Origin: a virus
Lineage: Duplodnaviria > Caudoviricetes
Length of the DNA stretch: 64,000 nucleotides
IMG/VR virus record: IMGVR_UViG_3300009095_000014
Location: 1-64,000 of that record
Direction: 5' to 3' (one strand)
This document shows, one piece after another, positions 1 to 64,000 of the stretch (within the stretch, counting starts at the first letter, position 1; each line of letters begins with the position of its first letter). Below the pieces are notes generated by a model that did not search any database, was not told the origin of the DNA, and saw nothing but the letters and a program-made list of their open reading frames with translations. Position numbers and translations under genes: made by a program.

Positions 1-653
1 CACGTTTGATCAAACGTGTCGTAAACCCGAAGCGTGCCATCTTTGATACCGGCGTTGGAACTTTCCCCGCCAAACGTAAAAAGCCTATTGCCCAGTGAGC
101 AGATGAACGTTGAGTAATAACCGTAACTGTCGTGATACGGAAGTACCGTCCATTGGTCGGCTACAGTGTCGTACTTGTAGAAAATCTTTTGGTTATTACT
201 TTCGTTTTGGTCTACTAGCCCACCATAAAGATAAATATCCGTACCGACCGCAGTAGCACATCCCACTAGCGACGCTGTGGGACAATCTGCACCTGTACTG
301 TAGGAGTCCGTGTCTACATCGTAGATGTAGACTTTGCGACTTTCATATCCGCTGACTAACCGAGTAGTACCGCCAATCAAGTAGATCTTACGTCCCACCG
401 CGACGTAACCCGGTTCCATCAGACCAACTGGCAAATTGGCAATGGGTATAAACTCACCGTTGACGTATTTCTTAGCGGCATTAAACGAGTAACCATTGGA
501 GAAATTGCGACCGCCAAATATGTAGGGTACTCCATCGACTGTGACAGCAGCTGCCTGAAGCTGGCTTCCGCTGCTGGGTCCGACCTTTACCCACTGTCGA
601 TTCTCAAAATCAAAACTGCTTTTTACTTGGTGCGAGAGTAACGACTCAATCAT
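1..653 (-). CDS. Kelch-repeat (beta-propeller) protein, partial (runs off the window start); probable virion/receptor-binding accessory protein
   Basis: Not in the ORF track. Manual translation from ATG 653 is open to base 1: MIESLLSHQVK...VPYIFGGRN...KIYLIGGTT...VYIYDVDTDSYST...DIYLYGGLV...FYKYDTVADQWT...RLFTFGGES...LRVYDT. Four hydrophobic-GG...YD...W Kelch blades. Confidence 0.85.
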   Translation of the reverse strand, partial: MIESLLSHQVKSSFDFENRQWVKVGPSSGSQLQAAAVTVDGVPYIFGGRNFSNGYSFNAAKKYVNGEFIPIANLPVGLMEPGYVAVGRKIYLIGGTTRLVSGYESRKVYIYDVDTDSYSTGADCPTASLVGCATAVGTDIYLYGGLVDQNESNNQKIFYKYDTVADQWTVLPYHDSYGYYSTFICSLGNRLFTFGGESSNAGIKDGTLRVYDTFDQT

Positions 654-654
654 T

Positions 655-1287
655 TTATCTACTGTCCTTTTTCCAATAGTGGATTTGAGCAATATCCCCG
701 TGACCGTTGTATTGAGCTACGAACGGAAAGTTAGCTCCGCCGATGCTGATTTCCAACGTGGATGAATGGATGGTGGCGCTGACGTAACTAGCGATAACCA
801 CCTCGTCCAAGTACAACACCAGTGCGCCATCCCGTCGTTCGATCCGACCCTTGTACCACGTGTTTAAAGACAAGATAGGTCCGCCGGTGATGCGATAGGA
901 ATTAGTGTGCGTCCCGTCCGCCGACCAGTAGAATTCCAGTCGACCGTCTTTGACGGCGAGGGCGTAGCTGTAGCCACCCGTTTGCCCGACGGTTTTGGAG
1001 AACAACGGAAACCACGACCGATGACTCCGTACCCGGAACGTAACTTCGATCAGAAAATCATCACCATCCACGTTGAAGTACGCGTCATGGGGAAGTGTCC
1101 ACCACGAGCTTCCATCGAGGTAAAGGAATCGTTTATCGCCTTCTTCTCGAATGGTTGCACTCCCGTACGTGGACTGTATGGGATACCTTCCACTCAGGTC
1201 GTTCTGACCGGTACTGCCAACAGGACCGTTGAAAATCCAACGTATCCCGAACGGGTTCACCGGTTGCATGAGCTGCATCTCAATCAT
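655..1287 (-). CDS. LamG/concanavalin A-like domain protein (putative virion carbohydrate-binding protein)
   Basis: 210 aa; DFLIEVTFR...WYKGRIERRDGALVLYLD...ISIGG...GDIAQI pattern of LamG-like jelly-roll domains; 1-nt gap to next gene. Confidence 0.75.
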   Translation of the reverse strand: MIEMQLMQPVNPFGIRWIFNGPVGSTGQNDLSGRYPIQSTYGSATIREEGDKRFLYLDGSSWWTLPHDAYFNVDGDDFLIEVTFRVRSHRSWFPLFSKTVGQTGGYSYALAVKDGRLEFYWSADGTHTNSYRITGGPILSLNTWYKGRIERRDGALVLYLDEVVIASYVSATIHSSTLEISIGGANFPFVAQYNGHGDIAQIHYWKKDSR

Positions 1288-1296
1288 CGTTACACC

Positions 1297-1983
1297 TCAT
1301 GTCAATTGAAATTTTCCGATGGCTTTATCGTACATCCGCAATCCCGACAGATAGCCCTTGAACCACCAGAAAACGTTCCCCGTACCACCCGTCCGCCTAC
1401 CGATGTGGAAGTCCCGGACAATGGCGTTCTCGACTGGGGCGACGAACTCCGTCGTCTGATGTATCCGGACACCGTTACGGTACGTGGAGGTTACGCCATC
1501 TTTACGGACTATAGCCCAGTGTTCTGACTGTCCGGATAACGCCGACTCCATCAGTGGCGGTACTACTCGGTTAGGGACGGTGGACACGTTGGTTCTCAGC
1601 ACCAGCTGATTATACCCTGCTCCGTAGAACAGGTCGATATTCGACGATCTACCCGGCGCCGCAATTTCGCTCCAGTGTACAATCGGTGCGACCCGTTCAT
1701 TGGCGCTATTCGAGAACTCCTCCAGTTTCACCACCCACTCGACGGTGAAATCGTCACCCAAGGTCAGGTCTTCAAAATGGCTGAAGCTAAGATACGAACT
1801 GGTGTTACCGGGGAAGTAGATTGATCCATCGTTTCCATTCAACACATGCTGATCAGAGACGCTCACTGTCCCTAGGACTGTTGCAACTCGACCCGTAATG
1901 GTTTCAACAATCTGACCACCATTGACCCCGAGGTTAAACACCGGAATGGGCTGGTCAATGTTGATATTGAGTAGTTCGATCAT
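1297..1983 (-). CDS. LamG/concanavalin A-like domain protein
   Basis: 228 aa; DDFTVEWVVK...HWAIVRKDGVTSTYRNG...FHIGR...FKGYLSGLRMYDKA is a typical LamG_3 signature. Confidence 0.8.
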   Translation of the reverse strand: MIELLNINIDQPIPVFNLGVNGGQIVETITGRVATVLGTVSVSDQHVLNGNDGSIYFPGNTSSYLSFSHFEDLTLGDDFTVEWVVKLEEFSNSANERVAPIVHWSEIAAPGRSSNIDLFYGAGYNQLVLRTNVSTVPNRVVPPLMESALSGQSEHWAIVRKDGVTSTYRNGVRIHQTTEFVAPVENAIVRDFHIGRRTGGTGNVFWWFKGYLSGLRMYDKAIGKFQLT

Positions 1984-1995
1984 AGTGAGTACTCT

Positions 1996-2604
1996 TTAAG
2001 GATAGCGAAGCTGCCCTTTGACCAAATTAACTTGCAGGTACTGCCCGTTGAAGTTACCGTCTTTACGCATCGGCAATTCCAATCGGTCTCCAACTGGGAT
2101 CTTCAGCGACACTGAGCGACGATCGAGGGTGTGGTTAAGTGAACCGTTTACCCAGATTTCATGCATGCCGCTGCGTGACTGCCAGACAATGTGGTTGCTT
2201 TGTGGAATTGACAGTAAATGAACCGTCGGTCCAATCCGATACGGTCCAGCGAAGTAAGTGTAAATCGCGTTGCGATAGTACTGTATCTGAAAATAGACCT
2301 CGGACGGCCATGCTCCACAAACGAAAACATTGTTAGAGCTGCCGGAAAAACTACCTTTTATTTCCAATTCCAAATACCAGTCTTCACTGGCGTCCAAGTT
2401 CAAACCATCCGAAAACGTCATGCTCAGCGCACTGATGTTATCCGAAATGATCAGAGATCCCTCTTCAGTAATGGAAGCGTTACCTTCCAAGAGATAATTG
2501 ACCGATCCACTGCTCCATGCAGATCCTTTTACTTTCGCGTGTCTCGGCAGTCCAAAGAAACGTCCGGATTGGACGTTTCCATTGTTCAAGAGGCATTCGA
2601 GCAT
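1996..2604 (-). CDS. Divergent LamG-like domain protein
   Basis: 202 aa; DWYLELEIK...HIVWQSRSGMHEIWVNG...FNGQY; paralog-like to the two neighbours. Confidence 0.6.
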   Translation of the reverse strand: MLECLLNNGNVQSGRFFGLPRHAKVKGSAWSSGSVNYLLEGNASITEEGSLIISDNISALSMTFSDGLNLDASEDWYLELEIKGSFSGSSNNVFVCGAWPSEVYFQIQYYRNAIYTYFAGPYRIGPTVHLLSIPQSNHIVWQSRSGMHEIWVNGSLNHTLDRRSVSLKIPVGDRLELPMRKDGNFNGQYLQVNLVKGQLRYP

Positions 2605-2607
2605 GAT

Positions 2608-3273
2608 TCAGACCTTCTCTAGAACGGGACGCCAGGTGCGTGTATGGTAGGCACCGAGGTATTGATGATGGCTGTAGGCCGAGTGAACACCGTAAAAACC
2701 GCGTTCGACCGGGTAGCCATGCTGACCTTTCTCTTGGCAGATCGTGTAAAGTTGATTGACCGGCGCGACGCCACTCGTGGAGAACCCCAGCTCTTCTTCG
2801 GTGTACTGTGCCAATGACCCAAAGACCAACCCTTCGGTGGATACCGATCCGATCGGGTGGGTGCTGTTGTACGTCAACGGGTAGAAGATTCGGTTGAACT
2901 CCGAATTCTGTAAGGTTACATGGTCGTAGGTTACTGATGGTGCCGGGTGGACACTCGACATATTGGGGTTCGTGGTCTTTAGCAAGCGGACCTTATAGGT
3001 CACCCCGCGCACCTTGATTGTACGATCGCCCGTGACCAGACTCCGTTGTGTCAGCACCTTTTCGTCGACCGAGTTCAATAAGGGCTTCTTGGCGACAAAC
3101 AGGTGTTTGCCATCCAACATCACATTTAACCAGCCGGCATCTTCCATGACTACACCGAAATCAATACCCAGTTCGTCGCGTAGTGTGGCGCTGGTGATGA
3201 AGTCAGTGGACGGCACGAATCCAGCAAACGTATCTTCCGACTTTGACCTACCGAGTTGAAGTAGTTCAAACAT
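2608..3273 (-). CDS. Jumbo-phage virion paralog-family protein
   Basis: 221 aa; GWLNVMLDGKHLFVAKKPL...TIKVRGVTYKVRLL...WRPVLE resembles a multicopy virion protein family of phiKZ-like phages. Confidence 0.6.
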   Translation of the reverse strand: MFELLQLGRSKSEDTFAGFVPSTDFITSATLRDELGIDFGVVMEDAGWLNVMLDGKHLFVAKKPLLNSVDEKVLTQRSLVTGDRTIKVRGVTYKVRLLKTTNPNMSSVHPAPSVTYDHVTLQNSEFNRIFYPLTYNSTHPIGSVSTEGLVFGSLAQYTEEELGFSTSGVAPVNQLYTICQEKGQHGYPVERGFYGVHSAYSHHQYLGAYHTRTWRPVLEKV

Positions 3274-3275
3274 GA

Positions 3276-4343
3276 TTAACCCCCACTAAAAGAAGATGCC
3301 ACCATACTGGCCGCGCCGGCACTCAACACCAGCATCGCACCACCCCCATCAAGGGTCAATCCCGCCCCTCCCTTGACCATAGCCGGTCCAGACGATTCGA
3401 CATTGACCATCGAGCCTTTTGCATTGAAGTTCCCGCCGGCTTCCAGCGACAGGTCGCCGCCTGCTTTAGCCTCGACATTCGACCCTGCCTTGACATTGGC
3501 ATTCGCCCCAGCATCCAGGGTTACATTCGACCCTGCCTTGACATTGGCACTCCCGCCTGCATCGACCGAGAAATCCGCCCCTACCTTGGCGACAAAGTTG
3601 CTACGGGCGGTGACATTCATGTTCTCGCACGAGAAGTTGATGTCCTTTTCAACCGTACCGGTCAGGGTACCGGGGACAACGACGTTGACATCGATCTTCT
3701 TCAGTTCCAGCAGAGTACCGTCGATGTTCTGCATGCGAAAGTGCGTGTTGGCCGAATCGAACAACCAGAGATTACCCTCTTTGTCTGCTCCGGCAGCATC
3801 GTCCTGAATGGTGAAACGTCCGTCCTTGGTGTTGAGCTGAATGTCGTACGCAAACGGCTCGCCGTCAGCCTTGCAGGTCGAAATGGAGATCGCCTTGGCA
3901 TGGCTGGAGAATTCAACAATGTAGCAGGTTTCCAGATCTAGGGTGGTCTTGGTTTCATCGCGGGTGGCGCTGATCGCCCAGACGATGGTTTCCAGCTTGC
4001 GCAGGTGATCGTCCAACCCTAGGGGTCGCCAGTAGAACTGGTTGGTGTCCCCGTAGGTGTAGAGGATCACCCGCTCCCCTCGACGAACATCGGGGGCCGT
4101 GTACCGGTTACTGGATTCGGGCAGCCAAGTCGCAGGAATGGCGATGTCGCTTTCCACCACCCCGGTGTAGGCATTCCCGTCGGCATCGACTCCACTGAAT
4201 TCGATAGGGGTTCGATTGACCGCCAGTTCCCCATCAAGGAACGGCAGGTGCTCATGAGGAACCACTTCAATCTCTTTGGAGCGTAGGGCCTTGTTCTCAG
4301 CCACGGTACCGATGGCAAACGGTCGAAATAATGAAGTAAGCAT
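3276..4343 (-). CDS. Baseplate central spike / tail-tip protein (phiKZ gp164-like, gp5/VgrG-type beta-helix)
   Basis: Start re-called at ATG 4343 (GGAG 6 nt upstream). N-terminal OB-like region (APDVRRGERVILY) and C-terminal 8-residue beta-helix repeats (VKAGSNVTLDAGANANVKAGSNVEAKAGG). Confidence 0.75.
   Translation of the reverse strand: MLTSLFRPFAIGTVAENKALRSKEIEVVPHEHLPFLDGELAVNRTPIEFSGVDADGNAYTGVVESDIAIPATWLPESSNRYTAPDVRRGERVILYTYGDTNQFYWRPLGLDDHLRKLETIVWAISATRDETKTTLDLETCYIVEFSSHAKAISISTCKADGEPFAYDIQLNTKDGRFTIQDDAAGADKEGNLWLFDSANTHFRMQNIDGTLLELKKIDVNVVVPGTLTGTVEKDINFSCENMNVTARSNFVAKVGADFSVDAGGSANVKAGSNVTLDAGANANVKAGSNVEAKAGGDLSLEAGGNFNAKGSMVNVESSGPAMVKGGAGLTLDGGGAMLVLSAGAASMVASSFSGG
3475..3549. 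repeat. 27-nt exact direct repeat (3475-3501, 3523-3549), 48-nt period, inside the spike gene
   Basis: acattcgaccctgccttgacattggca occurs twice; encodes ANVKAGSNV twice. Confidence 0.9.
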
Positions 4344-4407
4344 CTGACTCTCCGTTAAACAAAACTGATCACACCAATGGTACAGACTTCTGGTAGTAGG
4401 TGTTGAC

Positions 4408-6867
4408 ATGCTATTTACTTACGTGTGCTTATTTCGCTGTAAGCGCTTTTCTCTGCGGGGGATCGAGAAGCTGGAAATCTCTCCCACTGTCAAAACCCAA
4501 CTGGTCCTCGGTTCCAACGGTTCGGGTAAATCCAGCTTGCTGGAACTGGGCTTCTCGGTGATGCCGCACAACAAGAAATCCTTCAACCCCGGTGGCTACA
4601 GCATCCGCCACGTACAACATCGTGGCAAACAGTACGAACTCAAGTTTACCTTCGACGGCACCCCGGAACATTCCTTCAAGGTAGACGGGGTAGAACTCAA
4701 CCAAGGCAAGACCGAATCCGTACAGCGTGAACTGGTCAGCGAACACTTCCAGATGACTCAAGAGTTACACAACCTCTTGATCGGTCGCGAGAAGTTCACC
4801 AACATGGCCCCTAACCGGCGCCGTGACTGGATCACCAAGATGAGCGCGGCTGACTTCAACTACGCCCTTGGGATTTACAACAAGGTCAAGAAGGGTGCCC
4901 GTGACGCTGCTGCGGTGGTCAAACACAACATTAACCGGTTGGCGCAGGAAACCTCCAAGCTGCGAAGTCAGGACGAACAGCAGGTGCTGCTGGCCAAGTC
5001 GGAAGAGCTGCGTAATGAACTGCAAGCCCTGATGCAAGAAAGCAACCCGCAACTGGCCCAGCGGTTGAGCCAACTCACCGCTCACGCCCGTGAGCTGTAC
5101 GATGAAGTCAAACCCGCCGCTGCGCAGCTGGCCAGCTACTCGATCGTCACACTGGAGGGGCAGACCTTCACCTCCATCCAAGAGGCTGAAGAGAAACTGC
5201 AAGAGGAGATCCGGGATGCCAGTGAACTGGAAGGGGCGTTGGCGTCGTTGAGCGAGGAGTTTGAAAACGTTGAACAGCAGCTGCGCGAGATCGAGCAGAT
5301 CGAAGGCAAGGACCCGGCTGCGATACGTAAGCGTATCGGTGAACTCGATCAAGCGATTGAACGTGCTCGTGCCAAGTTACCCGCAGGACTTTCCCTAGAG
5401 GACTGCACGGTGACATTGGCTACCCAATCGAAGATCGAAGACCTGATCACCATGCTGGCCGGACTGCGTACCGGCGATCGTTTCGAGGCGGACCAAGTCA
5501 CCTACCACGAGAACATGCTGGATGAATCGCGGCAGAAGATCGAGGCAGTGAATAACCAACTGGCACGAATCGAAACCCGCTTCGAGCACATCCGTAGTTG
5601 TGCGGAGGTCCAGTGTCCGAACTGCTCCACGGCCTTTAAACCGGGCGTGAAGATGGACGAGGAAACCTACCTGAACCAGCAGCAGCGCAAGGGTGAGGAT
5701 TTGCTGATCAAACACCAAGCCAGCCTGCAAACGGCGATGGACTTCCTAGGTGGTTACCGTGAGTATCGGAGCCAACTGAACAAGCTGTATCAGTTCCGCC
5801 AGAGCAACACGCAGTTAGCCGGTCTGTGGAAACTGATCGACAAGGAAGGTGGTTTTGAACGCGGGGTGGTGCTGACGCCGATCTGTCAGGACTTCCTAAA
5901 CGGTTGCGCCGCTGCGGAACACCTGCGCCGGTTTATCCGTGAACAGGACAGCCTGAAGGCAACCCTCTCGGAAATTGACGCCGTCAATGGCAGTAGCAAC
6001 CTTATCCGCGAACGATTTGAGAAGATCGAGCAGAAGATCCGAGGCGTCAGCGAACGCTTGACCGAAAAACGAGCACGCATCCAGAAGCTCAAGCAAGTGG
6101 TCGGTACTAACCGCAACTACGATCAGCAGCTGGAGAAGTTCAATAACACACTGACGACATTGAAGAAGGTCTTGGATGAGTGTACGGAGGCCCACCGTCA
6201 AGCGGAGCTGAGTGAGCTGATCAAGCGTAACCAGATCAGTCTGGCCATGATCGAAAGTACCCTGACTGAGAACGAAGTGCAGGAAGGGATCATCAAGGAC
6301 ATCCAGAACGAGATCGACCGGATGACCGTGCAAGAGACCGCCTATCGTCATTTGATGGACATGCTCTCGCCGACAGACGGTCTGATTGCCGAACAGATCG
6401 GGGTGTTTATCGATTCGATTGTGGACCGCATGAACCGCAACATCAACCGCATCTGGGGATACAACCTCACGGTGATGGGTTGTGATGCGGGAAACGGGGA
6501 TCTGGATTATCGTTTCCCGATGTACGCAGTGGCCAAGGAGAACATGATCAACGACGTCAGCGAAGGGTCCGAGTCCCAAGTGGATATCGTCAACCAAGCG
6601 TTCCGTCTGGTGGTTTACAAGTTCTTCCGGCTGCATGGTTACCCGCTGTACATCGACGAACTGGGTAGCTCCTTCGATGAAGTGCACCGTCACAACCTCG
6701 TTCCGGCCATCAAGGAACTGATCGAGGATGACCTGTTCAGCCAAGTGCTGATCATCTCGCACTACACCGACGGTCAAGGGTCGTACCCGAATGCTCAGCA
6801 GATCGTATTGGACCCATCTCACCTCAGTATTAAGGTGGACCGCAACGACCATGTCACTATTTCCTAA
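4408..6867 (+). CDS. sbcC: SbcC/Rad50-like SMC ATPase (phiKZ gp165-like)
   Basis: 819 aa; Walker A GSNGSGKSS, long coiled coil, central CPNC zinc hook, degenerate signature VSEGSESQ, Walker B LYIDE, D-loop SFD. Confidence 0.92.
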   Translation: MLFTYVCLFRCKRFSLRGIEKLEISPTVKTQLVLGSNGSGKSSLLELGFSVMPHNKKSFNPGGYSIRHVQHRGKQYELKFTFDGTPEHSFKVDGVELNQGKTESVQRELVSEHFQMTQELHNLLIGREKFTNMAPNRRRDWITKMSAADFNYALGIYNKVKKGARDAAAVVKHNINRLAQETSKLRSQDEQQVLLAKSEELRNELQALMQESNPQLAQRLSQLTAHARELYDEVKPAAAQLASYSIVTLEGQTFTSIQEAEEKLQEEIRDASELEGALASLSEEFENVEQQLREIEQIEGKDPAAIRKRIGELDQAIERARAKLPAGLSLEDCTVTLATQSKIEDLITMLAGLRTGDRFEADQVTYHENMLDESRQKIEAVNNQLARIETRFEHIRSCAEVQCPNCSTAFKPGVKMDEETYLNQQQRKGEDLLIKHQASLQTAMDFLGGYREYRSQLNKLYQFRQSNTQLAGLWKLIDKEGGFERGVVLTPICQDFLNGCAAAEHLRRFIREQDSLKATLSEIDAVNGSSNLIRERFEKIEQKIRGVSERLTEKRARIQKLKQVVGTNRNYDQQLEKFNNTLTTLKKVLDECTEAHRQAELSELIKRNQISLAMIESTLTENEVQEGIIKDIQNEIDRMTVQETAYRHLMDMLSPTDGLIAEQIGVFIDSIVDRMNRNINRIWGYNLTVMGCDAGNGDLDYRFPMYAVAKENMINDVSEGSESQVDIVNQAFRLVVYKFFRLHGYPLYIDELGSSFDEVHRHNLVPAIKELIEDDLFSQVLIISHYTDGQGSYPNAQQIVLDPSHLSIKVDRNDHVTIS

Positions 6868-6879
6868 CAGGAGGCCCGT

Positions 6880-7242
6880 ATGGACCCCATGCTCGAAGCC
6901 ATCGCGGATCGCATCATCGATGTCATAGGCGCACCCCGCTACGCCATTCTGGAATCCTTCTGCCGTAATAAGGAAGAGATCCTCAAGGCCGGTGGTCTGA
7001 TGCTGATGCACCTGCAAAAGAACAATGACGTTCCACTGGCAGAGAACATCTACATCAACGCCATCAAGATGATCAGTCACGAGGTGCCCCGAGGCGATCA
7101 GGAGCTGCGCGAGAAGGCGTATGAGATCCTCACCGCCTTGGACATCCCGGAAGTGCAGTACAAGTTCGTCTACCGGTGTCTGTTCGAGAAGGACGGTCTG
7201 TCGGGGAACTACATCCGCATCTTCCGCTACACCTTGACCTAA
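6880..7242 (+). CDS. Hypothetical protein
   Basis: 120 aa, AGGAGG RBS, phage-like codon usage. Confidence 0.75.
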   Translation: MDPMLEAIADRIIDVIGAPRYAILESFCRNKEEILKAGGLMLMHLQKNNDVPLAENIYINAIKMISHEVPRGDQELREKAYEILTALDIPEVQYKFVYRCLFEKDGLSGNYIRIFRYTLT

Positions 7243-7245
7243 GCG

Positions 7246-7280
7246 GCATACAGGGAGGGCCTCGTGCCCTCCCTGTATGC
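7246..7280. terminator. Bidirectional hairpin, CATA...TATG family
   Basis: Perfect 15-bp inverted repeat gcatacagggagggc / gccctccctgtatgc with 5-nt loop, between convergent genes. Confidence 0.8.
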
Positions 7281-7282
7281 TG

Positions 7283-7897
7283 TTACGGGATTTGCACCAC
7301 GCCATGTTCGATCAGCAGCCGTTCCAGCAACAGAATCTGATCCTGTTGCTGGCGTACCAGTTGCTCCAGTTCCAATGCAGTGGCCCGATCGGTATCGCGC
7401 AATCGGACAGCAGCTTGCCGAGCACTGGTCAGCTGGCGGTGACGATCATAGGTGATCGTCCCACGCATCGGCGCCCGTGCAATGTTCACCTGTGGCTCGA
7501 CCCCGATGTAATCGGAGATCACCGCACTGACCTTGGCTTCCAACAGCGCAGTGTTGTAGGTGTCCGGGAAGGGACCCAGTGACGCCGAAACGATCAGGTG
7601 ACTGTACGGAATGGCATCAACCCGAGGGACCGAGACGATGTACGTATCGGGCACGTAGATGATCTGGCCGTCGTCACTACGCAAGGTAATGATCATCGCC
7701 CCTTCATCGATGTCCGACCGGTACTCAGCATCCCCCAATCCGACCGGGGTGTAGATCAACCCGATGGGGTTGTCTTCCAGTTTGCGTACGTCATCCAATG
7801 AACGGATGGCGTCGACCCAGTAGTCCTTATTCTCCGCCCGCCAAGGTTCGCGCAGGACGAACCGGCCTTCGGCATTCAGATCAGGCGTTACACGCAT
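7283..7897 (-). CDS. Conserved phiKZ-like hypothetical (probable virion) protein
   Basis: 204 aa, GAGGAG RBS, co-oriented with upstream 439-aa gene. Confidence 0.65.
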   Translation of the reverse strand: MRVTPDLNAEGRFVLREPWRAENKDYWVDAIRSLDDVRKLEDNPIGLIYTPVGLGDAEYRSDIDEGAMIITLRSDDGQIIYVPDTYIVSVPRVDAIPYSHLIVSASLGPFPDTYNTALLEAKVSAVISDYIGVEPQVNIARAPMRGTITYDRHRQLTSARQAAVRLRDTDRATALELEQLVRQQQDQILLLERLLIEHGVVQIP

Positions 7898-7911
7898 GCT
7901 CTAACTCCTCG

Positions 7912-9231
7912 TTACGGATACAGGGTCGGGTCGATCACGCTAAAGCGCAGCGCCACCAGGTAGTTGACGGTGTCGAAGCTACGGGCTAGGTAGTAGACGT
8001 CGTCACGCTTGACACGGGTGTAGCCGACCGGGATGGAACTGAACGGAGTCAGCTCTTCGGCGATGCGCAGCATGTCGGTGAGCATCAGGATAAAGTCACG
8101 CGTCTTGGGCGACATGCGCATGAATTCCGGCGACGTCGAAGCCACCACAAAGTAGTCTTGGAACTTCTCATTGAAGCGGAAGACACCGTCGGTGTTGCTC
8201 GGACTGGCGGCGGTCACCAGAGGGATGCTGCGATAAGTGGTGTTGACGATCACCAAGTTGTCGGCCAGCCATTCGGGCGTGTAACCGGTACCTTTGATCA
8301 TGGCGTTACCCAACCGCTTGGCATCCTTAATCGGTACGGCCGGCGAGAACATGCCAGTGGCGAGGGTACGGTTCGGGATCGAGAAGTGCTCCCACATCGG
8401 CACCATGACGTATTCGGTCGAACGGAAGATCTCCGGGAACAACACGCCCCATTCATCTTTGTTGCGATCGCTGTTGGCCACTAGGTATTCGATGATCTGT
8501 TCCTTGATGGTGTCAAGGTTATCACCACTGACCCCATAGAGCACGGTGGCCCAGTCGGTACTGATCTTGATTTCCGGGTTGTTGGGGTTGACCCATTCGA
8601 AGCGGTCGATGCGCACACGGGTGTACGGGTGACCGGCAGTGGCACGTTCGACCCGCTCCATGATGGTGGAGAGGGTAATCGCATCCAGTTGGGTCTTGAT
8701 GGTGTTGTAGTTACCGAAGAAGTTGATGACCGGCTCGATCGGCGGCAGGACGATGGTTTCGAAACCGTCGTACTGGCCGAGAAACGCCGAGCTGGAGAAC
8801 CACAGCTTGATGCTGTTCTCTTCACGGTCGATGATGCTGAATTCAATGTACTCCGGGCAGAACTTACCCGAGGCAAACGGGACCAGCGCGCCGTAGCGCA
8901 GCAGCTCGTAGACACCGCCATGCGTGTTGTGGAACAGGGTGTTGAAGCCGCTCCCTTGACCGTTGATCAAACCGGCGTTGGCTTGGGTGTAGACCCAGTG
9001 ACCGATCTGCAACGCAGCATAAACGTCCGCCGCCTGCGGCACGACTTCGATTTCGTTCTCCTTGCTCCAGAACGACGTCAGTGCCACCCCAGAGAAGTCC
9101 TGGTGGGCGTGCGACGTCTTTTCACGAGCATAGGTGTAACCCTTGGAACTCAGCTCACCGATGGGGGCTGTCATCCCCGGCTCATTGTTGACCAAGCCAG
9201 GGATTTGCACAAAACCTTTAAGCGTATACAT
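7912..9231 (-). CDS. Conserved phiKZ-like virion structural protein
   Basis: 439 aa; N-terminus MYTLKGF...NN..G..APIGELS resembles a conserved Chimalliviridae virion protein; GGAG RBS. Confidence 0.65.
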   Translation of the reverse strand: MYTLKGFVQIPGLVNNEPGMTAPIGELSSKGYTYAREKTSHAHQDFSGVALTSFWSKENEIEVVPQAADVYAALQIGHWVYTQANAGLINGQGSGFNTLFHNTHGGVYELLRYGALVPFASGKFCPEYIEFSIIDREENSIKLWFSSSAFLGQYDGFETIVLPPIEPVINFFGNYNTIKTQLDAITLSTIMERVERATAGHPYTRVRIDRFEWVNPNNPEIKISTDWATVLYGVSGDNLDTIKEQIIEYLVANSDRNKDEWGVLFPEIFRSTEYVMVPMWEHFSIPNRTLATGMFSPAVPIKDAKRLGNAMIKGTGYTPEWLADNLVIVNTTYRSIPLVTAASPSNTDGVFRFNEKFQDYFVVASTSPEFMRMSPKTRDFILMLTDMLRIAEELTPFSSIPVGYTRVKRDDVYYLARSFDTVNYLVALRFSVIDPTLYP

Positions 9232-9324
9232 AAGTGCATCTCCGCAAGCGCCAAAGGTATGAAGGCTTTAGCGCCTGTTGTTGTTGAGGGGTATAAACAT
9301 ACCATTTTACCAGGAGTCGAACCC

Positions 9325-9708
9325 GTGGGATTGATCAAGATTGTCACCGCGCTCCTGCCCTTCATTAAAGAGCTGCTCACTGGAAATAAGGAAGCTAGAG
9401 CGTTTGTCAATAACAACAAGATCGTTCTTACGCTATCTTCGATAAACTTAGCGATCTTCGCTATGTTTCTCTTTGCCTACAATGTTGCGCGTGATGCCGA
9501 GTTTCGGCTCATGGAAGTGGTGATCCAACGCGATCAGTACGAGCGGCGTTACCAGATTAATGAAGAGTATTACAGGACCCGTTACGAAGACCAGCTCGAA
9601 ATCTTTGCCGACTCACTGAAGGTGAAGGATGAGCAAATCGCGTTTTACAAATCGATCATCGAGAGCCATCAGTCCACGTGCCTGCTGCCCCGTGAGTCGT
9701 CTCGTTAA
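9325..9708 (+). CDS. Membrane-anchored coiled-coil protein
   Basis: Start re-called at GTG 9325 (AGGAG upstream): MGLIKIVTALLPFIKELL...TM (LSSINLAIFAMFLFAYNVA)...coiled coil...late Cys; 127 aa. Confidence 0.6.
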   Translation: MGLIKIVTALLPFIKELLTGNKEARAFVNNNKIVLTLSSINLAIFAMFLFAYNVARDAEFRLMEVVIQRDQYERRYQINEEYYRTRYEDQLEIFADSLKVKDEQIAFYKSIIESHQSTCLLPRESSR

Positions 9709-9712
9709 AAAC

Positions 9713-9757
9713 AAAGGGACTCGTCAATCATCTGATGAGTCCCTTTTGTCTTATGCC
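9713..9757. terminator. Hairpin followed by TTATGCC
   Basis: aaagggactc (9713-9722) / gagtcccttt (9737-9746); TATG at 9752, 22 nt before the RNase H start. Confidence 0.55.
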
Positions 9758-9773
9758 CCTAAGGATTTTAGTC

Positions 9774-11240
9774 ATGTCTTCCCAAGGTATCGAATTGAAA
9801 GCGGTTCTCTATGCAGATGGGGGCCACCACAGTTCACACGGTACGGGCGGCTGGGGTATCCACGGGTACACCTTTCAAGAAGTACCGCCCAAGAAAGGTA
9901 CCGGCAACCCCAAAGCTGTCCCCACTCATAACGGTTACTCCGCCGACCCGAGTGTCAAGGCCAACGTCACTGTGGTCAACTACGTCGAAGGGGTTGGCGG
10001 TGTCTGGCCCGCGAACAGTTCCAACCAGACCGAATTGACTGCCGCTAAGCAGGCCATGCAATGGGCCCTGACCGCCGATGACATCAAAGAGGTCAAGGTC
10101 TTCACTGACTCCAAGTATGTCACCCGTGGCATTAACGAGTGGTTGGATAAATGGAAGAACACCGGTTGGCGTAACGGTCAAGGCGATGAAGTGTCCAACA
10201 AGGACCTCTGGCTGACCGTGGACGAACTCAAGCAGCAGCTCGAACAAGCCGGCAAGGTGGTCAAGTTCGAATGGATCAAGGGACACGACGGTCACTTCGG
10301 TAACGAGATGGCCGATGCGTACGCCCGCCGTGGCAATATCCTCGGTATCAAGAACGATCCGTTCACCTTCCTGCGTACCAAGGATGCCAGCGGGTACTGG
10401 TCGAACAAGGTCACCTACAACCGACTCTTGGACAATGGCCGTTGGTACTTCAGCACCATCGACACCGATTACGTCTGTGCCCACGGACACATCTACTACA
10501 TCGGCGATTGCCCGGATGACGAACAGCACGGCAAGCCCACCACGGATTCGTGCTTGGCGGTGGTCATCCTCAAACAGCCAGAGGCGCCGCTGGAGCTGAT
10601 TCGCAGCAAAGCTATGGAGTTGGATACCCGCAAGTACGGACACGTCCTCTTGGGCCGTTTAGACACCCTGCTGAACCCCAAAGTCCTGGCCGAGCTGGAT
10701 GAGCACGGTACCACCTTCCTCGACTGGCGCACCCCGCGTCGTCTGGACATGATGACCTCACAACGTCGACCGGTCGTGAAAGAGATGTCACCCCCTGGGC
10801 TGGTCTATCTGGCCGTCGATGGTTTGCGCATGCTGGAGAAGAAACTCCTCGATGTACTCAACGAAACCAGCAAAGCCTGCCTGACCGACATCACTGATCT
10901 GTTCTTTGACAGCGTCGAGAAGAAAGGGGGTACCGAACGTAAACTGAAAAAGGACTTTACCCAAAACGTCAAGTACTTTGATGTCGCCATCAATTACCGG
11001 ACGACCAAGGAAAGTGAAGTCACCGAGGACACCCCGTGTCAGACGAAGAAAGCACGCCTGATTGTGGGACTGGACATGCCGAAGCGTAACATGCTGTCGA
11101 ATGTCGCGCCCGAGGTGAAACGAGTCGTTGTGATCAGCTGGCGGGAGTCTGACAAAGCCATCCGCTACGCTACGATCGTCGAAACGCTTTCGGGTACGGG
11201 GATCTGGGCGGGTATCGACGCCAACATCCTCATTGTTTAA
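9774..11240 (+). CDS. rnh: Ribonuclease HI with C-terminal extension (phiKZ gp155-like)
   Basis: Catalytic motifs YADGG, NQTELTAA, TDSKYV, WIKGHDGHFGNEMAD; start re-called at ATG 9774. Confidence 0.93.
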   Translation: MSSQGIELKAVLYADGGHHSSHGTGGWGIHGYTFQEVPPKKGTGNPKAVPTHNGYSADPSVKANVTVVNYVEGVGGVWPANSSNQTELTAAKQAMQWALTADDIKEVKVFTDSKYVTRGINEWLDKWKNTGWRNGQGDEVSNKDLWLTVDELKQQLEQAGKVVKFEWIKGHDGHFGNEMADAYARRGNILGIKNDPFTFLRTKDASGYWSNKVTYNRLLDNGRWYFSTIDTDYVCAHGHIYYIGDCPDDEQHGKPTTDSCLAVVILKQPEAPLELIRSKAMELDTRKYGHVLLGRLDTLLNPKVLAELDEHGTTFLDWRTPRRLDMMTSQRRPVVKEMSPPGLVYLAVDGLRMLEKKLLDVLNETSKACLTDITDLFFDSVEKKGGTERKLKKDFTQNVKYFDVAINYRTTKESEVTEDTPCQTKKARLIVGLDMPKRNMLSNVAPEVKRVVVISWRESDKAIRYATIVETLSGTGIWAGIDANILIV

Positions 11241-11261
11241 CTAATTCACATTGGTTTAGCT

Positions 11262-11648
11262 ATGAATGTTGAAGATCAGCGTCATGAAAAACCTCTGAGT
11301 CCATGGAACCGTGGGAAACGGATCATCGTGTTAACGGTATTCTTCCTTGGACTGCGAGGCATTGACACCCCAGGTAAGCAAGCACTGGAGGAATGCAATA
11401 AGCTTTACGGACTGGTCAACGATCCCGATGCATTGCGTTTCGCCAGCCTGTTGGCCCCTCGGGTATGGTCAGGTGAAACTTGGCGCCATGGCCTCGCCGA
11501 ATTGTCCAGTGGACATCTCAGTCGAGCCGTGCAACACTTTACCAAGACGTTACCCAGGTGGTTGCGTTATACCCGAACAGAAACCGATATTGAGTCGGAC
11601 TTACGGACGGCAGCCAGTCGCCTGATTCAGCATTACTCGCTTTGCTGA
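11262..11648 (+). CDS. Hypothetical protein
   Basis: 128-aa ORF filling the space between rnh and a hairpin. Confidence 0.65.
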   Translation: MNVEDQRHEKPLSPWNRGKRIIVLTVFFLGLRGIDTPGKQALEECNKLYGLVNDPDALRFASLLAPRVWSGETWRHGLAELSSGHLSRAVQHFTKTLPRWLRYTRTETDIESDLRTAASRLIQHYSLC

Positions 11649-11686
11649 CAGCATAAGGGAGGGTTTCGACCCTCCCCGTATGCTGT
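11648..11686. terminator. Bidirectional hairpin, CATA...TATG family, TTCG loop
   Basis: acagcata-a-gggagggt TTCG accctccc-cg-tatgctgt between convergent stop codons. Confidence 0.8.
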
Positions 11687-12534
11687 TACTTGCTCAGCAC
11701 CTTGTTGAGCTTGGTTACCGCTTGAGCCACCGAAGAGGTAAAACTGTCCAGGCGATAGCCGTGGGCGCTGTAGTACTCCACATCACGGGCCACGGCGTAA
11801 ATCACGTCAGAGAGGGCCTTGATGTAGTTACCCGAGATGCGCTGGGTCTTGTCGTTCTTGATGATGTCGATCAGGGTCGCGATCAGGTCGGTGATCTCTT
11901 GGACCTTCTTGACCAGCTTGGAACGGTCCAGAGTGGCGAAGTCATCGTTCAGGCGATTCAGGCTGTAGATGGTCGGTAGAACATCCGCGTTGCGCTGAAC
12001 CAGCTCACCGTAGGTCATGGTGCCTCGGTGCTGGCCCTTGAAGGAGTTCTTGAGCTTTTGCTGGACCTGTTCAAACTCCTTACTGTCGATCTTCGGCAGG
12101 CTGGCAATGACCGAGACGTTGGCCATCTTCTCCGGGTTGTTGATGGTCTGGCCAATGAAGATCGCGATCGGGTCCAATCGTTCTTTTACAATGGGCATGA
12201 CGATCTTTTGAGACTCAGCGAGGACGTTGGTGAAATCAGACCACGTACTGCTGAAGTATTCGGGCACCGGCAGCGCCAGCGACATCATGAGGCTGTAGTC
12301 CACCGTTTTCAGGTGACGCTCCAGATCACGGGTCGGTACGTTATAGATGTGCGGAGTAAAGATACTCAGCTTATTGCGCAGGTAGCGAACGGTATCCGAC
12401 ATGAAATCGGTCAGCCCTTCGGTACTTGCGGTCAGGGACTGGGACGGGTTCATTGCTTCCATCGCCACACGGTTGTGGTGGAAGCTCAGTTCTTCAAGGG
12501 AAACAGTGCTGTCGTCGCTGTTAAAAATATCCAT
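11686..12534 (-). CDS. Virion head protein with propeptide (phiKZ gp153-like)
   Basis: 282 aa; acidic N-terminus with SLE, AME and STE motifs matching the S/A/G-x-E cleavage specificity of phiKZ-type prohead proteases; position next to uvsX. Confidence 0.6.
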   Translation of the reverse strand: MDIFNSDDSTVSLEELSFHHNRVAMEAMNPSQSLTASTEGLTDFMSDTVRYLRNKLSIFTPHIYNVPTRDLERHLKTVDYSLMMSLALPVPEYFSSTWSDFTNVLAESQKIVMPIVKERLDPIAIFIGQTINNPEKMANVSVIASLPKIDSKEFEQVQQKLKNSFKGQHRGTMTYGELVQRNADVLPTIYSLNRLNDDFATLDRSKLVKKVQEITDLIATLIDIIKNDKTQRISGNYIKALSDVIYAVARDVEYYSAHGYRLDSFTSSVAQAVTKLNKVLSK

Positions 12535-12552
12535 CAGGTTTCTCCGGTTGAG

Positions 12553-12572
12553 TTAATGCGAACCCGCATTAA
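12553..12572. promoter_or_regulatory. 8-bp inverted repeat in divergent intergenic region
   Basis: ttaatgcg-aacc-cgcattaa between the divergent 282-aa gene and uvsX. Confidence 0.3.
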
Positions 12573-12630
12573 ACTTTAAGTGGGAATCAGATCATTTGCA
12601 AAGTAGTTTCTAAACTAAGGAGTTGTACCG

Positions 12631-14067
12631 ATGTCCTTGGCTTCGTTTAAGAAGGCTCCCATGCTTCGTCCCATGCTCAACGTAGGCTGTTTGTTCGACA
12701 TTCAGACTGGTCGCTATTACCGTGGCAAACACGGTGAATCCATCCTCAACGGCGGCTTCCCGCACTTCGAAGGCATCGTCGGCCTGCCGAACATGTTTAA
12801 GACAGCGATCTCGCTGTACAAGCTGGGGGCGGCCATGTCGCGCTACAGTCAAAGCATGCTGCAAGCCCACGACAGTGAGAACACCCTGTCGATCGGTCGT
12901 ATCGAAACTGCATTCAACGCCTTCCCGGAACTGGCCGAACTGGACTTGCACGATCCGGAAAGTGCTCGGTTCGCATTCTCCGATGCCAGTGTGTATCAGG
13001 GAAACGAATGGTTCGATGCGCTCAAGGAGTCCAGCAAGGCCCGCCGTGGCAACAAGGAAATCCTGCTGACCACGCCGTTCTATAACCACAAGTCCGGTCA
13101 ATTCCTCAAGATCCCCGTGCCGCTGCTGTCGTTCCTCGACTCGCTCTCGCACCTGTCGACCGACTCGGTCAACGCCATGTATGACAAGAACGAGATCGGT
13201 GAGTCCGGTCTGAACATGGTCAACATGAAAGGCTCGAACGTCAAGAGCCAGATGATCGAACAGATTACCAACGTCACGTCCAGTGGCGGTATCTACTCGA
13301 TCATGACCGGTCACGTCGGCGAGCAGTATCAGCTGGACATGTACAAGCCTGCTGTCAAGCGCCTGAAGTTCCTCAAAGGTGACCTGAAGCTCAAGAAGAT
13401 CCCTGAGAACTTCAGCTTCCTGACCAGCAACTGCTGGTACTGTGCCAGCGTCAGCATTCTGCTGTCCTCGGACAAGGAAGTGGAATTCCCGCGCAACAAA
13501 GAAGACGATATGAAGGGTGACACCGACCTGATCGCGGTCTCCGTCATCAACCTGCGGGGTAAACATGGTCCATCTGGCATTCCGTTCGACATCGTCATCT
13601 CGCAAAGCGAAGGCGTGAAAGTCGGTCTGACCGAGTTCCTGTACATCAAGCAGGGAGGTCGTTATGGTATTGGTGGGAATGTGCAGAACTTCCACATTGC
13701 CCTGTACCCGGACGTCAACCTGACGCGCCGGACAATTCGACAAAAGATCGAAGACGACAAGAAGCTGCAACGCGCTCTGACCATCACTTCTGAAATGCTT
13801 CAGATGCGCATGATGTGGCACCATCTCGAAGACGAACTCGTCTGCACTCCGGAGCAGCTCTACAAGGAGCTGAAGGAGAAGGGTTACGATTGGGATCTTT
13901 TGCTCAATACCCGTGGTTATTGGACGTTCCAAGAGGATAAGAATCCGATGCCGTTTCTCTCGACCATGGACCTCCTGCGCATGCGAGTAGGTAAGTATCA
14001 CCCCTACTGGTACCCGAAAACGCTGGAGGAAATGAACCTACCTCCTCTTATCAAAGATGAGGAATAA
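12631..14067 (+). CDS. uvsX: UvsX/RecA-like recombinase (phiKZ gp152-like)
   Basis: 478 aa; N-terminal RPMLNVGCLFDIQTG, P-loop variant GLPNMFKT, Walker B FLDSLS, MTGHVG; typical of the phiKZ-family RecA homolog. Confidence 0.88.
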   Translation: MSLASFKKAPMLRPMLNVGCLFDIQTGRYYRGKHGESILNGGFPHFEGIVGLPNMFKTAISLYKLGAAMSRYSQSMLQAHDSENTLSIGRIETAFNAFPELAELDLHDPESARFAFSDASVYQGNEWFDALKESSKARRGNKEILLTTPFYNHKSGQFLKIPVPLLSFLDSLSHLSTDSVNAMYDKNEIGESGLNMVNMKGSNVKSQMIEQITNVTSSGGIYSIMTGHVGEQYQLDMYKPAVKRLKFLKGDLKLKKIPENFSFLTSNCWYCASVSILLSSDKEVEFPRNKEDDMKGDTDLIAVSVINLRGKHGPSGIPFDIVISQSEGVKVGLTEFLYIKQGGRYGIGGNVQNFHIALYPDVNLTRRTIRQKIEDDKKLQRALTITSEMLQMRMMWHHLEDELVCTPEQLYKELKEKGYDWDLLLNTRGYWTFQEDKNPMPFLSTMDLLRMRVGKYHPYWYPKTLEEMNLPPLIKDEE

Positions 14068-14086
14068 TGACATGTAAGGTGAAGTC

Positions 14087-14386
14087 ATGCCTCGCGTATC
14101 TCAAGGAGCTGGTATCACCAGCTCCGTCTACAACCTCATTGCCGCTGAAGACCAAAAGGCAGCACAGCGTTTCAAAAGTTCGTTCGTTGCAGTGGGGGAA
14201 ACCCCCGAGCAAGAAATCGTGGCCCTGAACAAATATTGGCGTCTTCAACTGGGCGGGGTCCACGCCAACACCATTTCCGAACGGATGTGCCTGATCGATG
14301 AGATCAACCCAGCTGACTGGATGCGGCATTTCCGGGTCCACGTCCTGCCCAGTATTCTTCGTTTCAATCTTCCGGTGGTGGGGTAA
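14087..14386 (+). CDS. Hypothetical protein
   Basis: 99 aa; TAATG coupling to next gene. Confidence 0.7.
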   Translation: MPRVSQGAGITSSVYNLIAAEDQKAAQRFKSSFVAVGETPEQEIVALNKYWRLQLGGVHANTISERMCLIDEINPADWMRHFRVHVLPSILRFNLPVVG

Positions 14387-15072
14387 TGGGAAATCGAGCT
14401 AAAGCAACTGCATTCATCTTGAAGTACATCGCTAAGTTTGATCCCAGTGACAAGCAAAACGTCGAACTGATCAGACAACAGCTCGAAGCCATGAGCGACG
14501 AGCAGTTTGAGCAATACATGACGATGCTCCAACGACAGGACGGCGAGCGGCGCCCACGGGAAATCCTTCCCTATTACGCACCGAACCTTGCCAAGTCGAA
14601 GTTGAACATCAAACGGAATCTGGACATTGCCGAAGAACTCGGTCACAAGTTCTTCGAGCGGCTGTGGATCACTGACCCGCAGACCAATGTCACCTACCTG
14701 ACCAGTCACGCGCATTTGGTGGTCGATCTCCCGATACGCCGGCAGGCTCAGATCCACGAAAAGAAGGTGTCCATCCCCATGGACAGCAAATCGGTGGACG
14801 AACTGACCGGTCAGGTGACGGGTAGCAGTAAGGGTAGCAAACTGTCGTTCCCTGAGTTGCAAGCTCAACTGTCACAGGACTTGACCTCCACGATCATCGA
14901 AGAGATCAAGATCCGAGGCGGTGACGAGAAGGCGTACCAGGAATTCGAACGGCAGATGATTGAAACGGGTTCGGCAAGTCAGGCGCCATTGCTGGCCTTG
15001 GGTTCACGAGCCAAATCGTCAGAGACAGTTCGTGCACTGCTTAACGGCATGCACCTGTCGAACAACATTTAA
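14386..15072 (+). CDS. Virion RNA polymerase beta subunit, C-terminal part (phiKZ gp149-like)
   Basis: 228 aa; DELTGQVTGSSKGSKLSFPELQ...TIIEEIKIRGGD parallels the bacterial beta C-terminal GQRFGEME...LQEMLTVKSDD region; gene order after uvsX matches phiKZ-like phages. Confidence 0.8.
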   Translation: MGNRAKATAFILKYIAKFDPSDKQNVELIRQQLEAMSDEQFEQYMTMLQRQDGERRPREILPYYAPNLAKSKLNIKRNLDIAEELGHKFFERLWITDPQTNVTYLTSHAHLVVDLPIRRQAQIHEKKVSIPMDSKSVDELTGQVTGSSKGSKLSFPELQAQLSQDLTSTIIEEIKIRGGDEKAYQEFERQMIETGSASQAPLLALGSRAKSSETVRALLNGMHLSNNI

Positions 15073-15085
15073 GGGAGTTGAGGTA

Positions 15086-15304
15086 ATGACATTGGCATTG
15101 CGTTTGGATCTGGCGGAAACTTTCGACGAGCTGGCTGCGGTTGGTCCTATCCTCTATAGCCAGATTCCGAAACAACCGAACGATAAAAGCTTGTTGTGCA
15201 AACGTCGCATTGATGAGCTAATCGAGTCCGGTGTAGCTACGCTGCTCTGGGTCAAGGGTCGTCCGGAATTTGTAGCAGCGGTGGTGTCCAATGGAAACGC
15301 TTAA
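15086..15304 (+). CDS. Hypothetical protein
   Basis: 72 aa from ATG 15086 (GAGG RBS). Confidence 0.6.
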   Translation: MTLALRLDLAETFDELAAVGPILYSQIPKQPNDKSLLCKRRIDELIESGVATLLWVKGRPEFVAAVVSNGNA

Positions 15305-15737
15305 CACGCTCCTCGCCGAACGCATCCAGCTGGTCAACCAGATCTACGTTGACTACATGCTGGAACTGAGTGACAAACGCAAACAAGTCCTCGCGGATGC
15401 TCTGTTCAACATCCGGCAAATGCATCGGTGGTTCCATGTGTCCACCGATAATCAGCTGGAAAGCATCTGGCGCGAGATTCGTCAGTCGGAAGTGTTGACG
15501 GATTATCTCCTACACGGTACCATGGTGTACGAGCTGCGATCGGCATCCAACGCGGCCGTCAATGAAAGCGTCTTGGCAGATCTTGCGGCGGCATGGTCGA
15601 TCCATTCCAACGCCTGCCAAATCGACACTCAACTCCAGCAGCGTTGCCCAACCCGTAACCAAGCGATGAACTTCCTCAAGAACAACGCTTGGTTACGGTT
15701 CCTGTTGTTGCATGTGTTTTCTCGTCAGTCCATGTGA
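15291..15737 (+). CDS. Hypothetical protein
   Basis: 148 aa; overlaps upstream stop; GGTG-type RBS. Confidence 0.7.
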   Translation: METLNTLLAERIQLVNQIYVDYMLELSDKRKQVLADALFNIRQMHRWFHVSTDNQLESIWREIRQSEVLTDYLLHGTMVYELRSASNAAVNESVLADLAAAWSIHSNACQIDTQLQQRCPTRNQAMNFLKNNAWLRFLLLHVFSRQSM

Positions 15738-15760
15738 TTTTGAAAATACATTATCTAACT

Positions 15761-15804
15761 GCATACAGCTCAAGGTACGGTGAAAATCGTACCTTGAGCT
15801 TATG
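15761..15804. promoter_or_regulatory. Hairpin with CATA...TATG feet (terminator and/or late promoter)
   Basis: gcatac + 13-bp IR agctcaaggtacg / cgtaccttgagct + tatg; TATG lies 22 nt before the next start. Confidence 0.6.
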
Positions 15805-15822
15805 ACACTTACGAGGTTGTCG

Positions 15823-16566
15823 ATGAAACAAACGATTCTTTTGGACCTGGATGTTCTACTGGACACCCGCCTTGCCACATTGCTCCTGATGGACCGACAG
15901 GTGATGTCGTACTTTGAAAAGCCCGAGATGTACTGGCACCGCACCAGTGACAACTTTGAGCAGCTGACCAAGGGCAAGATCCTCAACGCTGACTTCGAGG
16001 CCCGCTACGCAGCGCGCGACGTTACCACCTTGCAAAACTCCGTGCTGACCAACATGGTCTTCCCACTGGGTGACCTGACTCGGCGGTTGCAGGGCGAGCG
16101 GGGTACTGGCCTAGACATTGAAGAGATTCGTGTCATCATCAACTGCTGGCCGTATAAACTGTCGCAAGAAGAACGGGACGCGTTGGCCGATGCGGTGCTA
16201 CCCTACCTCGCCATCAGCACCCAGTGCTCGGTGGTCAGTATCTCGCCGAAAGACCTGACGCCCATGAAGTTGAACAGCATCAGCGACATGTGGATCACGT
16301 ATGACTTCGACGGGTGGGATAAGGTACAGCGTCCTGTGTTGCTGGCCAACGGTATCCGTGACTACACGATCATGATGCCGAAAAAGTTCCTGACCGGCAA
16401 AGAGCCCACCAGGGCCGACCTTACCGATGAGTTCGGTACGATCGACCCGTGGAAGGCGCTGATTATGCTAATGCTGGAATGGGTACAGCTGGAGGTACAA
16501 CCGTTGATGATGTACTCGCGCCTGAATCACTCACTGTTGGATGCGACGCCGACGAAGTCATCGTAG
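15823..16566 (+). CDS. Conserved phiKZ-like protein with HAD-like N-terminal motif
   Basis: Start ATG 15823 (GAGG RBS); MKQTILLDLDVLLDTR (DxD motif). Confidence 0.65.
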   Translation: MKQTILLDLDVLLDTRLATLLLMDRQVMSYFEKPEMYWHRTSDNFEQLTKGKILNADFEARYAARDVTTLQNSVLTNMVFPLGDLTRRLQGERGTGLDIEEIRVIINCWPYKLSQEERDALADAVLPYLAISTQCSVVSISPKDLTPMKLNSISDMWITYDFDGWDKVQRPVLLANGIRDYTIMMPKKFLTGKEPTRADLTDEFGTIDPWKALIMLMLEWVQLEVQPLMMYSRLNHSLLDATPTKSS

Positions 16567-16988
16567 TTGAGAGATTCCACCCCGACCATGGTCTGGCCAG
16601 GGGCGAAGGCGATGCTGGTCATTTCAATCTCCTCGGGAATCTCCGGTTGGCGACTGACTTCAGCCAAGGGGTCGGTCTCCGCTGCCTCGAAGGGGTTGGC
16701 ATTGCCACCCAAGCTACCCAGGATGGCTTTGACGTTCTCGGAGATCTGCGCGGCCGTATCGGCTGCCTTCTCTTCGGTGATCAGCTTTCGGGTGGTCAGG
16801 GCGTTGGTATCCATGTCGCGCAGGACTTCGGTCATCATGCGCATCTCGCGCCGATCGCCGGGAACCCCTTGCACCAAGATACGATCCAACAGTTGCAGAC
16901 GAAGACTTTGGGTCGTCTCCAGTACGTCGTTGGGGGCAGTGGATTTGTTGACTACAATACGCTGGAACATTTCGTCAATCTTATCCAT
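16527..16988 (-). CDS. Hypothetical protein
   Basis: 153 aa, GGAG RBS; 3' end overlaps the convergent gene by 40 nt. Confidence 0.65.
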   Translation of the reverse strand: MDKIDEMFQRIVVNKSTAPNDVLETTQSLRLQLLDRILVQGVPGDRREMRMMTEVLRDMDTNALTTRKLITEEKAADTAAQISENVKAILGSLGGNANPFEAAETDPLAEVSRQPEIPEEIEMTSIAFAPGQTMVGVESLNYDDFVGVASNSE

Positions 16989-17033
16989 GGTATGGACTCC
17001 TAGGTTGTTGATTCATAGATTAACGAGGTTGTT

Positions 17034-17516
17034 ATGTTTTCCTGGCTGGAAAAGCTAAAACGGCGCTTTATAGTTCGTACAAGAATCGAAGATGTAACAT
17101 TCGATAACCTCGATCCGCTAACCGAGTATTTCAAGGTTTGCGACTTCAGGGCGTACAGCATTCGCCGAGCACTGGATACCGAACTCCACGTGTCCTCGGT
17201 CAATATTCACACATTGCTCAAGTGGCTTCGCACCGCAACAGCAACGATGAATAAACTCGACTATGTGCCTGTCGCATGGAAAGAACAGGATAAGTCGACC
17301 AAACGCCTAACCGTGGATGACTACTTGATCAAAGATGATTACAGCATCCATCCCACTGAATTTATCCACCAGTTGCTAGAGGAGGTTGAACACTTCAAAG
17401 CCAGCATGAATGCGGCAGAAGGCAGTCGGTATGATGTCTATTACGCCCGGATGTACAAAGTGGTAATGCTCGATGTTGTCGAAATAATGAAGGCGCTGTA
17501 TCGCGCTTCTATTTGA
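17034..17516 (+). CDS. Hypothetical protein
   Basis: 160 aa, GAGG RBS. Confidence 0.7.
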   Translation: MFSWLEKLKRRFIVRTRIEDVTFDNLDPLTEYFKVCDFRAYSIRRALDTELHVSSVNIHTLLKWLRTATATMNKLDYVPVAWKEQDKSTKRLTVDDYLIKDDYSIHPTEFIHQLLEEVEHFKASMNAAEGSRYDVYYARMYKVVMLDVVEIMKALYRASI

Positions 17517-17548
17517 TGTTGATGTTAATCCTATTTGGAGATGTTTAG

Positions 17549-17989
17549 ATGAGCCGCGAACTGAAGTCGATGCTGGAAGACAAGGACAAGAAGTACATGG
17601 AGTCTACGAACGCGCTGGCAGCGCTGTTTCGTAAAATTCTGACGGACTACAATGTTACCCCGATGTACTGGAATGACATTGTGACCCGGTTTTTTCGCAG
17701 CCGTTATTCCAAGGTTGCGAAGAATTCCAAAGACATTGGTCAGGAACGCAACAACTTCAACCGAGCAATGGCTCGACCGAAGATCACTTGGAACAATTTC
17801 ATCCGTGCCCTGATGATCATGGGTCCTGAATCCGTTGACATCCGTATCACGATGAATTGGAAGAAGGGTAAGAAGACCCAACACGAAATCACTGTCAAGA
17901 ACCTCTGGGACGGCCTTATCGTAGGAAACCAAAGCGAAGAGGACGACGGCTTCATTCCGGAGAAGCCGGCCAGCAAAGATATCAAATGA
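17549..17989 (+). CDS. Conserved phiKZ-like hypothetical protein
   Basis: 146 aa, GGAG RBS; LFRKIL...RNNFNRAM...ITWNNF motif. Confidence 0.7.
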   Translation: MSRELKSMLEDKDKKYMESTNALAALFRKILTDYNVTPMYWNDIVTRFFRSRYSKVAKNSKDIGQERNNFNRAMARPKITWNNFIRALMIMGPESVDIRITMNWKKGKKTQHEITVKNLWDGLIVGNQSEEDDGFIPEKPASKDIK

Positions 17990-18059
17990 GTAGTTGGTAA
18001 AATATTACCAATCATTTGACCAATCTGCCTTGGTATCTCAAGAATAACTGGAAATCGAA

Positions 18060-18587
18060 ATGAACGAGTCTGCCGAACAATCTGTCCAAATCCCCAACTT
18101 CGCGTTGGACGGTGTTGATCACATCAACATCTACTCCAAAGGCCGCACCCGACTCGGACGTCTGTGTAGTAACCACGCTGATATCGCAGTGGATCATCCC
18201 AAGTACGGGGGGTTCCGCACCATGGAAGGACTCTGGTACTTTCTGCGAACCGGCATGAAACATGACCTGCTTCGTATGCTGTCTGGTTATGACGCACGCG
18301 TTAAAGGTCGTGAGCTGGAAAAGGTCTGGAACGAAAACTTCACGCTGGAGTTCAAGATGGGCTTGGCCGCCAAGGTGCGCGACTGCCCTGAATTACAAAC
18401 CCTGTTGAAGGATTCGGACCTGCCGTTCGTTCACTACTACTGCTACGGCAAAGGTGAGAACTGCAAAGTGATCGTCCCCAAGGGTCACGAGTGGCAAATC
18501 GCCTTCTGGGAACGACTGCGGCACTGCCTGAAAGCCGACAAGGACATCAACCACGTCATCAATTCGTTGATGAGTCGGTGTCAATGA
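18060..18587 (+). CDS. NADAR (YbiA / T4 gp30.3-like) fold protein, putative ADP-ribosylhydrolase
   Basis: IYS...CSNHA...FRTMEGLWYFLR...LSGYDARVKGR...AKVRDCPELQTLLKDSDLPFVHY aligns by eye with the YbiA FYS...FSNFA...TSEHYFQAQK...AARMGR...AKFEQHAELRALLLAT motifs. Confidence 0.65.
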   Translation: MNESAEQSVQIPNFALDGVDHINIYSKGRTRLGRLCSNHADIAVDHPKYGGFRTMEGLWYFLRTGMKHDLLRMLSGYDARVKGRELEKVWNENFTLEFKMGLAAKVRDCPELQTLLKDSDLPFVHYYCYGKGENCKVIVPKGHEWQIAFWERLRHCLKADKDINHVINSLMSRCQ

Positions 18588-18601
18588 CGGTAGGGTAAAC
18601 G

Positions 18602-18630
18602 GGGGGACTTCGGTCCCCCTTTATTTTTTC
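18602..18630 (+). terminator. Intrinsic terminator, TTCG loop
   Basis: gggggac TTCG gtccccc followed by tttatttttt; the same 18-mer occurs inverted at 21683-21700. Confidence 0.85.
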
Positions 18631-18644
18631 TTTAGGAGGTTGCC

Positions 18645-19610
18645 ATGGCGTTAGCCAACACTATCTTTAGTGGAGCGGGTACCGACGACCTCGTCACTAA
18701 AGACGCGTACCAAGTCAGCAGCAGCGCCCCGATCAACAATGCCCCGGTGCCCACCAAGACCTACAGTGCCCCAGGCAGTTCCTCATTCAGCTTCGACAAG
18801 GGTCTCATCAAAGATATCCGCGACGAGTACGGTCTGAGCCCTGACGACATCAACGACCTGTTGGGTGAGGCGGTAGTCGGTTCTCCTACCACGATGCTGA
18901 AAGGCATGGGTGAAGAACGAGTCAGTAAGCTGTTTACCACGGTCGGTGGGGCGTCGATGGCCGGAGGGACAATCAAGGTCGGTGACACGGTATCCTTCCT
19001 GTCCGGAAACCCGTCGAAGATCAAACAGTTCGGAGATCTGCTTAGCTCTTACATGGGCAAGACGGCGGGGTCGTTTCTGGGGACCGGTGCCGAAGCGGGG
19101 ATCGTCGGTGCGCTGTTTGAAATGGCCATCGAAAACAAAGCGTACGATGTCCTCGCCAAGATCCAAGCCAAGGTGGTCAACGAGGATGCTCTGCTGTTAG
19201 CGGGATTGTCCTCGTTCAGTGCCGCTCTGGCCAGCGGTGATCTGAACGCCATCCGTGCCCTAATGGACATCATCGAGGACTGGCGGGTCGGACCGAACTT
19301 TCCCACCTCGGTGGAACAGGTTTTGGCGAACTACCGTGATGACTTTGACGATACCAAGTCCGCCGAAGCCAAGTCGCAGTTGCTCTTGGACACCCTGCAT
19401 CGGATCGACAGCCGCTGGATGTACATCAAACGGAATGGGCAGTGGATTCCTAACCTGGCCGTCTTTGCAGGTGCCTCCAGCGATGCGATCGCCGCGCTGC
19501 AACTGTCTGACGATCACCGGACGTTTGCGACCATCGCCAGCAGCTACCCGGAACGGGATACCCTGTCCGTCCTGCAAGGGATGTACCCTGGTGTGTACTT
19601 CAAACCGTGA
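18645..19610 (+). CDS. Conserved phiKZ-like virion (probable tail/baseplate) protein
   Basis: 321 aa, AGGAGG RBS; located next to the gp182/gp181-like block. Confidence 0.6.
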   Translation: MALANTIFSGAGTDDLVTKDAYQVSSSAPINNAPVPTKTYSAPGSSSFSFDKGLIKDIRDEYGLSPDDINDLLGEAVVGSPTTMLKGMGEERVSKLFTTVGGASMAGGTIKVGDTVSFLSGNPSKIKQFGDLLSSYMGKTAGSFLGTGAEAGIVGALFEMAIENKAYDVLAKIQAKVVNEDALLLAGLSSFSAALASGDLNAIRALMDIIEDWRVGPNFPTSVEQVLANYRDDFDDTKSAEAKSQLLLDTLHRIDSRWMYIKRNGQWIPNLAVFAGASSDAIAALQLSDDHRTFATIASSYPERDTLSVLQGMYPGVYFKP

Positions 19611-19613
19611 CGA

Positions 19614-19645
19614 CATAAGGGGAGGGCGCCTGCCCTCCCTCTATG
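19614..19645. terminator. Bidirectional hairpin, CATA...TATG family
   Basis: cata-ag-gggagggc GCCT gccctccc-tc-tatg between convergent genes. Confidence 0.75.
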
Positions 19646-19649
19646 CCGG

Positions 19650-21671
19650 TTACTGACGGGCCGTTTCCAGCGACGCCGCCTTGACCACTTCGCCAATCAT
19701 GCCATCCATCGCCCACGCCGAGACACGAGCAGCACTGTACCACTGGTTCTGCTCAGCCATCATCTGGGTCATGCGCAAGCGCATGCGCCGGGTGATGTTG
19801 ATCTGCGATTCCAGTGACAGGGCACCCAAGATGGCGCAATACTCGGTGAAGAGGTTATCTTCGTCCCACGTACTGGGCGCCAGCGCATTGGCAATGGCCG
19901 AGCCGTTCTCGCCCCCTTGGGTGATGTTCGTACCCAGTGTGGCGTTGGCTACAGCCTCGACCCCTTCCCCGATGAGCTTGCCGGCACCACCTAGCAGGGC
20001 GTTGCTCAGCGTGTAGCGGCTCTGAAGGGGCATGTGGAACGCACTGGAGAGGTCCACAATGCTCAGGGTCACGTCACAGCCTAGGAACTTGCCGGTGTTG
20101 GTCCAGCCCACGTCACCCACACCCCGTGTGATGCTTAGACTTTCCACCATCCCCAGACGGATCTGGGTACGACCCCGGTTGAACATCTCAAAGATGAACG
20201 GGCTGGTGTACGACTGTTTACCGGTCGACAATGGAACCGACAGCGCAACTAGGGCACACAGCGGGATGATGATGTTTTGGAACCGCGCCCGGTCGTGAGC
20301 ATAAGGAGACCGAAGAGGAATGGTCAACGAGGTACGGTTCATGTCCGCCGTGGATGAATCCCACGTCTTGGGGATGTCCACAAATGCCGAACCGGCCAGA
20401 GCTGCCATACCGTGCACTTCCACCGCCGACAAAGCACCGTTGATAAAATCACCGATGGCAGACACCAAACTGCCGGCACCTTCAATGGCATTGCCGTCGG
20501 CCATGTTAAAGCGCATCGAACGCGCACCGGAGGACATCGAGTTGATCGTCGAGGCGATCCCCGACTCCTTAACGCTGGTGCTGAAGGATTCCGCTTGCGT
20601 GCCCGTATGGTCCACCCGGAAGGAGACAAAGTCCCCACCGACCCGGCGAGTAGCGCGCAGGTAATCCTTAAAGCTGGTGGCTCGGGAAGCGTCATCAGAT
20701 TCGGGCAGACCCGGCTCAGGCTTGCTCACCGATTGCTCGGGGTCGTCACTCTCGGCAAGACCGTCCGGTGAGTTGAGGTACAACTCCATGTACTCTTCGA
20801 TGCTGATGTTGGACAGTTTGCTCACTGCCTGCTTGGCATCCCACGACTGGATGTTTCGAATCACTTCACGCGCTGACACGTTACGTTTGGACGCTTCGTT
20901 TTCGATGGATTCGTAGAACGAGTCTGCCAACCGCTGTGCGCGGGTGGAGAGGGAGAAGATGTCGATACCACCATCGGCACGGTAGATCGACGGGTCCATT
21001 TTGTGGAACAGAGCGGCTTCATCATAATCGGGACTTTCGCCATCGTAATACACCATCCCCAGTTCTTCGGTCATCACCCGTGGTACCAACCCGAGGTTCA
21101 CCCCGATGGCGTTACTCATGGTCGACACCGCTTGCCAGTACAGGAACATGGTCGGCTTGAGCGAGTAGTAGCGACTGGCTGGGCGGTTGATCATAAAACG
21201 GATCAACTTGGCTACCGCTAGGATCGGTTGCAATCCCATCGACAGGATCGTACCAGTGGTCTTACCCAAATAGAAGAAAGTCGACAGTCCCCGGCCCTCG
21301 TTGGCCAAGGTGGCAGCTTCCACGTTATAGAAGTCCCCGAAGAAGCGGGTCAGGCTGTTAAAGCGCGGGACACCCACGCGGAAGTGCACCACTTGTTTGT
21401 TGTCGTCAATGACCTCGCTGTACCAGCGCCCCATGCCATCACCCGGCGTGTAACTACTCTTGTGGCGAATGTCAGTGTAGCGACTGGGTTGTGGGAAGGG
21501 ATTAAGGACGAAGTTACCACCCAAGGTGGTGTCGGTGAATTTCTGAGCCGAGGTGGTGTACAGGCGCCGCAGCACGTCGTACTCCACATCGATCCCTTCG
21601 GTGGGCAGGAGGAACGATTGGCGAATCCAACTCGTGTCCTTGGGTTTCTTTTCCGTTGACATAACGTCCAT
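19650..21671 (-). CDS. Baseplate/tail protein (phiKZ gp182-like)
   Basis: 673 aa directly downstream of the giant tail lysozyme gene; YSLKPTM..YW, G.VESLSITRG motifs. Confidence 0.65.
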   Translation of the reverse strand: MDVMSTEKKPKDTSWIRQSFLLPTEGIDVEYDVLRRLYTTSAQKFTDTTLGGNFVLNPFPQPSRYTDIRHKSSYTPGDGMGRWYSEVIDDNKQVVHFRVGVPRFNSLTRFFGDFYNVEAATLANEGRGLSTFFYLGKTTGTILSMGLQPILAVAKLIRFMINRPASRYYSLKPTMFLYWQAVSTMSNAIGVNLGLVPRVMTEELGMVYYDGESPDYDEAALFHKMDPSIYRADGGIDIFSLSTRAQRLADSFYESIENEASKRNVSAREVIRNIQSWDAKQAVSKLSNISIEEYMELYLNSPDGLAESDDPEQSVSKPEPGLPESDDASRATSFKDYLRATRRVGGDFVSFRVDHTGTQAESFSTSVKESGIASTINSMSSGARSMRFNMADGNAIEGAGSLVSAIGDFINGALSAVEVHGMAALAGSAFVDIPKTWDSSTADMNRTSLTIPLRSPYAHDRARFQNIIIPLCALVALSVPLSTGKQSYTSPFIFEMFNRGRTQIRLGMVESLSITRGVGDVGWTNTGKFLGCDVTLSIVDLSSAFHMPLQSRYTLSNALLGGAGKLIGEGVEAVANATLGTNITQGGENGSAIANALAPSTWDEDNLFTEYCAILGALSLESQINITRRMRLRMTQMMAEQNQWYSAARVSAWAMDGMIGEVVKAASLETARQ

Positions 21672-21682
21672 CCGAATAAAGA

Positions 21683-21700
21683 GGGGGACCGAAGTCCCCC
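21683..21700 (-). terminator. Intrinsic terminator, TTCG loop on minus strand
   Basis: Minus strand: gggggac TTCG gtccccc + tctttatt, 8 nt after the gp181-like stop. Confidence 0.8.
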
Positions 21701-21707
21701 TATCAAG

Positions 21708-24700
21708 TTACGCCCGGTTGCGGGACATGGCCACCGGAACTTGACGTTCCGATGCGGGTCGATTGGGTAGGTAGAGTTCGTCAGGCGAAGCGGCTTTAGC
21801 CACATCGCGATCCTTCTCCTTGCCAACGAACTGACCGATCAACTCGACCAGTTGCGCGAGGCGTGCATCCATCGACGTCTGCACACTGACAGACTTGCCA
21901 GTCTCGTCAACCACCGCTGACAGGTTTTCGTTCATAGCATCATTGTTCACCGCCAGTTGCTTCTCGACGGCTTCTCTGTGACGCTGGTTTCCAGCAGCGG
22001 CCACCAGATCCGAACTGACCGCAGGGGCTGCCGAGGCGACGTCAGTGACCTGACTGCTCTGGGCATCTGCGGCTCCGGCTTTCTTCAACGCCAGCTTGGC
22101 TGCTTGGGCACGGTACATCGCCTTGTCAACGGCTGAGTTACTGCCGTTACGCGACTTGACCAGCAGGTCTTGGACTTCAGGGTCATTCGAATCTTCCGGA
22201 CGAACATTCCCCGAGGTCACCACTGATGTAACCGAACCACCGTCCACCGTGGCACTGGTCGACTCCGTCACCGCCACATCGGCGCCAGTGCCCGCCGTCA
22301 AGTCGTGTTGCCGTGCGCCCTTGGCAAGCTTCTGGGCGAACAGCTCGTAGACCTGTGCAACGGTACGCGGCACCCCTGAAGAGGTGTAGAAGATCGACTG
22401 GTTAGCCTTGGCGGCACCCGGTGTGACGTGCTTGATCGCCGGATCATTGCTCGGGGCCTTGAGGAACCGCTTAGCCCCAGCTGGACCGAGGAAGTGCGCC
22501 AAGTACAGGTCGGTCTCGGTAACCGGGCGACCAATGCCCTTGAGCGCGTCGGCGTTTTCCTTCAGGTACTCCATGCCCATCAACGATGAGGCCCGTGCGT
22601 CGGTCTGAGGCGTACCCGGATCAATCCCGTACTTCGCCCCGTACTTCTGCAACATGGTTTTCCACGTGCTGTCGATGAACTGGAACAGGCCACTGGCACT
22701 GCTGGTCGCTGCCTTGATACCCGGACGGAACGCCGATTCCACCGCTGCGATGGTCGCTGCAATCGCCGGGTCAAACCCGACCATCTTGGCTGCACCGACA
22801 ATGGTGTCTTTCACCGCCGCCCAACCCGAACCGGCAGCATCGGGGATCTGGTCTATCAAACCACCAACCCCACGACCTACCGCTCGGATCGCCTGACCGG
22901 CTCCGGAGATCACCCCAGCACCGACTGCACCGACGGCATTGGCCGCCATGCCCAGCCGACCTCCGGTCATGTCGTTCGCTGTCTGAGCAGCAGACTTGAC
23001 CATGTCCATCCCGGCACTTGCTGTAGACTTCAACCAGTCCCAACCGGACTTGAGCTTATCCTTAGCTGTACCGGCGATGTCCTTCGCCTTGTCCCACGCA
23101 TTTGCCAAACCTTCCTTGGAACGCTCGTACAGGGACTTCTCTGCCGGATCAGTGATCTTCTTATCCTTGGTATCGGTACCGATACTGTCAATGTTGGCCA
23201 GTGCACTTTCCCGCGTACTGGTTGCCACACTGTCCGCCCATGGGGAGAGCGGAATCGACCACACCGAAATGGACTTACCGTCCACGATACCTTGGGCTTC
23301 AATCACCGCCATCAGCACCGCCTTGAGCTTTTCATTGCTCAGCTTGGACTCGGCTTGGTAGACTTCAATGTCACCTTGTGCCTTCACCGCCGTGCAGTAC
23401 GAGAGGAACACCGGAATGAACCGGGTGTTGAACCACGCCAGCCACTTGGACTTGCTCTCCGGAGAGATCAGTTCAAAGGTCCCGGCAAACCGATCCAACA
23501 TCGTGACATCGCTGCCCTTGAACGTGGCCATGCCTTGCTGATACGTGACCAACTTGAGCACTTCCAATTCCAACTGCATCAGGGCGCGTATGCGACTCTG
23601 TTCCAGAACACCCAGGCCATACGCCTTGATCCGCACCAGCTGACCCACAGACAACTTGGAGTAGCTGTCCTTATCGCCAAGTAGCCAGTTCATGGCACTG
23701 GTACCCCAGCTCGAACCGAAGCCGAGGGTCACCGTACCGAGGGCCACATCCAACCCCTTGGCCGTCCATTTCTTCCAGCCTTGCAGGGTGGTCTCTTCTT
23801 TGAGGTTGAAGGTCCGACCCGACGGGTCCAGCACCGATTGGCTTTCCGTGATAACCTTGTTGCCTTGGATACCCGTCTTGCCATCGGCGGACACGGTGCC
23901 CTTCTGCTGGGGCTTTTCTTTGTCCTTGAACTCAGCGTAGGCTTCCTTGACCCACTTGGCAATCTGTTCCGGACCTTGGGTTAGCGGCTCGTCTTCAAGC
24001 GGACTGGTGAGGTCGGTAAAGTCATGCGGTCCCGTCAGTGTCTTCACCCGGTCAATGTAGTCCGAGGCTTTCTCTTTCGGGATCATCTTGTCCAGCTTCT
24101 TCAGGGTGCGTTCACCCGTAATGGAGTGGTAGACCGTGGCATGATGTTCGAAGGTCGGACGGAAACGGTTCTCGTACCACTGGAGCCAGTTGCGCATGCG
24201 CAGTTCCGATTCCTCAGACTTGTCTTCCAGATTGATGTCGAAGATATCCAGGGCATCTTTAAGGTCGACTTTGCTGCCGGCAATGCGCGTGCCTTTGGCC
24301 GACCAGTGGGTTTCCTTTTCCACCATGGCTTCCAACTTGACCATCTTGTTGACCAGACCGGTGTCTTCAGGATCGACACCGTACTGAGCCATGCGGATGC
24401 AGGTCAATGGATCAGGTTTCCGGGTGAACCACTGGTAGACCTCGTACGCTGTGTAGGCTACGCCGGCCGCCGCCAGCATCGTACCGATCGCCGGTGCACC
24501 CAGTACCGTGGCCGCGCCACCGAGGACTGCGCCAGCACCCCTCATCAACAGCTTACCGCCGACGAAGCGTGCACCGTGTCCGAGCGCGGAGCCTGCACCA
24601 CGGACCAAGCCTTTCTTACCGGCTTTCTTGGCCGCTTCCGCTGCGGCCTTTTTGGCGTTCTTTGCAGCTTGGTTGTTGAACTTCGGCGACTTCAGCTTCT

Positions 24701-27700
24701 TCCCTTTCTTTTTATTTTTGCCGTCACGGTCCAGGTCCGGGACATCGCTGTTAGAGAAGATGTCCTTGATCGTCCCTGCTGCACTGGCCGCTGCCTTACC
24801 ACCGGCCAGTGCCATCAGGAAGCCCTTGATCGCCGCAAAACCCGTCCCGATCGTCCCGATCAGTCCGGTGATGCCGGTAATCGCCATCGGAAGCAAATTG
24901 GTCAGGAACCCCATGATGCTCCAATTGCGCTTCTTCCCATCCGGTCCCACGGTAGTGACTTTATCGTCCTTCTTGCGGTTGCGCTGTTCCATCCAGGAAC
25001 CGATGCGGGTCTTCTTCACTTTGGCTTTTGGATCGAGGTACTTCAGGATCTGGGTCTGCACAGCCAGCTGCGAATGCAGCAGGGTGATGCCGTCTTCCCC
25101 AAAGTTACCGGTCAGTCGAACGGTTTCGATACCAAAGCCGCGCTTGATGAAGTTACCGATCGAACGGGACATCCGTGAGGCAATGGCGCCGCCAATTCGC
25201 ATCGGAGCGGTGAGCATCCGCGCTGCACCCGCCGCCGCATCGAACAGGCTACCGACCATGTTACCACCGGCACCAAAGATCTTGTCGGTGATGGTCGTCA
25301 GTCGTTCTTTGTTCAGGGCGCGCAGCCCACCGGCCGCTTTCAGTTCCTCGGCGGTCACCACCACCCGACCCCAACGGTCCGTTACCGTACCTTTGATGTC
25401 CTTGTAAGACTTGATGACCTTCCCGGTAGCCTGATCGAGGTAGCCACCATCACGCATGATGTTTGCCACGATACGCGGGGACTTCTCGCCGACGAGGTAA
25501 CCGTCTTTGAGCTTACGCCATTGCGTGGCGATACCACCGCCGACGTTACCTAGCAAGCCGCCCACTGCGCGGAATGGACTGGTGGTCACGTCCTTGGCGA
25601 ACTGACCTGCAAAACTGGACATCTTCAACCACAGTGGTTTACCCTTGGAGTCACGCAATCCTTCGGCGTATTCCTTGGCCGTGATGATGATGTTGCCAGC
25701 CTTGTCACGGACTTCCCCGGTGATGTCTTCCCATCGCTCGATCCACTTGCCCGACTGGACATCGAAGTACTCTTTGGCTTTGAGCTTATTCGTTTCCAGC
25801 TTGGTCAACAGGTTTTCGCGCAGACGCTTGGCATTAGTCTTGGTCTCGGTCAGCTTCTTGCCAACCCAGCCAGTCAGGGTCGCCATCTTAGGCAGGGCAA
25901 ACCCGGCCAGTTTGAACGAGCCGGTACCGAGCTTCTTGTAGAGACTCCCCATGCCTTTTATGTACCCTCCAGCACCCTTAACCAATCCCTTTGCGCTGCC
26001 GGAGATCTCCTTGAACACCCCTCGGTCAAAGCGACCGAAGAAGCCGCTCATCTTTTCGCCGATCTTCTGGCGAATCGAATCGGGAGCGCCAGCCCCAGCA
26101 CCGAAGTTGGCACTGGTCAGGACATCACGGATGGCCATCAACAGCTGTGAATTCTCTTGACGGTACTCGGCGAAGTTGCCGGTACCGCTGAGGATGGCTT
26201 CCTTAATGGCCACCAGTTCCGCATGTACTGGCGACTGGAACGACAGGTACTTGTTCAGAGCACTGTCACTGATGTTCGCACCACGGGCAGCTTTCTTGGT
26301 GTCGCGCATGTTCTCCATTTCCTTGAGAACCGCACGCATCTTGCCGGATATGCCATCGTCACGGCTGAACAACCCGCGCTTACCACCGGTAGCCGATGCT
26401 TGACTGGCAGTCACTTCATCGTCAACGTCATCCTCGTCATCCATGAAGCGTGCACCGGCCCGTTCCTTGTTCAGGGCCTGAATACGCATCATGTGCTCAG
26501 TGCGCGATTCACCCGGCAAGGCTTGGTTGCGGTTAGCCCAGCGGGACTTGAGGTCCATCTCTTCGTCGGTCAGCGCCCGTTCGTTGAGAATCAGGTTATC
26601 CAGCGCTTCCCGATCGATGACATCCTCACGACCCACCCGGCGGATCAACCCCATCTTACGCAAGGAGTCTTTACCAAACACATCCACCACCGCACGAATA
26701 CGGTCGTCAATGCCCGGCATGTAGTCCTTGAGCTTGGAGGCTTGCGCCTTGAGGTCAACGATCTTGGTGCGGTTCTCCGTGGTCTGGCTGGTGTGGAACT
26801 TGCCATCCGGGTCGAGATCGAATTCATCCGTGAAGAACTGAATGAGTTCGTTTTGCACCTCTTCACTGACCCCGGTCCAGGACTGACGCTGAGCGTAATC
26901 TTCCGGTGAGAAGTCAATGCCCGATTGGGTGTCACGCAACAGGCGCCGGCGGAAGGCCGCACGGGCTTCATCGGAAATGGGCTTACCGTTCAACGTCTTG
27001 TCAATGAAGGCATCCAGTTCCGACTTGGCGTTGATGTTTTCCTGACGGTCCGAGACGAACCGCTTCATGTCGTTGAGCACCGACTTGGAGCCGGTCAACG
27101 TGCCGCGTTGCAGGTTGTATACCTGCATGTCGTCATCCACCTTCCCGGTGGCCGTGGCCTTGGTCCAGTGGGCGATGTGCGACAGGTAGGTTGGGATGAC
27201 CTCAATGATCGACTTGCGGGTCAGGTTGTCGAAGATGGCCGGTTGGTCCATCTCCATCATGCCCTTACCACCGACCGAGTCATTCAGGCCGTAGCGCGGG
27301 ATGGCGTCCTTGAACATCTGGGTAAAGAACGACCCGATACCCGTGCCTTTGGTTTCGCTGCGCGCATAGCGCATCATCCGCTCGGGGATGGCCGTGAACA
27401 GCTCACGCATTGCCAGGTTACCCTTGGCAATGTGCTTGTTCTTCCCGAGAATCGGCTTGAGCTTGTTGGCGCCCCATTGCGTGGCTTCGTCGAAGACCAA
27501 ACTACCCAGCAGCGAACCGCTGTTGACCATCTTGTCACCGGGCATGCCGTTGTCCAACATCCCCGCCACCGAGTCCACATGACCGAGGGCACCCTTAACC
27601 ATGTTGGTCAGGTTACCCATCATGCGTTCACGGAAATCACGGGTGAAGTTGGCAATCGAGTTCAGGCCCGCTTCAGCCATGCGCTGCTTGAGCAGCATAC

Positions 27701-28505
27701 CGGCCATTTCGTGCTTCTGGATCTTGACCGCTTCCGGCAAGGCGGTGTTCTTTACCACCGACTCCAGCGCACCGATCATCTTCTCTTGGGCGACGTTGGT
27801 CACCGAGAGCAGGTCACGGGTAGCGAAGTAATGACGGAATTGCAGCTCCAGCGACTTCTGATGGTACTTCGACAGGATACTGTCTTGGTAGCCCACCATC
27901 CGATCGATACCCTTGGCGATGACTTGCGCATTGCTGAGCAGGTCGTTTCGCTGTTTGGTTTCGATCTGGGTCTTGACCATCTCCTCAGCCCGGTCTTGAC
28001 TGCGCTGCTCTTGCTGCGCCTCCAGCTGGGTCTTGAAGATCTCACCGATCGCCGAGGTGATCTCGCTGTTTTCCGCTTCCTCTTTGCGGGCTTCTTCGGA
28101 CTGATACCCGTCGTCACCCTGACCGAGGTTGTCAATCTTATTCTGCAACCAGCGCGGGAGCTTTTCCTTGGTCTTCGGGCTGATTTTACCAACGGCACCC
28201 TTAACCAGACCGGTCAGCGGTTTTAGTTCTTCGGCGGCGGTATTGTATAGCTCCTTGGCCGAAGACAGGGCGGTGTCCTTGGCGTTCAATGCCAAGGAAT
28301 AACCCGGTGGCAGTGACAGACGTGCAATACGCTCCAGCTGCTTAGGGTTGGTCAGTTCGTCCTTTATACCTTCTTTAAACCCTGCTGCCAGCTTGGTGGT
28401 AGGCTTGCGGTCATCGTTCTCGCCACCCCCATCAAAGTCGGGGATGTCGAAGTTTAAATCATCGTCAAAATCAAAATCGTCTAGGTCAAAACTATCATTG
28501 GCCAT
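21708..28505 (-). CDS. Tail-associated lytic transglycosylase / tape-measure-like protein (phiKZ gp181-like)
   Basis: 2265 aa; C-terminal SLT domain (IAAVESAF, ASGLFQFIDSTW, YLAHFLGPAGA); central hydrophobic Gly/Ala segments; head-to-head with vRNAP beta'. Confidence 0.92.
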   Translation of the reverse strand: MANDSFDLDDFDFDDDLNFDIPDFDGGGENDDRKPTTKLAAGFKEGIKDELTNPKQLERIARLSLPPGYSLALNAKDTALSSAKELYNTAAEELKPLTGLVKGAVGKISPKTKEKLPRWLQNKIDNLGQGDDGYQSEEARKEEAENSEITSAIGEIFKTQLEAQQEQRSQDRAEEMVKTQIETKQRNDLLSNAQVIAKGIDRMVGYQDSILSKYHQKSLELQFRHYFATRDLLSVTNVAQEKMIGALESVVKNTALPEAVKIQKHEMAGMLLKQRMAEAGLNSIANFTRDFRERMMGNLTNMVKGALGHVDSVAGMLDNGMPGDKMVNSGSLLGSLVFDEATQWGANKLKPILGKNKHIAKGNLAMRELFTAIPERMMRYARSETKGTGIGSFFTQMFKDAIPRYGLNDSVGGKGMMEMDQPAIFDNLTRKSIIEVIPTYLSHIAHWTKATATGKVDDDMQVYNLQRGTLTGSKSVLNDMKRFVSDRQENINAKSELDAFIDKTLNGKPISDEARAAFRRRLLRDTQSGIDFSPEDYAQRQSWTGVSEEVQNELIQFFTDEFDLDPDGKFHTSQTTENRTKIVDLKAQASKLKDYMPGIDDRIRAVVDVFGKDSLRKMGLIRRVGREDVIDREALDNLILNERALTDEEMDLKSRWANRNQALPGESRTEHMMRIQALNKERAGARFMDDEDDVDDEVTASQASATGGKRGLFSRDDGISGKMRAVLKEMENMRDTKKAARGANISDSALNKYLSFQSPVHAELVAIKEAILSGTGNFAEYRQENSQLLMAIRDVLTSANFGAGAGAPDSIRQKIGEKMSGFFGRFDRGVFKEISGSAKGLVKGAGGYIKGMGSLYKKLGTGSFKLAGFALPKMATLTGWVGKKLTETKTNAKRLRENLLTKLETNKLKAKEYFDVQSGKWIERWEDITGEVRDKAGNIIITAKEYAEGLRDSKGKPLWLKMSSFAGQFAKDVTTSPFRAVGGLLGNVGGGIATQWRKLKDGYLVGEKSPRIVANIMRDGGYLDQATGKVIKSYKDIKGTVTDRWGRVVVTAEELKAAGGLRALNKERLTTITDKIFGAGGNMVGSLFDAAAGAARMLTAPMRIGGAIASRMSRSIGNFIKRGFGIETVRLTGNFGEDGITLLHSQLAVQTQILKYLDPKAKVKKTRIGSWMEQRNRKKDDKVTTVGPDGKKRNWSIMGFLTNLLPMAITGITGLIGTIGTGFAAIKGFLMALAGGKAAASAAGTIKDIFSNSDVPDLDRDGKNKKKGKKLKSPKFNNQAAKNAKKAAAEAAKKAGKKGLVRGAGSALGHGARFVGGKLLMRGAGAVLGGAATVLGAPAIGTMLAAAGVAYTAYEVYQWFTRKPDPLTCIRMAQYGVDPEDTGLVNKMVKLEAMVEKETHWSAKGTRIAGSKVDLKDALDIFDINLEDKSEESELRMRNWLQWYENRFRPTFEHHATVYHSITGERTLKKLDKMIPKEKASDYIDRVKTLTGPHDFTDLTSPLEDEPLTQGPEQIAKWVKEAYAEFKDKEKPQQKGTVSADGKTGIQGNKVITESQSVLDPSGRTFNLKEETTLQGWKKWTAKGLDVALGTVTLGFGSSWGTSAMNWLLGDKDSYSKLSVGQLVRIKAYGLGVLEQSRIRALMQLELEVLKLVTYQQGMATFKGSDVTMLDRFAGTFELISPESKSKWLAWFNTRFIPVFLSYCTAVKAQGDIEVYQAESKLSNEKLKAVLMAVIEAQGIVDGKSISVWSIPLSPWADSVATSTRESALANIDSIGTDTKDKKITDPAEKSLYERSKEGLANAWDKAKDIAGTAKDKLKSGWDWLKSTASAGMDMVKSAAQTANDMTGGRLGMAANAVGAVGAGVISGAGQAIRAVGRGVGGLIDQIPDAAGSGWAAVKDTIVGAAKMVGFDPAIAATIAAVESAFRPGIKAATSSASGLFQFIDSTWKTMLQKYGAKYGIDPGTPQTDARASSLMGMEYLKENADALKGIGRPVTETDLYLAHFLGPAGAKRFLKAPSNDPAIKHVTPGAAKANQSIFYTSSGVPRTVAQVYELFAQKLAKGARQHDLTAGTGADVAVTESTSATVDGGSVTSVVTSGNVRPEDSNDPEVQDLLVKSRNGSNSAVDKAMYRAQAAKLALKKAGAADAQSSQVTDVASAAPAVSSDLVAAAGNQRHREAVEKQLAVNNDAMNENLSAVVDETGKSVSVQTSMDARLAQLVELIGQFVGKEKDRDVAKAASPDELYLPNRPASERQVPVAMSRNRA

Positions 28506-28569
28506 GACGTCCCCCTATTTATGGTGGGTAGAAGAGTTCATACCAACGTCGAGTAAAGCGGAGTTTGCC

Positions 28570-30195
28570 GTGAATAAGAAAATGCTACCAACCACTCTCG
28601 GTCTGTTGCAATTGACCGATGACGTGGTGCGGTATATGAAGCCTGTGTCCAGTCTTGACATCTATGACGGGGCCACAAAGAACTTCCATGAGGAGGGTCT
28701 TTTCTCGGTGAGCATCTTCGGTCGTACCGGGACGGAACAGCGGGATCAGAACTTCTCGTATATCGATATCAAAGTGGCCATCTTGCATCCGAAGATCTAC
28801 TTGGACCTGGTACGCCTGAAGGGCCTTTACGGCGGCATCCTGAGCGGTCGGGAAACGGCCATCTGGGACCCGGCTCTGAAGGACTTTGTGTCAGACAGTA
28901 GTCCGAATGCCGGGACCGGCTATTCGTTCTTCATGCAGCACTTCAAGGACCTGTACTTCAAGCCCAACAAGAGCCCGGCGCGTCAACAGCGTATCGAACT
29001 GCTCAACCGATTCCGTAACCAAGCGACCACGTCGCGTATTGCGGTGATTCCTGCGGGTTTGCGTGACTTGGAAGTCGGTGCCGACGGTCGGGAGACCAAG
29101 GATGAGATCAATGACCTTTATTACCGGATGATCTCGATCAGCAACACCATCGCCCGTGGTCGGGACATGGAATCGTCGGTTTACGATATCTCTCGCTACC
29201 ACCTGACCATGACCATGGTGGAAATCTACAACCTGCTCAAGCGCATGCTCGAAGGCAAGAAGGGGATCATCCTCGACAAGTGGGCGGGGCGTAAGATCAC
29301 CCACGGAACGCGAAACGTAATTGCGGCGATGGACACCAGTGCTGATGTACTGGGTGCCCCGAATGCGCCAAGTTACGATTCGACGGTGGTGGGGTTGTTC
29401 CAATGTATCAAAGCGCTAACGCCGTTGACCATGCACTTCCTGAAGAATGGTTACATGGCTAACATCTTCGATAAGGGTGAGTCCAAGGTTCAGCTGATCA
29501 ATAAAAAGACACTGCGTCGTGAATTGGTAAGCATCTCCCCCTTGACCCGCGATCGCTGGACCACCAAGGAGGGATTGCTCTCGGTAATCAACGCCTTCGT
29601 GGATGAAGAGGCCAGGCATCGTCCGGTCACTGCGGAAGGCTATTACGTGGCGCTGGTCTATAAGGCCCCTGGGGTCTTTAAGGTGTTCTACGACATCGCC
29701 GACCTGCCCGATGGTTTCGACCGTCAATATGTGCACCCCATGACTTTGGCAGAGCTGCTTTACCTGTCCGGCTATCGCCGGTGGAACTCCTACTTCTGGT
29801 CGACCACCCGTTACCCGGTGGCCGGTGACGACTCGATCTATTCGTCGCGTATTTACCTGAAGACCACCACGGTGGGACAGATCCGCAAGGAACTGGGGGA
29901 TGACTGGCAGCCCTTGGGTGATGAGTACATTGCCTACGAGTATCCAGACAGCAACAGCAATGCCTGGGTCAATACGCAGAACCCTCACTCCAGTCGCCTG
30001 AAAGGCATGCAGGCCGACTTCGACGGTGACACCGGTTCGGGGACAGCCCTGATGACCGATGAGGCTTTGGAGGAAAACCGTCGGTACTTGGGCACCAAAC
30101 GTGCATGGGTATCGGCCGATGGCAAGATGCGTGCCAGTGCCAAATATGACACCGTAGAGCTGGTAGTCCACAACTTGACAAGACAGTTGGTTTAA
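28570..30195 (+). CDS. Virion RNA polymerase beta' subunit, catalytic part (phiKZ gp180-like)
   Basis: ADFDGD catalytic motif, FSVSIFG and PAGLRD motifs; start re-called at GTG 28570 (GGAG upstream), since the ORF-track start overlaps gp181. Confidence 0.93.
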   Translation: MNKKMLPTTLGLLQLTDDVVRYMKPVSSLDIYDGATKNFHEEGLFSVSIFGRTGTEQRDQNFSYIDIKVAILHPKIYLDLVRLKGLYGGILSGRETAIWDPALKDFVSDSSPNAGTGYSFFMQHFKDLYFKPNKSPARQQRIELLNRFRNQATTSRIAVIPAGLRDLEVGADGRETKDEINDLYYRMISISNTIARGRDMESSVYDISRYHLTMTMVEIYNLLKRMLEGKKGIILDKWAGRKITHGTRNVIAAMDTSADVLGAPNAPSYDSTVVGLFQCIKALTPLTMHFLKNGYMANIFDKGESKVQLINKKTLRRELVSISPLTRDRWTTKEGLLSVINAFVDEEARHRPVTAEGYYVALVYKAPGVFKVFYDIADLPDGFDRQYVHPMTLAELLYLSGYRRWNSYFWSTTRYPVAGDDSIYSSRIYLKTTTVGQIRKELGDDWQPLGDEYIAYEYPDSNSNAWVNTQNPHSSRLKGMQADFDGDTGSGTALMTDEALEENRRYLGTKRAWVSADGKMRASAKYDTVELVVHNLTRQLV

Positions 30196-30197
30196 CA

Positions 30198-33100
30198 ATG
30201 AAGATCATGCTCAAATACCCCCTCTACTTTCGCCGGTACGGCTTGCGTCTTCCGGCGCAGCTGATGACGCCGCGTGTCTTCCCGTTGACGACCCTAGGGC
30301 TGTCGCGGGAGTGCGTGCTACATTACCTGCCTGAAAGTGAAACCGAAGTGGGACCCAGTAGCGACCACCCGTTGCTGGCCTCGGCTACGCGCCTGATCTA
30401 TATCAGCCACGTAACCGAGCTGACCAGTCGCGTGGGCAACCCGCGCAAGAGCTTCGTGCAACCCGGTCCGATGATCGAGGGTTATCGCCGTAAGTACCGT
30501 AAGATCCGTCCGATGTTGAAATTGGAAATGGTGACCCGTGACGATCAAAACGTCCTGGTGGTCAACTACGGTCTGCTGCCGAAACTGAACAGGTACATCC
30601 GCAGTGCGTTCACGGGGTATTACTCGTGGTTGAACATGCGGGTGACGGTGGTTGACAAGATGATCGAGATGATTGCGAACACCAAGCGCAATCAGTACCT
30701 CTCGATGGTCCTGCCCGATCGCATGCCGTCGCTGCAACAGCTGCGTAAAGCGGAAGTCAATCGCACTCGGGAAACCCTCAAACCGTTCGCCACGCGCGAG
30801 GCGTTGGATTTCCTCGACCTGTGGACGTGGCTCGGCAAACACCGCGCGTCCAGCAGCCAGCTGGGTAAGCTCAGTAAGGAAGACCTGCAACACGTCAACC
30901 TGCTGGTGCGTCTGAAAGGGAAGTGGATGCTGATCAACCTTGGCGTCCTCGACAGCTGGCGTGCCGACCCCACGGACAAGAAGTCAAAGGGCATGGAACC
31001 GGCTTCGTTCCAGTTGCGTTTCTTGAAGATGATGGCAGTGGTCTACGACGCAGCCAACCTGGGTGAAGAGAAGGCGCCGGTCGAAGCGGCTGGTGACAAC
31101 ATGGAAACCCCGGTGGTCGATGAAGTTGAGGCCAGCAAGCAAGAAGAGCAAGACGACGATAACAGCGACGAGGACATCCGTAAGCAGCTCGATGAGCTGG
31201 ATGACAAGGGTGAAGTTCAGGAGATCGAAGACGAGCTGGCCGAACTGGACACGGTAGAAAAGGAAGAAAGCCTGTCCGAAGACATGTTCGACGAAGACGG
31301 TAACTACATTGGCACCCAAGTCATTGAACCGATGCCGCAAGCCGTGGGTTCGATCGGCATCCGTGACCGTCGACCGGAAGCGGCCATCATGCAGAAGGCC
31401 GATGAACTGCTCGACCGGGGACTGGTGTCTGCGGCGGAATACAAGCGCATGGAGAAGCTCTCTCGCGCGTACCGCGACATCCCCAACCCGTACGGACAGG
31501 ATGGCTTCTTGGTCGATGCCACGGTGATCACTGAAGACGAGATCAAGATCGAGAAGCGAGCACGTATCCCGGATCAGCCGCAGGTCTTGGACAAGTCGAT
31601 GCTGGAATCGACCGTAGAAGACTTGGACCGCAAGTACATCGAGACCACCCTGCCCAAGGACATCGTGGCATCGGTGCTGATGGTCCAGCAGGCGGGTATT
31701 GCGGTGACCGGGTACGATGTAGAACGGGTGAAGGACGCAGTCAGTGACTACGAAGTGCACCGGGTGCAATTGACCCCCGCAGTGGGTAAACAAAGCACCC
31801 TGACCTTCCGGGTTCCGAAGCTCCGTCCGAATGGCACCTACATGTCCAACGGCGTGACCTACCGGGCCCGCAAGCAGCGCGCTGACTTGCCGATCCGTAA
31901 AGTCTCCCCGGACCGGGTGGCACTGACCAGCTACTACTCGAAAGTGTTCGTCGACCGCTCGGAACGTTCGGTGTTCAACTACGCCCGCTGGCTGGGGAAT
32001 GCCGTAGTGGCCAAGGGACTCGATCCCGAGGACACGGTGATTACCGACCTGCGCGTGTCGAACGTGGCAGATGAACGGGTCAAGGTGCCGCCGGTGTACG
32101 CGATCCTGTCAGCACGGTGCAAGTCGCTGGTGTGCGAGGGATTCCAGTACTGGTTCGACTACAAGCATCGCTTTGAGCACGGTCCTTTTACCGAAGGTGA
32201 TCGCGCCTTGGAAAACCGGGGCATGGTCTTGGTGGCCAAGCGTGGTGAAGAAGTTCTGCTGATGGACCAGACCGATACCCTTTACCTGTCAACCGGGAAA
32301 GGCGATCTGTCGGTGCATGGCCGGGTCGAAGATGTCTTCGCCTTGGATGCCGGCAAAGCACCGATCGAGATGGCTGAAGTCAAGGTGTTCAGCAAGGTGA
32401 TCCCGGCGGGTGTGGTGCTGGCGTATCTGGTGGGCTTTGACAACCTGCTCAAGCGCCTGGCCGTCACTCCGCGTCGCGTCGTCAACGGGGAGCGGATGAA
32501 CCTCGCCTCGTTTGAGTTCGCCCTGCGCTTTTCGGATGAAAGCCTGATCTTCAATCGTGAAGACCCGGCCGTCAACCTGATTCTCGCCGGCTTCAACCTG
32601 TACCGCAACGTGCTGCGCAACTACAGTGTCTACACCTTCGACAAGAAGGATGTGTACCTGAACCTGATGGAGCAGAACGGTATCACCGTGCGCTACCTGC
32701 GTGAACTGGACCTGATGGACGCCATGTTCGTCGACCCGGTGACCAAGGGTATCCTCGAATGGATGAAGGAACCGACCGAGTTTACCCGGTTGATCCTGCG
32801 GGCCGTGGCGATGCTCTGTGACCGCCATGTTCCTCAGCACATCAAGCACCCGGACGGGGCGAAGTACTCGCTGGAACGCGCCAAGGGTTACGAGCGTTTT
32901 GCCGGTGCCGTTTACAGCGAACTGGTAAAGGCCATCCGCCTGTACAACGCACGGACGGTGACGGCTAAGGCCACGGTGTCGATGAACCCGCACGCGGTAT
33001 GGACCACCATCGTGCAGGACTCCTCGGCCTCGCCTATCGAAGAAGCCAACCCGATTCACAACCTGAAGGAAAAGGAAGTCATCACCTTTGGTGGTACCGG

Positions 33101-33349
33101 GGGTCGCAGCCGTCGGTCGATGGTAGCGGACACGCGTCTGTTCAAGGAAGAAGACATGGGCTTCATCTCTGAGGCCACCGTGGACTCCGGTGACGTGGCG
33201 ATCATTACCTACATGTCCCCCAATGCCAACTTGGTGAACACCCGTGGCGTGGTGCGCATGTACGACAAGGAACAGGACGGTACGTCCAGTTTGCTGTCGA
33301 CCGCTGCTCTGCTGGCACCGGGGGCGGATCGGGATGACCCGAAACGAGT
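30198..33349 (+). CDS. Virion RNA polymerase beta subunit (phiKZ gp178-like), exon 1
   Basis: Ends ...DRDDPKRV; KEVITFGGTGGRS, DSGDV beta motifs. Spliced with exon 2 gives 4263 nt = 1420 aa, similar to phiKZ gp178. Confidence 0.92.
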
Positions 33350-34710
33350 TAACATTAGCTCCCTTGCATCGTAAGGTGCATTGCAAACTTCCCTAAAACG
33401 GGGAACTCTTAATTCTGAACTGTAGTAAAGTAGTTTGACATCCTATGCATTAGTTATCGAGATGCTAGCGATGTTGGAACCAAAACCGATACCCGGATAT
33501 AGTCGTTACGGGATTACCGAAGACGGCCGATTGTTCAATTTGCAATCGGGCGAAGAACTTCGGACGAGCAAAAATGCCAGAGGCTACCATGTAACCATTC
33601 TCGTAAATGACAATGGTGAACGTAAAGGCGTAAAGCGCCATCGGTTACTCGCACTGGCTCATTTAGATCTTCCCGAAGGGGACTTGGATGACTTCGTTGT
33701 CAACCATAAAGACTTAATCCCCGGTAACGACACCAAAGACAATCTTGAGTGGTGTACCCAAAAGCACAATGTTGAACACTGGGTGAAGCTCGACGGAAAG
33801 CGCCGCAGCACCGCCCTTGAAACACTTGATGTAGCCGACGATACGGTCACTCGATACAATTCAATTGCCGAGTGTTCCAATGCACTTGGACTTGAACGGT
33901 ATTCTATCCAGCTTCGTCTGGATAGAGGTCCGCAGTATGTTTGGCCCGAAGGTTTTCGGTACCGCATCGGGCACAGTGACAGCCCTTGGCCACCAATTGA
34001 AAAGTTGGAATACGGTCGGTCTCGGGAAGTTCTGCTTAAAAGTCTACGTACCGGAAAAGTGTTTCTGTTCAATAAGCTCACAGACACCTTGCATCTTACG
34101 GGCTACAAGCTCGCGGCAATGTGGAAGTGGGCCAGTGATCCTGCACAGCCCGTAATTCCGGGCTTGTACCAGATTCAATTTGTCGATGGGTGTAAACCTT
34201 GGCGTGAAGTCGAGGATGTTTTCTTAGATCTGCAAGATGGCATGCGAAATAAGGTCGTCTTTAGGTTTGATGAAGACTGGAGCAATCCCATCTGGTACGA
34301 GTCCGCGAGAGTTTGCGCAGAGATCAATGGGTTGAAAACCACCGCTCTGAATTATCGGTTAAAATCGAGAGGTCAAGTAGTGTATAGTGACGGGAAACGG
34401 TACTGTTACTACGAAGACCTTTCTACAGATCAGAAAAAGACAATCCGTTACGAAATCCCTCCAGAGGGACGTGTTCAACGGCCATCGAACGCTACAGTTG
34501 CAGCAGATGCAACTCAATGACACCTGTGTAAAGTCAGGTGGTTGTCAGTTAGGCAATTAAAGCTAGTAGAGTAGGGTACCAAGCGGGCCCGAAACGGGAA
34601 GCTCCCGACCACGTAAAGGTGAGGGAGATGAGATGGTCTGACCCTTGGAGAAATCCAAGGCAGGTGTCTACGCACACCGGGTCGAGGGTAGCGCCTCGAC
34701 TGGACAAGTG
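33350..34710 (+). mobile_element. Group I intron (IA-like), 1361 nt, carrying a homing endonuclease
   Basis: P1 GAGU|UA pairs with UAGCUC (33356-33361) with U.G at the 5' splice site; P2 with GTAA loop; P3 CTTCCC 33388-93 / GGGAAG 34596-601; P4 AACGG 33397-401 / CCGTT 34445-49; P7 GGCCATC 34480-86 / GATGGTC 34632-38; P9 ccttgga-GAAA-tccaagg; terminal G 34710. Splicing restores R-V-N-F-I-N-I-Q-Q-S-H. Confidence 0.93.
33462..34520 (+). CDS. Intron-encoded HNH homing endonuclease (NUMOD4-HNH plus repeated DNA-binding modules)
   Basis: RYGITEDGRLFN (NUMOD4-like), KRHRLLALAH...VVNHKDLIPGNDTKDNLEWCTQKHN (HNH), C-terminal YNSIAECSNALGL / YESARVCAEINGL modules. Start uncertain (33435 TTG, 33462 or 33471 ATG). 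AT-richer than the flanking exons. Confidence 0.92.
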   Translation: MLAMLEPKPIPGYSRYGITEDGRLFNLQSGEELRTSKNARGYHVTILVNDNGERKGVKRHRLLALAHLDLPEGDLDDFVVNHKDLIPGNDTKDNLEWCTQKHNVEHWVKLDGKRRSTALETLDVADDTVTRYNSIAECSNALGLERYSIQLRLDRGPQYVWPEGFRYRIGHSDSPWPPIEKLEYGRSREVLLKSLRTGKVFLFNKLTDTLHLTGYKLAAMWKWASDPAQPVIPGLYQIQFVDGCKPWREVEDVFLDLQDGMRNKVVFRFDEDWSNPIWYESARVCAEINGLKTTALNYRLKSRGQVVYSDGKRYCYYEDLSTDQKKTIRYEIPPEGRVQRPSNATVAADATQ

Positions 34711-35821
34711 TAACTTCATCAACATCCAACAATCGCACGGTATCGCTGCCAAGGGCTATCAGGTCACCGGTCTGCGTACAGGTTACGAAGGGGTCTTGGC
34801 ACACCGGACCGATGACTTGTTTGCCTCCTCGGCACGGGCTAACGGTAAGGTGGTGGGACTGGATGAGAAGTCCATTCGCATCGAGTACGAAGACGGTAAA
34901 GTGGAGTCCATCGAACTGGGTCGCCGTTTTGGGACCTCGGGTGGTCTGACGCTGCCCCACAGCTTGGTCACGCAGTTCAAGCAGGGTGACGAGATCAAAC
35001 AGGGTGACATCGTGGCGTACAACGATGGCTTCTTTGCTCCGTCCTTCTTCAACCCGAAGCAGGTCAACTGGAAGGCCGGTGTCATGGCCACCACGGCGCT
35101 GATGGAAGCGGTGTACACCCTGGAAGACAGCTCGGCCATCACGGAAGAACTGGCCGCTGAACTCGGGACCACCACCACCAAAGTCAAGGTGGTGACCGTG
35201 GCGTTCAACCAAGCGGTGCGTGGATTAGTTAAGCCCGGTGATAAGGTAGATCTGGAATCCATCCTATGTACCATTGAGGATGAGGTTACTGCCCGTAACG
35301 ACCTCTTCGATGATCAGAGCTTGGATACGCTGCGGATGCTTTCGGCAATGACGCCGCGTGCCAAGTGCGTAGGGGTGGTGGAGAAGGTGGAAATCTTCTA
35401 CCACGGTGATACGGATGACATGAGCGACAGTCTGCGTGCCATCGCCCGTCAGGGTGACTTGGAACGTAAGAAGATGAGCGCGCGGATGGGTGAACCGGCC
35501 ATCACGGGTGCCGTCGATCAGTCCTTCCGTATCGAAGGGGACGGCTTGAACCAGAACCACATGGCGATTCGGATCTACATCAGCCACAACGTAGGGACTG
35601 GCGTGGGTGACAAGGCGGTCTTTGCCAACCAGATGAAGACAGTCTTTGGTCACATCCTCAAAGGGCCCCATGAAACGCAAACGGGTGTCAAGCTCGATGC
35701 GATCTTCGGCTTTAAGTCGGTGCAGGATCGTATCGTCTTGTCACCGATGTTGATCGGAACCACCAACACCCTGCTGCGGGTCATCGGTGAGAAGGCTGCG
35801 CAGATTTACTTCGAGAACTAA
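34711..35821 (+). CDS. Virion RNA polymerase beta subunit (gp178-like), exon 2
   Basis: Begins (T)AAC TTC ATC = NFINIQQSH; contains EDSSAI and GVGDKAVFANQMK beta motifs. The ORF-track N-terminus (34619-34710) is intron sequence. Confidence 0.92.
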
Positions 35822-35829
35822 ACCCCTTG

Positions 35830-35857
35830 AGGGACACCCGGTCGACCGGGTGTCCCT
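35830..35857. repeat. Perfect 28-bp palindrome after vRNAP beta
   Basis: agggacacccggtcgaccgggtgtccct equals its own reverse complement. Confidence 0.9.
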
Positions 35858-35875
35858 TTGCCGATGGAGTCTTCC

Positions 35876-36070
35876 ATGTCAAAGATGAATGAAATCGCCA
35901 CTGCGGTAACGCTGGCGAATGGCTGTGACCTCGTGGCTGAAGTGATCCAAGAGATTGCTGGCAACGAGATTTCCACTCACCTCAACGGTAGCGCGATTAC
36001 CCGTGACACCATCAACGGTCTTTCGATGGCTACCTTCAACCAAGAGCTGGAGACGCGTCATGCTGAATAA
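35876..36070 (+). CDS. Small hypothetical protein
   Basis: 64 aa from ATG 35876 (GGAG RBS); overlaps next start by 11 nt. Confidence 0.55.
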   Translation: MSKMNEIATAVTLANGCDLVAEVIQEIAGNEISTHLNGSAITRDTINGLSMATFNQELETRHAE

Positions 36071-37448
36071 CCGTACGCTGGTACAAGTCCTGCCGCTGGC
36101 GCAGAAGCTGGTGGCGGCCGGTAAGACTGTCACCGCTTTGGAAAATACCCCGCTGGCCCTGATCAACGATTGTGCCAGTGTCCACTCGCTGTTTGTCGAT
36201 GGCAAAACCATCGACGACTACAGTCACGAACAAATCTTCGAAACCCTGGTCAACTCCACCCGCTCCACCGGCGAAGACGGCATCAACGAACATGCTGCCC
36301 TGCGTCAGACCGTGGTGACCAATGCGGCGCGCGCCGTGAACCAAGCCATGAGCATGGCCCGCAACATGGTCGTGCCGGATATCAACCGCGTCCTGAAGAC
36401 CGTGCAGGAACTGACCGATGGTTTCGTCAGCACCCTGCTGGAACCGTTCGTAGTGGTATCCGAAGAACAGTCGCCACTGTTCACTGACCCGCTGCTGCTG
36501 GAACTGGTTGAGCGTTTCTCGGAAACACCGGCCCGTGCCGTGGTTGCCCGCAGTCTGCCGGCTATCGACGTTGAAACCGTCAAGACCAAGATCGCCACCG
36601 GTAGCCAGTCCTTCGACGATGCCGTGCTCGCTTTCCTAGGCGACGCCGGTCTGATGGCGGTAGCTGAAGCGTTCAGCGGTAACATGCATTTGGACAACCT
36701 GCGTCCCGAGTTCCACTTGGGTCTTCACCTCCTGGCCAAGGCCATGGTGGATGATCCGCTGGACGGGACCCCGATGGGTCTGACCGATTACAACTTCTAC
36801 CTGTCGCAGATCGTTGAGCAAACCGGTCGGACGGTGCTGCAAGTGATCGAACAGACCATGCGTCGTCGCAAGCTCGGTCTGCTCTACACCTCGCCCACCG
36901 TTGCCAACCAAGGCTTCCGTGAAATCCGTGTGGACAACGCGGTCTACGTGAAGATGCTCAAGGAAGGTCTGAGTCCCGAAGCGCTGTTCGGTAACGAACT
37001 GCTGGGCCGTCGGTACATGGCCACCCAGTTGCTCGAACACAAAGAGGAACTGGAGCTGACGTACGCGCGTGAAATGCGTCTGCGTCAAGCTCGCCACGGG
37101 GTGGAAGCGGCACAGCGCACGCGCGACTATGTGGTCTCGGCTATCACGCTGATGATCAACGAGCGTGAAGAAGACATGCTGCCCGCCCCGCGTAGCGAAC
37201 TGCACGTGCGACTGCACAAGTTCTTCTCGGGTATGGTGGAGCGTGACTTCGCACCTGAAAACCTGGCCGTGATTTGCCGCAATGCTGTGACTCATGTGTT
37301 CTACGCGCACACCCCTGCGCGTCGCATCCTCGAAATCATTGACAGTGTTGGCAAGCAGAACCCCGACATAGATCCTCGTGAAGCTGCGTTGATCGCAGCT
37401 GCGAAGTACGTGTCCCAGTGGGTGGCTGCGCTGATGAAAGTCAACTAA
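36060..37448 (+). CDS. Virion protein (phiKZ gp177-like by synteny)
   Basis: Start re-called at ATG 36060 (MLNNRTLVQ...); lies between gp178-like and gp176/gp175-like genes. Confidence 0.65.
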   Translation: MLNNRTLVQVLPLAQKLVAAGKTVTALENTPLALINDCASVHSLFVDGKTIDDYSHEQIFETLVNSTRSTGEDGINEHAALRQTVVTNAARAVNQAMSMARNMVVPDINRVLKTVQELTDGFVSTLLEPFVVVSEEQSPLFTDPLLLELVERFSETPARAVVARSLPAIDVETVKTKIATGSQSFDDAVLAFLGDAGLMAVAEAFSGNMHLDNLRPEFHLGLHLLAKAMVDDPLDGTPMGLTDYNFYLSQIVEQTGRTVLQVIEQTMRRRKLGLLYTSPTVANQGFREIRVDNAVYVKMLKEGLSPEALFGNELLGRRYMATQLLEHKEELELTYAREMRLRQARHGVEAAQRTRDYVVSAITLMINEREEDMLPAPRSELHVRLHKFFSGMVERDFAPENLAVICRNAVTHVFYAHTPARRILEIIDSVGKQNPDIDPREAALIAAAKYVSQWVAALMKVN

Positions 37449-37459
37449 TTCGACAGCGC

Positions 37460-37493
37460 CATAACCGGGAGGGTCAGCGCCCTCCCGGTTATG
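37460..37493. promoter_or_regulatory. CATA...TATG hairpin (terminator and/or late promoter)
   Basis: 14-bp perfect IR cataaccgggaggg / ccctcccggttatg; tandem junction; TATG 27 nt before the next start. Confidence 0.7.
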
Positions 37494-37516
37494 CGGTCAA
37501 CTAAAGGAAAACCACA

Positions 37517-38236
37517 ATGGCCAACGTCAAATACACCCGCGATGCTGCACGGGTTTACAAAGCCATCCAAGAGGTGGACAACCAACTGATTGCCGTGAAG
37601 ACAGTCAAGGTTCATATCCCGGCACGTTTCCCCGGTCGGGACTTGGCCCTCTTTGAAGAAGAGAGCATGTTCACGGGCATCTGTGCCTTTATCGTTGACG
37701 ATGCCTACGCCGTCTCGACCGTACCGGCCATGATGCGTACCGAACCGACCCTGACCAACACTGTCACCGTAGGCGACGAGGACTACCTCGAACTGACCTA
37801 CGAACCCGGTGCACGGATCGTTACCAACCTCAATCTGGTGAAGGTCGACAGTCTGTTGTACAAAATCTATGACGAGATCATCGCAAAAGGTCGGGTACCG
37901 TGGTACCTCGGATACGAAGACCTAGGTCGGATATTCGAGCATAGCGTGTATCACGCCGGGGAATCGGTAGGTCCCAACCCAGCGATCATGGAAATGATCG
38001 CCGCAGCCATTGTCCGTGATCCCGAGGATGTTAAGAAGTATTACCGGCAGACCATCCGGGGTTACGATGATTTGATTAGCCGTCCGCCGACGGTCATTCC
38101 GCTGCGGGCCGTCAGCTACGGTGCGACCAACGTCATTGCCAAACTCTCGGGTAGTCACTTTGAAGAAAACGTCACCAGTGCCCTTGTCTCCGCCGGTGAA
38201 CGGGTGGAGCGGGTCGAAGAACTCCTAAGGATGTAA
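37517..38236 (+). CDS. Conserved phiKZ-like protein (gp176-like by synteny)
   Basis: 239 aa, AAGGA RBS; GRVPWYLGYED motif; immediately precedes the protease. Confidence 0.65.
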   Translation: MANVKYTRDAARVYKAIQEVDNQLIAVKTVKVHIPARFPGRDLALFEEESMFTGICAFIVDDAYAVSTVPAMMRTEPTLTNTVTVGDEDYLELTYEPGARIVTNLNLVKVDSLLYKIYDEIIAKGRVPWYLGYEDLGRIFEHSVYHAGESVGPNPAIMEMIAAAIVRDPEDVKKYYRQTIRGYDDLISRPPTVIPLRAVSYGATNVIAKLSGSHFEENVTSALVSAGERVERVEELLRM

Positions 38237-38241
38237 CCTTC

Positions 38242-39012
38242 ATGCAACAGTCTATTACTTACAACTGTACGGCCTTGGTGGGTACCAACAAGGTTGGTGA
38301 ACTGACCAAAAGTGCCGATGGCTATTACGAGATGGTCCTCGGTGCGCTGCAAGCGTACAACAGTGCTGGGGCTTTCTATCCGCTGCAAGATGCCAAGGCG
38401 CTGTTCGAAAGCACGGCTCCGCTGATGCGGCGCATCGGCGCCGGCGCGCTGCGTGGTGAAGTCGGCCACCCTCGGTACCAAGAAGGCATGAGTGAACGGG
38501 CATGGTTCGCCCGTGTCAACGACATCTTCGAACCGAACTGCTGTGTACATTTTGCCAGCGTTTCCTTGTCCTATGACTCGATGAAGGACAAGAAGGGTCG
38601 GCCAGTGGTGGCCATGATCGGTAAGATCAAGCCGTCCGGTGCCAACGAACGCTTCCTCGAACGTCAGTTGGAAAATCCCAAGGAGAACGTGTGCTTCTCT
38701 ATCCGCTGCTTCACGCACGATACCCCGGAACGTGGGGTGATGATGAAGCGGATCAAGCACATCGTGACGTGGGACTATGTGAACGAACCCGGCATCGACA
38801 TCGCCAACAAGTACAGTGCCCCGGCACTGGAGTCCTATCAGGAAGCCAGCCTGGACGATTACCGCTTCGACCTCAGCACTGTGGCTGAAGTGGCCAAGGC
38901 CGACCAAGTCAACAACGTAGGCATGGAATCGGCCGCGTCCAACATCCTGCAAATGGTCGGCTACGTCGAACCGAAAATCCAAGTCTTTGTCCCCAAAAGT
39001 TTGCAATGGTGA
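38242..39012 (+). CDS. Prohead (head maturation) serine protease (phiKZ gp175-like)
   Basis: LRGEVGHP (His), CFSIR (Ser), TWDYVNEPG (Asp); C-terminal ALE and GME possible autocleavage sites. Confidence 0.9.
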   Translation: MQQSITYNCTALVGTNKVGELTKSADGYYEMVLGALQAYNSAGAFYPLQDAKALFESTAPLMRRIGAGALRGEVGHPRYQEGMSERAWFARVNDIFEPNCCVHFASVSLSYDSMKDKKGRPVVAMIGKIKPSGANERFLERQLENPKENVCFSIRCFTHDTPERGVMMKRIKHIVTWDYVNEPGIDIANKYSAPALESYQEASLDDYRFDLSTVAEVAKADQVNNVGMESAASNILQMVGYVEPKIQVFVPKSLQW

Positions 39013-39017
39013 ACCCC

Positions 39018-40391
39018 ATGCGTGATCTACTGAAAAGCACGTTTGAAAACATCGAGGAACCGAATGACGTCGTCGAGATCGATGACGAGACCCCGATGGT
39101 CGATGCGCCGCAACCTGCGGCCATTCGCGATGACATTATTCAAGCCGAAGATACTTCGGCGGGGTTGACCGAACTGAGCGAAGCGGCTAAAGAAGTCGCC
39201 GAGAACGGTGAGGTTTCGACCGCTACGCTGGAATCGCTCCACCGCAACCTACGGCACCTGATGATCCCTTTTGGTGGCATCCCGGCTAAGTTGTCACTGG
39301 AAAGCCTCGAAGAGGGTCAGGAAGGCGCTCTGCAAATTGCCGAGCAGGCCGAAACCCTGGCTGCTGCGGTTGACCAGACTGTAGAGGAAGAACTGGAACC
39401 GGCGCTGGAGAACGCGATCACCTACATGTTCAAGGGTCGCGCCGGTCAGTTGAAAGAGCACCGCGAGATGCTCGACGACGCCTCGGTGAAGCTTCGTCGA
39501 CTGGGTAGTAAGGTTGACGAGAACCCGATGGTGTTCCGCCAGAAAGGTCTGTTCCACATGCTCACGGTGGATGATAAGGCACTCAAGGATATCAAGGGCC
39601 ATTTCAAGGAAGAGTTCGGATACCTGGTGGGTCTTATCGACTTCATCACGGATGACGTGATGCCGACTGTTGAGAAGATCTCCCAGTTGGCGCGCAGAGC
39701 GAAGACTCCCGAAGACACGGTTGAAGTGTGGGAGCAGGTTAAGAAGATGTCGAACCCCGGCCTCAAGCTCAGTAAGCTGAGCAACGGTTCGAAAGGGGTC
39801 TACATCATGTTTAACCGTCGCTTCTTTGTTTCCGACGATTCCCGCGGCGCTGGTCGTGACTCCGGGGAATGGGAAACCGAACACTACCTGAACTTCGATG
39901 GTGGCGGTGCGGGTGATCACATCAACGAAAAGGTCAGTAAGATCTGGGGTCTGGGTGGTTTGGCCGCCGGTGCGGTGCTGGCGGCGAAAGCAGGTGCGAC
40001 GCTTGTTCCTGGCATCTGGATCGCAGTAGGTGCTGGCATTATGGCCAATGGTGTTGCCACTCGCATCGAAGGTGGTAAGATTGCTGGCGTGATCACGTCG
40101 AAAGACCTGATGGAATGCCTCGAAATGGCCAGCGATGCCAACGAGAAGCTGCTGAAGGAAGTTGCTGCCGAAAAGGGGCGTGATGGCGAGGTCAGTATGC
40201 TACTCGCCCATATCGACGATCTACCACGTGGCACGCCTGAAGCAAAAGCAGCCCGGAAGGCTTTGCTCGCGGTTGGTCGGATGCTGTCTGGAATGCAGTG
40301 GAACACCTTCGAAGGTGTGTTTACCCAGTTGCATGCAGTAACTTACCAGACCTCCAAACTGGCACAGTCTGTGATCAAGCAAAACTCCTAA
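39018..40391 (+). CDS. Internal head (inner-body/ejection) protein, paralog 1
   Basis: Start re-called at ATG 39018 by analogy to paralog 2 (MRDLLKSTFENI vs MRDALASAFEDI); acidic propeptide with TLE/SLE/ALE sites; Gly/Ala hydrophobic segment. Confidence 0.7.
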   Translation: MRDLLKSTFENIEEPNDVVEIDDETPMVDAPQPAAIRDDIIQAEDTSAGLTELSEAAKEVAENGEVSTATLESLHRNLRHLMIPFGGIPAKLSLESLEEGQEGALQIAEQAETLAAAVDQTVEEELEPALENAITYMFKGRAGQLKEHREMLDDASVKLRRLGSKVDENPMVFRQKGLFHMLTVDDKALKDIKGHFKEEFGYLVGLIDFITDDVMPTVEKISQLARRAKTPEDTVEVWEQVKKMSNPGLKLSKLSNGSKGVYIMFNRRFFVSDDSRGAGRDSGEWETEHYLNFDGGGAGDHINEKVSKIWGLGGLAAGAVLAAKAGATLVPGIWIAVGAGIMANGVATRIEGGKIAGVITSKDLMECLEMASDANEKLLKEVAAEKGRDGEVSMLLAHIDDLPRGTPEAKAARKALLAVGRMLSGMQWNTFEGVFTQLHAVTYQTSKLAQSVIKQNS

Positions 40392-40403
40392 GCGAGGTTA
40401 GTC

Positions 40404-41762
40404 ATGCGCGATGCATTAGCAAGCGCATTTGAGGACATCGATCCGGTGGAAACCCCACCGGACGATTTCTCTGATGAGCTGATGAATCCTGATACGAGTG
40501 AGCGGGAAGTCGACGAAGGTGGGAAGGAACTGCTGGCAGCGGTGGAATCCCTGATCGCCACAACCGAACATCTACTCACCAGCAACCAAGCCTCCACCGG
40601 TTCGGCCCTGATGCTGACCACCGCCCTGGAAAGCCTCCAGGATCGCTATGGCGTGGTGTTGATGCACACCTCCATGGAAGCCAGCGCTTCGGTAGAAGCG
40701 TATCACCAAGCGACGCTGGAGAGCTTGGAGGGCTTGAAGAACAAACTGCTCGACCGTGTCGTGAAGAACTTCAAGGAACTGGTCTACGGCCTTCGCGGTC
40801 GGGCGGGTAAAGCCCGTCAGGCTACCGGCGAACTGCAAGGACTGAAGCGCAAGTTTGAATCCCTGCAAAGGACATTGAACGATAAGCCGGTGGTGCTCAA
40901 CCACGGCGGGCTGGCACGGTTCCTGACCACCGAACACGGACCGGTCAAGGACATCCCGAAACAGATCCGTCACGACTTTGAAATCTGCGGCTACTTCACG
41001 GAGGAGTTCTGTGGGCTGTATCAGAAGTACTTGAGTGCCGTGGGTCGGGTCATTCCGGGCAAGCTGTACACGGTCACTGATGTTGATCAGATGTTCGAAA
41101 AGCTCGCCGAACTGGACGTGCCCACCGAACAGATCAAGCGCGACTACACCGGTGGAAAAGACATGTTCTGGGCCAGTGGCTTCCATCTCACCGAAGTCAG
41201 GGCGCGCAGCAAGTCAGCCTTGGGTAAGATGGCCGAGTACCACAAGGTTACTTTCCAGCGGGGTAACACGCTTACCAATGACAGTACCGTTAAGACCGCT
41301 GGCGCTGCCGGTGCAGCGATTGGTTTTGTCATCGGTGGTGCAAACCTCGGAGCAGCGGCCTTGGCCGGTGCGATTGCCGCTGGGATCGCCAACAAAGCCA
41401 AAGGGCTGCTGACCAAGGAACCCTTCTCGGTTGACCAGATCCACGATGCCATCGACCTGTGCCTGGGTGAGATGGACCGTGCTACGGTGGCGATTCAGAA
41501 CCTAGAGGGAATCCAACGTGAACTCACTGGGATCGAGAAGAAGCTCACCCGAATCAACTGGGGGACGGGGTTGCCCAAGAGTGAACTGGCGCGGGTGGAA
41601 GCTGTTTACGGGTTATTCTGCGAACATGCCGAGAACCTGTGCCGGACAGTGGAAGATGCCTTGGATCATGTCCTTGCTATCACCGGTTCGATCATGACGA
41701 TCCTGAACAAGCTGGAAAGCAGGTACAAGAACCACGAACCCGCTGCCAACAGCGAGTACTAA
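40404..41762 (+). CDS. Internal head (inner-body/ejection) protein, paralog 2
   Basis: 452 aa; ALE, SME, TLE, SLE motifs; GAAGAAIGFVIGGANLGAAALAGAIAAG glycine zipper. Confidence 0.7.
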   Translation: MRDALASAFEDIDPVETPPDDFSDELMNPDTSEREVDEGGKELLAAVESLIATTEHLLTSNQASTGSALMLTTALESLQDRYGVVLMHTSMEASASVEAYHQATLESLEGLKNKLLDRVVKNFKELVYGLRGRAGKARQATGELQGLKRKFESLQRTLNDKPVVLNHGGLARFLTTEHGPVKDIPKQIRHDFEICGYFTEEFCGLYQKYLSAVGRVIPGKLYTVTDVDQMFEKLAELDVPTEQIKRDYTGGKDMFWASGFHLTEVRARSKSALGKMAEYHKVTFQRGNTLTNDSTVKTAGAAGAAIGFVIGGANLGAAALAGAIAAGIANKAKGLLTKEPFSVDQIHDAIDLCLGEMDRATVAIQNLEGIQRELTGIEKKLTRINWGTGLPKSELARVEAVYGLFCEHAENLCRTVEDALDHVLAITGSIMTILNKLESRYKNHEPAANSEY

Positions 41763-41764
41763 GC

Positions 41765-41801
41765 GCATAGGGGAGGGACCTATGGTCCCTCCCCTATATG
41801 C
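41765..41801. terminator. CATA...TATG family hairpin
   Basis: 14-bp IR ataggggagggacc / ggtccctcccctat, flanked by gcata and tatgccg. Confidence 0.75.
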
Positions 41802-41830
41802 CGTTGGCGAATAAAAGTCGATCCCAAAAA

Positions 41831-41857
41831 ATCTCAACCATACATTGTAGTTGTGAC
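41831..41857 (+). promoter_or_regulatory. Putative early (vRNAP) promoter, TACATTGT-N4-GTGAC
   Basis: atctcaacca TACATTGT agtt GTGAC; 17-mer identical to 43772-43788. Confidence 0.7.
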
Positions 41858-41914
41858 AAGGAGCATTAAAGCTCTTACCCCAAAGCTTTATAACCACAAA
41901 AGAGGAAACACACT

Positions 41915-42178
41915 ATGTTCAACATGATCGCTCGCATCGCTGAAGCTGCTTCTGAAACCGCTGCCGATGTCGCCACCGACAGCGCTGTCGACACCGCCAC
42001 TTCTGCTGCTGCGGAAACCGCCGCCTCTGTGGCCGGCGGATTCTTCGGCGCCGCCAAAGAGGCGGTAATCACCTGGGTTGGCAACAACCCGGTTACCGCG
42101 GGGGTCGTCGGTGGCGTCGCTGCCACCGGCGCCATCTACGGAACTTGGAAGCTGATCAAGAAGGTCCGCTCCAAGTAA
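41915..42178 (+). CDS. Small Ala/Thr-rich protein with C-terminal TM helix and basic tail
   Basis: 87 aa, AGAGG RBS; ends VVGGVAATGAIYGTWKLIKKVRSK. Confidence 0.8.
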   Translation: MFNMIARIAEAASETAADVATDSAVDTATSAAAETAASVAGGFFGAAKEAVITWVGNNPVTAGVVGGVAATGAIYGTWKLIKKVRSK

Positions 42179-42185
42179 GTGGCAC

Positions 42186-42222
42186 GGGGGAGCTTCGGCT
42201 CCCCCTGCTACACTCTTTTTCT
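42186..42222 (+). terminator. Intrinsic terminator, TTCG loop
   Basis: gggggagc TTCG gctccccc then T-rich tract. Confidence 0.8.
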
Positions 42223-42237
42223 TTTCGATTCGAGCGG

Positions 42238-42264
42238 TTTTCAACCCGACATTATAGAGGTGAG
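42238..42264 (+). promoter_or_regulatory. Degenerate copy of the early promoter motif
   Basis: ttttcaaccc GACATTAT agag GTGAG, same spacing as the other copies. Confidence 0.45.
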
Positions 42265-42363
42265 AATCTATCCTAAACCAGTAGATTTTTACAAACCCTT
42301 TATCTAATGTGAGCGAACGAAACCGTCCGCGCACAAATTCAAAACCAATAGGAGCAAGACACC

Positions 42364-42831
42364 ATGGCCCTCGACAAAATCAAACCTTCCGTCCTGAAGC
42401 TGGCCGAGAAATTCGAAACCGCCCTGACCATCAACGGCGATAAAGCCGAGCTGGACAAGAAGGCGTTCAACGAAGCCTATAGCGAAACCCTGCCGGAAGG
42501 TCTGAACATCGATCTGGTCAAAGCCACCCAGAACCACAACCTGGACGTCGCCGACGCTCTGACCCTGGTCCTCGGTCGCAAAGCCGGTCCGCACATGAAG
42601 GACAACAAAGACGTCAATGTCCTGAGCGTCACTGCTCCGCTGGCCCTGGATCGTGTCGCGGTGGAATACCATCGCGAGAAGAGCTACCGCAACCCGTCCA
42701 ACGGCGAGACCTTCACCAAGAAGGGCGTCACCAAGGTCCAGTACCTGAGCGGTATCGGTGGCAAGCGTGACAGCCTGAAGCAGGTCCAGGACTACCTGGC
42801 CGCTGAAGCCGAGTCGCTGTTCAACAACTGA
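42364..42831 (+). CDS. Hypothetical protein, probably highly expressed
   Basis: 155 aa, AGGAG RBS, strongly biased C/G-ending codons. Confidence 0.8.
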   Translation: MALDKIKPSVLKLAEKFETALTINGDKAELDKKAFNEAYSETLPEGLNIDLVKATQNHNLDVADALTLVLGRKAGPHMKDNKDVNVLSVTAPLALDRVAVEYHREKSYRNPSNGETFTKKGVTKVQYLSGIGGKRDSLKQVQDYLAAEAESLFNN

Positions 42832-42840
42832 TCCTGGTCT

Positions 42841-42874
42841 AGCGAGGAGTCTTCGGACTCCTCGCTTTATGCCG
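42841..42874 (+). terminator. TTCG hairpin followed by TTATGCCG
   Basis: agcgaggagtc TTCG gactcctcgct (11 bp) + ttatgccg. Confidence 0.8.
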
Positions 42875-42907
42875 TATCCATCGTTGCTTTATTTTTGAGG
42901 CGAAACC

Positions 42908-43276
42908 ATGAACAAGAAGTCTAAGGCGTCACGTCGACAGATTCGTAAACGTAAGCTCACCTACGAGGACATTAGTCGTGCGGCTGGTGTCACGTTCGAC
43001 GACTATGTTCTCACTATCGTAACATCGTATCATCGTTCTCAGAATCGTAAGCGCCTCCCCAAGTCGAAGGCCCGTCGATATCGTTACCATCTTACCGAAA
43101 CCCTTACCTACCTCATCGATCCTTTTCTTGACCGGAACTGGCGATGTGATACGTATCGAAAACCAGCAGCATTGAAACGGGAGGCGAAGCTACACCGTTA
43201 CCTTTCCATTGCGTACTGGGGTAAACCAATTGTTTCGGGGGGTCGACTGATCACCCCGCTAGCGAACCTGTCTTGA
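42908..43276 (+). CDS. Highly basic 122-aa protein, paralog A
   Basis: GAGG RBS; SRRQIRKRK and KLHRYLS motifs shared with the next gene. Confidence 0.7.
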   Translation: MNKKSKASRRQIRKRKLTYEDISRAAGVTFDDYVLTIVTSYHRSQNRKRLPKSKARRYRYHLTETLTYLIDPFLDRNWRCDTYRKPAALKREAKLHRYLSIAYWGKPIVSGGRLITPLANLS

Positions 43277-43371
43277 TTCCTGCACCGCACCGGCAGGAGA
43301 GGGAGCCAATACAGGAATTCTTTTTGGGCCAACACACGAACCGCCACTCTTTTTCACTTTGGTAACATGCC

Positions 43372-43740
43372 ATGTCTAATAAAACTAAGATCATGATGCG
43401 ACGCGATGATGGTAAGCTGGTGCCTATGTCTCGACGCCAGCTGCGCAAACGTAAGGTAATGAAAAGGTTGGACGGTGTCTTACCTGATAATTGCGACTTC
43501 ATCGATACACGTAAAGGAAACGCTCGGTCAAAAGATCGAATTCGAATGCTCGATGATCGACACTCGGTCGCAATCCGTTATTACCTCAATCTCAGCAATG
43601 TGTTGAATACGCTCGAACCTTTGATCGAAGACAGGAAGCAAGTGCCTATTGCTAAACCTCGGTCCTCGAAGGCTAAACTCATTAATAAACTCTATCGTTA
43701 TCTGTCGATGACCAGACGGCAGTTCTTAACAATTCGTTAA
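43372..43740 (+). CDS. Highly basic 122-aa protein, paralog B
   Basis: SRRQLRKRK and KLYRYLS motifs. Confidence 0.7.
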   Translation: MSNKTKIMMRRDDGKLVPMSRRQLRKRKVMKRLDGVLPDNCDFIDTRKGNARSKDRIRMLDDRHSVAIRYYLNLSNVLNTLEPLIEDRKQVPIAKPRSSKAKLINKLYRYLSMTRRQFLTIR

Positions 43741-43760
43741 GCCAGCAGTCGATTCCACAT

Positions 43761-43788
43761 TTTTTCAAACCTACATTGTAGTTGTGAC
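43761..43788 (+). promoter_or_regulatory. Putative early promoter
   Basis: tttttcaaacc TACATTGT agtt GTGAC. Confidence 0.7.
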
Positions 43789-43835
43789 CAGAAGCGTAAC
43801 GCTTCTACTGTTAACCGCCACAAAGGAGATACACC

Positions 43836-44000
43836 ATGCTTCGTTCGTTTCTTATTGGCGCCGTCATCGGCGGCAGTATCCAAGGAGTTCAAATCTACCG
43901 GAACATCCGGCAGATGGAACGGACCCTGGGGTGCGAGGTAAAGCTCGGACTCAAGAACCCTTTCCAGAACAATCAGAAGGAGGAGGACAAACAATGTTAA
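43836..44000 (+). CDS. Microprotein, 54 aa (not in ORF track)
   Basis: AAGGAG RBS; MLRSFLIGAVIGGSIQGVQIYRNIRQMERTLGCEVKLGLKNPFQNNQKEEDKQC. Confidence 0.7.
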   Translation: MLRSFLIGAVIGGSIQGVQIYRNIRQMERTLGCEVKLGLKNPFQNNQKEEDKQC

Positions 44001-44173
44001 GGGCAGTTGCTTTTCTCACCGGCACTGTCGCCGGCGCTCTGGGTGTCAACAAGGCTTTCGAAACCCTTGTCGAGGTCAAGAAGATCGGCGACCTCGACCT
44101 CGCCGACATGACCGCCGAATTGGAGAAATCGTTAGCGGAGGCTCTCTCTCCGCAGCCTGCGAAGCAGCGATAG
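43994..44173 (+). CDS. Microprotein, 59 aa
   Basis: AGGAGG RBS; MLRAVAFLTGTVAGALGVNKAF...; overlaps upstream stop. The ORF-track call from 43784 is over-extended. Confidence 0.7.
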   Translation: MLRAVAFLTGTVAGALGVNKAFETLVEVKKIGDLDLADMTAELEKSLAEALSPQPAKQR

Positions 44174-44178
44174 GAATA

Positions 44179-44220
44179 ATGGCTGGGGGTGATCCCCCCA
44201 GCCATATTCTTTTTTCTTTG
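44179..44220 (+). terminator. Intrinsic terminator
   Basis: atggctggggg / cccccagccat 11-bp stem followed by T tract. Confidence 0.8.
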
Positions 44221-44264
44221 TAAAATCCTATAACTAAAGGCTACCGAGACCGTGAGACATTGTC

Positions 44265-44948
44265 ATGTTCGAAGCACTCTTTTCAAGGCGCCAATTAAGT
44301 GACATTCCCGATGATGCGATTCTGTTTATCGACCCTAGTGACCAGCCTGTTGGCAGCGAGAATATCTTAGACCATTCTAAACTGAAAAACACGTTGACCA
44401 ATTACAATAATGTCACTGTTAGCGATGAAGGTCCTAGCCTAGGTATCAAATCGCTCTACTTTGACGGAGCCCTTTACCGTTACCTTGTTATTGGTTGGAA
44501 TGGCTATACCCCGAACCTACTCACGGGCGATTTTACCATTGACTTTTGGTTCAAGCCTAAAGCCATTGTCAACGGGTTTGGAACTCTGCTGGGTCAATGG
44601 AAACAGGTAGAAAATCTTGGTGGGTTTATCGTGTGCACCAAGGGGGATTCCGTTCAATTCCACATCAGTCCGCACTCCGAAGTCCATGCCCTCCTAGAGA
44701 CTGCGGGTGCGAATTCACAAGGCTGGCATCGGCAGACAGTAGTAAGAGATGGCAATGTGTTCACCCACTATCTCGATGGTGTCCCTGTAAGCACACGCAC
44801 CTTCGCTGGCACCAAAGGACCGATCGATATTCCAATGATCATTGGCGGGTATATCAATAATTCTGGTGCTGTGGCCCCCACGCTCGGATCGCCTTTAAAC
44901 GGCTGGTTAACCCGATTGGGAGTATGGCAGAAAGCGGTCCATCCATAA
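44265..44948 (+). CDS. LamG/concanavalin A-like domain protein
   Basis: 227 aa; GDFTIDFWFK, WHRQTVVRDGNVFTHYLDG, IIGGY, LNGWLTRLGVW; starts MFEALF like the 1-3273 cluster. Confidence 0.8.
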   Translation: MFEALFSRRQLSDIPDDAILFIDPSDQPVGSENILDHSKLKNTLTNYNNVTVSDEGPSLGIKSLYFDGALYRYLVIGWNGYTPNLLTGDFTIDFWFKPKAIVNGFGTLLGQWKQVENLGGFIVCTKGDSVQFHISPHSEVHALLETAGANSQGWHRQTVVRDGNVFTHYLDGVPVSTRTFAGTKGPIDIPMIIGGYINNSGAVAPTLGSPLNGWLTRLGVWQKAVHP

Positions 44949-44949
44949 C

Positions 44950-44985
44950 GGCATAAAAGGGAGCCCGAAGGCTCCCCGATATGCC
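44950..44985. terminator. Bidirectional CATA...TATG hairpin
   Basis: ggcata-aaa-gggagcc CGAA ggctccc-cga-tatgcc between convergent genes. Confidence 0.78.
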
Positions 44986-44992
44986 CATCGCC

Positions 44993-45862
44993 TTACGGCT
45001 TGATGAAGGTCCGACTGGCCTCGGCAATGGCTTCGGTGTAACCGTTGGTCACACGCGCCACGTTCTTGTCGATGGTATCGACGAAGGCCGGAGCAAAGTT
45101 CGGGTTGGTGCCGGTCAGGTTCATGGAGTCCATGATCTTCTGGGCGAAGCGGTTGACGGCCAAGCCGACCTGCTGGATGCCGGTGTACTCGATGGTCAGT
45201 GTGACGTTTTCACCGTCGCTGCTCTTGTCGCGGCGACCGGTATCTTCACCCGCACTGGTCGGGTACATGTTACCGATCAGCCATGCCCGGTTGACCTTGG
45301 TGAAGGTCGGGTCCGGTTCGAAGAACAGCACGGTCATCGCGTAGACATCCGGCAGCAAGTCGGTCGGCTTCTGACCGGTCTTGGTGACGATACCCGGAGC
45401 CTTGGTGTCAGGGTCCATGATCAGCTGAGTGATCCACTGTTCATGGAGGGCCGCAACCGGACGACCATACTTTTCCGGAATGGTCAGGCTCGGGGTCGAA
45501 CGCGCGCGGGTCACGTTCGACGGGGTTTGTTGCATTTCACCCGCGCCGCCTACGGCACTTTCCACGCTGTTCACGGTGAGGGTCTTGTTCAGACCGTCCC
45601 ACGTTTGGGCGTGAAGTTCCACGATGGCCTTGAGGGCCTCGATGTACTTCTGGCCATTGTCCAGCAGCAGGAAGCCCGAGGGGGCTTCGATCAGCTTGGC
45701 AATGACGTTACGCCGCACGTAGTCCGTGTTGGCATGGAAGTAACGCAGGTCGGTTTGGTAACCGTTCTGACCACCAATCGTCAGGTTCACCATCGGTGCA
45801 TCCTGATTCTGGTTGTAGACACGGTTGACGTTGCTCAGAAGCGAGTCCTTATGCCGCGCCAT
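44993..45862 (-). CDS. Tail tube protein (phiKZ gp30-like)
   Basis: 289 aa immediately downstream of the sheath, size matches; IGGQNG, Y.RRNVI, NMYPTS motifs. Confidence 0.82.
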   Translation of the reverse strand: MARHKDSLLSNVNRVYNQNQDAPMVNLTIGGQNGYQTDLRYFHANTDYVRRNVIAKLIEAPSGFLLLDNGQKYIEALKAIVELHAQTWDGLNKTLTVNSVESAVGGAGEMQQTPSNVTRARSTPSLTIPEKYGRPVAALHEQWITQLIMDPDTKAPGIVTKTGQKPTDLLPDVYAMTVLFFEPDPTFTKVNRAWLIGNMYPTSAGEDTGRRDKSSDGENVTLTIEYTGIQQVGLAVNRFAQKIMDSMNLTGTNPNFAPAFVDTIDKNVARVTNGYTEAIAEASRTFIKP

Positions 45863-47906
45863 CTTCGTTACCTCGACGTTCGCTGATGATGGTCAGAGTT
45901 TCGACAGTCTTGATACCTTGACCACTGAAGGTAATGTCGGTGTGCCAGCTGTAACCACGCTGCTCATCGGCGGCAGTGTAGTACGAACGCGGGGTCACAT
46001 CCACACGGTCATGGTAACGACCGTTGGTCTGCTCCACGATGTACTCGTCGATCAGCGCGAGGAATTCGCTGTTCTCGGATTGGCTGTCACCCACGAAGAC
46101 TCGCCATGCACGCTCACCGATACGGGTCAGGTTGCAGGCGATGACCATGTTGAAGAAGCTGTTCAGCACGGAGGTGTTGTCGTCGTAGATGGTCTGCAAG
46201 CCCGGCCAGTGGATCGACTTGCGGTCGAAGTTCTGGGCAAAGATCAGGCCGTTATTCCAGTCGCGGTTCTTCGCGATGACCGGCTTGAACTTGGCGTTGT
46301 GACGGATGAAGCCCGACACGGTGCTACCCGGTGCCCGCTCGAAGTTGGCGTTCGGGTTCATGTAGCCAGTGGCGGCACCCATATAGCGAGCGCACTTCTC
46401 ACCGAAGGCGACCACGAACGGCAGGATACCCTTGTAGCGGGAACCCACCAGGTTACCGGCGTGACCGACGATGACCACGCGGCAGGTCTGGGTACCGTAG
46501 TACTCCGATTCCGGCACGCTGCGGAAATGGGCACGCAGGGCCACCGCCATGGACGACTCTTCCGAGGCGCTGTTCAGCGGACGGTTGGCGTCTTGGGTGC
46601 AGATGGCCAGCCACACGTCACGGCGTTGCAACACGTTGGAGAACTTCTTCTTGGTCTCCATGCTGAAGCCGGTGTCGTACATGCAGGAGAACGGGTACAT
46701 GGCGGTGTCGAAATACGGGATCTCACCTTCGCCGAAGTATTCCAGTTCGGTGGCCACTGCTTGGTCGTACGCTTCTGCGCCGAGGGTACCGTCGGAGCCA
46801 CCTTGCGCAAAGTGGTTGGACGACTCGGAGAACAGCAGACCACCTTCACCCGGACCGTCAACGATCAGAGCGTAGTAGGGCACGCCGCTGGCAGCCACGC
46901 CGGTCAGCAGGTTGATGCAGTGCTCGGGCGTTTCGACTTGCGGCAGCAGGCCGTATTCTTCTTCGACTTCCAGGGCGGCACTGAGGACCTCTTGGAGGTT
47001 CTCATGGTACAGCTTGATGCGGGCGAAGTGACCGTAACCGGCGAACTCTTCCGGGTCTTCGGATTCGTACGCTTGCAGGATCACGTCATCGGCAAAGTAC
47101 TCTTGGCCGGTGGAACGGTCCTTGCTGTTCGGCTTGAAGGTGAACGGAACGTACTGCTCACCGAACATGGTGTTGGCAATCACCGCAGTGGAGGCGGCAT
47201 CGGCACGACGCACCACGTAGAAGCGGTAGATGAACGCACCCAGTTCCTCGATCAGGTCGAGGTTGGCCGGTTCACTGGACAGGCTGGTCGGAGCGACCAT
47301 ACGGAAACCGATGTTGTTACCGCGTTCACCGGGGAAACGGGCTTCCAGATCGGCGATCGGGTACAGCTCGGACGGAGTGCCGTCGGCGGCCTGTTGGGTA
47401 CCTTCGAGCACTTCGGCGATACCGAAGTCTTCATCGATGGGCAGGGCGATCCACTTGACCTTCAGACCTTGGATGGTGCTGCCGGTGGGGATCGGTTGAC
47501 CGCTTTCATCCAAGCGATACTTACCGTCGTCTCGACGCTCATACGCCGGAACTTCGGTCTTCAGGACGTCCATGCACAGACGCAGGCGAGCGGTTGCCGC
47601 ATCTTCAGGAACCAGACGGCGAATGAACGCCAGGTTAGCAGCCGAGAGCACTCGACTGGCCAGTTCCGTTTGGTGAGTACCATACTTGGTACCGCCATCA
47701 AACGAGTTGGCGCCATAAATGGCGTTTGCACCACCGCCACCAACGAGCAGAGCATCGTCGGCGGGGCCCCACTCGGTAAAGAGCGGGAACAGCGGCAGGT
47801 GGATAGGAAGACTTTCTTCTTCCAGAACCTGCGGGGTGCCGCTGTTGTCTTTGAAGCCACGGATGACCGTGCGCGGCAAAGAACTGGACATGCTGACAGT
47901 CGACAT
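45849..47906 (-). CDS. Tail sheath protein (phiKZ gp29-like)
   Basis: 685 aa from ATG 47906 (GGGAG RBS); PIHLPLFPLFTEWGP, YPFSCMYDTGF, IYDDNTSVLNS; size and position match. Confidence 0.88.
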   Translation of the reverse strand: MSTVSMSSSLPRTVIRGFKDNSGTPQVLEEESLPIHLPLFPLFTEWGPADDALLVGGGGANAIYGANSFDGGTKYGTHQTELASRVLSAANLAFIRRLVPEDAATARLRLCMDVLKTEVPAYERRDDGKYRLDESGQPIPTGSTIQGLKVKWIALPIDEDFGIAEVLEGTQQAADGTPSELYPIADLEARFPGERGNNIGFRMVAPTSLSSEPANLDLIEELGAFIYRFYVVRRADAASTAVIANTMFGEQYVPFTFKPNSKDRSTGQEYFADDVILQAYESEDPEEFAGYGHFARIKLYHENLQEVLSAALEVEEEYGLLPQVETPEHCINLLTGVAASGVPYYALIVDGPGEGGLLFSESSNHFAQGGSDGTLGAEAYDQAVATELEYFGEGEIPYFDTAMYPFSCMYDTGFSMETKKKFSNVLQRRDVWLAICTQDANRPLNSASEESSMAVALRAHFRSVPESEYYGTQTCRVVIVGHAGNLVGSRYKGILPFVVAFGEKCARYMGAATGYMNPNANFERAPGSTVSGFIRHNAKFKPVIAKNRDWNNGLIFAQNFDRKSIHWPGLQTIYDDNTSVLNSFFNMVIACNLTRIGERAWRVFVGDSQSENSEFLALIDEYIVEQTNGRYHDRVDVTPRSYYTAADEQRGYSWHTDITFSGQGIKTVETLTIISERRGNEDGAA

Positions 47907-48065
47907 AATTGTCTCCCTAGGGGTTTTTACTTCTTGCGCAAGAAGTCTCGTTAAAACGAATGGTATGGCAGCCGTCTTTGCACCAATGGTCTTTTTAAAC
48001 CTTTTATGCAAAATAAGGCGGCATCACACATAGTATTTTTAAATTTTTAATGTGAGGTTATCAAA

Positions 48066-48971
48066 ATGTTCGTTACGCCCTACCAAACGACACCGTGCAA
48101 GGATTATAACCTCAAGAATATCCTTGCCGAAGTGATCACCGAAAAGAACATGGGAAACCTGATTCAACTGGAACGAGGCATCGCCATGGTAGGGTCGGGA
48201 TCGACCAATATCCCGATCTTTACCCAGCCGTTGTCGTGGGTGGACTTCGATCGCAGCGACGTGCCGAACGTGTTGTTCGATGCCCGTGGCTTCATGTCCA
48301 TGACCCGTGGTGAAGCCACACCATGGCGGATCACCAACCACACCGAGTACGAGTTCCAGATGCTGCGTGCCAAGATTCAGAACGAATGGCAGTCCGGTAC
48401 CTTTGACCGACTGGACTACCTGCGCTGTGGCGACATCGCACCGCAAGTGTTCATCAATTGGATCAGCAAGAACATCGGTACGCGCCTGGGCCTGGACCCG
48501 CTGCAAGTCTCCGAGATCATGACGCTGGTGGGTCTGTACTACATCGCTCTCTTCTACCAAGCTGACGAGTTCGACGAAACCGTCAAGATGAAGGCTGTCG
48601 GTCAAATCAACCGCTGGACCAAGATTCCGACGCAGATCATCATGCCGCTGGTTGATGGGCAAGAGTACATCGCCGACCTGCCAGGTCTGGTGGCAGCGCT
48701 GAAGAAGACAGTCCAGTCGCCGCGTATGGAACAGGTCAGCGTGGGCTTGCTCTATGCCATGCTGGGTGGTAGCTGGTTCGGTGCCAACAGCAAGGAAACC
48801 GTAGCGGTGGCACTGGAACACCCGCCTACTTTTATTACTCTCCTGTATTCGGCGATCAATGCTCGAAGCTACCGGAACACGGTACTGGGTAAGGTCAGTC
48901 AACTGGCCACGCGCGCTGGGAACGATCGGGAGTTCACCAAGAACCTTACGTTCTTGATTAACAAGCGCTAA
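48066..48971 (+). CDS. Virion protein (phiKZ gp28-like by synteny)
   Basis: 301 aa, divergent from sheath; ALEHPPTF motif. Confidence 0.68.
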   Translation: MFVTPYQTTPCKDYNLKNILAEVITEKNMGNLIQLERGIAMVGSGSTNIPIFTQPLSWVDFDRSDVPNVLFDARGFMSMTRGEATPWRITNHTEYEFQMLRAKIQNEWQSGTFDRLDYLRCGDIAPQVFINWISKNIGTRLGLDPLQVSEIMTLVGLYYIALFYQADEFDETVKMKAVGQINRWTKIPTQIIMPLVDGQEYIADLPGLVAALKKTVQSPRMEQVSVGLLYAMLGGSWFGANSKETVAVALEHPPTFITLLYSAINARSYRNTVLGKVSQLATRAGNDREFTKNLTFLINKR

Positions 48972-48984
48972 ACACGGAGCCACC

Positions 48985-51585
48985 ATGTCTACGTTCGACT
49001 ATATCGTCAACCATGCGTTGAAGAACGTATGGTGCACTCCCGAACAAGACCGGCAAGTGATCCTCGCTCCGGCGAGGATCAGTCCCTTCACTGGGGTCGT
49101 CAACCAGATGCGGATTCTCTGGACCCAGTATCCCTTGCCAACCAGCAAAGAATGGTACCACGTTTTTCAGATTGGTGAGATCACTCCCGAACTGCTCGGG
49201 TTGCTGAGCACTTATAACCAGTGGTTGTCGCTGGACAAGCATTGTCAGCAAAGCGATCTGCTGGTCAATGTGTACCTGAAAAACGGGGTGGAGTTCCCCC
49301 GTCACACGTCGTACATCCTGCGCACCATGGATGACAACGTCATCCTAGCGGTAAAGGACCATCCCTCCATCGGTGACGCCGGGAACAATCCAGTGTACCT
49401 GCGGGTGTATTCCAATGCCTACTTCCAGCGTTCAACGGACACGGGGGAGGGGATTGAAGTCCACGGGGCAACCTTGAGGACCACCGCCGACCTGACCAAC
49501 ATGCAAAGTCGCTGGCAAGCTGCCAAGAACCGCAAAGGTCATTGCGTGGCGTACGTCAACGGGCGACGGGTACAGAACCTGTCCCCGCAGACCATGACAG
49601 TGGGCAATGTAGTGGAGTTCTTCCGTGACAGCAGCATCCGGGAGATCGTCGAGTTCAAAGTCAGTGAATTGCCCAGCTTCCTGAGCACCTTGGATCGTCA
49701 GCAGAAATACCTGTTGCATCCACGAGGCTACGACCGGGGCACCATCGACTACCTGGACGATCTGGACTTCTACCTGATCAAACGCCGGTCCGATCACTTG
49801 CTCGATGGAGTCTACTACCACAAGAACGCCGAGAACGCTGTGCGCATGGTGACTCACCGTGACTACAGCATCCCGGTAGACTTCGTAGCGGCGTACGTGG
49901 ATGATCATCCGGACTGGTACGACATCAATACGCTGTCGGTGCAGGTCTATGTGCGTGACAGCGGTTACGAACGGGAACTGGTGGACGAGCATCACCGGAT
50001 CAAGGAACTTTATCGTCTAGAGGACGATGAAATCCTCGAAGCTATGGTGGGGCAAGATTCCACAGTGGACGTGTGGCAGGCCGCCAATCTGGAGGCCAGT
50101 GCATACCCGGCACTGATGCGCGCACCCATGGGTACCATCGATCATGATACGGTTCGGGATGCCTACGGGTACAACGCCATCAGTAAGCTGTTGGCCGATA
50201 CCCCGTTGAAGATTGATCCGGTGTCCAAAGGGGTAGACTTGCCTGTGGGGCTGTGGGAAGACAGTACCATCTACGAGTACCGCGCCGATGGCACCCTGAT
50301 CAATTGGCACTACCACGCCAAAGGCAGCTATTACCCGGCACGCAGTGACGAGTGCGCAATGATCGAAGGGGTGGTCGGTCGAGGTGGACAACGCCTGGAT
50401 ACGGTCTACGGACAACAAGAACAGGATGTCAACCCGGACGCCAGTTACCGGTTCTACATCAAGGACGTCTTCTTCGACGAGCCCGTAGGCGAGTGGCGGG
50501 ATGTCACCGGTAGCGAAATGTACGAGATCAGCGATGGGCGGATCTACTGGAACTCGTCACCCAGTGCGACCTTTACCATGGTACGCAGCAACCTCAGCTT
50601 CCTTGCGTATGACCTGAACCTCAGCTACCAGGATCAGCTGCTGCGCTTTACCGTCAACGCCGTAGAACTGCGGCAGAACGGTGAGCTGCTCAATGACCGG
50701 GTCGATGTCCCGTTTGGTCAGTTCGACCTGTGGCTCAATGGTCATCCGCTGATCGAGAATCTGGACTACTTTGCCCAGTGGCCCGAGGTGGTGATCGTCA
50801 ACAAGTTGCACTACAAACCGGAACTCGATGCACAACGAGTCAGCATCCGAGCGCTAGGGTTCTGCAACCAAGATCTGTCGCGCCCGGAACCGGCGGAGTT
50901 TGGCTTTGTGCAACATGGCCTGCTCAGCGTCAACGGTCGGTACGATGTACGGGATGACAAAGTGGTGCGTATTGTCGGCGACGGTAAGTTGCTCGACCGC
51001 TCAGCGCTGAACTTCTCGGAGAATGACTCCGGCGTTAGGACCAGCGTTCTGCGCAACGGCGCACCGTATCAGATCACCCATCCGGTAATCCCCCTGCGGA
51101 CCTTCAGTTCGGAGGAGACGTATCGGTTGCGTGAGAAGTCCTTGGAAGTGGATCGTCAGGTGGCCAACTACCTGTCGACAAAACTTCCTGAGCCTGAGCT
51201 GCCCGTGCCAAACCCGATCTCGGGACTGTACCCGATTCACAGTCCGTTCGTGTGCAAGATCATGAATGACATGAAGAACGGGTTCTTGGATATGCGTAAC
51301 TACCAAGGGCACTACACCGACGTACAGGTACGCAATGAACTGACCGAGTACGAATGGCTGCTGGACTTTGAGCCGACCCGCAAGGACATCGACTTCCGGT
51401 ACGTCTCCGTGCACCCGCACAACCTGATGACCGAAGTGACGCTGAACGTCTACCAGTACCGGTTCCTGCTTCGGGTGATCCGCATTTACCTGAATGATAA
51501 GGTAGATATTACCCGGTTCATTCGGATCGAGTCCGGGTTTGAGCATGAAACCCCCGATCACAAACACCCCAACCTCAACGGCTAA
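48985..51585 (+). CDS. Virion structural protein (phiKZ gp27-like)
   Basis: 866 aa; NVWCTPEQDRQ N-terminus, YHKN...VRMVTHRDYS; synteny. Confidence 0.72.
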   Translation: MSTFDYIVNHALKNVWCTPEQDRQVILAPARISPFTGVVNQMRILWTQYPLPTSKEWYHVFQIGEITPELLGLLSTYNQWLSLDKHCQQSDLLVNVYLKNGVEFPRHTSYILRTMDDNVILAVKDHPSIGDAGNNPVYLRVYSNAYFQRSTDTGEGIEVHGATLRTTADLTNMQSRWQAAKNRKGHCVAYVNGRRVQNLSPQTMTVGNVVEFFRDSSIREIVEFKVSELPSFLSTLDRQQKYLLHPRGYDRGTIDYLDDLDFYLIKRRSDHLLDGVYYHKNAENAVRMVTHRDYSIPVDFVAAYVDDHPDWYDINTLSVQVYVRDSGYERELVDEHHRIKELYRLEDDEILEAMVGQDSTVDVWQAANLEASAYPALMRAPMGTIDHDTVRDAYGYNAISKLLADTPLKIDPVSKGVDLPVGLWEDSTIYEYRADGTLINWHYHAKGSYYPARSDECAMIEGVVGRGGQRLDTVYGQQEQDVNPDASYRFYIKDVFFDEPVGEWRDVTGSEMYEISDGRIYWNSSPSATFTMVRSNLSFLAYDLNLSYQDQLLRFTVNAVELRQNGELLNDRVDVPFGQFDLWLNGHPLIENLDYFAQWPEVVIVNKLHYKPELDAQRVSIRALGFCNQDLSRPEPAEFGFVQHGLLSVNGRYDVRDDKVVRIVGDGKLLDRSALNFSENDSGVRTSVLRNGAPYQITHPVIPLRTFSSEETYRLREKSLEVDRQVANYLSTKLPEPELPVPNPISGLYPIHSPFVCKIMNDMKNGFLDMRNYQGHYTDVQVRNELTEYEWLLDFEPTRKDIDFRYVSVHPHNLMTEVTLNVYQYRFLLRVIRIYLNDKVDITRFIRIESGFEHETPDHKHPNLNG

Positions 51586-51598
51586 GTGAGTAAAAGAC

Positions 51599-53266
51599 AT
51601 GAGTGATGCTCCTGGCAGATATATTGTCGACCCGGACCGAGGGTACCGGGAATTTGCCATTTGGGAGATCTACACCGGTCCTGACGGGACCGGTGTCTAC
51701 GTCCCGAATGTCAACGACGCGGTACGCGACTGGAAGGTCGGCTGGTATCGCGTCAAGTCGGTGGACTACACTACCGGTCTGTCGCAACTTGAACTGTGGG
51801 AAACCCCCAGTACCAACACCGACGTGGACCAGAGCGAGCTGCTGCTCGGCGTAGGACCGGGTTACCAGTCCGAAACGTGGCGAGTGTACGTGGATACCCG
51901 TAAGATCCCCTACACGCTGGAGATCGACCGTCGACTGCACCTGTACGGCACCGAGGTCACCCACCTCAAGCTGTTCAAGGGTGTGGACGTCAGCGAGACC
52001 GGTCAGGTGATCTCGGCCCACTACGACCAAGCGGGTAACCTGCTGGGTGAAAACATCCCCCTGCAATTGGTAGCCACCACGGACCGTACCAACACCGCCA
52101 TCAAGTGCCCGACCAGTTCCTTCACCAGCGTCCCGCTGGTCGATGGTGAAGTGGTCAGTTACGTGGCCTACGCGGCGAACGGAACGCCGGTTTCCAAAGG
52201 CAAGCTGCTGGTGGAAAATACCTCGCTGGCTCGTCGCTCTGAATCCAACCTGCGTTACATCACCGGCATCCGCTTGGAAAGCCCGTTCCTCAGTGCCAGC
52301 GATCCGCAGGTCATCGAGTTCCCGATCAACCTCAACGTCGATTCGATCACCCTGCAAGGGGTGGTGGAATACAGCAACGGCGATATCGTCAAGCTGCCGA
52401 TCACCGGAGACGTGAGTGATAAGTTCTCGCTCTTTGGTCTGCGTCATTACGTGCCGACTATTGAAGGTCAGCCGGTACCGCTGACCCTGAACTATCGCCT
52501 GTCGGACACCGAGTACTCTTACGTGCAAGGACCGACGGCCAACGGGTCTATCGCTGAAGCCTATCGGGGTATCACCGTCCGGGCGGATAACAGCTACAGC
52601 GTCAAGCTGTTTGCCTATCCGAACTGGAAGGGCGAGGTCAATGGCTACGAGCTGGACTTCTGGCTGTACAGCCTGGATCGCGATCAGTACTACCGCGTTC
52701 CCAAGGGATTGGTGGAACTGCACCAGAACTCCCCGGCCTTCGATGGTCTCAACTATATCTCCACGCAGAAGATCGCCTTTGCGATCAACCTCAAGGACGT
52801 CGACCCGAGCTACAACTCGTACCGTCACGTTCAGACGCTGGCGATCCACTTGAAGACCCGTGGCACGCTCGACCAGACCAACTGGACGGTGGCCTTCGAC
52901 CCGAACAGCACCGAAGTCTTCGGTGACAACCTGAAGGCAGCGGTGACGTTCATCAACACCAACAACTGGCGAGTGAACATCGGCAACGGTTTCCCCACGG
53001 TGGAAACCTGGCTGCGCGCCCTGTACTACGGCGTCAAGCCGCTGTACGACACGCAGACCGAAGCCGAGGCCCCTCTGCCGAACATGTTCGCTATCACGAC
53101 GGCGCGTCGTCGTACCGAGTTCATGCTGGATCAGTGGAACCAAGAGCTGCCGATCTACTACGACCTGAACGAAGGGGAGACCCTGTTCGTCGAGTGGATT
53201 TACAGAACACCGGTTACCGACCTGTATCTGGGTGTCACCGGTCTATCGTGCCATCAGATCAACTAA
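51599..53266 (+). CDS. Virion structural protein (phiKZ gp26-like)
   Basis: 555 aa; YVPNVND, YSVKLFAYPNW; directly precedes terminase. Confidence 0.72.
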   Translation: MSDAPGRYIVDPDRGYREFAIWEIYTGPDGTGVYVPNVNDAVRDWKVGWYRVKSVDYTTGLSQLELWETPSTNTDVDQSELLLGVGPGYQSETWRVYVDTRKIPYTLEIDRRLHLYGTEVTHLKLFKGVDVSETGQVISAHYDQAGNLLGENIPLQLVATTDRTNTAIKCPTSSFTSVPLVDGEVVSYVAYAANGTPVSKGKLLVENTSLARRSESNLRYITGIRLESPFLSASDPQVIEFPINLNVDSITLQGVVEYSNGDIVKLPITGDVSDKFSLFGLRHYVPTIEGQPVPLTLNYRLSDTEYSYVQGPTANGSIAEAYRGITVRADNSYSVKLFAYPNWKGEVNGYELDFWLYSLDRDQYYRVPKGLVELHQNSPAFDGLNYISTQKIAFAINLKDVDPSYNSYRHVQTLAIHLKTRGTLDQTNWTVAFDPNSTEVFGDNLKAAVTFINTNNWRVNIGNGFPTVETWLRALYYGVKPLYDTQTEAEAPLPNMFAITTARRRTEFMLDQWNQELPIYYDLNEGETLFVEWIYRTPVTDLYLGVTGLSCHQIN

Positions 53267-53272
53267 CCAACG

Positions 53273-53306
53273 GCATACGGAGGAGGGGTACCCCTCCTCC
53301 GTATGC
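53273..53306. repeat. Perfect 34-bp palindrome, CATA...TATG family, immediately upstream of terminase
   Basis: gcatacggaggaggggtacccctcctccgtatgc is self-complementary; TATG at 53302. Confidence 0.9.
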
Positions 53307-53320
53307 TAAGTGAGCGTTGT

Positions 53321-55558
53321 ATGATTTTGTTTGAAAAGGATTGGGCACGGTTTCCGCGTGCCATTGCTGACTTCAAAACCAGCAACCAGAGTTTCATCGA
53401 TCTGGTGATGTTGTATCGGCACATGGGCGTCAAGAACTGCCTGTTTCCTTTGGCGTTGATGCAACCGGAGCTACAAGGGGTGGACCCCCATGATCCAAAC
53501 TTGGATGAGGTGACCCAAACCCGCATCAAGATTGAATGCAAATTCAACCCGTGGTACTACCTGCGTGAAGTGGTACGCGTACCGCCGGTCTCGGGTGACA
53601 CACCGGTGCAGCTGCGGGCTAACCGCGCCAACATCTCCCTGTGGTGGTGCTTCCTCAACCACATCGACTATTTCCTCGTCCAGATCCGTCAGACGGGTAA
53701 GTCGCTGAACACTGACGTACTGCACAACTGGTACCAAATTTTCGGAACGGAAAACACCCGTGCCAACCTCTTCACCAAAGACGCTGACCTTATTAAAGAA
53801 AACATCGCGCGTCTGAAGAAGATCCGTAAGCTGCTGCCGCCCTATCTGGTTAACATCGTCCGTTCGGACACCGACAACCAGAAAGAGTTCACCAACTACG
53901 GTCAAGGCAACCGTTTGGTGGCTGTACAGGCTCAAGCCAACGAAGACGCGGCACTGAACATCGGTCGTGGATTGACCGCTGCCATGAACCATATCGACGA
54001 AGTGGCATTCCTGCGCTTTGTTCAGATCTCCGTGCCGGCGATGCTGGCAGGTTCGGGTGCAGCGCGTGAAGAAGCGGCTCGTAACGGCTTGCCCTACGGT
54101 AACATCTTCACGTCAACGGCCGGTAAGCTTGACAGTGAAGAAGGTTCCTTTGCCTACAAGCTGCTCAGTGATTCGATGGTCTGGGACGAATGCGTACTGG
54201 ACTGCGAAGATCAGAAGGCCCTGTACAAGGTGGTCAGTGCACGTTGCAAGACAGACTCCTTGATGGTCAACGGGACCTTCAGCCACCGTCAGCTGGGCTT
54301 TACGGATGAATGGCTCCGCAAGCGCATCGCCGATTCTAAGCAGTCCGGTGACGATGCCCGTCGCGACTTCTTGAACGAATGGACGGCCGGTAGTCTTTCT
54401 AACCCGCTGCCCACCTCGGTGCTGGAAACCATTCGCAAGCATGTAATCGACGCACCGTACAGTCAGGTGTTCAGTAGTCTTGGCTACATCATCCGCTGGT
54501 ATGTGCCCAAGGAAGAAGTCGAGAACAAGTTGAGTGGTCGACAGCTGGTCATGGGGGTCGATACCTCCAACGCCACGGGTCGAGACAGTATCACTGGGGT
54601 GATCACTGACGTCAGTACACTGGAAACCGTCGGGGTTTGGTCGATCAATGAAACCAACCTGCAACTGTTCTCGGGTTGGCTGGCGCGTTTGATCGCTAAT
54701 TTCAAGGGGCTGACAGTTGTACCGGAAAACAAGTCAACTTGGATTGCCATCTTGGACTACTTGCTGATTCACTTGCCCACCGTGGGCATTGATCCGGGAC
54801 GGCGGATCTACAGTCAGTTCATCGACCACATCAACGACGGTGACCGAGAAAAGCTGGAGTACAAAGAGTACCTGCGCAATCCCATGTCACCTAACCACTA
54901 CAACCGCTGGCGCCGGTACTTCGGGTTCCCCACCAACGGACCGCTACGTGAACTGCTCTATGGCAGCGTGATTCAAGAAGCGGGTAAGTTGGCAGGTGCG
55001 ATGGTACGAGACAAGGACTTGGCCGCTGAGATCTCGGGACTGGTGGTGAAGAACGGTCGGATTGACCACCGCAATGGTTTCCATGACGACCATGTCATCT
55101 CGTGGCTGTTGACGCACTGGTTCCTGACCTACGCCAAGAACTTGGAACACTACGGGATCGACAAGACCTTGGTCAAACGCAAGCTGCGCGAAATGGCGGT
55201 GGAGACCACCGACTGGCGAGCGGCACGGGAAGCAGAACTGCAAAAACAACTCCGGAATGAGTTGGAAGAAGTCTTGGATAAGATCAAGGTCGCACGAGAC
55301 GAATACCAGATCATGCGACTGGAACACCGACTGAACTCCATCTACGCCCGCTTGGATGTGGGTGGCTTGGGTATGGACGCCGGCAGCATCGACGCCCTGA
55401 TTGAAGAAGCCCGTGATCGCCGTGCGATCGGTAACCGGCAGAAACAACAAGGCGCGCGACAAACCGCTGAACCGGAACGCTATGCGTCGATCAACGGAAC
55501 CGGACGCTTTGGGGGACGGGGCGGATACCAACCGTCCTCTTCGGTGGTGATGTGCTGA
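53321..55558 (+). CDS. terL: Terminase large subunit (phiKZ gp25-like)
   Basis: CKFNPWYYLRE, Walker A RQTGKS, Walker B HIDEVAF, nuclease GVDTS and HDDHVISWLL; start re-called at ATG 53321 (MILFEKDW). Confidence 0.92.
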   Translation: MILFEKDWARFPRAIADFKTSNQSFIDLVMLYRHMGVKNCLFPLALMQPELQGVDPHDPNLDEVTQTRIKIECKFNPWYYLREVVRVPPVSGDTPVQLRANRANISLWWCFLNHIDYFLVQIRQTGKSLNTDVLHNWYQIFGTENTRANLFTKDADLIKENIARLKKIRKLLPPYLVNIVRSDTDNQKEFTNYGQGNRLVAVQAQANEDAALNIGRGLTAAMNHIDEVAFLRFVQISVPAMLAGSGAAREEAARNGLPYGNIFTSTAGKLDSEEGSFAYKLLSDSMVWDECVLDCEDQKALYKVVSARCKTDSLMVNGTFSHRQLGFTDEWLRKRIADSKQSGDDARRDFLNEWTAGSLSNPLPTSVLETIRKHVIDAPYSQVFSSLGYIIRWYVPKEEVENKLSGRQLVMGVDTSNATGRDSITGVITDVSTLETVGVWSINETNLQLFSGWLARLIANFKGLTVVPENKSTWIAILDYLLIHLPTVGIDPGRRIYSQFIDHINDGDREKLEYKEYLRNPMSPNHYNRWRRYFGFPTNGPLRELLYGSVIQEAGKLAGAMVRDKDLAAEISGLVVKNGRIDHRNGFHDDHVISWLLTHWFLTYAKNLEHYGIDKTLVKRKLREMAVETTDWRAAREAELQKQLRNELEEVLDKIKVARDEYQIMRLEHRLNSIYARLDVGGLGMDAGSIDALIEEARDRRAIGNRQKQQGARQTAEPERYASINGTGRFGGRGGYQPSSSVVMC

Positions 55559-55600
55559 CGGCATACAGGGGAGGGCACGAAGCCCTCCCCTGTATGCCGT
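55558..55600. terminator. CATA...TATG family hairpin, 19-bp perfect stem
   Basis: acggcatacaggggagggc ACGAA gccctcccctgtatgccgt. Confidence 0.85.
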
Positions 55601-55620
55601 CTAGGATTAGATCCCAATTC

Positions 55621-55647
55621 TTTTCGATCATACATTGTTCGAGTGAC
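55621..55647 (+). promoter_or_regulatory. Putative early promoter
   Basis: ttttcgatca TACATTGT tcga GTGAC. Confidence 0.68.
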
Positions 55648-55695
55648 AGGGTACACTCAAGTACCTAATAACCCTTTTAGACTAAGGAGTCTAAT

Positions 55696-55860
55696 ATGTT
55701 CCGTGAGATCAATGAAGTGCACGAAATCCGCGAAAGAATCGAACGCCGTAAGCGAAAAGAGTTGGAGAACACCAACCTCTTTCGACTTGCTCAACGTGCT
55801 GTTGAGCAGAAACAGCTCCAAGACCTCCAAAACCTTGACGCACCGATGCGCGTCAAGTAA
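55696..55860 (+). CDS. Microprotein, 54 aa, charged helical (not in ORF track)
   Basis: AAGGAG RBS; MFREINEVHEIRERIERRKRKELENTNLFRLAQRAVEQKQLQDLQNLDAPMRVK. Confidence 0.7.
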   Translation: MFREINEVHEIRERIERRKRKELENTNLFRLAQRAVEQKQLQDLQNLDAPMRVK

Positions 55861-55910
55861 GTAACACCCACCCCCGCCTATAGGGGATTAACGAGGGTGA
55901 CAATCCGGTC

Positions 55911-55944
55911 GCCCCGCACGTCCTAGGAGGACACAGCATGAACA
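55911..55944 (+). promoter_or_regulatory. Conserved translation-initiation leader shared with 61721-61738
   Basis: Identical 18-mer CACGTCCTAGGAGGACAC at 55917-55934 and 61721-61738, both followed by 3 nt + ATGAACA. Confidence 0.8.
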
Positions 55945-56300
55945 AGATCGCCAACCTGACCCAGCACAATGCTACTGAAGAGCAAGTGGCAGCGGGCGTA
56001 TTCGACCTCGTCGGCGAGGATCGAAAGATGTTGGTGAAGCTTCTCACCTTCGCCACCCTCCCCACCAAGGAGGAAATCGAAGAGCGCGCCAAAGCCATCG
56101 CCATGTTGGTGATGGGATGCCGCGCCGCCATGATCGGCGGCGCCCCGTACCTCATGCCCGCTCTCGAGCGTGCACTGAAGGAAGAGGGGGTTATGCCCCT
56201 CTACGCGTTCTCGGAACGCGTGTCGGTCGAGGAACTGTTGGCAGATGGCAGTATACGGAAAATCAACGTGTTCAAACATGTGGGATGGGTCGAGGCGTAA
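55938..56300 (+). CDS. Csx20/Csx15-like small Rossmann-fold protein, candidate cyclic-oligoadenylate ring nuclease or binder
   Basis: NLTQHNATEEQ, AMIGG, and PLYAFSERVSVEE...DGSIRKINVFKHVGW match by eye the Csx20 pattern (FSHxLTxEQ; LIQG; PVYATTxRxSxE...GxxxKxSxFKHVxF). Confidence 0.62.
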   Translation: MNKIANLTQHNATEEQVAAGVFDLVGEDRKMLVKLLTFATLPTKEEIEERAKAIAMLVMGCRAAMIGGAPYLMPALERALKEEGVMPLYAFSERVSVEELLADGSIRKINVFKHVGWVEA

Positions 56301-56413
56301 GTCTCGACCTAGGGCAAAGGAATGTCCAGCTCCCTCGTAAGAGGGAGTATCCCATTGAAGATCTAGACTGGTCTTCAATGGGATACACTTAACCTGAGCA
56401 CTAGGGGTTCAAT

Positions 56414-56728
56414 ATGGAATTCGTCAAAGTAAACTCTCAAGATCTGCAAATCGTTTTTTCGGCAGTGGTCGAACTGATCACCGCCATGGATGTTGCGTTT
56501 GATGTAGTAAAACAGGATTACAAGGTGGCATCCTTGCAATCTGAGCCGATAAAGAACTACTTCGAGGCAATTGCCTCGATCAGTTCTGCAAGTAAATTAT
56601 CGGCAGAACAAACTGCCGATACCATCATGCGCATCAAGGATGCGCAGATTAAGAAGATCACCAGCGAAGGGGTCTACTACCCCCTTCTGCATCGGGAGAT
56701 CAAGGCTTGGCTTGCCAAGCGCTCCTGA
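56414..56728 (+). CDS. Hypothetical protein
   Basis: 104 aa, AGGGG RBS, followed by terminator. Confidence 0.7.
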   Translation: MEFVKVNSQDLQIVFSAVVELITAMDVAFDVVKQDYKVASLQSEPIKNYFEAIASISSASKLSAEQTADTIMRIKDAQIKKITSEGVYYPLLHREIKAWLAKRS

Positions 56729-56732
56729 CAGC

Positions 56733-56775
56733 ATAGAGAGGAGCCTTCGGGCTCCTCTCTATCTTTTTTATTTTC
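56733..56775 (+). terminator. Intrinsic terminator, TTCG loop, gcata foot
   Basis: atagagaggagcc TTCG ggctcctctctat + T tract. Confidence 0.85.
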
Positions 56776-56861
56776 CTACCGACCGTTTCAACCAGATAAA
56801 CAATGCACTGCGCAGATTCCATACGTGCGCGGCGATAACGCTTCGGATTTAACGGACATGG

Positions 56862-58118
56862 TTACCTCGAATAGAAATTCATGGAGAAGGTACGCAGGAC
56901 GATGTACAGGCAAAGGCCCGTACGCACGGCAGCGATCACGGCATCGTTCTTGGATTTCACGCACCGACGAACGATCTTCTCGGACAGGGTACGCATTCCA
57001 AGCACCAGCGGATCAGACGACCTAGAGGCCATATACAGCGAACGCAACTTGGCGATCACGGCACCAACGTCAAGGTTACTGCCCATCAACGACCGGTTGG
57101 CGGCGATGGTGTCAAACGCATGGGTCAGTACATCGTCGACCAAGGTTTCAATCTCCTTGTCGCCGCGCGGACCGTAGTTGACCGAAGTGTAGTCCAACGC
57201 GTCACGAAGCAGCTTCTCCGGCATGACTGGCATGGCGTTGGAAACGATCTTCACCAACTCTTCGCGGATGTAGGAGGGCTTATCGCTGATGACGGTGTGG
57301 ATGTAACGACGGTACGTCTGAAACTGTCGCTGCTTATCACGGGCACTGGTCACCCCGTCGAACGTCACCATGGAACTGGTGGAACGGATCGATGCCTTGG
57401 GGTTCAGGCGGATGGTCTCGAACACATCACGGATGTTGTTGATGATGCTCTTGATCCTACCCTGGATGTCGTTGCACATGTAGACGATCTTGAAGTCATC
57501 GTCAAAATGCGTGATCGTCTTGTAATGGATGCTGTTCTTGGCCAGGATGTCCTTGGTACGGGCATCCAGAAGGGCACCCCATGAACCGTAGACCTTCAGG
57601 CCGTACTTCTTGGTCAGCGCGGCGTAGGTGGCCACGGCGACCGCTTCGTCAGCCGGATGACGGAAATAGAAGGCCAGAATGCTGGTGATGAACTTGTACT
57701 GCATCATCAGGATGGTGTCATGCATCCCAGCTTCTTTTTCACTGGCACTCAAGTGAGGGCTGCTGTAGATGGCATGGGTCAGCCACAGGAACGACATGTT
57801 CATGATGTCACCGGAAACCTTACGCACTTCCTTTCCGGCCGCTCGGTCTTCCGGCGGATACACGGCATCGACGGTGTGCAGGTCTTCTTCCAGAGCAGCC
57901 TCGTCAGCAATGAGGATATCGTCGAACCACCGGTTGCGATCCTCGGGACGGAACCGAACCGGGTGAACCCCCATGAGGTTACCGCCGAAGAAGGCGATGT
58001 GGTCTTCGTTCTTATTGGCGAAGTTCTGGGTGTACTGGCTCAACCGCCGGATAAACGCACGGTCGATCTTCAGGTCGGCACAGCCTTTGGCAAAGACCTG
58101 TTTAACGGAGGGAGACAT
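56862..58118 (-). CDS. Conserved phiKZ-like protein (probable virion component)
   Basis: 418 aa, GAGG RBS; FFGGNLMGVHPVRF, YAALTKKYGLK, DIQGRIK motifs typical of Chimalliviridae core genes. Confidence 0.7.
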   Translation of the reverse strand: MSPSVKQVFAKGCADLKIDRAFIRRLSQYTQNFANKNEDHIAFFGGNLMGVHPVRFRPEDRNRWFDDILIADEAALEEDLHTVDAVYPPEDRAAGKEVRKVSGDIMNMSFLWLTHAIYSSPHLSASEKEAGMHDTILMMQYKFITSILAFYFRHPADEAVAVATYAALTKKYGLKVYGSWGALLDARTKDILAKNSIHYKTITHFDDDFKIVYMCNDIQGRIKSIINNIRDVFETIRLNPKASIRSTSSMVTFDGVTSARDKQRQFQTYRRYIHTVISDKPSYIREELVKIVSNAMPVMPEKLLRDALDYTSVNYGPRGDKEIETLVDDVLTHAFDTIAANRSLMGSNLDVGAVIAKLRSLYMASRSSDPLVLGMRTLSEKIVRRCVKSKNDAVIAAVRTGLCLYIVLRTFSMNFYSR

Positions 58119-58192
58119 AAAACGTCCTCGGTGGAATGTGGTTCATATCACACCATTTGATATAGACCTTTCAATAACAACGGAGTACTCGC

Positions 58193-58657
58193 GTGAGTTA
58201 TCAATCGAAATTCGGATCGCTCTTTGGTGGCGCTGCCAGTCATCTGGAAAGCAAGGGCGAAGGTCCCGTGATTGGCGTCTACATCCCTGAAGGCGCTACG
58301 GTGAGCCACATCCCCAGTGTGGAAGGTTACACGGTGGTTGGTCGCGATTGGTGTGGAACGGCTTCTATGGAAGCCCGTGAGGCCATCCTGCACCATGTAC
58401 GCAAGATGATCGAAAAGGAAGAAGAGGAAGAACGCGAAGAAGAAGATTTCTACGACGACTATTCGCTCTTTGCTATCGTTCCGGAAATCGATCCGTACAT
58501 GATCGACTCGCTGGGTGAGCTGCCCCGTCAAACCGGTGCATGGTTGACCGACAGTGTGGAGAACTACTCCGGCGAAGTACTGGAGAGGGTGCGTCAATCC
58601 TTCGACGTGGATCGGATCTTCCTCAGTTACGAGGAATTCCAAGAAAGCCTGCGTTAA
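58193..58657 (+). CDS. Acidic hypothetical protein
   Basis: 154 aa from GTG (GGAG RBS); EKEEEEEREEEDFYDD tract; an ASME motif. Confidence 0.68.
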   Translation: MSYQSKFGSLFGGAASHLESKGEGPVIGVYIPEGATVSHIPSVEGYTVVGRDWCGTASMEAREAILHHVRKMIEKEEEEEREEEDFYDDYSLFAIVPEIDPYMIDSLGELPRQTGAWLTDSVENYSGEVLERVRQSFDVDRIFLSYEEFQESLR

Positions 58658-58663
58658 ACGCAT

Positions 58664-58693
58664 ATAGAGGGAGGGCACGTGCCCTCCCTCTAT
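58664..58693. terminator. Perfect 30-bp palindrome, CATA...TATG family, convergent junction
   Basis: atagagggagggcacgtgccctccctctat; flanked by gcat and gccg. Confidence 0.85.
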
Positions 58694-58699
58694 GCCGCA

Positions 58700-59614
58700 T
58701 CACTTCACCAAGGCGGTGGTCACACGATACAGGGCGTCTTCCACGTAACGGTCCATCAGGGTTTGACGGAGAGGGACGTTACGCTCGAAGAGTACCTTGA
58801 GGACTTCGGCGTAACGCTTGACGTCGTAGTCGAACGTCTTGGCCAGTTCACCGGTCAGACCCAGGGATTCTGCCTTCGGGATACTACGATCGAACGCATC
58901 GGCGATGATCTCGCGGACCTGGAGTTCTTCCGGGGGCAGTTGCACTTGGTCAGTAAAGGTGAAGGTGTCCAGTTCTTCCAGTTGGACCTGTTCCTCGACC
59001 TTGACCGACGGGGCGAACGATTGGTTCATTTCGGCGCGGTCATCACTGACATCCAGCGTCAACATACCGGTCGGACCACGCAGCACCAGAATGCCCGTGT
59101 GCGGGTCGTAGGTGGCACCCAGACGGATACCGGTGGGAGCGGGAGCGGGAGTGGGGTTCAGGTCCCACGACCGGCAATTGTGGTTGAGCTTCTCGTAGCT
59201 CTCGAAGAGCTTGTCGAAGTCGGGTTCAGGAATGGAGGCATCCACCCCGGCCAGGAACTTCACCGGGTCGGCGAGGTACTCCATTGCGGCCATGAACTTG
59301 GTATCGGGGTTGGCGGATGCCCGCAGGGACAGCTGCTCGTACTGATGTCGGCGATCGTACTTGCTGTAGGCCAGTAGGTCACCGACTTTGCGGTACAGGT
59401 CCTTGATGGCTTCTTCTTCACCGATCTTCGAGTTGTACTTGGCGGGGTTGACCGCACCCGATTGACCCACGGTGACGTAGCCGTTGACCAGATGGCCCAC
59501 GGCCAAGGTAGTCGTGGTCAGTTCAATGAACTGGATGTCGATGGACTTGATGGTATCCTTGATCTGGTCAAGGGTGATGTCATGTAGGTTGAAATGGGGG
59601 AATTGTGCTTTCAT
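58700..59614 (-). CDS. Phage Gp49/Sf6-gp66 (PF13876-like, Acb4-like) domain fused to an unknown ~200-aa C-terminal region
   Basis: Start ATG 59614 (AGGA RBS). ITLDQIKDTI...TTLAVGHLVNGYVTVGQSGAVNPAKYNSKIGEEEAIKDLYRKVGDLLAY fits the family pattern T.CVL.L.NGF.V.G.S.CV.P.NFD..IG...A.....K...L.GY; PTPAPAP linker. Confidence 0.7.
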   Translation of the reverse strand: MKAQFPHFNLHDITLDQIKDTIKSIDIQFIELTTTTLAVGHLVNGYVTVGQSGAVNPAKYNSKIGEEEAIKDLYRKVGDLLAYSKYDRRHQYEQLSLRASANPDTKFMAAMEYLADPVKFLAGVDASIPEPDFDKLFESYEKLNHNCRSWDLNPTPAPAPTGIRLGATYDPHTGILVLRGPTGMLTLDVSDDRAEMNQSFAPSVKVEEQVQLEELDTFTFTDQVQLPPEELQVREIIADAFDRSIPKAESLGLTGELAKTFDYDVKRYAEVLKVLFERNVPLRQTLMDRYVEDALYRVTTALVK

Positions 59615-59863
59615 GGTAATGCTTCCTGTGTAGGGCTGATGTGATAATCTCATCTGATCCTGACATGGAATTTTCTTTTACGGGAAGGTCTGTTATTTTA
59701 TGTCTTCACCACTTCGGTTTTTGGGAAGGGGGGAGACATTTTGATTGCGAGGAACGAGTAATCAAAATGGCGGGGGATGGGTAAGATAATAGCTCTATCT
59801 TCGGCGGAATCTGGAATGGAACGGTAGTGGAATGTAAGATGACAGAGAAGATAGATTCCTACT

Positions 59864-59898
59864 GTAGGCGCGAAGCGCCTACTTTATGCCGTCTTTTT
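59864..59898 (+). terminator. Orphan hairpin followed by TTTATGCCG and T tract
   Basis: gtaggcgc GAA gcgcctac + tttatgccgtctttttt; no upstream + strand gene. Confidence 0.5.
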
Positions 59899-60002
59899 TA
59901 CGCATCATTTAATCTCACCTTACTGTAAAAAAATACAACATTAAAGAAATACAAACACAGTGAGTGATATGAATCGAGCTATATCGCAAGGGGGTTACAG
60001 AC

Positions 60003-60125
60003 GTGGGTGAGTTAGAGCGAGAGAACGATGATGAATGGATCGGAGAGATCATCTGGTCACTGGTAGGGCTACTGGTGCTGTTTGTAGGGACGGGGATGTT
60101 TACGCTCAATGCTTTTCTGAGGTAG
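60003..60125 (+). CDS. Membrane microprotein, 40 aa
   Basis: GTG start after GGGGG; MGELERENDDEWIGEIIWSLVGLLVLFVGTGMFTLNAFLR. Confidence 0.55.
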   Translation: MGELERENDDEWIGEIIWSLVGLLVLFVGTGMFTLNAFLR

Positions 60126-60128
60126 TAT

Positions 60129-60266
60129 ATGAAGCGATGGTGGAACTCCATGTCCCCTAGCGAACGGTTGGCCACTACGACTCTGATCGTGCTGGCTACC
60201 GGTGCAATCGTGCAGATCGTCATGGTTTTCTGCATGTTCTACAACCACTTTCAAGGTGCGCAGTAA
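60129..60266 (+). CDS. Membrane microprotein, 45 aa
   Basis: GAGG RBS; MKRWWNSMSPSERLATTTLIVLATGAIVQIVMVFCMFYNHFQGAQ. Confidence 0.65.
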   Translation: MKRWWNSMSPSERLATTTLIVLATGAIVQIVMVFCMFYNHFQGAQ

Positions 60267-60406
60267 TGAAGACGCTTGTTTTCCGTACACTGTCGGGGAT
60301 GTGTTTCATGTTGATGATCGCGGGTGTACTGTGCTCGATCGTACCGCTGATGGTAACGAGTGCGCTGAGCGCTGCACGCGACTGGCTGGAGGCTAGGGCG
60401 ATCTGA
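60266..60406 (+). CDS. Membrane microprotein, 46 aa
   Basis: TAATG coupling; MKTLVFRTLSGMCFMLMIAGVLCSIVPLMVTSALSAARDWLEARAI. Confidence 0.65.
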   Translation: MKTLVFRTLSGMCFMLMIAGVLCSIVPLMVTSALSAARDWLEARAI

Positions 60407-60415
60407 TTCTAGATT

Positions 60416-60442
60416 TTTTCAATGATACATCACCCTAGTGTA
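60416..60442 (+). promoter_or_regulatory. Degenerate copy of the early promoter motif
   Basis: tttttcaatga TACATCAC ccta GTGTA, same spacing. Confidence 0.45.
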
Positions 60443-60492
60443 GGGGCGTCTCTCATTTGCCCTTATTTTGATAACCAGTTGGAGTAATAACC

Positions 60493-60651
60493 ATGCTGAT
60501 TCTTATCTCGGGTGTGATTGCAGTTCTGGCACTTGGTGCAAAGCTGGTGGTCAGTTCTGGTAACTTTACCGAAACCGTGATTAACACGGTAGACGGTATC
60601 TTCGGCTTGTCTGTGGCTGTATTCACCTTCATAGGGGCAACCGTATCATGA
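60493..60651 (+). CDS. Two-TM microprotein, 52 aa
   Basis: GGAG RBS; MLILISGVIAVLALGAKLVVSSGNFTETVINTVDGIFGLSVAVFTFIGATVS. Confidence 0.7.
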   Translation: MLILISGVIAVLALGAKLVVSSGNFTETVINTVDGIFGLSVAVFTFIGATVS

Positions 60652-60746
60652 AAGATCTATTGAAACCTCTGATCGCGTTGGTGGGCATCCCTTGGGTTAT
60701 CATCATCGCGATCATCGTCCTAGCCGTTGGCTTCGCCAGCATCTAA
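60648..60746 (+). CDS. Membrane microprotein, 32 aa
   Basis: ATGA coupling, GGGG RBS; MKDLLKPLIALVGIPWVIIIAIIVLAVGFASI; followed by hairpin. Confidence 0.65.
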   Translation: MKDLLKPLIALVGIPWVIIIAIIVLAVGFASI

Positions 60747-60758
60747 CCGGTATAAAAC

Positions 60759-60787
60759 GGGAGGGTCATTTGACCCTCCCTTTATGC
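60759..60787 (+). terminator. Hairpin followed by TTTATGC
   Basis: gggagggtc ATTT gaccctccc + tttatgc. Confidence 0.72.
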
Positions 60788-60814
60788 AGTAAATTCAAAA
60801 TAGGAGCAATAACC

Positions 60815-61549
60815 GTGAGTAAACAAAAGCCGAGCAACGTCAAGCTGTTGGAACCAGTACGGCACGGCATGAATGACATACCTAACAATGCAGTTTGCGC
60901 ACTCCACAATTGGAAGCGCTACGCTGTCAATTGGGGTAACTTGGTCTACGATGCCATTTTGCCGGACGACATCGATGATGTAACCATCCCTATCAATGCC
61001 GTGAAACTGGTGGTCAAGTCATACGACAACAAAGACACCTGCCTGACAACGCATTACGTGTCATCGAACTTACCCGAAATCGCATGGTCTCGGGTGTTTA
61101 CACAACTGGCCGATTCCTTGGCATACTACGGCATCGTCCCATTGGAAGCAGTGCGCATCGTCGCTGAATTCAATGTAGAACACGCCAGCGGTTCGCTCAG
61201 CCTTTGGTTGCAGCCGAATATCAACGCTTTCAGAGTTGAAGTGGATGGCGGCACGGTGGAGGTACAAGACCGTTCCGTTACACCTACCCCTGTCGAAGCT
61301 AACCAATTGGTGCTGCTCCAGTGTCAATCGGTCACGGGTGTTATTAAAACCTTGTGGCTGTCGCCGAGGGTGAAAGATACCCGCCCCGGTCCCATTACCA
61401 CCACGTTACTGAACGTCATGCGTCAGATCGAAGGTCACGAGTGGCTCAAGAACAGTCATAAACTGGTGGCCTTCTACTCGCCCCTTGAAAACGTGAATCT
61501 GACAATCCAGTATGTTTGTAAAGGGATAGGTAACATTAGAAAAGTCTAG
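60815..61549 (+). CDS. Hypothetical protein
   Basis: 244 aa from GTG 60815 (AGGAG RBS). Confidence 0.7.
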   Translation: MSKQKPSNVKLLEPVRHGMNDIPNNAVCALHNWKRYAVNWGNLVYDAILPDDIDDVTIPINAVKLVVKSYDNKDTCLTTHYVSSNLPEIAWSRVFTQLADSLAYYGIVPLEAVRIVAEFNVEHASGSLSLWLQPNINAFRVEVDGGTVEVQDRSVTPTPVEANQLVLLQCQSVTGVIKTLWLSPRVKDTRPGPITTTLLNVMRQIEGHEWLKNSHKLVAFYSPLENVNLTIQYVCKGIGNIRKV

Positions 61550-61594
61550 GTATTACCCATCCCAGTTCCGGGAGAGTATCCGTACGAGTGAAGT

Positions 61595-61640
61595 GCATAC
61601 AGGGGAGGCTTCGGTCTCCCCACGTATGTTTCTTTTTTTT
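61595..61640 (+). terminator. TTCG hairpin with CATA...TATG feet and T tract
   Basis: gcatac-a-ggggaggc TTCG gtctcccc-acg-tatgt + T run. Confidence 0.78.
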
Positions 61641-61650
61641 GATTCTAAAC

Positions 61651-61678
61651 TATTTCAAACCTACATTGTTCTGGTGTC
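61651..61678 (+). promoter_or_regulatory. Putative early promoter
   Basis: tatttcaaacc TACATTGT tctg GTGTC. Confidence 0.68.
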
Positions 61679-61741
61679 AAGGAGTAGTCCTCGACAATAA
61701 CCCGTGGCACTGTCGCCACTCACGTCCTAGGAGGACACGCT

Positions 61742-62398
61742 ATGAACAGTTACACTCAACAGATCGAAGCCGCCGCTGCGTACATCGCCCGCCGGGGCTC
61801 GTTGGATACGCTGGAAATGCGTATCATGCGGGAGCTGGATAATCGGTCCAGAAATGTCTTAACCAGCTTCATGGGTGAAGACGCCAACGAAGTCATCGCC
61901 GCCGCTAACCGCGGTGACTTCCTGGCAATCCTCTGGATGACGACCTACGGGTCAGATCCTGCCCGCGTGCAGGAGGGCATCTACCTGAAAACGGATTCGA
62001 TAGCCAAGTACGTGCAGCTGGTCATCGAATCCGACGGGTCCAGTCAAGGCGAGTTGTATAAACTCGCCAAGGCCCTGAACAAGGACGAGGAGGAGGACGG
62101 CTTCCTGCGCTTCTATGCGGAAGCACGCCGCCGTGTCGAGGATCTCCTCATCCGCGACACCAACGCGGAACTCAACCACATCCGCGAAGGGGAAGAAGGG
62201 GAGCGCGCCCTTCTGAACTGGCTGAGGGACCTGTCCGAGGACCAGATCTTTGATCTGAAGACCACTGCAGGGCTCACGGTAGGGCCGTTCCAGTACTACT
62301 GGAACTCCGTCGATTGCCCCGACCGGTGGTCCTTCTTCCTCGAAAGGGGAGGCAGGCTGTTGGAATGGGAGATCCATGGATCTTTCATCCGACAGTGA
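61742..62398 (+). CDS. Hypothetical early protein
   Basis: 218 aa, AGGAGG RBS in the shared leader. Confidence 0.75.
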   Translation: MNSYTQQIEAAAAYIARRGSLDTLEMRIMRELDNRSRNVLTSFMGEDANEVIAAANRGDFLAILWMTTYGSDPARVQEGIYLKTDSIAKYVQLVIESDGSSQGELYKLAKALNKDEEEDGFLRFYAEARRRVEDLLIRDTNAELNHIREGEEGERALLNWLRDLSEDQIFDLKTTAGLTVGPFQYYWNSVDCPDRWSFFLERGGRLLEWEIHGSFIRQ

Positions 62399-62406
62399 TG
62401 GATCGG

Positions 62407-62430
62407 CAGGTAGGGGATATCCCCTACCTG
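62407..62430. terminator. Perfect 24-bp palindrome followed by T tract
   Basis: caggtaggggatatcccctacctg + tctttcttttttt. Confidence 0.78.
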
Positions 62431-62453
62431 TCTTTCTTTTTTTCTTTTGTAAG

Positions 62454-62482
62454 CGGCATAAAGAGGAGCCCGAAGGCTCCTC
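62454..62482 (-). terminator. Minus-strand TTCG hairpin followed by TTTATGCCG
   Basis: Plus strand reads cggcataaa-gaggagcc CGAA ggctcctc. Confidence 0.75.
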
Positions 62483-62489
62483 GATGTAC

Positions 62490-62801
62490 TTACAGGTCGA
62501 AGTAGTACTTGCCCGTGAAGCCTTCTTCCTCGACGGTGATCTTGGCTTCCTTGGCCGTCTTCGGCACCAGACCTTCGGCGCGCAGGACCTCCAGCACCTT
62601 ACGGTAGCGAGTGGATTCACGCACGATGTACGGTGACTTACCCGTAAAGTAGAACGCAACGACGGCTTTCATTTCCTTGCCGGACTTGCCGACGAAGGTC
62701 ACGGTGTGCAGAGGTTTGTTTTCCGGAATCAGGTCAGACGGATGGTCTACATCGACGACGTTGATGATGGCGTTGTTAGTGCCCAGCGGAAACGATTTCA
62801 T
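62490..62801 (-). CDS. Hypothetical protein
   Basis: 103 aa, GAGG RBS. Confidence 0.72.
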   Translation of the reverse strand: MKSFPLGTNNAIINVVDVDHPSDLIPENKPLHTVTFVGKSGKEMKAVVAFYFTGKSPYIVRESTRYRKVLEVLRAEGLVPKTAKEAKITVEEEGFTGKYYFDL

Positions 62802-62820
62802 GCTACTTCCTCTTATGCAA

Positions 62821-63648
62821 TCAATGACGACCGCCGATGATCACGTTCTGAATTCGGCGGTACTTGGTGGTATCCATCATGACAGAAGACACACGCCAGT
62901 GCTCGCGCATGTGGTCTTTGTACATCTGATTGGCGTCGGCGTATGAATCTACGATTTCCCGGAAGCGACCGATGTTCACGCCGGCTCGTAGTTGACCTTC
63001 GTCGAGGGCGATGATCAGCTTGTTGTAAATATGGGCCTTGGTAGCCAAGACCACCAGTTCGCTGAACACGTCGTAATAGGCCGGAGGGACGTTGGCGAAG
63101 TTCGGCTCGTGACTGATCATACAGCGCAGGTACACTTCGTTGCCCATGGCTTGTGCATCACTGACCATTACGGTGTTATCACCGATAAGGGTCACGTACG
63201 CCGAACTGATCGCCGGAATCGGAGCACTGGCTTGGAAAATCCCATTGGCTACATCCAGTAGCGGCGACGCGCCATAGGTGGGCAAGTAGGTGGTCCCGTA
63301 GACATTACCCCGGTTGAAGCTGACCGAGTACACTGCCGTGATCGATCGCCCACCCGTGAGTTCCTTAGGGATTCGGTAGATGAAGTTATACGGGTCGATA
63401 CGTTCCTGCACCAGCCCGACCAAGGGAATGACCGTCTCGATACCCGAGCACAGGTTGACATCAATGGACACCCGCGCATCGACCACTTCCTTGCGGATGA
63501 TCGAATCCACGGATACCCCCAGTTGGTTATCGAGGCTGTACTCTCGACGACTGGGATTATAACGACGCGGCATGAAGGCTTCTTGTAGAACCTCCGCCGG
63601 GATTTCAAACTTCACCCGCTGGATGCAGATGGGGATAAGGTTCATCAC
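62821..63648 (-). CDS. Conserved phiKZ-like protein (probable virion component)
   Basis: 275 aa, AAGGAG RBS; RVKFEIP, LATKAHIYN, IVDSYADA motifs. Confidence 0.68.
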   Translation of the reverse strand: MMNLIPICIQRVKFEIPAEVLQEAFMPRRYNPSRREYSLDNQLGVSVDSIIRKEVVDARVSIDVNLCSGIETVIPLVGLVQERIDPYNFIYRIPKELTGGRSITAVYSVSFNRGNVYGTTYLPTYGASPLLDVANGIFQASAPIPAISSAYVTLIGDNTVMVSDAQAMGNEVYLRCMISHEPNFANVPPAYYDVFSELVVLATKAHIYNKLIIALDEGQLRAGVNIGRFREIVDSYADANQMYKDHMREHWRVSSVMMDTTKYRRIQNVIIGGRH

Positions 63649-63720
63649 AGGTCTCCTTTTAGGGGTGTGGCCTTACATGATTTTAGCAATATGAATGTTG
63701 ATCCTAAAAAATAACAGTTC

Positions 63721-63728
63721 TATATTAC
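63721..63728 (+). promoter_or_regulatory. TATATTAC, matching the phiKZ early promoter consensus
   Basis: Exact 8-mer in the AT-rich intergenic region about 100 nt upstream of phuZ. Confidence 0.4.
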
Positions 63729-63824
63729 GTATTTGCTCTCACAGCCTGAAGTCTCTTTAAGACATCAGTAAATCTTAACTAGCTCTGCAATGACTATGCA
63801 GAGATCCAACCCTGGAGTATAACC

Positions 63825-64000
63825 ATGTCGTCCAATGATCTGATCGTTTCCTACAATGGCCCCGTGGGCACCATGCGTCTGTATGGCTGCGGCGGCGGTG
63901 GTGTGAACATCGCCAAGAACTACGTCAACGCCAAGAAGCCCCGTCCGGGCATCGCCGAGATCTTCACCAGCTTCATCGACACCAGTCGCAGCAACACCGT
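63825..64000 (+). CDS. phuZ: PhuZ phage tubulin, partial (runs off window end)
   Basis: Not in ORF track. MSSNDLIVSYNGPVGTMRLYGCGGGGVNIAK...FIDTSRSNT; GCGGGG T1 loop and IDTS motif; GGAG RBS. Confidence 0.9.
   Translation, partial: MSSNDLIVSYNGPVGTMRLYGCGGGGVNIAKNYVNAKKPRPGIAEIFTSFIDTSRSNT

What the first reader, a model, noticed from the sequence alone, without database searches (positions are those of the whole stretch)
55621..62398. Candidate counter-signalling island between terminase and PhuZ
Seen: about 7 kb containing three early-promoter motifs, a Csx20-like gene, a Gp49/Acb4-like fusion, six microproteins and several orphans. Established: nucleus-forming phages evade DNA-targeting systems but remain exposed to RNA-targeting type III CRISPR and to nucleotide-signalling abortive defences such as CBASS. 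Inference: this region supplies the missing layer by degrading and sequestering second messengers; a ring-nuclease-like enzyme and a sponge close together would cover cyclic oligoadenylates and cyclic dinucleotides.
Basis: inference. Interest (0 to 1): 0.72.

Follow-up and report, generated by a model that had tools for sequence, protein, structure and literature searches.

The report
Phage Csx20-like and Acb4-like accessory genes
Between the terminase and PhuZ genes of a phiKZ-like jumbo phage lie two variable gene slots holding a relative of the Csx20 ring nuclease and an Acb4-type signal-sponge domain, both plausible but untested tools against bacterial nucleotide-signalling immunity.

Summary
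The window is part of an 84.6-kb phiKZ-like (chimallivirus-type) contig. After terL come a repeated promoter-like motif (3 of its 6 copies in the window), a 120-aa Csx20 homologue, a 304-aa protein with an N-terminal Acb4 (PF13876) domain, six micro-ORFs (five are predicted membrane helices) and five orphan genes.

The Csx20-like gene scores below NCBIfam's Csx20 cut-off. It still aligns over its full length with true Csx20 (hhalign 97% probability, E 4.5e-11) and keeps the shared invariant His, Gln, Gly, Tyr, Arg and His. It belongs to a large, mostly viral clade (over 1,450 clusters).

The Acb4 domain passes Pfam's threshold and its model superposes on SPO1 Acb4 (9e4w). It is also modelled as the family's tetramer (score 0.88, best control 0.14). 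Its 200-aa C-terminus has no relatives.

The "island" is not one unit. A core gene (phrog_2921) splits it into two variable slots, and the two candidate genes lie on opposite strands in separate transcription units. No other gene there links to signalling. The nearest relatives, including two near-complete genomes, lack both genes.

Function is inferred, not shown. Viral Csx20 homologues and Acb4 proteins with extensions are already in the literature, so this is a new member of known kinds.

The parts
53303..55558 (+). Large terminase (left flank, core gene)
   Evidence: phrog_2, E 2.2e-48. 53-55% identical to TerL of Pseudomonas phage pPa_SNUABM_DT01 and of IMG/VR relatives.
55610..55645 (+). 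Promoter-like motif copy P1, just after the terL terminator hairpin (55557-55601)
   Evidence: 6 matches in the window against 0.01 expected. Alignment of the six copies.
55696..55860 (+). 54-aa charged helical micro-ORF (m54)
   Evidence: AGGAG ribosome-binding site. Codon score +0.34. No family match.
55938..56300 (+). Csx20-like protein (PF27247 'MJ1673' clade), 120 aa; candidate cyclic-oligoadenylate ring nuclease
   Evidence: NF040559 E 1.6e-7. All 22 homologues scanned hit it. hhalign against true Csx20 gives 97.2% probability, E 4.5e-11. Shared H10, Q16, G68, Y89, R94, G104, F112 and H114. AF2 pLDDT 95.5.
56414..56728 (+). Orphan ORF o104, last gene of the P1 unit; terminator hairpin at 56733-56762
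   Evidence: Codon score +0.31. No family match. Terminator.
56862..58118 (-). Core gene of unknown function (phrog_2921) that splits the region in two
   Evidence: phrog_2921, E 3.4e-133. 41-49% identical in all five relatives.
58193..58657 (+). Orphan acidic ORF o154
   Evidence: Codon score +0.48, against -0.16 for the antisense ORF. No match in phages.
58700..59614 (-). Acb4-family (PF13876) domain at residues ~13-95, fused to an orphan C-terminal region of ~200 aa
   Evidence: Pfam 39.3 and 42.4 bits. Family profile hits PDB 9e4w at E 1e-12. Foldseek top hit is 9e4w, probability 1.0, TM 0.67-0.75. Tetramer model scores 0.88 against best control 0.14. The C-terminus has no homologue.
59655..59905 (+). 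Non-coding, G-rich, low-GC stretch ending in a hairpin plus T-run; possible small RNA
   Evidence: ORFs here have negative codon scores. Fold z-score -2.5. No Rfam match.
60003..60406 (+). Three tandem micro-ORFs of 40, 45 and 46 aa, each with one predicted membrane helix
   Evidence: Overlapping or abutting stops and starts, ribosome-binding sites, maximum hydropathy 2.1-2.6. Weakly positive codon scores.
60405..60440 (+). Promoter-like motif copy P2
60493..60746 (+). Two more membrane micro-ORFs (52 and 32 aa), followed by a hairpin at 60759-60780
60816..61549 (+). Orphan ORF o244. GTG start with an AGGAG site; the longer TTG start would span the hairpin
   Evidence: Sequence. Weak codon score. 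No family match.
61641..61676 (+). Promoter-like motif copy P3
61742..62398 (+). Orphan ORF o218; terminator at 62405-62432
   Evidence: Codon score +0.42. No relatives found in the atlas. Terminator.
62490..62801 (-). Orphan ORF o103
   Evidence: Codon score +0.72. No family match.
62821..63648 (-). Core gene DUF7484 (right border of the second variable slot)
   Evidence: PF24302, E 5e-81. Present in all relatives.
63825..64000 (+). Start of PhuZ (tubulin-like); continues to 64823 of the contig
   Evidence: 332-aa ORF. 34-40% identical to the relatives' PhuZ, including the DT01 gene annotated PhuZ-like.

Best explanation
The stretch between terL and phuZ is two hypervariable accessory slots on either side of a core gene (phrog_2921). 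It is not one functional island.

Slot A (55.6-56.8 kb) is a small transcription unit. It runs from a phage-specific promoter-like motif to a terminator and encodes a 54-aa protein, a Csx20-family protein and an orphan. The Csx20-like protein most likely acts as a dimeric, metal-independent phosphodiesterase. It would linearise cyclic oligoadenylates (cA4, perhaps cA3) made by type III CRISPR, and possibly by CBASS. This would switch off CARF/SAVED effectors in the way AcrIII-1 does.

Slot B (58.1-62.8 kb) holds, on the opposite strand, an Acb4-family domain. This domain most likely forms the family's tetrameric pinwheel and sequesters cyclic dinucleotides. It is fused to a 200-aa region of unknown role. 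Slot B also holds five tiny membrane proteins and four orphans, none with any shown link to signalling.

Shown: gene structure, family homology, conserved residues, the fold of the Acb4 domain, and variability among relatives. Inferred: enzymatic or sponge activity, the targets, promoter timing, and any cooperation between the two genes.
For: Csx20-like protein:
- It matches NF040559 at E 1.6e-7, and 22 of 22 family members scanned also hit that model.
- The same model rings over its cut-off on M. jannaschii, whose MJ1673 names Pfam PF27247, the family carried by this protein's homologues.
- Profile-profile comparison with 15 true Csx20 from Campylobacterota gives 97.2% probability, E 4.5e-11, over residues 7-119.
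- The joint alignment keeps H10, Q16, G68, Y89, R94, G104, F112 and H114.
- Csx20 is a cA4 ring nuclease that also cuts cA3 at high enzyme concentration (10.1101/2024.09.24.614671).
- The clade has over 1,450 clusters and is mostly viral. It occurs in unrelated phage types as a stand-alone gene.

Acb4 domain:
- It passes the Pfam gathering threshold.
- A profile of the domain and its relatives hits 9e4w at E 1e-12.
- Foldseek's best hit is 9e4w, rmsd about 2 A over 71-74 residues.
- The four-copy model scores 0.88, with best control 0.14. The three runs agree in at least 91% of contacts, and the partner's pLDDT is at least 82. That mark was reached by 20 of 30 solved homomers and 1 of 23 monomers.
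- The modelled interfaces (strands 30-53; loop 42-46 against helix 80-91) match the published beta-sandwich and 'joint' contacts (paper section).
- The aromatic stack and the adenine-pocket residues Y, N and I are kept.

Variability:
- Relatives share only g555, terL, phrog_2921, DUF7484 and PhuZ.
- DT01 (complete) and a 94%-complete relative lack both families anywhere (positive control).

Biology:
- Type III CRISPR protects against nucleus-forming jumbo phages through cOA-activated nucleases (10.1101/2022.06.20.496707).
Against: - The Csx20-like protein scores 31.7 bits against a curated cut-off of 70.
- Its fold search gives only generic Rossmann-type matches (best Z 6.8). CARF and SAVED proteins appear at Z 4.5-4.8.
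- Cellular copies of this clade have no Cas families nearby. In Patescibacteria they lie beside housekeeping genes and TrmB-type regulators. The clade's substrate therefore need not be a CRISPR signal.
- The host and its defences are unknown.
- In the Acb4 domain, the positions equivalent to SPO1 Y57, T70 and K81 (phosphate contacts) are V, E and D. A family-conserved Cys is Ala.
- The Acb4-fusion gene has no copy of the promoter-like motif upstream.
- Two thirds of that protein is an orphan region modelled at low confidence.
- The tetramer pass may reflect the model's memory of 9e4w.
- No experiment of any kind bears on this phage.
Confidence: 0.6

Rival explanations
1. The whole 7 kb is one coordinated counter-signalling island, and most of its ORFs, including the micro-proteins and orphans, act against nucleotide-signalling defences.
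For: Two candidate anti-signalling genes lie within 3.3 kb. The content is variable among relatives. Three copies of one promoter-like motif suggest common regulation. Pasteurella phage Pm86 also carries both families.
Against: A core gene on the other strand splits the region. The Acb4 fusion is on the minus strand and has no motif copy. At least five terminator-bounded units exist. None of the other ORFs has any detectable family. The same motif also drives an unrelated cluster of small genes at 41.8-45 kb.
Confidence: 0.12
2. The phage clade of MJ1673/Csx20-like proteins does not degrade CRISPR cyclic oligoadenylates. It acts on, or merely binds, another nucleotide: a CBASS or other signal, or a metabolic nucleotide. 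On this reading the gene is a general nucleotide-handling accessory gene.
For: It is below the Csx20 cut-off. Only 21-25% of residues are identical to true Csx20. The 56 cellular loci span Patescibacteria, DPANN archaea and Proteobacteria, with no Cas neighbours among 150 ORFs scanned. One genome holds both a true Csx20 and a copy of the phage clade, which suggests distinct roles.
Against: The residues invariant in true Csx20 (His, Gln, Gly, Tyr, Arg, His) are all kept. Homologues of csx20 sit in phage anti-CRISPR operons controlled by Aca14 (PMC13551039). Many of the 'cellular' contigs carry phage genes such as ERF, Gam and NinG.
Confidence: 0.2
3. The Acb4-like domain serves only as an oligomerisation or RNA-binding (dsRBD-like) module for the unknown C-terminal region. 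On this reading the protein is not a nucleotide sponge.
For: Acb4 has a dsRBD-like fold. Three phosphate-contact positions are V, E and D, and a conserved Cys is lost. Two thirds of the protein is a separate region that codes strongly (codon score 0.70). No early-type motif lies upstream.
Against: All eight diverse PF13876 homologues tested bound 3'3'-cGAMP, and some had extensions. The adenine pocket and stacking aromatic are kept. The tetramer interfaces are reproduced in the model.
Confidence: 0.25

Closest known systems
Csx20, a CRISPR-associated cA4 ring nuclease (NCBIfam NF040559; Pfam PF27247 MJ1673)
   Same: Same length of about 120-125 aa. Collinear full-length homology (hhalign 97%). 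Shared invariant His, Gln, Gly, Tyr, Arg, Gly, Phe and His. Alpha/beta Rossmann-like fold with a C-terminal hairpin.
   Different: Only 21-25% identity and 31.7 bits against a 70-bit cut-off. Encoded by a phage with no cas genes nearby. Belongs to a separate, mostly viral clade with its own motifs (NLTQH, MIGGAPYLM). Activity untested.
AcrIII-1 (DUF1874), the viral ring nuclease anti-CRISPR
   Same: Proposed role: a small phage enzyme that destroys cA4 to disarm type III effectors.
   Different: Unrelated family and fold; no Pfam hit. AcrIII-1 is experimentally proven, whereas this protein is not.
csx20 homologues in phage and prophage anti-CRISPR operons with Aca14 (PMC13551039); Csx20 found in five phage genomes (10.1101/2024.09.24.614671)
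   Same: Phage-borne Csx20 relatives already proposed as co-opted counter-defence genes. Pasteurella phage Pm86 matches the window protein.
   Different: No RHH (Aca14-type) regulator is detectable beside the window gene. Here the carrier is a phiKZ-like jumbo phage.
Acb4 of Bacillus phage SPO1 (PDB 9e4w; PF13876)
   Same: Passes the Pfam threshold. Same fold (TM 0.67-0.75). Modelled tetramer with the same two interfaces. Aromatic stack and adenine pocket conserved.
   Different: 304 aa rather than 96, with an orphan 200-aa C-terminus. The guanine-specific K36 and E49 and the phosphate contacts Y57, T70 and K81 are not conserved. About 22% identity.

Membership tests
Csx20 (NCBIfam NF040559) | Score over the curated equivalog cut-off (70 bits) | tested here: not met
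   31.7 bits, E 1.6e-7, covering only residues 63-117; 29.7 bits.
Csx20 / MJ1673 superfamily (Pfam PF27247) | Full-length sequence homology with bona fide Csx20 and retention of its invariant residues | tested here: met
   A 96%-identical protein and all close homologues carry PF27247. hhalign 97.2%, E 4.5e-11, residues 7-119. H10, Q16, G68, Y89, R94, G104, F112 and H114 are shared.
Csx20 (as a CRISPR-associated gene) | Located in or beside a type III CRISPR-cas locus | tested here: not met
   The gene is phage-borne, between terL and a core phage gene. No Cas family appears among 150 neighbour ORFs of 22 cellular homologues.
Csx20 / ring nucleases | CARF-like fold | tested here: inconclusive
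   High-confidence model. Searches give generic Rossmann-type hits (Z 6.8), with Crn1, Csm6, SAVED and VC1899 only at probability 0.89 or Z 4.5-4.8.
Csx20 / ring nucleases | Cleaves cA4 to linear products | not testable with these tools
   Needs purified protein and an HPLC or TLC assay.
Acb4 (Pfam PF13876) | Score over Pfam's gathering threshold (27 bits) | tested here: met
   39.3 bits and 42.4 bits. A profile with its relatives hits 9e4w at E 1e-12.
Acb4 | alpha-beta3-alpha fold of SPO1 Acb4 | tested here: met
   N-terminal domain pLDDT above 90. Foldseek top ten hits are all 9e4w chains, probability 1.0, rmsd 1.8-2.2 A.
Acb4 | Homotetramer with beta-sandwich and 'joint' interfaces | tested here: met
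   This is a model, not a measurement. Score 0.88 against best control 0.14. The runs agree in at least 91% of contacts, and pLDDT is at least 82. The mark was reached by 20 of 30 solved homomers and 1 of 23 monomers. The pass may be memory of 9e4w.
Acb4 | Ligand-contact residues of the cGAMP pocket | tested here: inconclusive
   Equivalents of F48, F62, N63 and I66 are kept as Y, Y, N and I. Equivalents of K36, E49, Y57, T70 and K81 are T, V, V, E and D. The family consensus also differs from SPO1 at these positions.
Acb4 | Binds CBASS cyclic dinucleotides | not testable with these tools
   Needs an EMSA or ITC with labelled ligands.
AcrIII-1 / Crn2 (DUF1874) | DUF1874 domain | tested here: not met
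   No Pfam match at E up to 0.1 for any ORF of the region.
Hypervariable accessory region of a phage genome | Flanked by conserved core genes, with content not shared by relatives | tested here: met
   tblastn finds only g555, terL, phrog_2921, DUF7484 and PhuZ in five relatives. terL and phrog_2921 are adjacent in three relatives. The second slot is 3.2-4.7 kb of unrelated genes in each.

The most novel reading that the evidence does not exclude
The NLTQH/MIGGAPYLM clade of MJ1673/Csx20-like proteins is a very widespread, mainly viral family of ring nucleases. With over 1,450 clusters in metagenomes but only three hits in cultured phages, it would far outnumber AcrIII-1. It would give nucleus-forming jumbo phages and many other phages a general way to erase cyclic-oligoadenylate signals. 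In this phage it would be paired with an Acb4 sponge whose orphan C-terminal region adds a second, new activity.
Probability: 0.3. Interest if true: 0.7.

Novelty: new member of a known kind. Interest (0 to 1): 0.5.

Why it matters
Nucleus-forming jumbo phages shield their DNA, but type III CRISPR can still stop them by sensing their mRNA and signalling with cyclic oligoadenylates. No counter-measure of such phages against that signal turned up in the papers searched here.

A Csx20-type enzyme under a phage promoter would be a direct answer, and it is easy to test. The wider point is that this clade is large, highly conserved (45-63% identity across phages of unrelated types and hosts) and nearly invisible in cultured phage collections. 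One biochemical test could therefore annotate more than a thousand metagenomic proteins.

The Acb4 fusion offers a natural case for studying what extensions add to a sponge.

Tried and rejected
- Megablast of the region against cultured phages found no match.
- phmmer of both candidate proteins against PDB sequences found nothing meaningful.
- Fold search of the Csx20-like model in the PDB gave no specific match by Foldseek or by the wide aligner, only generic Rossmann-type folds. This says nothing against a CARF relationship.
- Word-based homologue searches for the Acb4 fusion found only near-identical fragments.
- The full HMMER scan hit residues 101-186 of the fusion in three large proteins (P0123, P0124, P0162). 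These look like matches of biased composition to repeat regions, not homology.
- The C-terminal 204 aa has no match in phages.
- I considered the 54-aa ORF upstream of the Csx20-like gene as a conserved partner, because another chimallivirus contig also has a 54-aa ORF there. The two are unrelated in sequence.
- An RHH (Aca14-type) regulator next to the gene was not detected.
- o154 shares only a 13-residue N-terminal patch with DT01 gp114 (E 0.03), so I did not take it as homology.
- The antisense ORFs (151, 176, 232, 235 and 106 aa) have negative codon scores and were rejected as genes.
- Rfam found nothing credible in the region.
- Atlas look-alikes of o218 were at noise level.


Full report
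WHAT THE DNA IS

The window is the first 64 kb of an 84.6-kb IMG/VR viral contig, estimated about 30% complete. Its terminase (53303-55558) is 53-55% identical to that of Pseudomonas phage pPa_SNUABM_DT01 and to several metagenomic phiKZ-like contigs. A 332-aa tubulin-like ORF starts at 63825 and runs past the window end. It matches the DT01 gene annotated as PhuZ-like. The phage is therefore a phiKZ-like jumbo phage. That it forms a nucleus is inferred from this kinship; I did not look for chimallin.

GENE MAP

A codon-usage score trained on six confident genes separates real frames from antisense ones.
- Supported: m54 (55696-55860, +0.34), the Csx20-like gene (55938-56300, +0.51), o104 (56414-56728, +0.31), o154 (58193-58657, +0.48), the Acb4 fusion (58700-59614, minus strand, +0.68 and equally high in both halves), o218 (61742-62398, +0.42) and o103 (62490-62801, minus strand, +0.72).
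- Weak but positive: the five micro-ORFs at 60003-60746 (0.09-0.42) and o244 (60816-61549).
- All long antisense ORFs score negative.

The five micro-ORFs each have a ribosome-binding site and one strongly hydrophobic helix. Their stops and starts overlap or abut.

One gene in the region is not accessory. The 418-aa phrog_2921 protein (56862-58118, minus strand) is conserved in every relative.

THE REPEATED MOTIF

GATYC-N8-TTYNA-N4-ACAT-N7-GTG occurs six times in the window, all on the + strand and all in gaps before small genes. Shuffled sequence gives 0.01 copies (alignment). The pattern was derived from these sites, but the excess is far beyond chance.
- Three copies lie in the region, at 55610, 60405 and 61641.
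- The other three, at 41820, 42227 and 43751, head another cluster of small genes.

Together with hairpin terminators the motif defines short units:
- P1 to m54, the Csx20-like gene and o104, ending at the terminator at 56733.
- P2 to two membrane micro-ORFs, ending at the hairpin at 60759.
- P3 to o218, ending at the terminator at 62405.

Calling the motif an early promoter is inference. No transcript data were examined.

THE CSX20-LIKE PROTEIN

- NCBIfam's Csx20 model matches at E 1.6e-7 but only 31.7 bits (cut-off 70), and only over the C-terminal half.
- All 22 homologues scanned hit the same model.
- Homologues are abundant. There are 1,453 clusters at E up to 1e-3, typically 53-63% identical, and all listed ones carry Pfam PF27247 "MJ1673".
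- The Csx20 model rings over its cut-off on M. jannaschii, so PF27247 and Csx20 cover the same superfamily.

To test the link directly I collected true Csx20 genes from Campylobacterota; 38 of 301 genomes have one over the cut-off. I aligned 15 of them and compared profiles. The result was 97.2% probability, E 4.5e-11, over 108 columns spanning residues 7-119 of the window protein. In a joint alignment H10, Q16, G68 and F112 are invariant. Y89, R94, G104 and H114 are nearly so. These are the same positions that are invariant within true Csx20.

The AF2 model is confident (pLDDT 95.5). H10 sits in the loop after strand 1 and the Gly-Gly in the loop after the third strand. This is where CARF-type domains bind ligand; that reading is my inference. 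Structure searches were unspecific.

Csx20 itself degrades cA4, and cA3 at higher enzyme concentration (10.1101/2024.09.24.614671).

WHERE THE CLADE LIVES

Contigs carrying close homologues are phages of quite different kinds:
- other phiKZ-like phages, where the gene sits next to the tail tube rather than after terL;
- a lambdoid siphovirus with NinB, NinG and RusA;
- several others.

Atlas clusters are 50-82% viral. Cultured phages hold only three hits: Rhodothermus RM378, Pasteurella Pm86 and Fusobacterium JD-Fnp4.

Among 185,579 species genomes, 56 loci were found, from Patescibacteria to DPANN archaea. Their neighbours include phage genes and, in Patescibacteria, TrmB-type regulators and housekeeping genes, but no Cas families. 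This is the main reason for keeping a rival reading in which the clade's substrate is not a CRISPR signal.

THE ACB4 FUSION

- PF13876 is matched above threshold, and PF13876 is the Acb4 sponge family.
- A profile of the N-terminal domain with 25 relatives found by full HMMER search hits SPO1 Acb4 (9e4w) at E 1e-12.
- In the AF2 model of the N-terminal domain, the blocks covering residues 11-90 have pLDDT of 90 or more. Foldseek's top ten hits are all 9e4w chains.
- Four copies of the domain are modelled as a tetramer with score 0.88, against best control 0.14. The three runs agree in at least 91% of contacts, and the partner's pLDDT is at least 82. The mark was reached by 20 of 30 solved homomers and 1 of 23 monomers; these counts hold only roughly for four copies.
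- The contacts reproduce the published sheet-to-sheet and "joint" interfaces. This may be memory of the solved structure.

I mapped the SPO1 ligand contacts through the alignment. The stacking aromatic and the adenine pocket are kept. The guanine-specific pair and three phosphate contacts are not. The family consensus also differs from SPO1 at those positions, yet all eight tested homologues bound cGAMP.

The remaining 200 aa code strongly but have no homologue anywhere searched, and they fold at low confidence.

IS IT AN ISLAND?

Five relatives share only g555, terL, phrog_2921, DUF7484 and PhuZ with this stretch.
- In three relatives terL and phrog_2921 are adjacent, so slot A is a 1.3-kb insertion.
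- Between phrog_2921 and DUF7484, every relative has 3.2-4.7 kb of different small genes.
- Neither family is present anywhere in complete DT01 or in a 94%-complete relative (control).

But it is two slots, not one. The two candidate genes are in different units on opposite strands, and nothing ties the other ORFs to signalling.

COMPARISON WITH WHAT IS KNOWN

- Viral Csx20 homologues have been reported in five phage genomes.
- They have been proposed as co-opted counter-defence genes in operons controlled by Aca14.
- Acb4 homologues with extensions are noted by the authors who discovered the family.
- Type III CRISPR is known to act against nucleus-forming phages.

What is new here is modest:
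- a Csx20-clade gene in phiKZ-like phages;
- its pairing with an Acb4 domain (also seen in Pm86);
- the size and mainly viral nature of the clade;
- the shared invariant residues that make a catalytic role likely.

VERDICT

The finding is a new member of known kinds, of moderate interest, and is directly testable at the bench.

Noticed in passing
window 55917-55934 and 61721-61738: An identical 18-nt leader (CACGTCCTAGGAGGACAC) lies just before the start codons of the Csx20-like gene and of the unrelated o218. There are 2 copies against 0.02 expected. It can pair GTCCT with AGGAC around the ribosome-binding site.
   Followed up: partly
window 59655-59905 (+): A 250-nt non-coding, G-rich, low-GC stretch (GC 0.43, GC skew 0.27) between the Acb4 fusion and the micro-ORFs. 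It folds better than shuffles (z -2.5) and ends in a hairpin plus T-run. No Rfam family matches. Possibly a small RNA.
   Followed up: partly
window 41820-45000: Three more copies of the same promoter-like motif head a second cluster of small + strand ORFs (87, 155, 122, 54/129 and 227 aa) inside the structural region.
   Followed up: no
MH238467.1 (Pasteurella phage Pm86) 55546-55716 and 26887-27096: This cultured phage carries both a Csx20-clade match and an Acb4-family match, so the two families co-occur in at least one unrelated phage.
   Followed up: no
L037, L043, L048, L049, L057, L060 (Patescibacteria / Saccharibacteria contigs): Homologues of the phage Csx20-like clade lie on long Patescibacteria/Saccharibacteria contigs. 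Across the 22 cellular loci scanned, which include these, TrmB-type regulators were neighbours in 8 ORFs and RNase Y in 3. This hints at a cellular role unrelated to CRISPR.
   Followed up: partly
G008 (Campylobacteraceae MAG): L075 1501-1860 and L079 1501-1851: One genome holds both a canonical Csx20 (138 bits) and a copy of the phage-type clade (34 bits).
   Followed up: no
contig 65799-69564 (beyond the window end): A run of about nine tandem + strand ORFs of 100-160 aa lies directly after PhuZ, many starting with acidic, helix-rich sequence. Seen only in the ORF list.
   Followed up: no
L008 5895-6284, L010 5596-5985, L002 20376-20720: Relatives carry a small predicted membrane protein next to DUF7484 in the same variable slot. 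Small membrane proteins are therefore a recurring feature of this slot, although they are not homologous to the five here.
   Followed up: no

What the first reader, a model, noticed from the sequence alone, without database searches (positions are those of the whole stretch)
55938..56300. Phage-encoded Csx20-like protein: candidate new ring-nuclease anti-CRISPR (type III) or anti-CBASS
Seen: a 120-aa early gene with N-terminal NLTQHNATEEQ, central AMIGG and C-terminal PLYAFSERVSVEE..DGSIRKINVFKHVGW, closely following the Csx20/Csx15 pattern as I recall it. Established: Csx20-type proteins occur in type III CRISPR loci and have been reported as cyclic-oligoadenylate ring nucleases; the known viral ring nuclease AcrIII-1 (DUF1874) is a different family; type III systems can stop nucleus-forming phages. 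Inference: the phage uses a host-type off-switch to destroy cA4 or a related messenger. I am not aware of this being described in a jumbo phage but cannot check.
Basis: partly seen in the sequence, partly recalled or inferred. Interest (0 to 1): 0.85.

Follow-up and report, generated by a model that had tools for sequence, protein, structure and literature searches.

The report
Csx20-type ring nuclease in jumbo phage
A soil giant phage that builds a protein "nucleus" carries a small, well-conserved gene related to Csx20, an enzyme that destroys the cyclic-oligoadenylate alarm signal of type III CRISPR immunity. It probably uses the gene to blunt that defence, an idea already published for phage csx20 genes and still untested.

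Summary
Window 55938-56300 (+) is a real 120-aa gene with an AGGAGG ribosome site and exactly the motifs described.

- **Homology:** it is a true but divergent homolog of Csx20. NCBIfam CAS_Csx20 gives E 1.6e-7, below the curated cut-off. A profile-profile comparison with bona fide Csx20 gives 96.7% probability and E 3.9e-10. Both clades share invariant His10, Gln16, a Gly-Ala loop, Arg94 and His114.
- **Family:** it belongs to a very large, mostly virus-borne clade (Pfam PF27247 'MJ1673'; 2643 clusters at 50% identity).
- **CRISPR link:** in Hyphomicrobiaceae, clade members about 56% identical sit inside type III-D CRISPR loci, next to a Csm6-type effector and a 30-unit array.
- **Host phage:** the contig also encodes chimallin and PhuZ homologs, so the phage is nucleus-forming by gene content.

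Best reading (about 0.6): a cytoplasmic, dimeric, metal-independent cA4 ring nuclease acting as an anti-type III CRISPR. Activity, substrate and expression timing are untested, and nothing found here supports an anti-CBASS role.

It is not new in kind. Csx20 was reported in four or five phage genomes, and csx20-aca14 operons were proposed as counter-defence. This scan has already noted phage Csx20-like genes in at least 32 other genomes, including nucleus-forming phages.

The parts
55938..56300 (+). 120-aa Csx20-family gene of the NLTQH/MIGGAP clade (Pfam PF27247 'MJ1673'); candidate cyclic-oligoadenylate ring nuclease
   Evidence: ORF and translation. NF040559 E 1.6e-7. hhalign against true Csx20 96.7%, E 3.9e-10. 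1453 and 2643 homologs. AF2 model pLDDT 93.1.
55925..55930 (+). Shine-Dalgarno AGGAGG, 7 nt upstream of the ATG. It lies inside an 18-nt stretch (CACGTCCTAGGAGGACAC) that is identical to the leader of the unrelated gene at 61742.
   Evidence: Sequence; alignment of the two leaders. The predicted hairpin is not better than shuffles, z -1.1.
55631..55645 (+). Candidate phage promoter motif TACATTGT-N4-GTG, about 65 nt upstream of the first gene of the three-gene unit
   Evidence: Four exact + strand copies in the window, 5 matches with up to 1 mismatch against 0.8 expected, and 0 of 100 shuffles reach 5. Function and timing class are not shown.
55561..55597 (+). Perfect 16-bp hairpin directly after the terminase stop codon (55558); likely end of the terminase transcript
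   Evidence: Read from the sequence shown. The consensus terminator scan did not flag it because it has no T-run.
55696..55860 (+). 54-aa orphan ORF upstream, probably co-transcribed
   Evidence: no family. It is not homologous to the 54-aa ORF that precedes the homolog in L003.
56414..56728 (+). 104-aa orphan ORF downstream, probably co-transcribed
   Evidence: no family; no usable Atlas hit.
56733..56772 (+). Intrinsic terminator (13-bp stem, 7 G-C pairs, T-run) closing the three-gene unit

Best explanation
The gene encodes a stand-alone Csx20-family protein with a minimal CARF-like Rossmannoid fold. The phage makes it in the host cytoplasm. The proposed mechanism is that two copies form a dimer with one shared pocket that binds cyclic tetra-adenylate (cA4). 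Cas10 of a type III CRISPR system makes cA4 when it recognises phage mRNA exported from the phage nucleus. The protein would cut the ring without metal ions into linear products with 2',3'-cyclic phosphate ends. Candidate catalytic and binding residues are His10 in the loop after strand 1, the Gly67-Gly68-Ala69 loop, Ser92/Arg94 and His114 on the C-terminal hairpin. Removing cA4 would keep CARF effectors (Csm6/Csx1, Can2, Cam1 and similar) switched off. This matters to a nucleus-forming phage because its DNA is shielded from DNA-targeting systems but its mRNA is not.

Shown here: homology to Csx20, shared invariant residues, a type III context for close clade members, phage and nucleus-forming context, and a conserved stand-alone gene.

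Inferred: dimer, substrate, cleavage chemistry, cytoplasmic site of action and anti-CRISPR effect.
For: (1) Homology to Csx20: NF040559 E 1.6e-7 for this protein. Ten relatives score 22.6-56.6 bits, the best co-linear over positions 2-122 of 124. hhalign of the clade alignment A1 against 10 bona fide Csx20 (142-171 bits) gives 96.7% probability, E 3.9e-10, over 110 columns.

(2) Invariant residues of the two clades coincide: His10, Gln16, Gly-Ala loop, Pro87, Tyr89, Arg94, Phe112 and His114.

(3) Csx20 was shown biochemically to degrade cA4 in EDTA buffer, and also cA3 at ten-fold higher enzyme concentration (10.1101/2024.09.24.614671; published as PMC12409355).

(4) Clade members 56% identical to this protein (L043) lie inside type III-D loci with Csx19, Csx7/Csx10-type RAMPs and a weak Cas10/Cmr2 match. 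A Csm6-family CARF effector (TIGR02584, 135.9 bits against a cut-off of 80.65) lies immediately downstream. A 30-unit CRISPR array lies about 3 kb further on. Other cellular neighbours include Cas_csx3 and Cas_APE2256.

(5) At least 19 clusters are tandem two-copy fusions. One copy often loses His10 while the other keeps NLTQH, and His114 stays in both. This fits a dimer with a shared site and a functional His10.

(6) Phage context: phiKZ-like terminase, chimallin and PhuZ homologs in the same contig. Type III CRISPR is known to act on nucleus-forming jumbo phages through exported mRNA (10.1101/2022.06.20.496707).

(7) At least 199 viral contigs carry the clade, as a stand-alone gene with no fixed partner, mostly among early/replication genes. 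At least three contigs with phiKZ-like genes carry it at different positions.

(8) A phage copy next to an RHH gene (Pm86) matches the published csx20-aca14 anti-defence operon.
Against: - No biochemical or genetic test exists for any viral member.
- The protein scores well below the curated Csx20 equivalog cut-off (31.7 against 70 bits). One genome carries both clades, so they are paralogous and could differ in substrate or activity.
- I could not find out which clade the assayed Csx20 belongs to.
- 24 of 69 cellular loci are in CPR bacteria and 4 in archaea, mostly DPANN. Many sit next to housekeeping genes or a TrmB-type regulator rather than CRISPR genes, so the clade is not tied to type III loci in general.
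- The host of this phage, and whether it has a type III system, are unknown (soil metagenome).
- The one well-studied type III defence against a jumbo phage uses cA3-activated NucC, and Csx20 cuts cA3 only weakly.
Confidence: 0.6

Rival explanations
1. It is a ring nuclease with a different or broader substrate: cA3, cA6 or CBASS-type signals such as cAAG or 3'3'-cGAMP. It would then counter NucC-type type III systems and/or CBASS rather than cA4 effectors.
For: The clade is paralogous to the assayed Csx20 type, and both occur in one genome. It has its own invariant residues: Asn6, Leu7, Thr8, Gln9, Asp103, Gly104 and Lys108. Csx20 already shows some cA3 activity at high concentration. The known type III defence against a jumbo phage signals through cA3 and NucC. 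A Gp49/Sf6-gp66 domain gene lies about 2.4 kb away in the same accessory region.
Against: All signalling-related neighbours found for cellular clade members are type III CRISPR components. The adjacent effector is Csm6-family. No CBASS component appears among the 25 most frequent neighbour families. The residues shared with Csx20 include the likely ligand-contacting loops.
Confidence: 0.13
2. It is a sponge rather than an enzyme. The dimer binds cyclic oligoadenylate tightly and sequesters it with little or no cleavage, as described for some Csx15 proteins.
For: Csx15, another small CARF-like protein, is a good cA4 binder but a very slow nuclease. Sequence conservation alone cannot tell binding residues from catalytic ones. 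In tandem fusions one His10 is dispensable.
Against: The homologous Csx20 is an efficient multiple-turnover enzyme at 100-fold substrate excess. His10, Arg94 and His114 are invariant across both clades, which suits acid-base catalysis. The authors of the Csx15 study argue that sponging is a poor strategy against the large cOA amounts made by type III systems.
Confidence: 0.1
3. It has a function unrelated to defence signalling, such as binding or processing another nucleotide or small molecule, or a regulatory role. The type III-linked members would then be a minority recruitment.
For: Most cellular copies are not next to CRISPR genes. 24 of 69 are in CPR bacteria, often beside housekeeping genes or a TrmB-type HTH regulator. 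Conservation is unusually high, 45-60% identity across bacterial, archaeal and viral copies. Fusions to unrelated regions exist, for example DUF4116.
Against: The only experimentally characterised relatives are ring nucleases. The only recurrent functionally informative neighbours are cOA-signalling proteins. The distribution is that of a mobile accessory gene in phages, with variable position and no fixed partner, which is typical of counter-defence genes. AcrIII-1 is likewise described as widespread in viruses.
Confidence: 0.12
4. It is not a functional gene: a chance ORF or a decaying remnant.
For: None beyond the general caution that small phage ORFs are often miscalled. A truncated copy does exist in Pasteurella phage Pm86.
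Against: It is full length and co-linear with more than a thousand homologs and retains all clade-invariant residues. It has a strong Shine-Dalgarno site and a confident fold, pLDDT 93.1.
Confidence: 0.01

Closest known systems
Csx20, CRISPR-associated cA4 ring nuclease (NCBIfam NF040559; Pfam PF27247 'MJ1673'; Hoikkala et al., PMC12409355)
   Same: Homologous over essentially the whole length (hhalign 96.7%, E 3.9e-10). Same size, about 120-135 aa, and stand-alone. Shared invariant His10, Gln16, Gly-Ala loop, Pro, Tyr, Arg94, Phe and His114. Some members of this clade occupy the same genomic niche, a type III locus beside a CARF effector.
   Different: It scores 31.7 bits against a curated cut-off of 70. 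It forms a separate clade, with tree distance about 7.3 to true Csx20 against 1.4-2.3 within the clade, and both clades can co-occur in one genome. It has its own motifs (NLTQH, MIGGAPYLM, DG..K). It is predominantly virus- or MGE-borne and here lies in a phage, not a CRISPR locus. Its activity is untested.
Phage csx20 homologs in csx20-aca14 operons of Pasteurella multocida (bioRxiv 10.64898/2026.07.27.740549), and the four or five phage Csx20 genes counted by Hoikkala et al.
   Same: Same clade, judged from Pasteurella phage Pm86: 49% identity over residues 64-120, with the MVGGAPFF and FKHAGW motifs, followed by an RHH-like ORF. The same co-opted counter-defence role has been proposed for them.
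   Different: No RHH/Aca-like regulator is recognisable next to the gene here; the flanking 54-aa and 104-aa ORFs are orphans. The host phage is an uncultured nucleus-forming jumbo phage rather than a temperate phage. No cultured phiKZ-like phage in the 50,697-record collection has a match.
AcrIII-1 / Crn2 (DUF1874), the established viral ring nuclease
   Same: Same proposed role and logic: a small dimeric viral enzyme that destroys cA4 to disarm type III CRISPR, widely spread among unrelated viruses and also recruited by some cellular loci.
   Different: An unrelated family. This protein has no Pfam match at all at E<=10, so none to DUF1874. Its fold is Rossmann-like, with a different secondary-structure order.
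Crn1 (Sso2081/Sis0455), CARF-domain ring nucleases
   Different: No detectable sequence similarity. Crn1 is larger, about 180 aa. The match here is no better than to generic Rossmann-like domains.
Csx15 (CARF-like cA4 sponge / slow ring nuclease)
   Same: A small stand-alone protein of type III loci. It is a possible functional analogue if this protein binds rather than cleaves.
   Different: Csx15 was reported absent from phage genomes. The NCBIfam scan at E<=10 returned Csx20 as the only CRISPR-related family.

Membership tests
Csx20 equivalog (NCBIfam NF040559) | Score at or above the curated whole-protein cut-off (70 bits) | tested here: not met
   31.7 bits, E 1.6e-7, covering only residues 63-117. 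Ten relatives score 22.6-56.6 bits. Bona fide Csx20 score 142-171 bits. I therefore do not file it as an equivalog.
Csx20 superfamily / Pfam PF27247 (MJ1673) | Significant match to the family profile | tested here: met
   By proxy and by profile comparison. My Pfam copy returned no family for this protein or its relatives. Precomputed Pfam lists PF27247 for the 96%-identical P0002 and for all but one of the 120 best homologs, and names it MJ1673 for P0005. hhalign of A1 against true Csx20 gives 96.7%, E 3.9e-10 over 110 columns.
Csx20 superfamily / Pfam PF27247 (MJ1673) | Conserved residue set on the predicted cOA-binding face (His after strand 1, Gly-rich loop, Arg, C-terminal F-x-H) | tested here: met
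   His10, Gln16, Gly68-Ala69, Pro87, Tyr89, Arg94, Phe112 and His114 are invariant in A1. They align with invariant His10, Gln16, Gly78-Ala79, Pro94, Tyr96, Arg101, Phe119 and His121 of A3. I could not check that they face one pocket, because no model coordinates were available to me.
Csx20 superfamily / Pfam PF27247 (MJ1673) | Encoded in a type III CRISPR-Cas locus beside cA4-activated effectors | tested here: not met
   This copy lies between the terminase and structural/accessory genes of a phage. The feature is met for close clade members (L043, L057, L021, L060). This is the expected difference for a viral copy.
Csx20 superfamily / Pfam PF27247 (MJ1673) | Homodimer forming a shared ligand site | tested here: inconclusive
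   Indirect only: at least 19 tandem two-copy fusions with asymmetric loss of His10.
Csx20 superfamily / Pfam PF27247 (MJ1673) | Metal-independent cleavage of cA4 to linear products | not testable with these tools
   Shown only for a CRISPR-associated Csx20 in vitro.
CARF / Rossmann-like sensor fold | Structural match to CARF domains standing above unrelated folds | tested here: inconclusive
AcrIII-1 / Crn2 (DUF1874) | DUF1874 domain | tested here: not met
   No Pfam family at E<=10. No PDB sequence match to AcrIII-1 or Crn2.
Nucleus-forming (chimallin-encoding, phiKZ-like) phage as carrier | Chimallin, PhuZ and phiKZ-type terminase in the same genome | tested here: met
   Chimallin homolog at contig 73365-75212 (E 9.8e-27, 26% identity to phiKZ gp54 over residues 3-611 of 626). 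PhuZ homolog at 63876-64796 (E 1.1e-27). Terminase 54.7% identical to that of Pseudomonas phage pPa_SNUABM_DT01. Nucleus formation itself is inferred.

The most novel reading that the evidence does not exclude
The NLTQH/MIGGAP clade is not simply 'Csx20 in a phage'. It would be a distinct, predominantly virus-borne ring-nuclease family, rivalling or exceeding AcrIII-1 in spread (2643 clusters at 50% identity), with its own substrate range. For example, efficient cA3 or broad cOA cleavage would let nucleus-forming phages neutralise NucC-type type III immunity, and perhaps CBASS. The CRISPR-linked members would then be secondary recruitments from viruses.
Probability: 0.2. Interest if true: 0.65.

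Novelty: new member of a known kind. Interest (0 to 1): 0.4.

Why it matters
Nucleus-forming jumbo phages shield their DNA from restriction and from DNA-targeting CRISPR. RNA-sensing type III CRISPR is one of the few systems known to stop them. A ring nuclease that erases the type III alarm signal would be a direct answer to that weakness, and none has been demonstrated in such phages.

The wider point is that this Csx20-like clade is very abundant in viral metagenomes yet barely represented in cultured phages: 3 hits in 50,697 records. It may therefore be a major, experimentally untouched family of anti-type III CRISPR enzymes. The concept is already in print and the scan has met it repeatedly, so this copy adds an example and some mechanistic hints (shared invariant residues, asymmetric tandem fusions, type III-D-linked close relatives), not a new principle.

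Tried and rejected
- **Family and sequence searches on the protein itself.** Local Pfam-A and PHROGs gave no family. A PDB sequence search gave only chance-level hits.
- **Homodimer prediction (complex prediction).** No verdict: score 0.29, mark 0.42. It is not used as evidence.
- **Sequencing runs.** One soil-metagenome DNA run holds the stretch and is probably its source. No RNA holder is listed, so nothing can be said on expression.
- **A conserved gene pair.** The 54-aa ORFs upstream of the gene here and in L003 are unrelated.
- **Upstream motif GACAATCCNGTC shared with L003.** 3 matches against 1.8 expected, so not significant.
- **SD-occluding leader hairpin.** Energy is not better than shuffles, z -1.1, although the 18-nt identity with the leader of gene 61742 is real.
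- **A fixed partner gene.** None exists; the commonest neighbour cluster is in 12 of 149 loci.
- **Fusion partners.** Ten long forms were scanned and only DUF4116 was recognised.
- **Large viral contigs in the same subclade.** L089, L093 and L135 show no chimallin or phiKZ-type terminase match.
- **Composition.** The gene's GC (about 0.58-0.60) is not anomalous, so there is no compositional sign of recent acquisition.
- **The 104-aa downstream ORF.** No usable Atlas hit.

Full report
**1. The observation**

Window 55938-56300 (+) is an open frame of 120 codons. AGGAGG lies at 55925-55930, 7 nt before the ATG. The longer antisense ORF (55923-56378, minus strand) can be ignored, because the plus-strand product has 1453 homologs with E<=1e-3, the closest 96% identical.

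**2. Where it sits**

The window is the first 64 kb of an 84.6-kb IMG/VR viral record estimated to be 30% complete, which implies a genome of roughly 280 kb. The stretch is held by one soil-metagenome run.

- The gene follows the large terminase (53303-55558). That terminase is 54.7% identical to the one in Pseudomonas phage pPa_SNUABM_DT01 and 40-44% identical to those of other listed phiKZ-like phages.
- The same contig encodes a homolog of the phiKZ nuclear-shell protein chimallin (contig 73365-75212, E 9.8e-27) and of the tubulin PhuZ (63876-64796, E 1.1e-27). The carrier is therefore a nucleus-forming phage by gene content.
- Locally, a perfect 16-bp hairpin follows the terminase stop (55561-55597, read).
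- A motif TACATTGT-N4-GTG sits at 55631. It has four exact plus-strand copies in the window, with 0.8 matches expected at the search setting.
- Three small plus-strand genes follow: a 54-aa orphan, the Csx20-like gene and a 104-aa orphan. A strong intrinsic terminator at 56733-56762 closes the unit.
- The timing of expression is not established.

**3. What the protein is**

My Pfam copy and PHROGs return nothing, but NCBIfam returns CAS_Csx20 (NF040559) at E 1.6e-7. That is below the curated 70-bit cut-off and covers the C-terminal half. Ten relatives hit the same model at 22.6-56.6 bits, the best co-linearly over positions 2-122 of 124. Precomputed Pfam annotation places nearly all listed homologs in PF27247, named MJ1673 after a gene of Methanocaldococcus jannaschii. 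The Csx20 model scores above its cut-off in M. jannaschii in the control set.

To compare directly, I collected bona fide Csx20 (142-171 bits) from 26 of 40 Thermoanaerobacteria genomes and aligned ten of them as A3.

- The profile-profile comparison with the clade alignment A1 gives 96.7% probability and E 3.9e-10 over 110 columns.
- The invariant residues of the two sets fall in the same columns: His10, Gln16, the Gly-Ala loop (Gly68-Ala69 against Gly78-Ala79), Pro87, Tyr89, Arg94, Phe112 and His114.
- One Thermoanaerobacter genome carries both a true Csx20 (157 bits) and a member of this clade (36 bits).
- On a tree, true Csx20 lies at patristic distance about 7.3 from the window protein, against 1.4-2.3 within the clade.

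The protein is thus a genuine member of the Csx20 superfamily, in a separate paralogous clade defined by NLTQH, MIGGAPYLM, DG and K108.

**4. Structure**

AlphaFold2 with the 41-sequence alignment gives a confident model (pLDDT 93.1). The order of elements is strand, short helix, strand, two helices, strand, helix and a long C-terminal hairpin.

Searches of solved structures are not decisive.

- Foldseek finds nothing at E<=0.001. Its weak list includes the ring nucleases Sso2081 (probability 0.94) and Sis0455, and cA4-bound Cam1.
- No Csx20 structure appears to be in the PDB.
- The fold is therefore Rossmann-like and compatible with a minimal CARF, but structure alone does not prove this.

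**5. Distribution and context of the clade**

The exhaustive profile search finds 2643 clusters at 50% identity, 947 of them below E 1e-30. A motif scan finds 199 viral contigs and 69 loci in species-representative genomes.

- Of the genome loci, 24 are in CPR bacteria and 4 in archaea, mostly DPANN; the rest are spread over many phyla.
- Identity to the window protein stays at 42-61% across all these loci. That is unusually high and fits a mobile gene with a universal small-molecule target.
- Clustering the neighbours of 149 loci shows no fixed partner. The commonest neighbour, a 260-aa TrmB-type HTH protein in CPR genomes, occurs in 12 loci.
- In viral contigs the neighbours are helicases, primases, Sak4, polymerases, methyltransferases, integrases and terminases.
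- In cellular loci the recurrent informative neighbours are type III CRISPR parts: RAMPs (4), Cas_NE0113/Csm6 (3), Cas_csx3 (2) and Cas_APE2256 (1).

The clearest case is four Hyphomicrobiaceae loci. In L043 the clade member is 56% identical to the window protein. It lies between a Csx19 / Csx7-like / Csx10-like / Cas10-like module and a Csm6-family CARF effector that scores 135.9 bits against a cut-off of 80.65. In L057 a 30-unit CRISPR array with a 36-nt repeat lies about 3 kb downstream. This clade therefore fills the Csx20 niche in real type III loci, even though the curated Csx20 model does not recognise those members (protein 10).

**6. Other phage copies**

- A 63%-identical copy (P0005) lies in another contig with phiKZ-type genes. 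Its position is different, between internal-protein genes and the tail tube and sheath genes. The 54-aa ORF in front of it is unrelated to the one here.
- A third contig with a phiKZ-type terminase (181 kb) also has a copy.
- In the tree, the window protein groups (support about 0.8) with viral copies including P0005. Three other large viral contigs in or next to that group gave no phiKZ-type terminase or chimallin match.
- Among 50,697 deposited phage records only three have a match: Rhodothermus phage RM378 (full length, 44.5%), Pasteurella phage Pm86 and Fusobacterium phage JD-Fnp4.
- The Pm86 copy is truncated to the C-terminal half and overlaps a 71-aa RHH-like ORF. This is the csx20-aca14 arrangement described for P. 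multocida.

**7. Mechanism**

Csx20 from a type III locus degrades cA4 to linear products in EDTA buffer. It does not cut cA6, and it cuts cA3 only at ten-fold higher enzyme concentration. Its AF3 model is a dimer with conserved residues around two modelled AMPs.

By homology, I infer that the phage protein is a dimeric, metal-independent ring nuclease for cA4. Three observations made here bear on this.

- The residues invariant in both clades (His10, Gln16, Gly-Ala loop, Arg94, His114) are the natural candidates for ligand binding and acid-base catalysis.
- They sit where Rossmann-like and CARF domains bind ligands: the loop after strand 1, the Gly-rich loop after the central strand, and one face of the C-terminal hairpin. 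That placement is inferred from the secondary structure.
- At least 19 clusters are tandem two-copy fusions. One copy often replaces His10 by Phe or Trp while the other keeps NLTQH, and both keep His114. This is what one expects if two domains build one shared site and His10 is functional rather than structural.

The protein would act in the cytoplasm, where Cas10 meets exported phage mRNA. That step is an inference.

**8. Rivals**

- A different substrate (cA3, CBASS signals) cannot be excluded, because the clade is paralogous to the assayed type and the best-studied anti-jumbo type III system signals through cA3 and NucC. However, no CBASS component appears among the 25 most frequent neighbour families.
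- A sponge role, as for some Csx15 proteins, is possible.
- A non-defence role is suggested by the many CPR copies without CRISPR neighbours. It has no positive evidence.
- A non-gene is excluded.

**9. Novelty**

- Csx20 as a ring nuclease is established.
- Csx20 genes were counted in four (published) or five (preprint) of 28,114 phage genomes.
- A 2026 preprint proposes phage csx20 as a co-opted counter-defence gene regulated by Aca14.
- I found no paper reporting a ring nuclease in a nucleus-forming phage.
- This scan already holds 42 notes in at least 32 genomes on phage Csx20-like genes, two of them in nucleus-forming phages.

I therefore rate this a new member of a known kind with moderate interest. 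Its value lies in the link to jumbo-phage biology and in the size of an untested viral family.

Noticed in passing
window 55880-55950 and 61684-61754: The leaders of two unrelated genes (ATG at 55938 and 61742) share GTCGCC-N3-CACGTCCTAGGAGGACAC-N3-ATGAACA, with 18 nt identical across the Shine-Dalgarno site. The predicted hairpin is not more stable than shuffles, z -1.1. The shared sequence is unexplained.
   Followed up: partly
window 41841, 43772, 55631, 61662 (+): The motif TACATTGT-N4-GTG has four exact plus-strand copies, with 0.8 matches expected at one mismatch and 0 of 100 shuffles reaching the observed 5. It is a candidate phage promoter in front of small accessory genes. Its timing class is unknown.
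   Followed up: partly
window 58700-59653 (-): A 317-aa ORF has its residues 26-96 matching Pfam PF13876 (N4 Gp49 / Sf6 gp66 family; E 9.8e-10, above the gathering score) and PHROG 322. The remaining roughly 220 aa have no match. I did not test whether it relates to cyclic-nucleotide sponges.
   Followed up: partly
contig beyond the window: G000:C1:63876-64796 and 73365-75212: PhuZ-like tubulin and a chimallin (nuclear shell) homolog, each about 26% identical to the phiKZ proteins.
   Followed up: yes
P0122-P0140 (metagenomic proteins): Tandem two-copy, and one possible three-copy, fusions of the Csx20-like domain. One copy often has His10 replaced by Phe or Trp while the other keeps NLTQH. 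Some carry long unannotated extensions, and one carries DUF4116 repeats.
   Followed up: partly
L174 (G019:C81) and G020:C3:862789-863157: In two Thermoanaerobacteria genomes a bona fide Csx20 domain (150-156 bits) is the C-terminal part of an open frame of about 580 aa. This may be an effector-ring nuclease fusion of the self-limiting kind. The N-terminal part was not annotated.
   Followed up: no
L022, L029, L030, L044-L046, L055, L056, L061, L063, L065, L072: In 12 loci, mostly CPR (Patescibacteria) genomes, the clade gene has a roughly 260-aa TrmB-type winged-HTH protein nearby, within one or two genes in nine of them and often on the opposite strand. It could be an Aca-like regulator. Its C-terminal 180 aa are unannotated.
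   Followed up: no
L183 (Pasteurella phage Pm86, record 55546-55716): An unannotated, truncated Csx20-like ORF (66 aa, C-terminal half only) overlaps a 71-aa RHH-like ORF at the right end of the deposited genome. This resembles the published csx20-aca14 operon, but with the nuclease gene apparently decayed or cut by the record's ends.
   Followed up: partly
L003 7990 and window 55899: The two jumbo-phage copies share GACAATCC(G/T)GTC about 30-40 nt upstream of the start codon. The motif is not enriched in the window: 3 matches against 1.8 expected.
   Followed up: yes

Follow-up and report, generated by a model that had tools for sequence, protein, structure and literature searches.

What does a nucleotide sponge domain of the Acb4 family gain from being the first third of a 304-aa phage protein, and is it still a sponge when so many residues around its ligand pocket differ from those of its relatives? 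The gene that raises these questions was found in a window of 64,000 nucleotides (the whole stretch of DNA that was analysed, positions 1 to 64,000 of IMG/VR virus record IMGVR_UViG_3300009095_000014), and the viral record itself comprises 84,580 bases with a completeness estimate of 30%. An initial annotation, made from the letters of the DNA alone, had described the gene as a Gp49/Sf6 gp66-type domain fused to an unrecognised region with a PTPAPAP linker, and had proposed that the product was either a tethered or bifunctional nucleotide sponge or a sensor through which host alarm signals would act on a phage effector. We followed up these proposals by profile searches, structure prediction and comparison with the genomes of related phages. 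The features on which the argument rests are collected in Table 1.

Table 1. Coordinates, in the window, of the 304-aa gene, its parts and its neighbours
Feature	Position	Strand	Description and basis
Whole CDS	58700..59614	-	304 aa + stop, P0001; from ORF list and translation
Shine-Dalgarno AGGAAG	59622..59627	-	7 nt 5' of ATG at 59614; read from sequence
Acb4-family (PF13876) domain, residues 10-100	59315..59587	-	Predicted helix, three strands, long helix; Pfam and AF2
Helical extension, residues 103-148	59171..59308	-	Predicted AF2 helices 103-114, 117-121, 133-148; pLDDT 51-81
Pro-rich linker, residues 151-165	59120..59164	-	PTPAPAP at 154-160; pLDDT <50 for 147-165
Three-stranded beta meander, residues 166-188, YDPHTGILVLRG motif	59051..59119	-	Predicted AF2 strands 166-170, 175-180, 183-188; pLDDT 57-73
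Acidic predicted-disordered segment, residues 191-227	58934..59044	-	pLDDT <50 for 193-226
C-terminal three-helix region, residues 228-304	58703..58933	-	Predicted AF2 helices 228-250, 256-277, 284-303; pLDDT 55-66
Large terminase	53303-55558		
418-aa gene, phrog_2921	56862-58118	-	Core gene neighbouring the 304-aa ORF
154-aa acidic orphan protein	58193-58657	+	Convergent with the 304-aa gene
Intergenic spacer, 535 bp, divergent	59615..60149	.	Upstream of the 304-aa gene; from gene calls on both sides

The N-terminal part of the protein belongs where the initial annotation had placed it. Pfam PF13876 (Phage_gp49_66) matches residues 13-83 with 39.4 bits (E 9.1e-10; gathering cut-off 27) over profile positions 1-76 of 82, a six-frame search of the record with the same model gives 42.4 bits at 59366-59578, and PHROGs 322, 3934 and 9467 match the same stretch. 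The literature bears out the statement that Acb4 belongs to the Gp49/Sf6 gp66 family: the anti-CBASS sponges of the Acb4 family are those that Pfam groups as PF13876, and SPO1 Acb4 is the founding member (10.1101/2024.12.30.630793). SPO1 Acb4, a tetramer of 96-aa subunits, acts as a sponge that takes up 3'3'-cGAMP and related CBASS signals, and all 8 of the 8 diverse Acb4 homologues that were tested bound 3'3'-cGAMP (10.1101/2024.12.30.630793). A direct phmmer search with the 304-aa protein against PDB sequences gave no match, and the structure of SPO1 Acb4 (PDB 9E4W) was reached by the family profile alone, with an E-value of 1.6e-22 for a profile of 120 aligned sequences that had the 304-aa protein as its first row.

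AlphaFold2 (AF2) provided with this family alignment models residues 10-100 at pLDDT 88-98; run on the single sequence, with no alignment, it yields a pLDDT of 36 and an unusable fold. When the alignment-based model of the domain was compared with known structures by Foldseek, a check that the initial annotation had itself suggested, 9E4W came out closest, its chains taking all of the top ten places (E 2.5e-4, target-normalised TM 0.66-0.76). VIA, a search independent of Foldseek, also ranked 9E4W first (Z 10.0, rmsd 3.5, 81 residues aligned), followed at Z 6-7 by double-stranded-RNA-binding domains and ribosome hibernation factors, a likeness of Acb4 that has been reported before (10.1101/2024.12.30.630793). 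Among viral models the comparison ranks members of the Acb4 family highest, those of the jumbo phages Noxifer, PaBG and phiRSL1 among them, and stand-alone Acb4 homologues are found in the phiKZ-like Noxifer as well as in other jumbo phages.

Four copies of residues 1-100 were also modelled as a homotetramer, in three runs and alongside three controls. The tetramer reached an ipSAE of 0.88 (runs 0.85-0.89) versus 0.00 for the best of the 3 controls, with at least 77% of contacts shared among runs and a partner pLDDT of at least 81; in the calibration of the complex tool, the mark was reached by 20 of 30 solved pairs and by 1 of 23 single chains. The predicted contacts join strand residues 30-53 with 30-53 and the loop at 42-46 with residues 80-91, and these match the two interfaces of SPO1 Acb4, its beta-sandwich dimer and its "joint". 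Because the 9E4W complex has already been solved, the tetramer model is to be read as likeness to a known assembly only, and its pass may reflect memory of the solved structure rather than proof that this copy assembles in the same way. Taken by sequence, fold and predicted assembly together, the N-terminal domain is a real, divergent Acb4-family member.

How divergent it is becomes apparent at the ligand pocket. T36, N44, G50 and S52 are invariant across the 120-sequence alignment, the 304-aa protein included, and L42, G45, P57, N61, I64, G65, A69, K76, L80 and Y83 are further conserved residues that it retains. Against this background at least 16 positions, each at least 90% conserved among 118 homologues (a biased set, mostly from one main Gram-negative clade), are altered: R12D, L35T, C38A, F46Y, T47V, V48T, T49V, E51Q, A53G, C54A, A55V, S56N, E58A, N59K, I68E, A73L, W78G, G82A and L85K. 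At most of them the variant residue is found in 0-4 of the 118 homologues, with E58A and W78G rare. Six of the changes fall within the ligand loop of residues 53-59 (A53G, C54A, A55V, S56N, E58A and N59K), and the two near-invariant family cysteines, C38 and C54, are both alanine. The family motif S-A-C-A reads S-G-A-V at residues 52-55 and K-I-W-x-L reads K-V-G-D-L at residues 76-80, such that the two deviations singled out in the initial annotation, GAV and GDL, are real and belong to a wider set of replacements. Its suggestion of an altered ligand specificity is a fair one given this number of changed near-invariant positions.

MAFFT aligns SPO1 Acb4, which is about 21-22% identical to the domain, without a gap across the pocket and allows the contacts to be compared one by one. 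On the adenine side, F62/N63/I66 of SPO1 Acb4 correspond to Y60/N61/I64, preserving an aromatic-Asn-x-x-Ile pattern, V56 aligns to A54, and the stacking aromatic F48 is kept as Y46. The guanine-edge contacts K36 and E49, by contrast, have changed to T34 and V47, and the phosphate contacts Y57, T70 and K81 to V55, E68 and D79. SPO1 Acb4, although a proven sponge, scores just 34.9 bits against the PF13876 model, and its ligand contacts likewise vary among other homologues that are able to bind. Because conserved positions have changed, the six in the ligand loop among them, the ligand of the 304-aa protein is uncertain; judged by these replacements, its ligand preference has probably been altered and has possibly been lost.

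A second point of reference within the same family is the gp49-type Acb4 of N4 and Bas69, which sets off the PanDA guard system when it sequesters 3'3'-c-di-AMP (10.64898/2026.08.10.743972). The loop consensus of the N4 type, S-A-C-A-S-P-E-N-F-N, stands against S-G-A-V-N-P-A-K-Y-N in the 304-aa protein, and on this comparison neither the N4-type ligand profile nor exposure to PanDA-like guards can be assumed for it. That the sequestration of c-di-AMP sets off a guard of this kind would offer a plausible selective reason for the remodelling of the pocket.

If nucleotide binding had instead been lost completely, the Acb4 domain could persist as a tetramerisation scaffold, with the orphan tail displayed four-fold to bind or block a host or phage partner. 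Such an outcome would be in keeping with the replacement of at least 16 near-invariant positions, six of them in ligand loop 53-59, with the reversal of charge at two of the phosphate-contact positions of SPO1 Acb4, and with subunit interfaces that are still confidently predicted. But it would be a less obvious outcome for a domain that has kept Y60, N61 and I64 of the adenine pocket and the invariant T36, N44, G50 and S52, plus G65, and SPO1 Acb4 is equally distant from the Pfam model, yet binds cGAMP, as did every one of the eight diverse homologues in the published survey (10.1101/2024.12.30.630793). We consider loss of binding of this kind unlikely, and a divergent sponge remains the reading that we prefer for the N-terminal domain.

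The tail presents a different problem. As far as sequence searches reach, residues 96-304 are an orphan, without detectable relative. An exhaustive phmmer search with the tail against 1.84 billion representatives returned only the protein's own cluster (P0002) and four repetitive proteins, which owe their E-values to the summing of repeats, and a word-index search returned only P0002, that is, its own cluster. Nothing was found by tblastn of the tail against 50,697 phage genomes at E<=10 or by a pattern scan of IMG/VR, PADLOC and NCBIfam gave nothing significant, and a search of the ESM Atlas gave no usable match. PHROGs assigned the tail to no family, the best E-value being 0.029 for the C-terminal three-helix region, and Pfam at E<=10 had no match, PF21825 included, for residues 89-155, 159-304 or 226-304. 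The initial annotation had already called this part of the protein unrecognised, and that description holds for residues 96-304, in which the proline-rich linker lies where the motif that it had named is found.

Several identities were considered for the tail and set aside. The best tblastn match, in Achromobacter phage Axy22, reaches query residue 121; MAFFT lays residues 96-150 on the Sequestin domains of Axy22 gp073 and ort11 gp088, the closest phage matches, and the BLAST alignments run into the Sequestin part. A Sequestin-like domain at residues 96-150 was nevertheless rejected, since a profile of 14 Sequestin domains scores at or below 0 bits throughout with filters off and PF21825 has no match there, nor elsewhere in the 84.6-kb record. 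The order of helices, three strands and helices in the tail is similar to that of the Acb4 domain, but a second, degenerate Acb4 copy was rejected at the level of sequence: the family HMM, with filters off, scores the N-terminus at 49.4 bits but leaves the tail without a score, and self-BLAST gives an E-value of 4.9. A Tad2 identity was likewise rejected, with no PF11195 in the protein, where PF13876 is the only match at E<=1, nor anywhere in the 84.6-kb record. Comparison of the C-terminal helices with the PDB returned unrelated generic helical bundles, and their Z of 6-9 does not rise above the noise stated for such bundles.

One similarity of the tail may deserve to be recorded as a lead. 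A profile built from the repeats, about 145 aa long, of giant adhesin-like proteins assigns residues 121-184 a score of 24.5 bits, compared with at most 4.3 bits for 500 shuffles, and the segment and the repeats share a motif, YDPxTGxLxLxG. Because these repeats were chosen from 1.84 billion proteins for the very fact that they matched, this is a post-hoc and weak lead.

In composition and predicted structure, the tail is acidic and loosely organised. Over its roughly 210 residues it has a net charge of -13 and a pI of 4.6, with a net charge of -4 in residues 101-150 and of -7 in residues 191-227, where the pI is 4.05 and two QVQL..EEL motifs occur. The AF2 model is of low confidence, with pLDDT mostly 27-66 and disordered linkers between short elements, and the same secondary-structure elements are predicted from the single sequence as from the alignment. 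Searches of the tail revealed no domain of an effector or an enzyme and none related to defence, and its model amounts to three short elements of low confidence with disordered linkers between them; the idea of a sensor that links host alarm signals to a phage effector finds no support in these results. The other proposal of the initial annotation, a tethered or bifunctional sponge, is possible.

Whether the tail is genuine coding sequence can be judged from its codon usage. A log-odds score, for which 28 long ORFs from this 84.6-kb record served as the training set, lies at 0.39-0.84 bits per codon in each 50-codon window of the 304-aa ORF, compared with 0.45 +/- 0.22 for core genes of the genome and at most 0.31 for the five other frames across the ORF, and the N- and C-terminal parts have GC3 values of 0.73 and 0.74. 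Because the score is positive throughout and in the frame of the ORF alone, this is a single continuous gene, and it is neither a frameshifted pair nor a chance ORF. Public gene calls for the ORF use either of two starts, ATG 59614 or ATG 59653; the latter, an in-frame ATG at 59651-59653, adds 13 residues and has only AGGA, 4 nt upstream. The identical 304-aa protein occurs in a Logan assembly and in an ENA listing, both probably from the same soil sample, and P0002, a 267-aa fragment from another catalogue that is 99% identical, covers the junction of the Acb4 domain and the tail and retains the frame over 159 tail residues with only 2 changes. Sequencing runs that carry the 58700-59614 stretch comprise one soil DNA run, probably the source, and a manure run with a share of 0.06, and no RNA sequencing runs carrying it are listed. 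As matters stand the 304-aa protein has turned up in only one soil sample, which limits the generality of any statement about it.

These observations bear on a simpler account of the fusion, in which the protein is an ordinary Acb4 sponge and its tail a lineage-specific, largely disordered and functionless appendage, acquired for instance by recent capture of downstream sequence. A tail with no homologue among the 1.84 billion representatives or the 50,697 phage genomes, with two segments predicted to be disordered and the others of low confidence, and with a strongly acidic composition is much what such an account would lead one to expect. Recent capture of non-coding DNA is disfavoured, however, because the codon usage of the tail, in both the log-odds score and GC3, equals or beats that of the core genes, and a functionless appendage would not readily explain why P0002 has kept its frame through the tail with so few changes or why the same secondary structure is predicted with and without an alignment. 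We regard this account as improbable. That two separate genes were united only by a fault of assembly or a frameshift, an idea for which no support was found and which was considered solely since the tail is an orphan, is scarcely credible, given that one frame is coding throughout without a switch, that the identical product recurs in further assemblies, albeit probably of the same sample, and that a 99% variant spans the junction.

The genome that carries this gene is that of a phiKZ-like jumbo phage from soil. The neighbouring phrog_2921 gene is matched over its full length by relatives in 290 phage records, all of them phiKZ-like jumbo phages, with hosts that include Pseudomonas, Burkholderia, Xanthomonas, Ralstonia and Erwinia among others, and its best relative is in Pseudomonas phage pPa_SNUABM_DT01 (49% identity). 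The 304-aa gene itself sits within a variable run of orphan genes, with the terminase on one side and, on the other, DUF7484 and a gene for a PhuZ-like tubulin (TubZ_C_2). Because the two nearest sequenced relatives, DT01 and FLC9, have other small genes at the equivalent position and no PF13876 gene anywhere in either genome, this is a variable, accessory part of the genome; FLC9 gp22, which occupies the equivalent position, was considered as a syntenic counterpart and rejected as unrelated. The convergent 154-aa ORF on the plus strand has a codon score of 0.47 versus 0.04 for the minus-strand ORF that it overlaps, a run of tiny hydrophobic ORFs diverges from the 304-aa gene beyond the spacer, and the 304-aa gene appears to be monocistronic. 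The promoter-like motif of the record, of the TACATTGT type, is absent upstream on the gene's strand, where the PWM score is -20 (720 positions of the record score at or above this value), and a sigma-70 scan of the upstream region found nothing relevant. A scan of the same region for recurrent k-mers was uninformative.

Taking the domain, the tail and the genome together, we think it somewhat better than an even bet that the protein is a divergent Acb4-family nucleotide sponge of a phiKZ-like soil jumbo phage, to which an orphan tail is attached. If so, residues of about 10-100 would adopt the predicted Acb4 fold and assemble into a four-subunit pinwheel like that of SPO1 Acb4, held together by a strand-to-strand dimer and by the "joint", in which the beta2-beta3 loop would rest against the end of the long helix. 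Pockets at the subunit interfaces would then sequester, in the cytoplasm, a cyclic-dinucleotide alarm signal of a CBASS-type defence, and with its signal withheld the CBASS effector would stay off. The preferred ligand probably differs from that of SPO1 or N4 Acb4, because the guanine-side and phosphate contacts and most of the near-invariant ligand loop have been replaced. Around the pinwheel the acidic tail of 210 residues would be presented four times, and its most likely role, to judge from the Acb4-Tad2 and Acb4-Sequestin fusions already published, would be that of a second binding module aimed at a further defence signal or protein. We read the tail as a candidate accessory or anti-defence module.

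A bolder version of this reading can be formulated, for the tail, for the pocket or for both. The orphan tail, either as a whole (about residues 101-304) or by way of its three-helix end, might be a previously unseen anti-defence module that binds a signal or a defence protein, one that comes to light, as Sequestin did, through its fusion to a known sponge, and the remodelled pocket might bind an immune nucleotide other than cGAMP or c-di-AMP. We hold this to be a genuine possibility, one that falls well short of probable.

Nucleus-forming phiKZ-like phages are shielded from DNA-targeting defences and are still exposed to defences that signal through the cytoplasm. Acb4 is the largest known anti-CBASS family, and domains fused to it have already yielded Sequestin. 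If either the tail or the altered pocket were active, the known repertoire of signal interception would become wider, and the protein would show how sponges might diversify under guard systems that sense them. If the pocket binds another nucleotide, the phage could avoid guards such as PanDA that sense the sequestration of c-di-AMP. If neither is active, the protein would be one more Acb4 homologue with a lineage-specific appendage.

How unusual this architecture is can be judged from the Acb4 proteins already described. SPO1 Acb4 is a stand-alone protein, to whose 96 aa the 304-aa protein adds 210 further residues. The initial annotation had taken members of the family to be usually stand-alone, which is correct, although fused forms are common too and have been published: extensions were noted in several Acb4 homologues (10.1101/2024.12.30.630793), and both Acb4-Tad2 fusions and 91 Acb4-Sequestin (PF21825) fusions have been described (10.1101/2025.07.12.664507). 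It was its fusion to a known sponge that served as the route to the discovery of Sequestin (10.1101/2025.07.12.664507). Among the more than 7,600 family matches there are also Acb4-RyR proteins, tandem Acb4 proteins and several proteins, 180-260 aa long, whose extensions carry no annotation.

The two published fusion types differ in what they share with the 304-aa protein. Acb4-Sequestin proteins, represented by Axy22 gp073, Sinorhizobium phage ort11 gp088 and Pseudomonas phage YH6 (10.1101/2025.07.12.664507), likewise begin with an N-terminal Acb4 domain that is followed by a helical region of similar length, but the 304-aa protein runs on for another 150 residues and the Sequestin profile is negative across it. 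Acb4-Tad2 proteins, as in Pasteurella phage Pm86 (10.1101/2025.07.12.664507) and in P0122, likewise combine a sponge and a second module in one polypeptide, but they contain PF11195, which the 304-aa protein lacks. An architecture of "Acb4 plus something" is thus already known, and what the 304-aa protein adds to it is an orphan partner, the degree to which its pocket has diverged and, perhaps, the type of phage that carries it.

Transcription from the plus strand, running antisense across the gene for the Acb4-family fusion protein, is hinted at by a perfect 8-bp hairpin oriented antisense to the upstream region of that gene, together with the recurrence elsewhere of the word TATGCCGT and of ACGGCATA, its complement, for instance in a hairpin right behind the stop of the large terminase gene (55557-55601). 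With the TTTATGCCGTCTTTTTT that follows it, the upstream hairpin reads, from its sequence, as a putative intrinsic terminator on the plus strand.

A bipartite motif of about 50 nt (GATyCyA, 14 nt, TACATTGT, 4 nt, GTG) fits a putative promoter. When the 84.6-kb record was scanned with a position weight matrix, the four strong sites scored 63-72 bits, these being the very sites on which the matrix was trained, and the next two scored 24 and 18 bits. Beyond these six sites, no position in the record exceeded the listing threshold of 8 bits, and the scan did not find the motif upstream of the Acb4-family gene.

Features discussed here, with their positions and strands
Feature	Position	Strand	Description
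Tail residues 121-184	59063-59254	-	Weakly similar, in collinear order, to the repeat units of very large bacterial adhesin-like proteins (DUF4347/Calx-beta)
120-aa protein	55938-56300	+	Public gene call with precomputed PF27247 (MJ1673) match
154-aa orphan ORF	58193-58657	+	Includes a stretch of consecutive Glu; converges with the Acb4-family gene
Perfect 8-bp hairpin	59864-59903	+	Stem GTAGGCGC, loop GAA, stem GCGCCTAC, then TTTATGCCGTCTTTTTT
Bipartite motif, strong sites	41841, 43772, 55631, 61662	+	Matrix scan
Bipartite motif, weak sites	42248, 60426	+	Matrix scan

Plus is the coding strand of the 154-aa orphan, which scores 0.47 bits per codon versus 0.04 for the overlapping minus-strand ORF; its stop and that of the Acb4-family gene lie 42 bp apart, and no family was found for it in Pfam, PHROGs or NCBIfam. 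The MJ1673 match of the 120-aa protein is precomputed; our own search returned no Pfam match at E<=0.01.

Within the orphan tail of the Acb4-family protein, residues 121-184 are 39% alike over 64 residues to P0004, an adhesin-like repeat protein; what they share with such repeats is a D-x-D-like start and YDPxTGxLxLxG. This similarity may be due to chance.

Three other Acb4 fusion proteins have in common a module of about 90 aa with the pattern RGW..P..EN...GY...SW.P..F, for which there was no Pfam family at E<=1. In the Rhizobium-phage-like P0018 and P0080 it lies between the Acb4 and Sequestin domains (residues ~96-186), and in P0099 it is N-terminal to Acb4 (residues ~1-85). If fusion to a known sponge is a guide, as it was in the discovery of Sequestin, this module would be another candidate sponge module.
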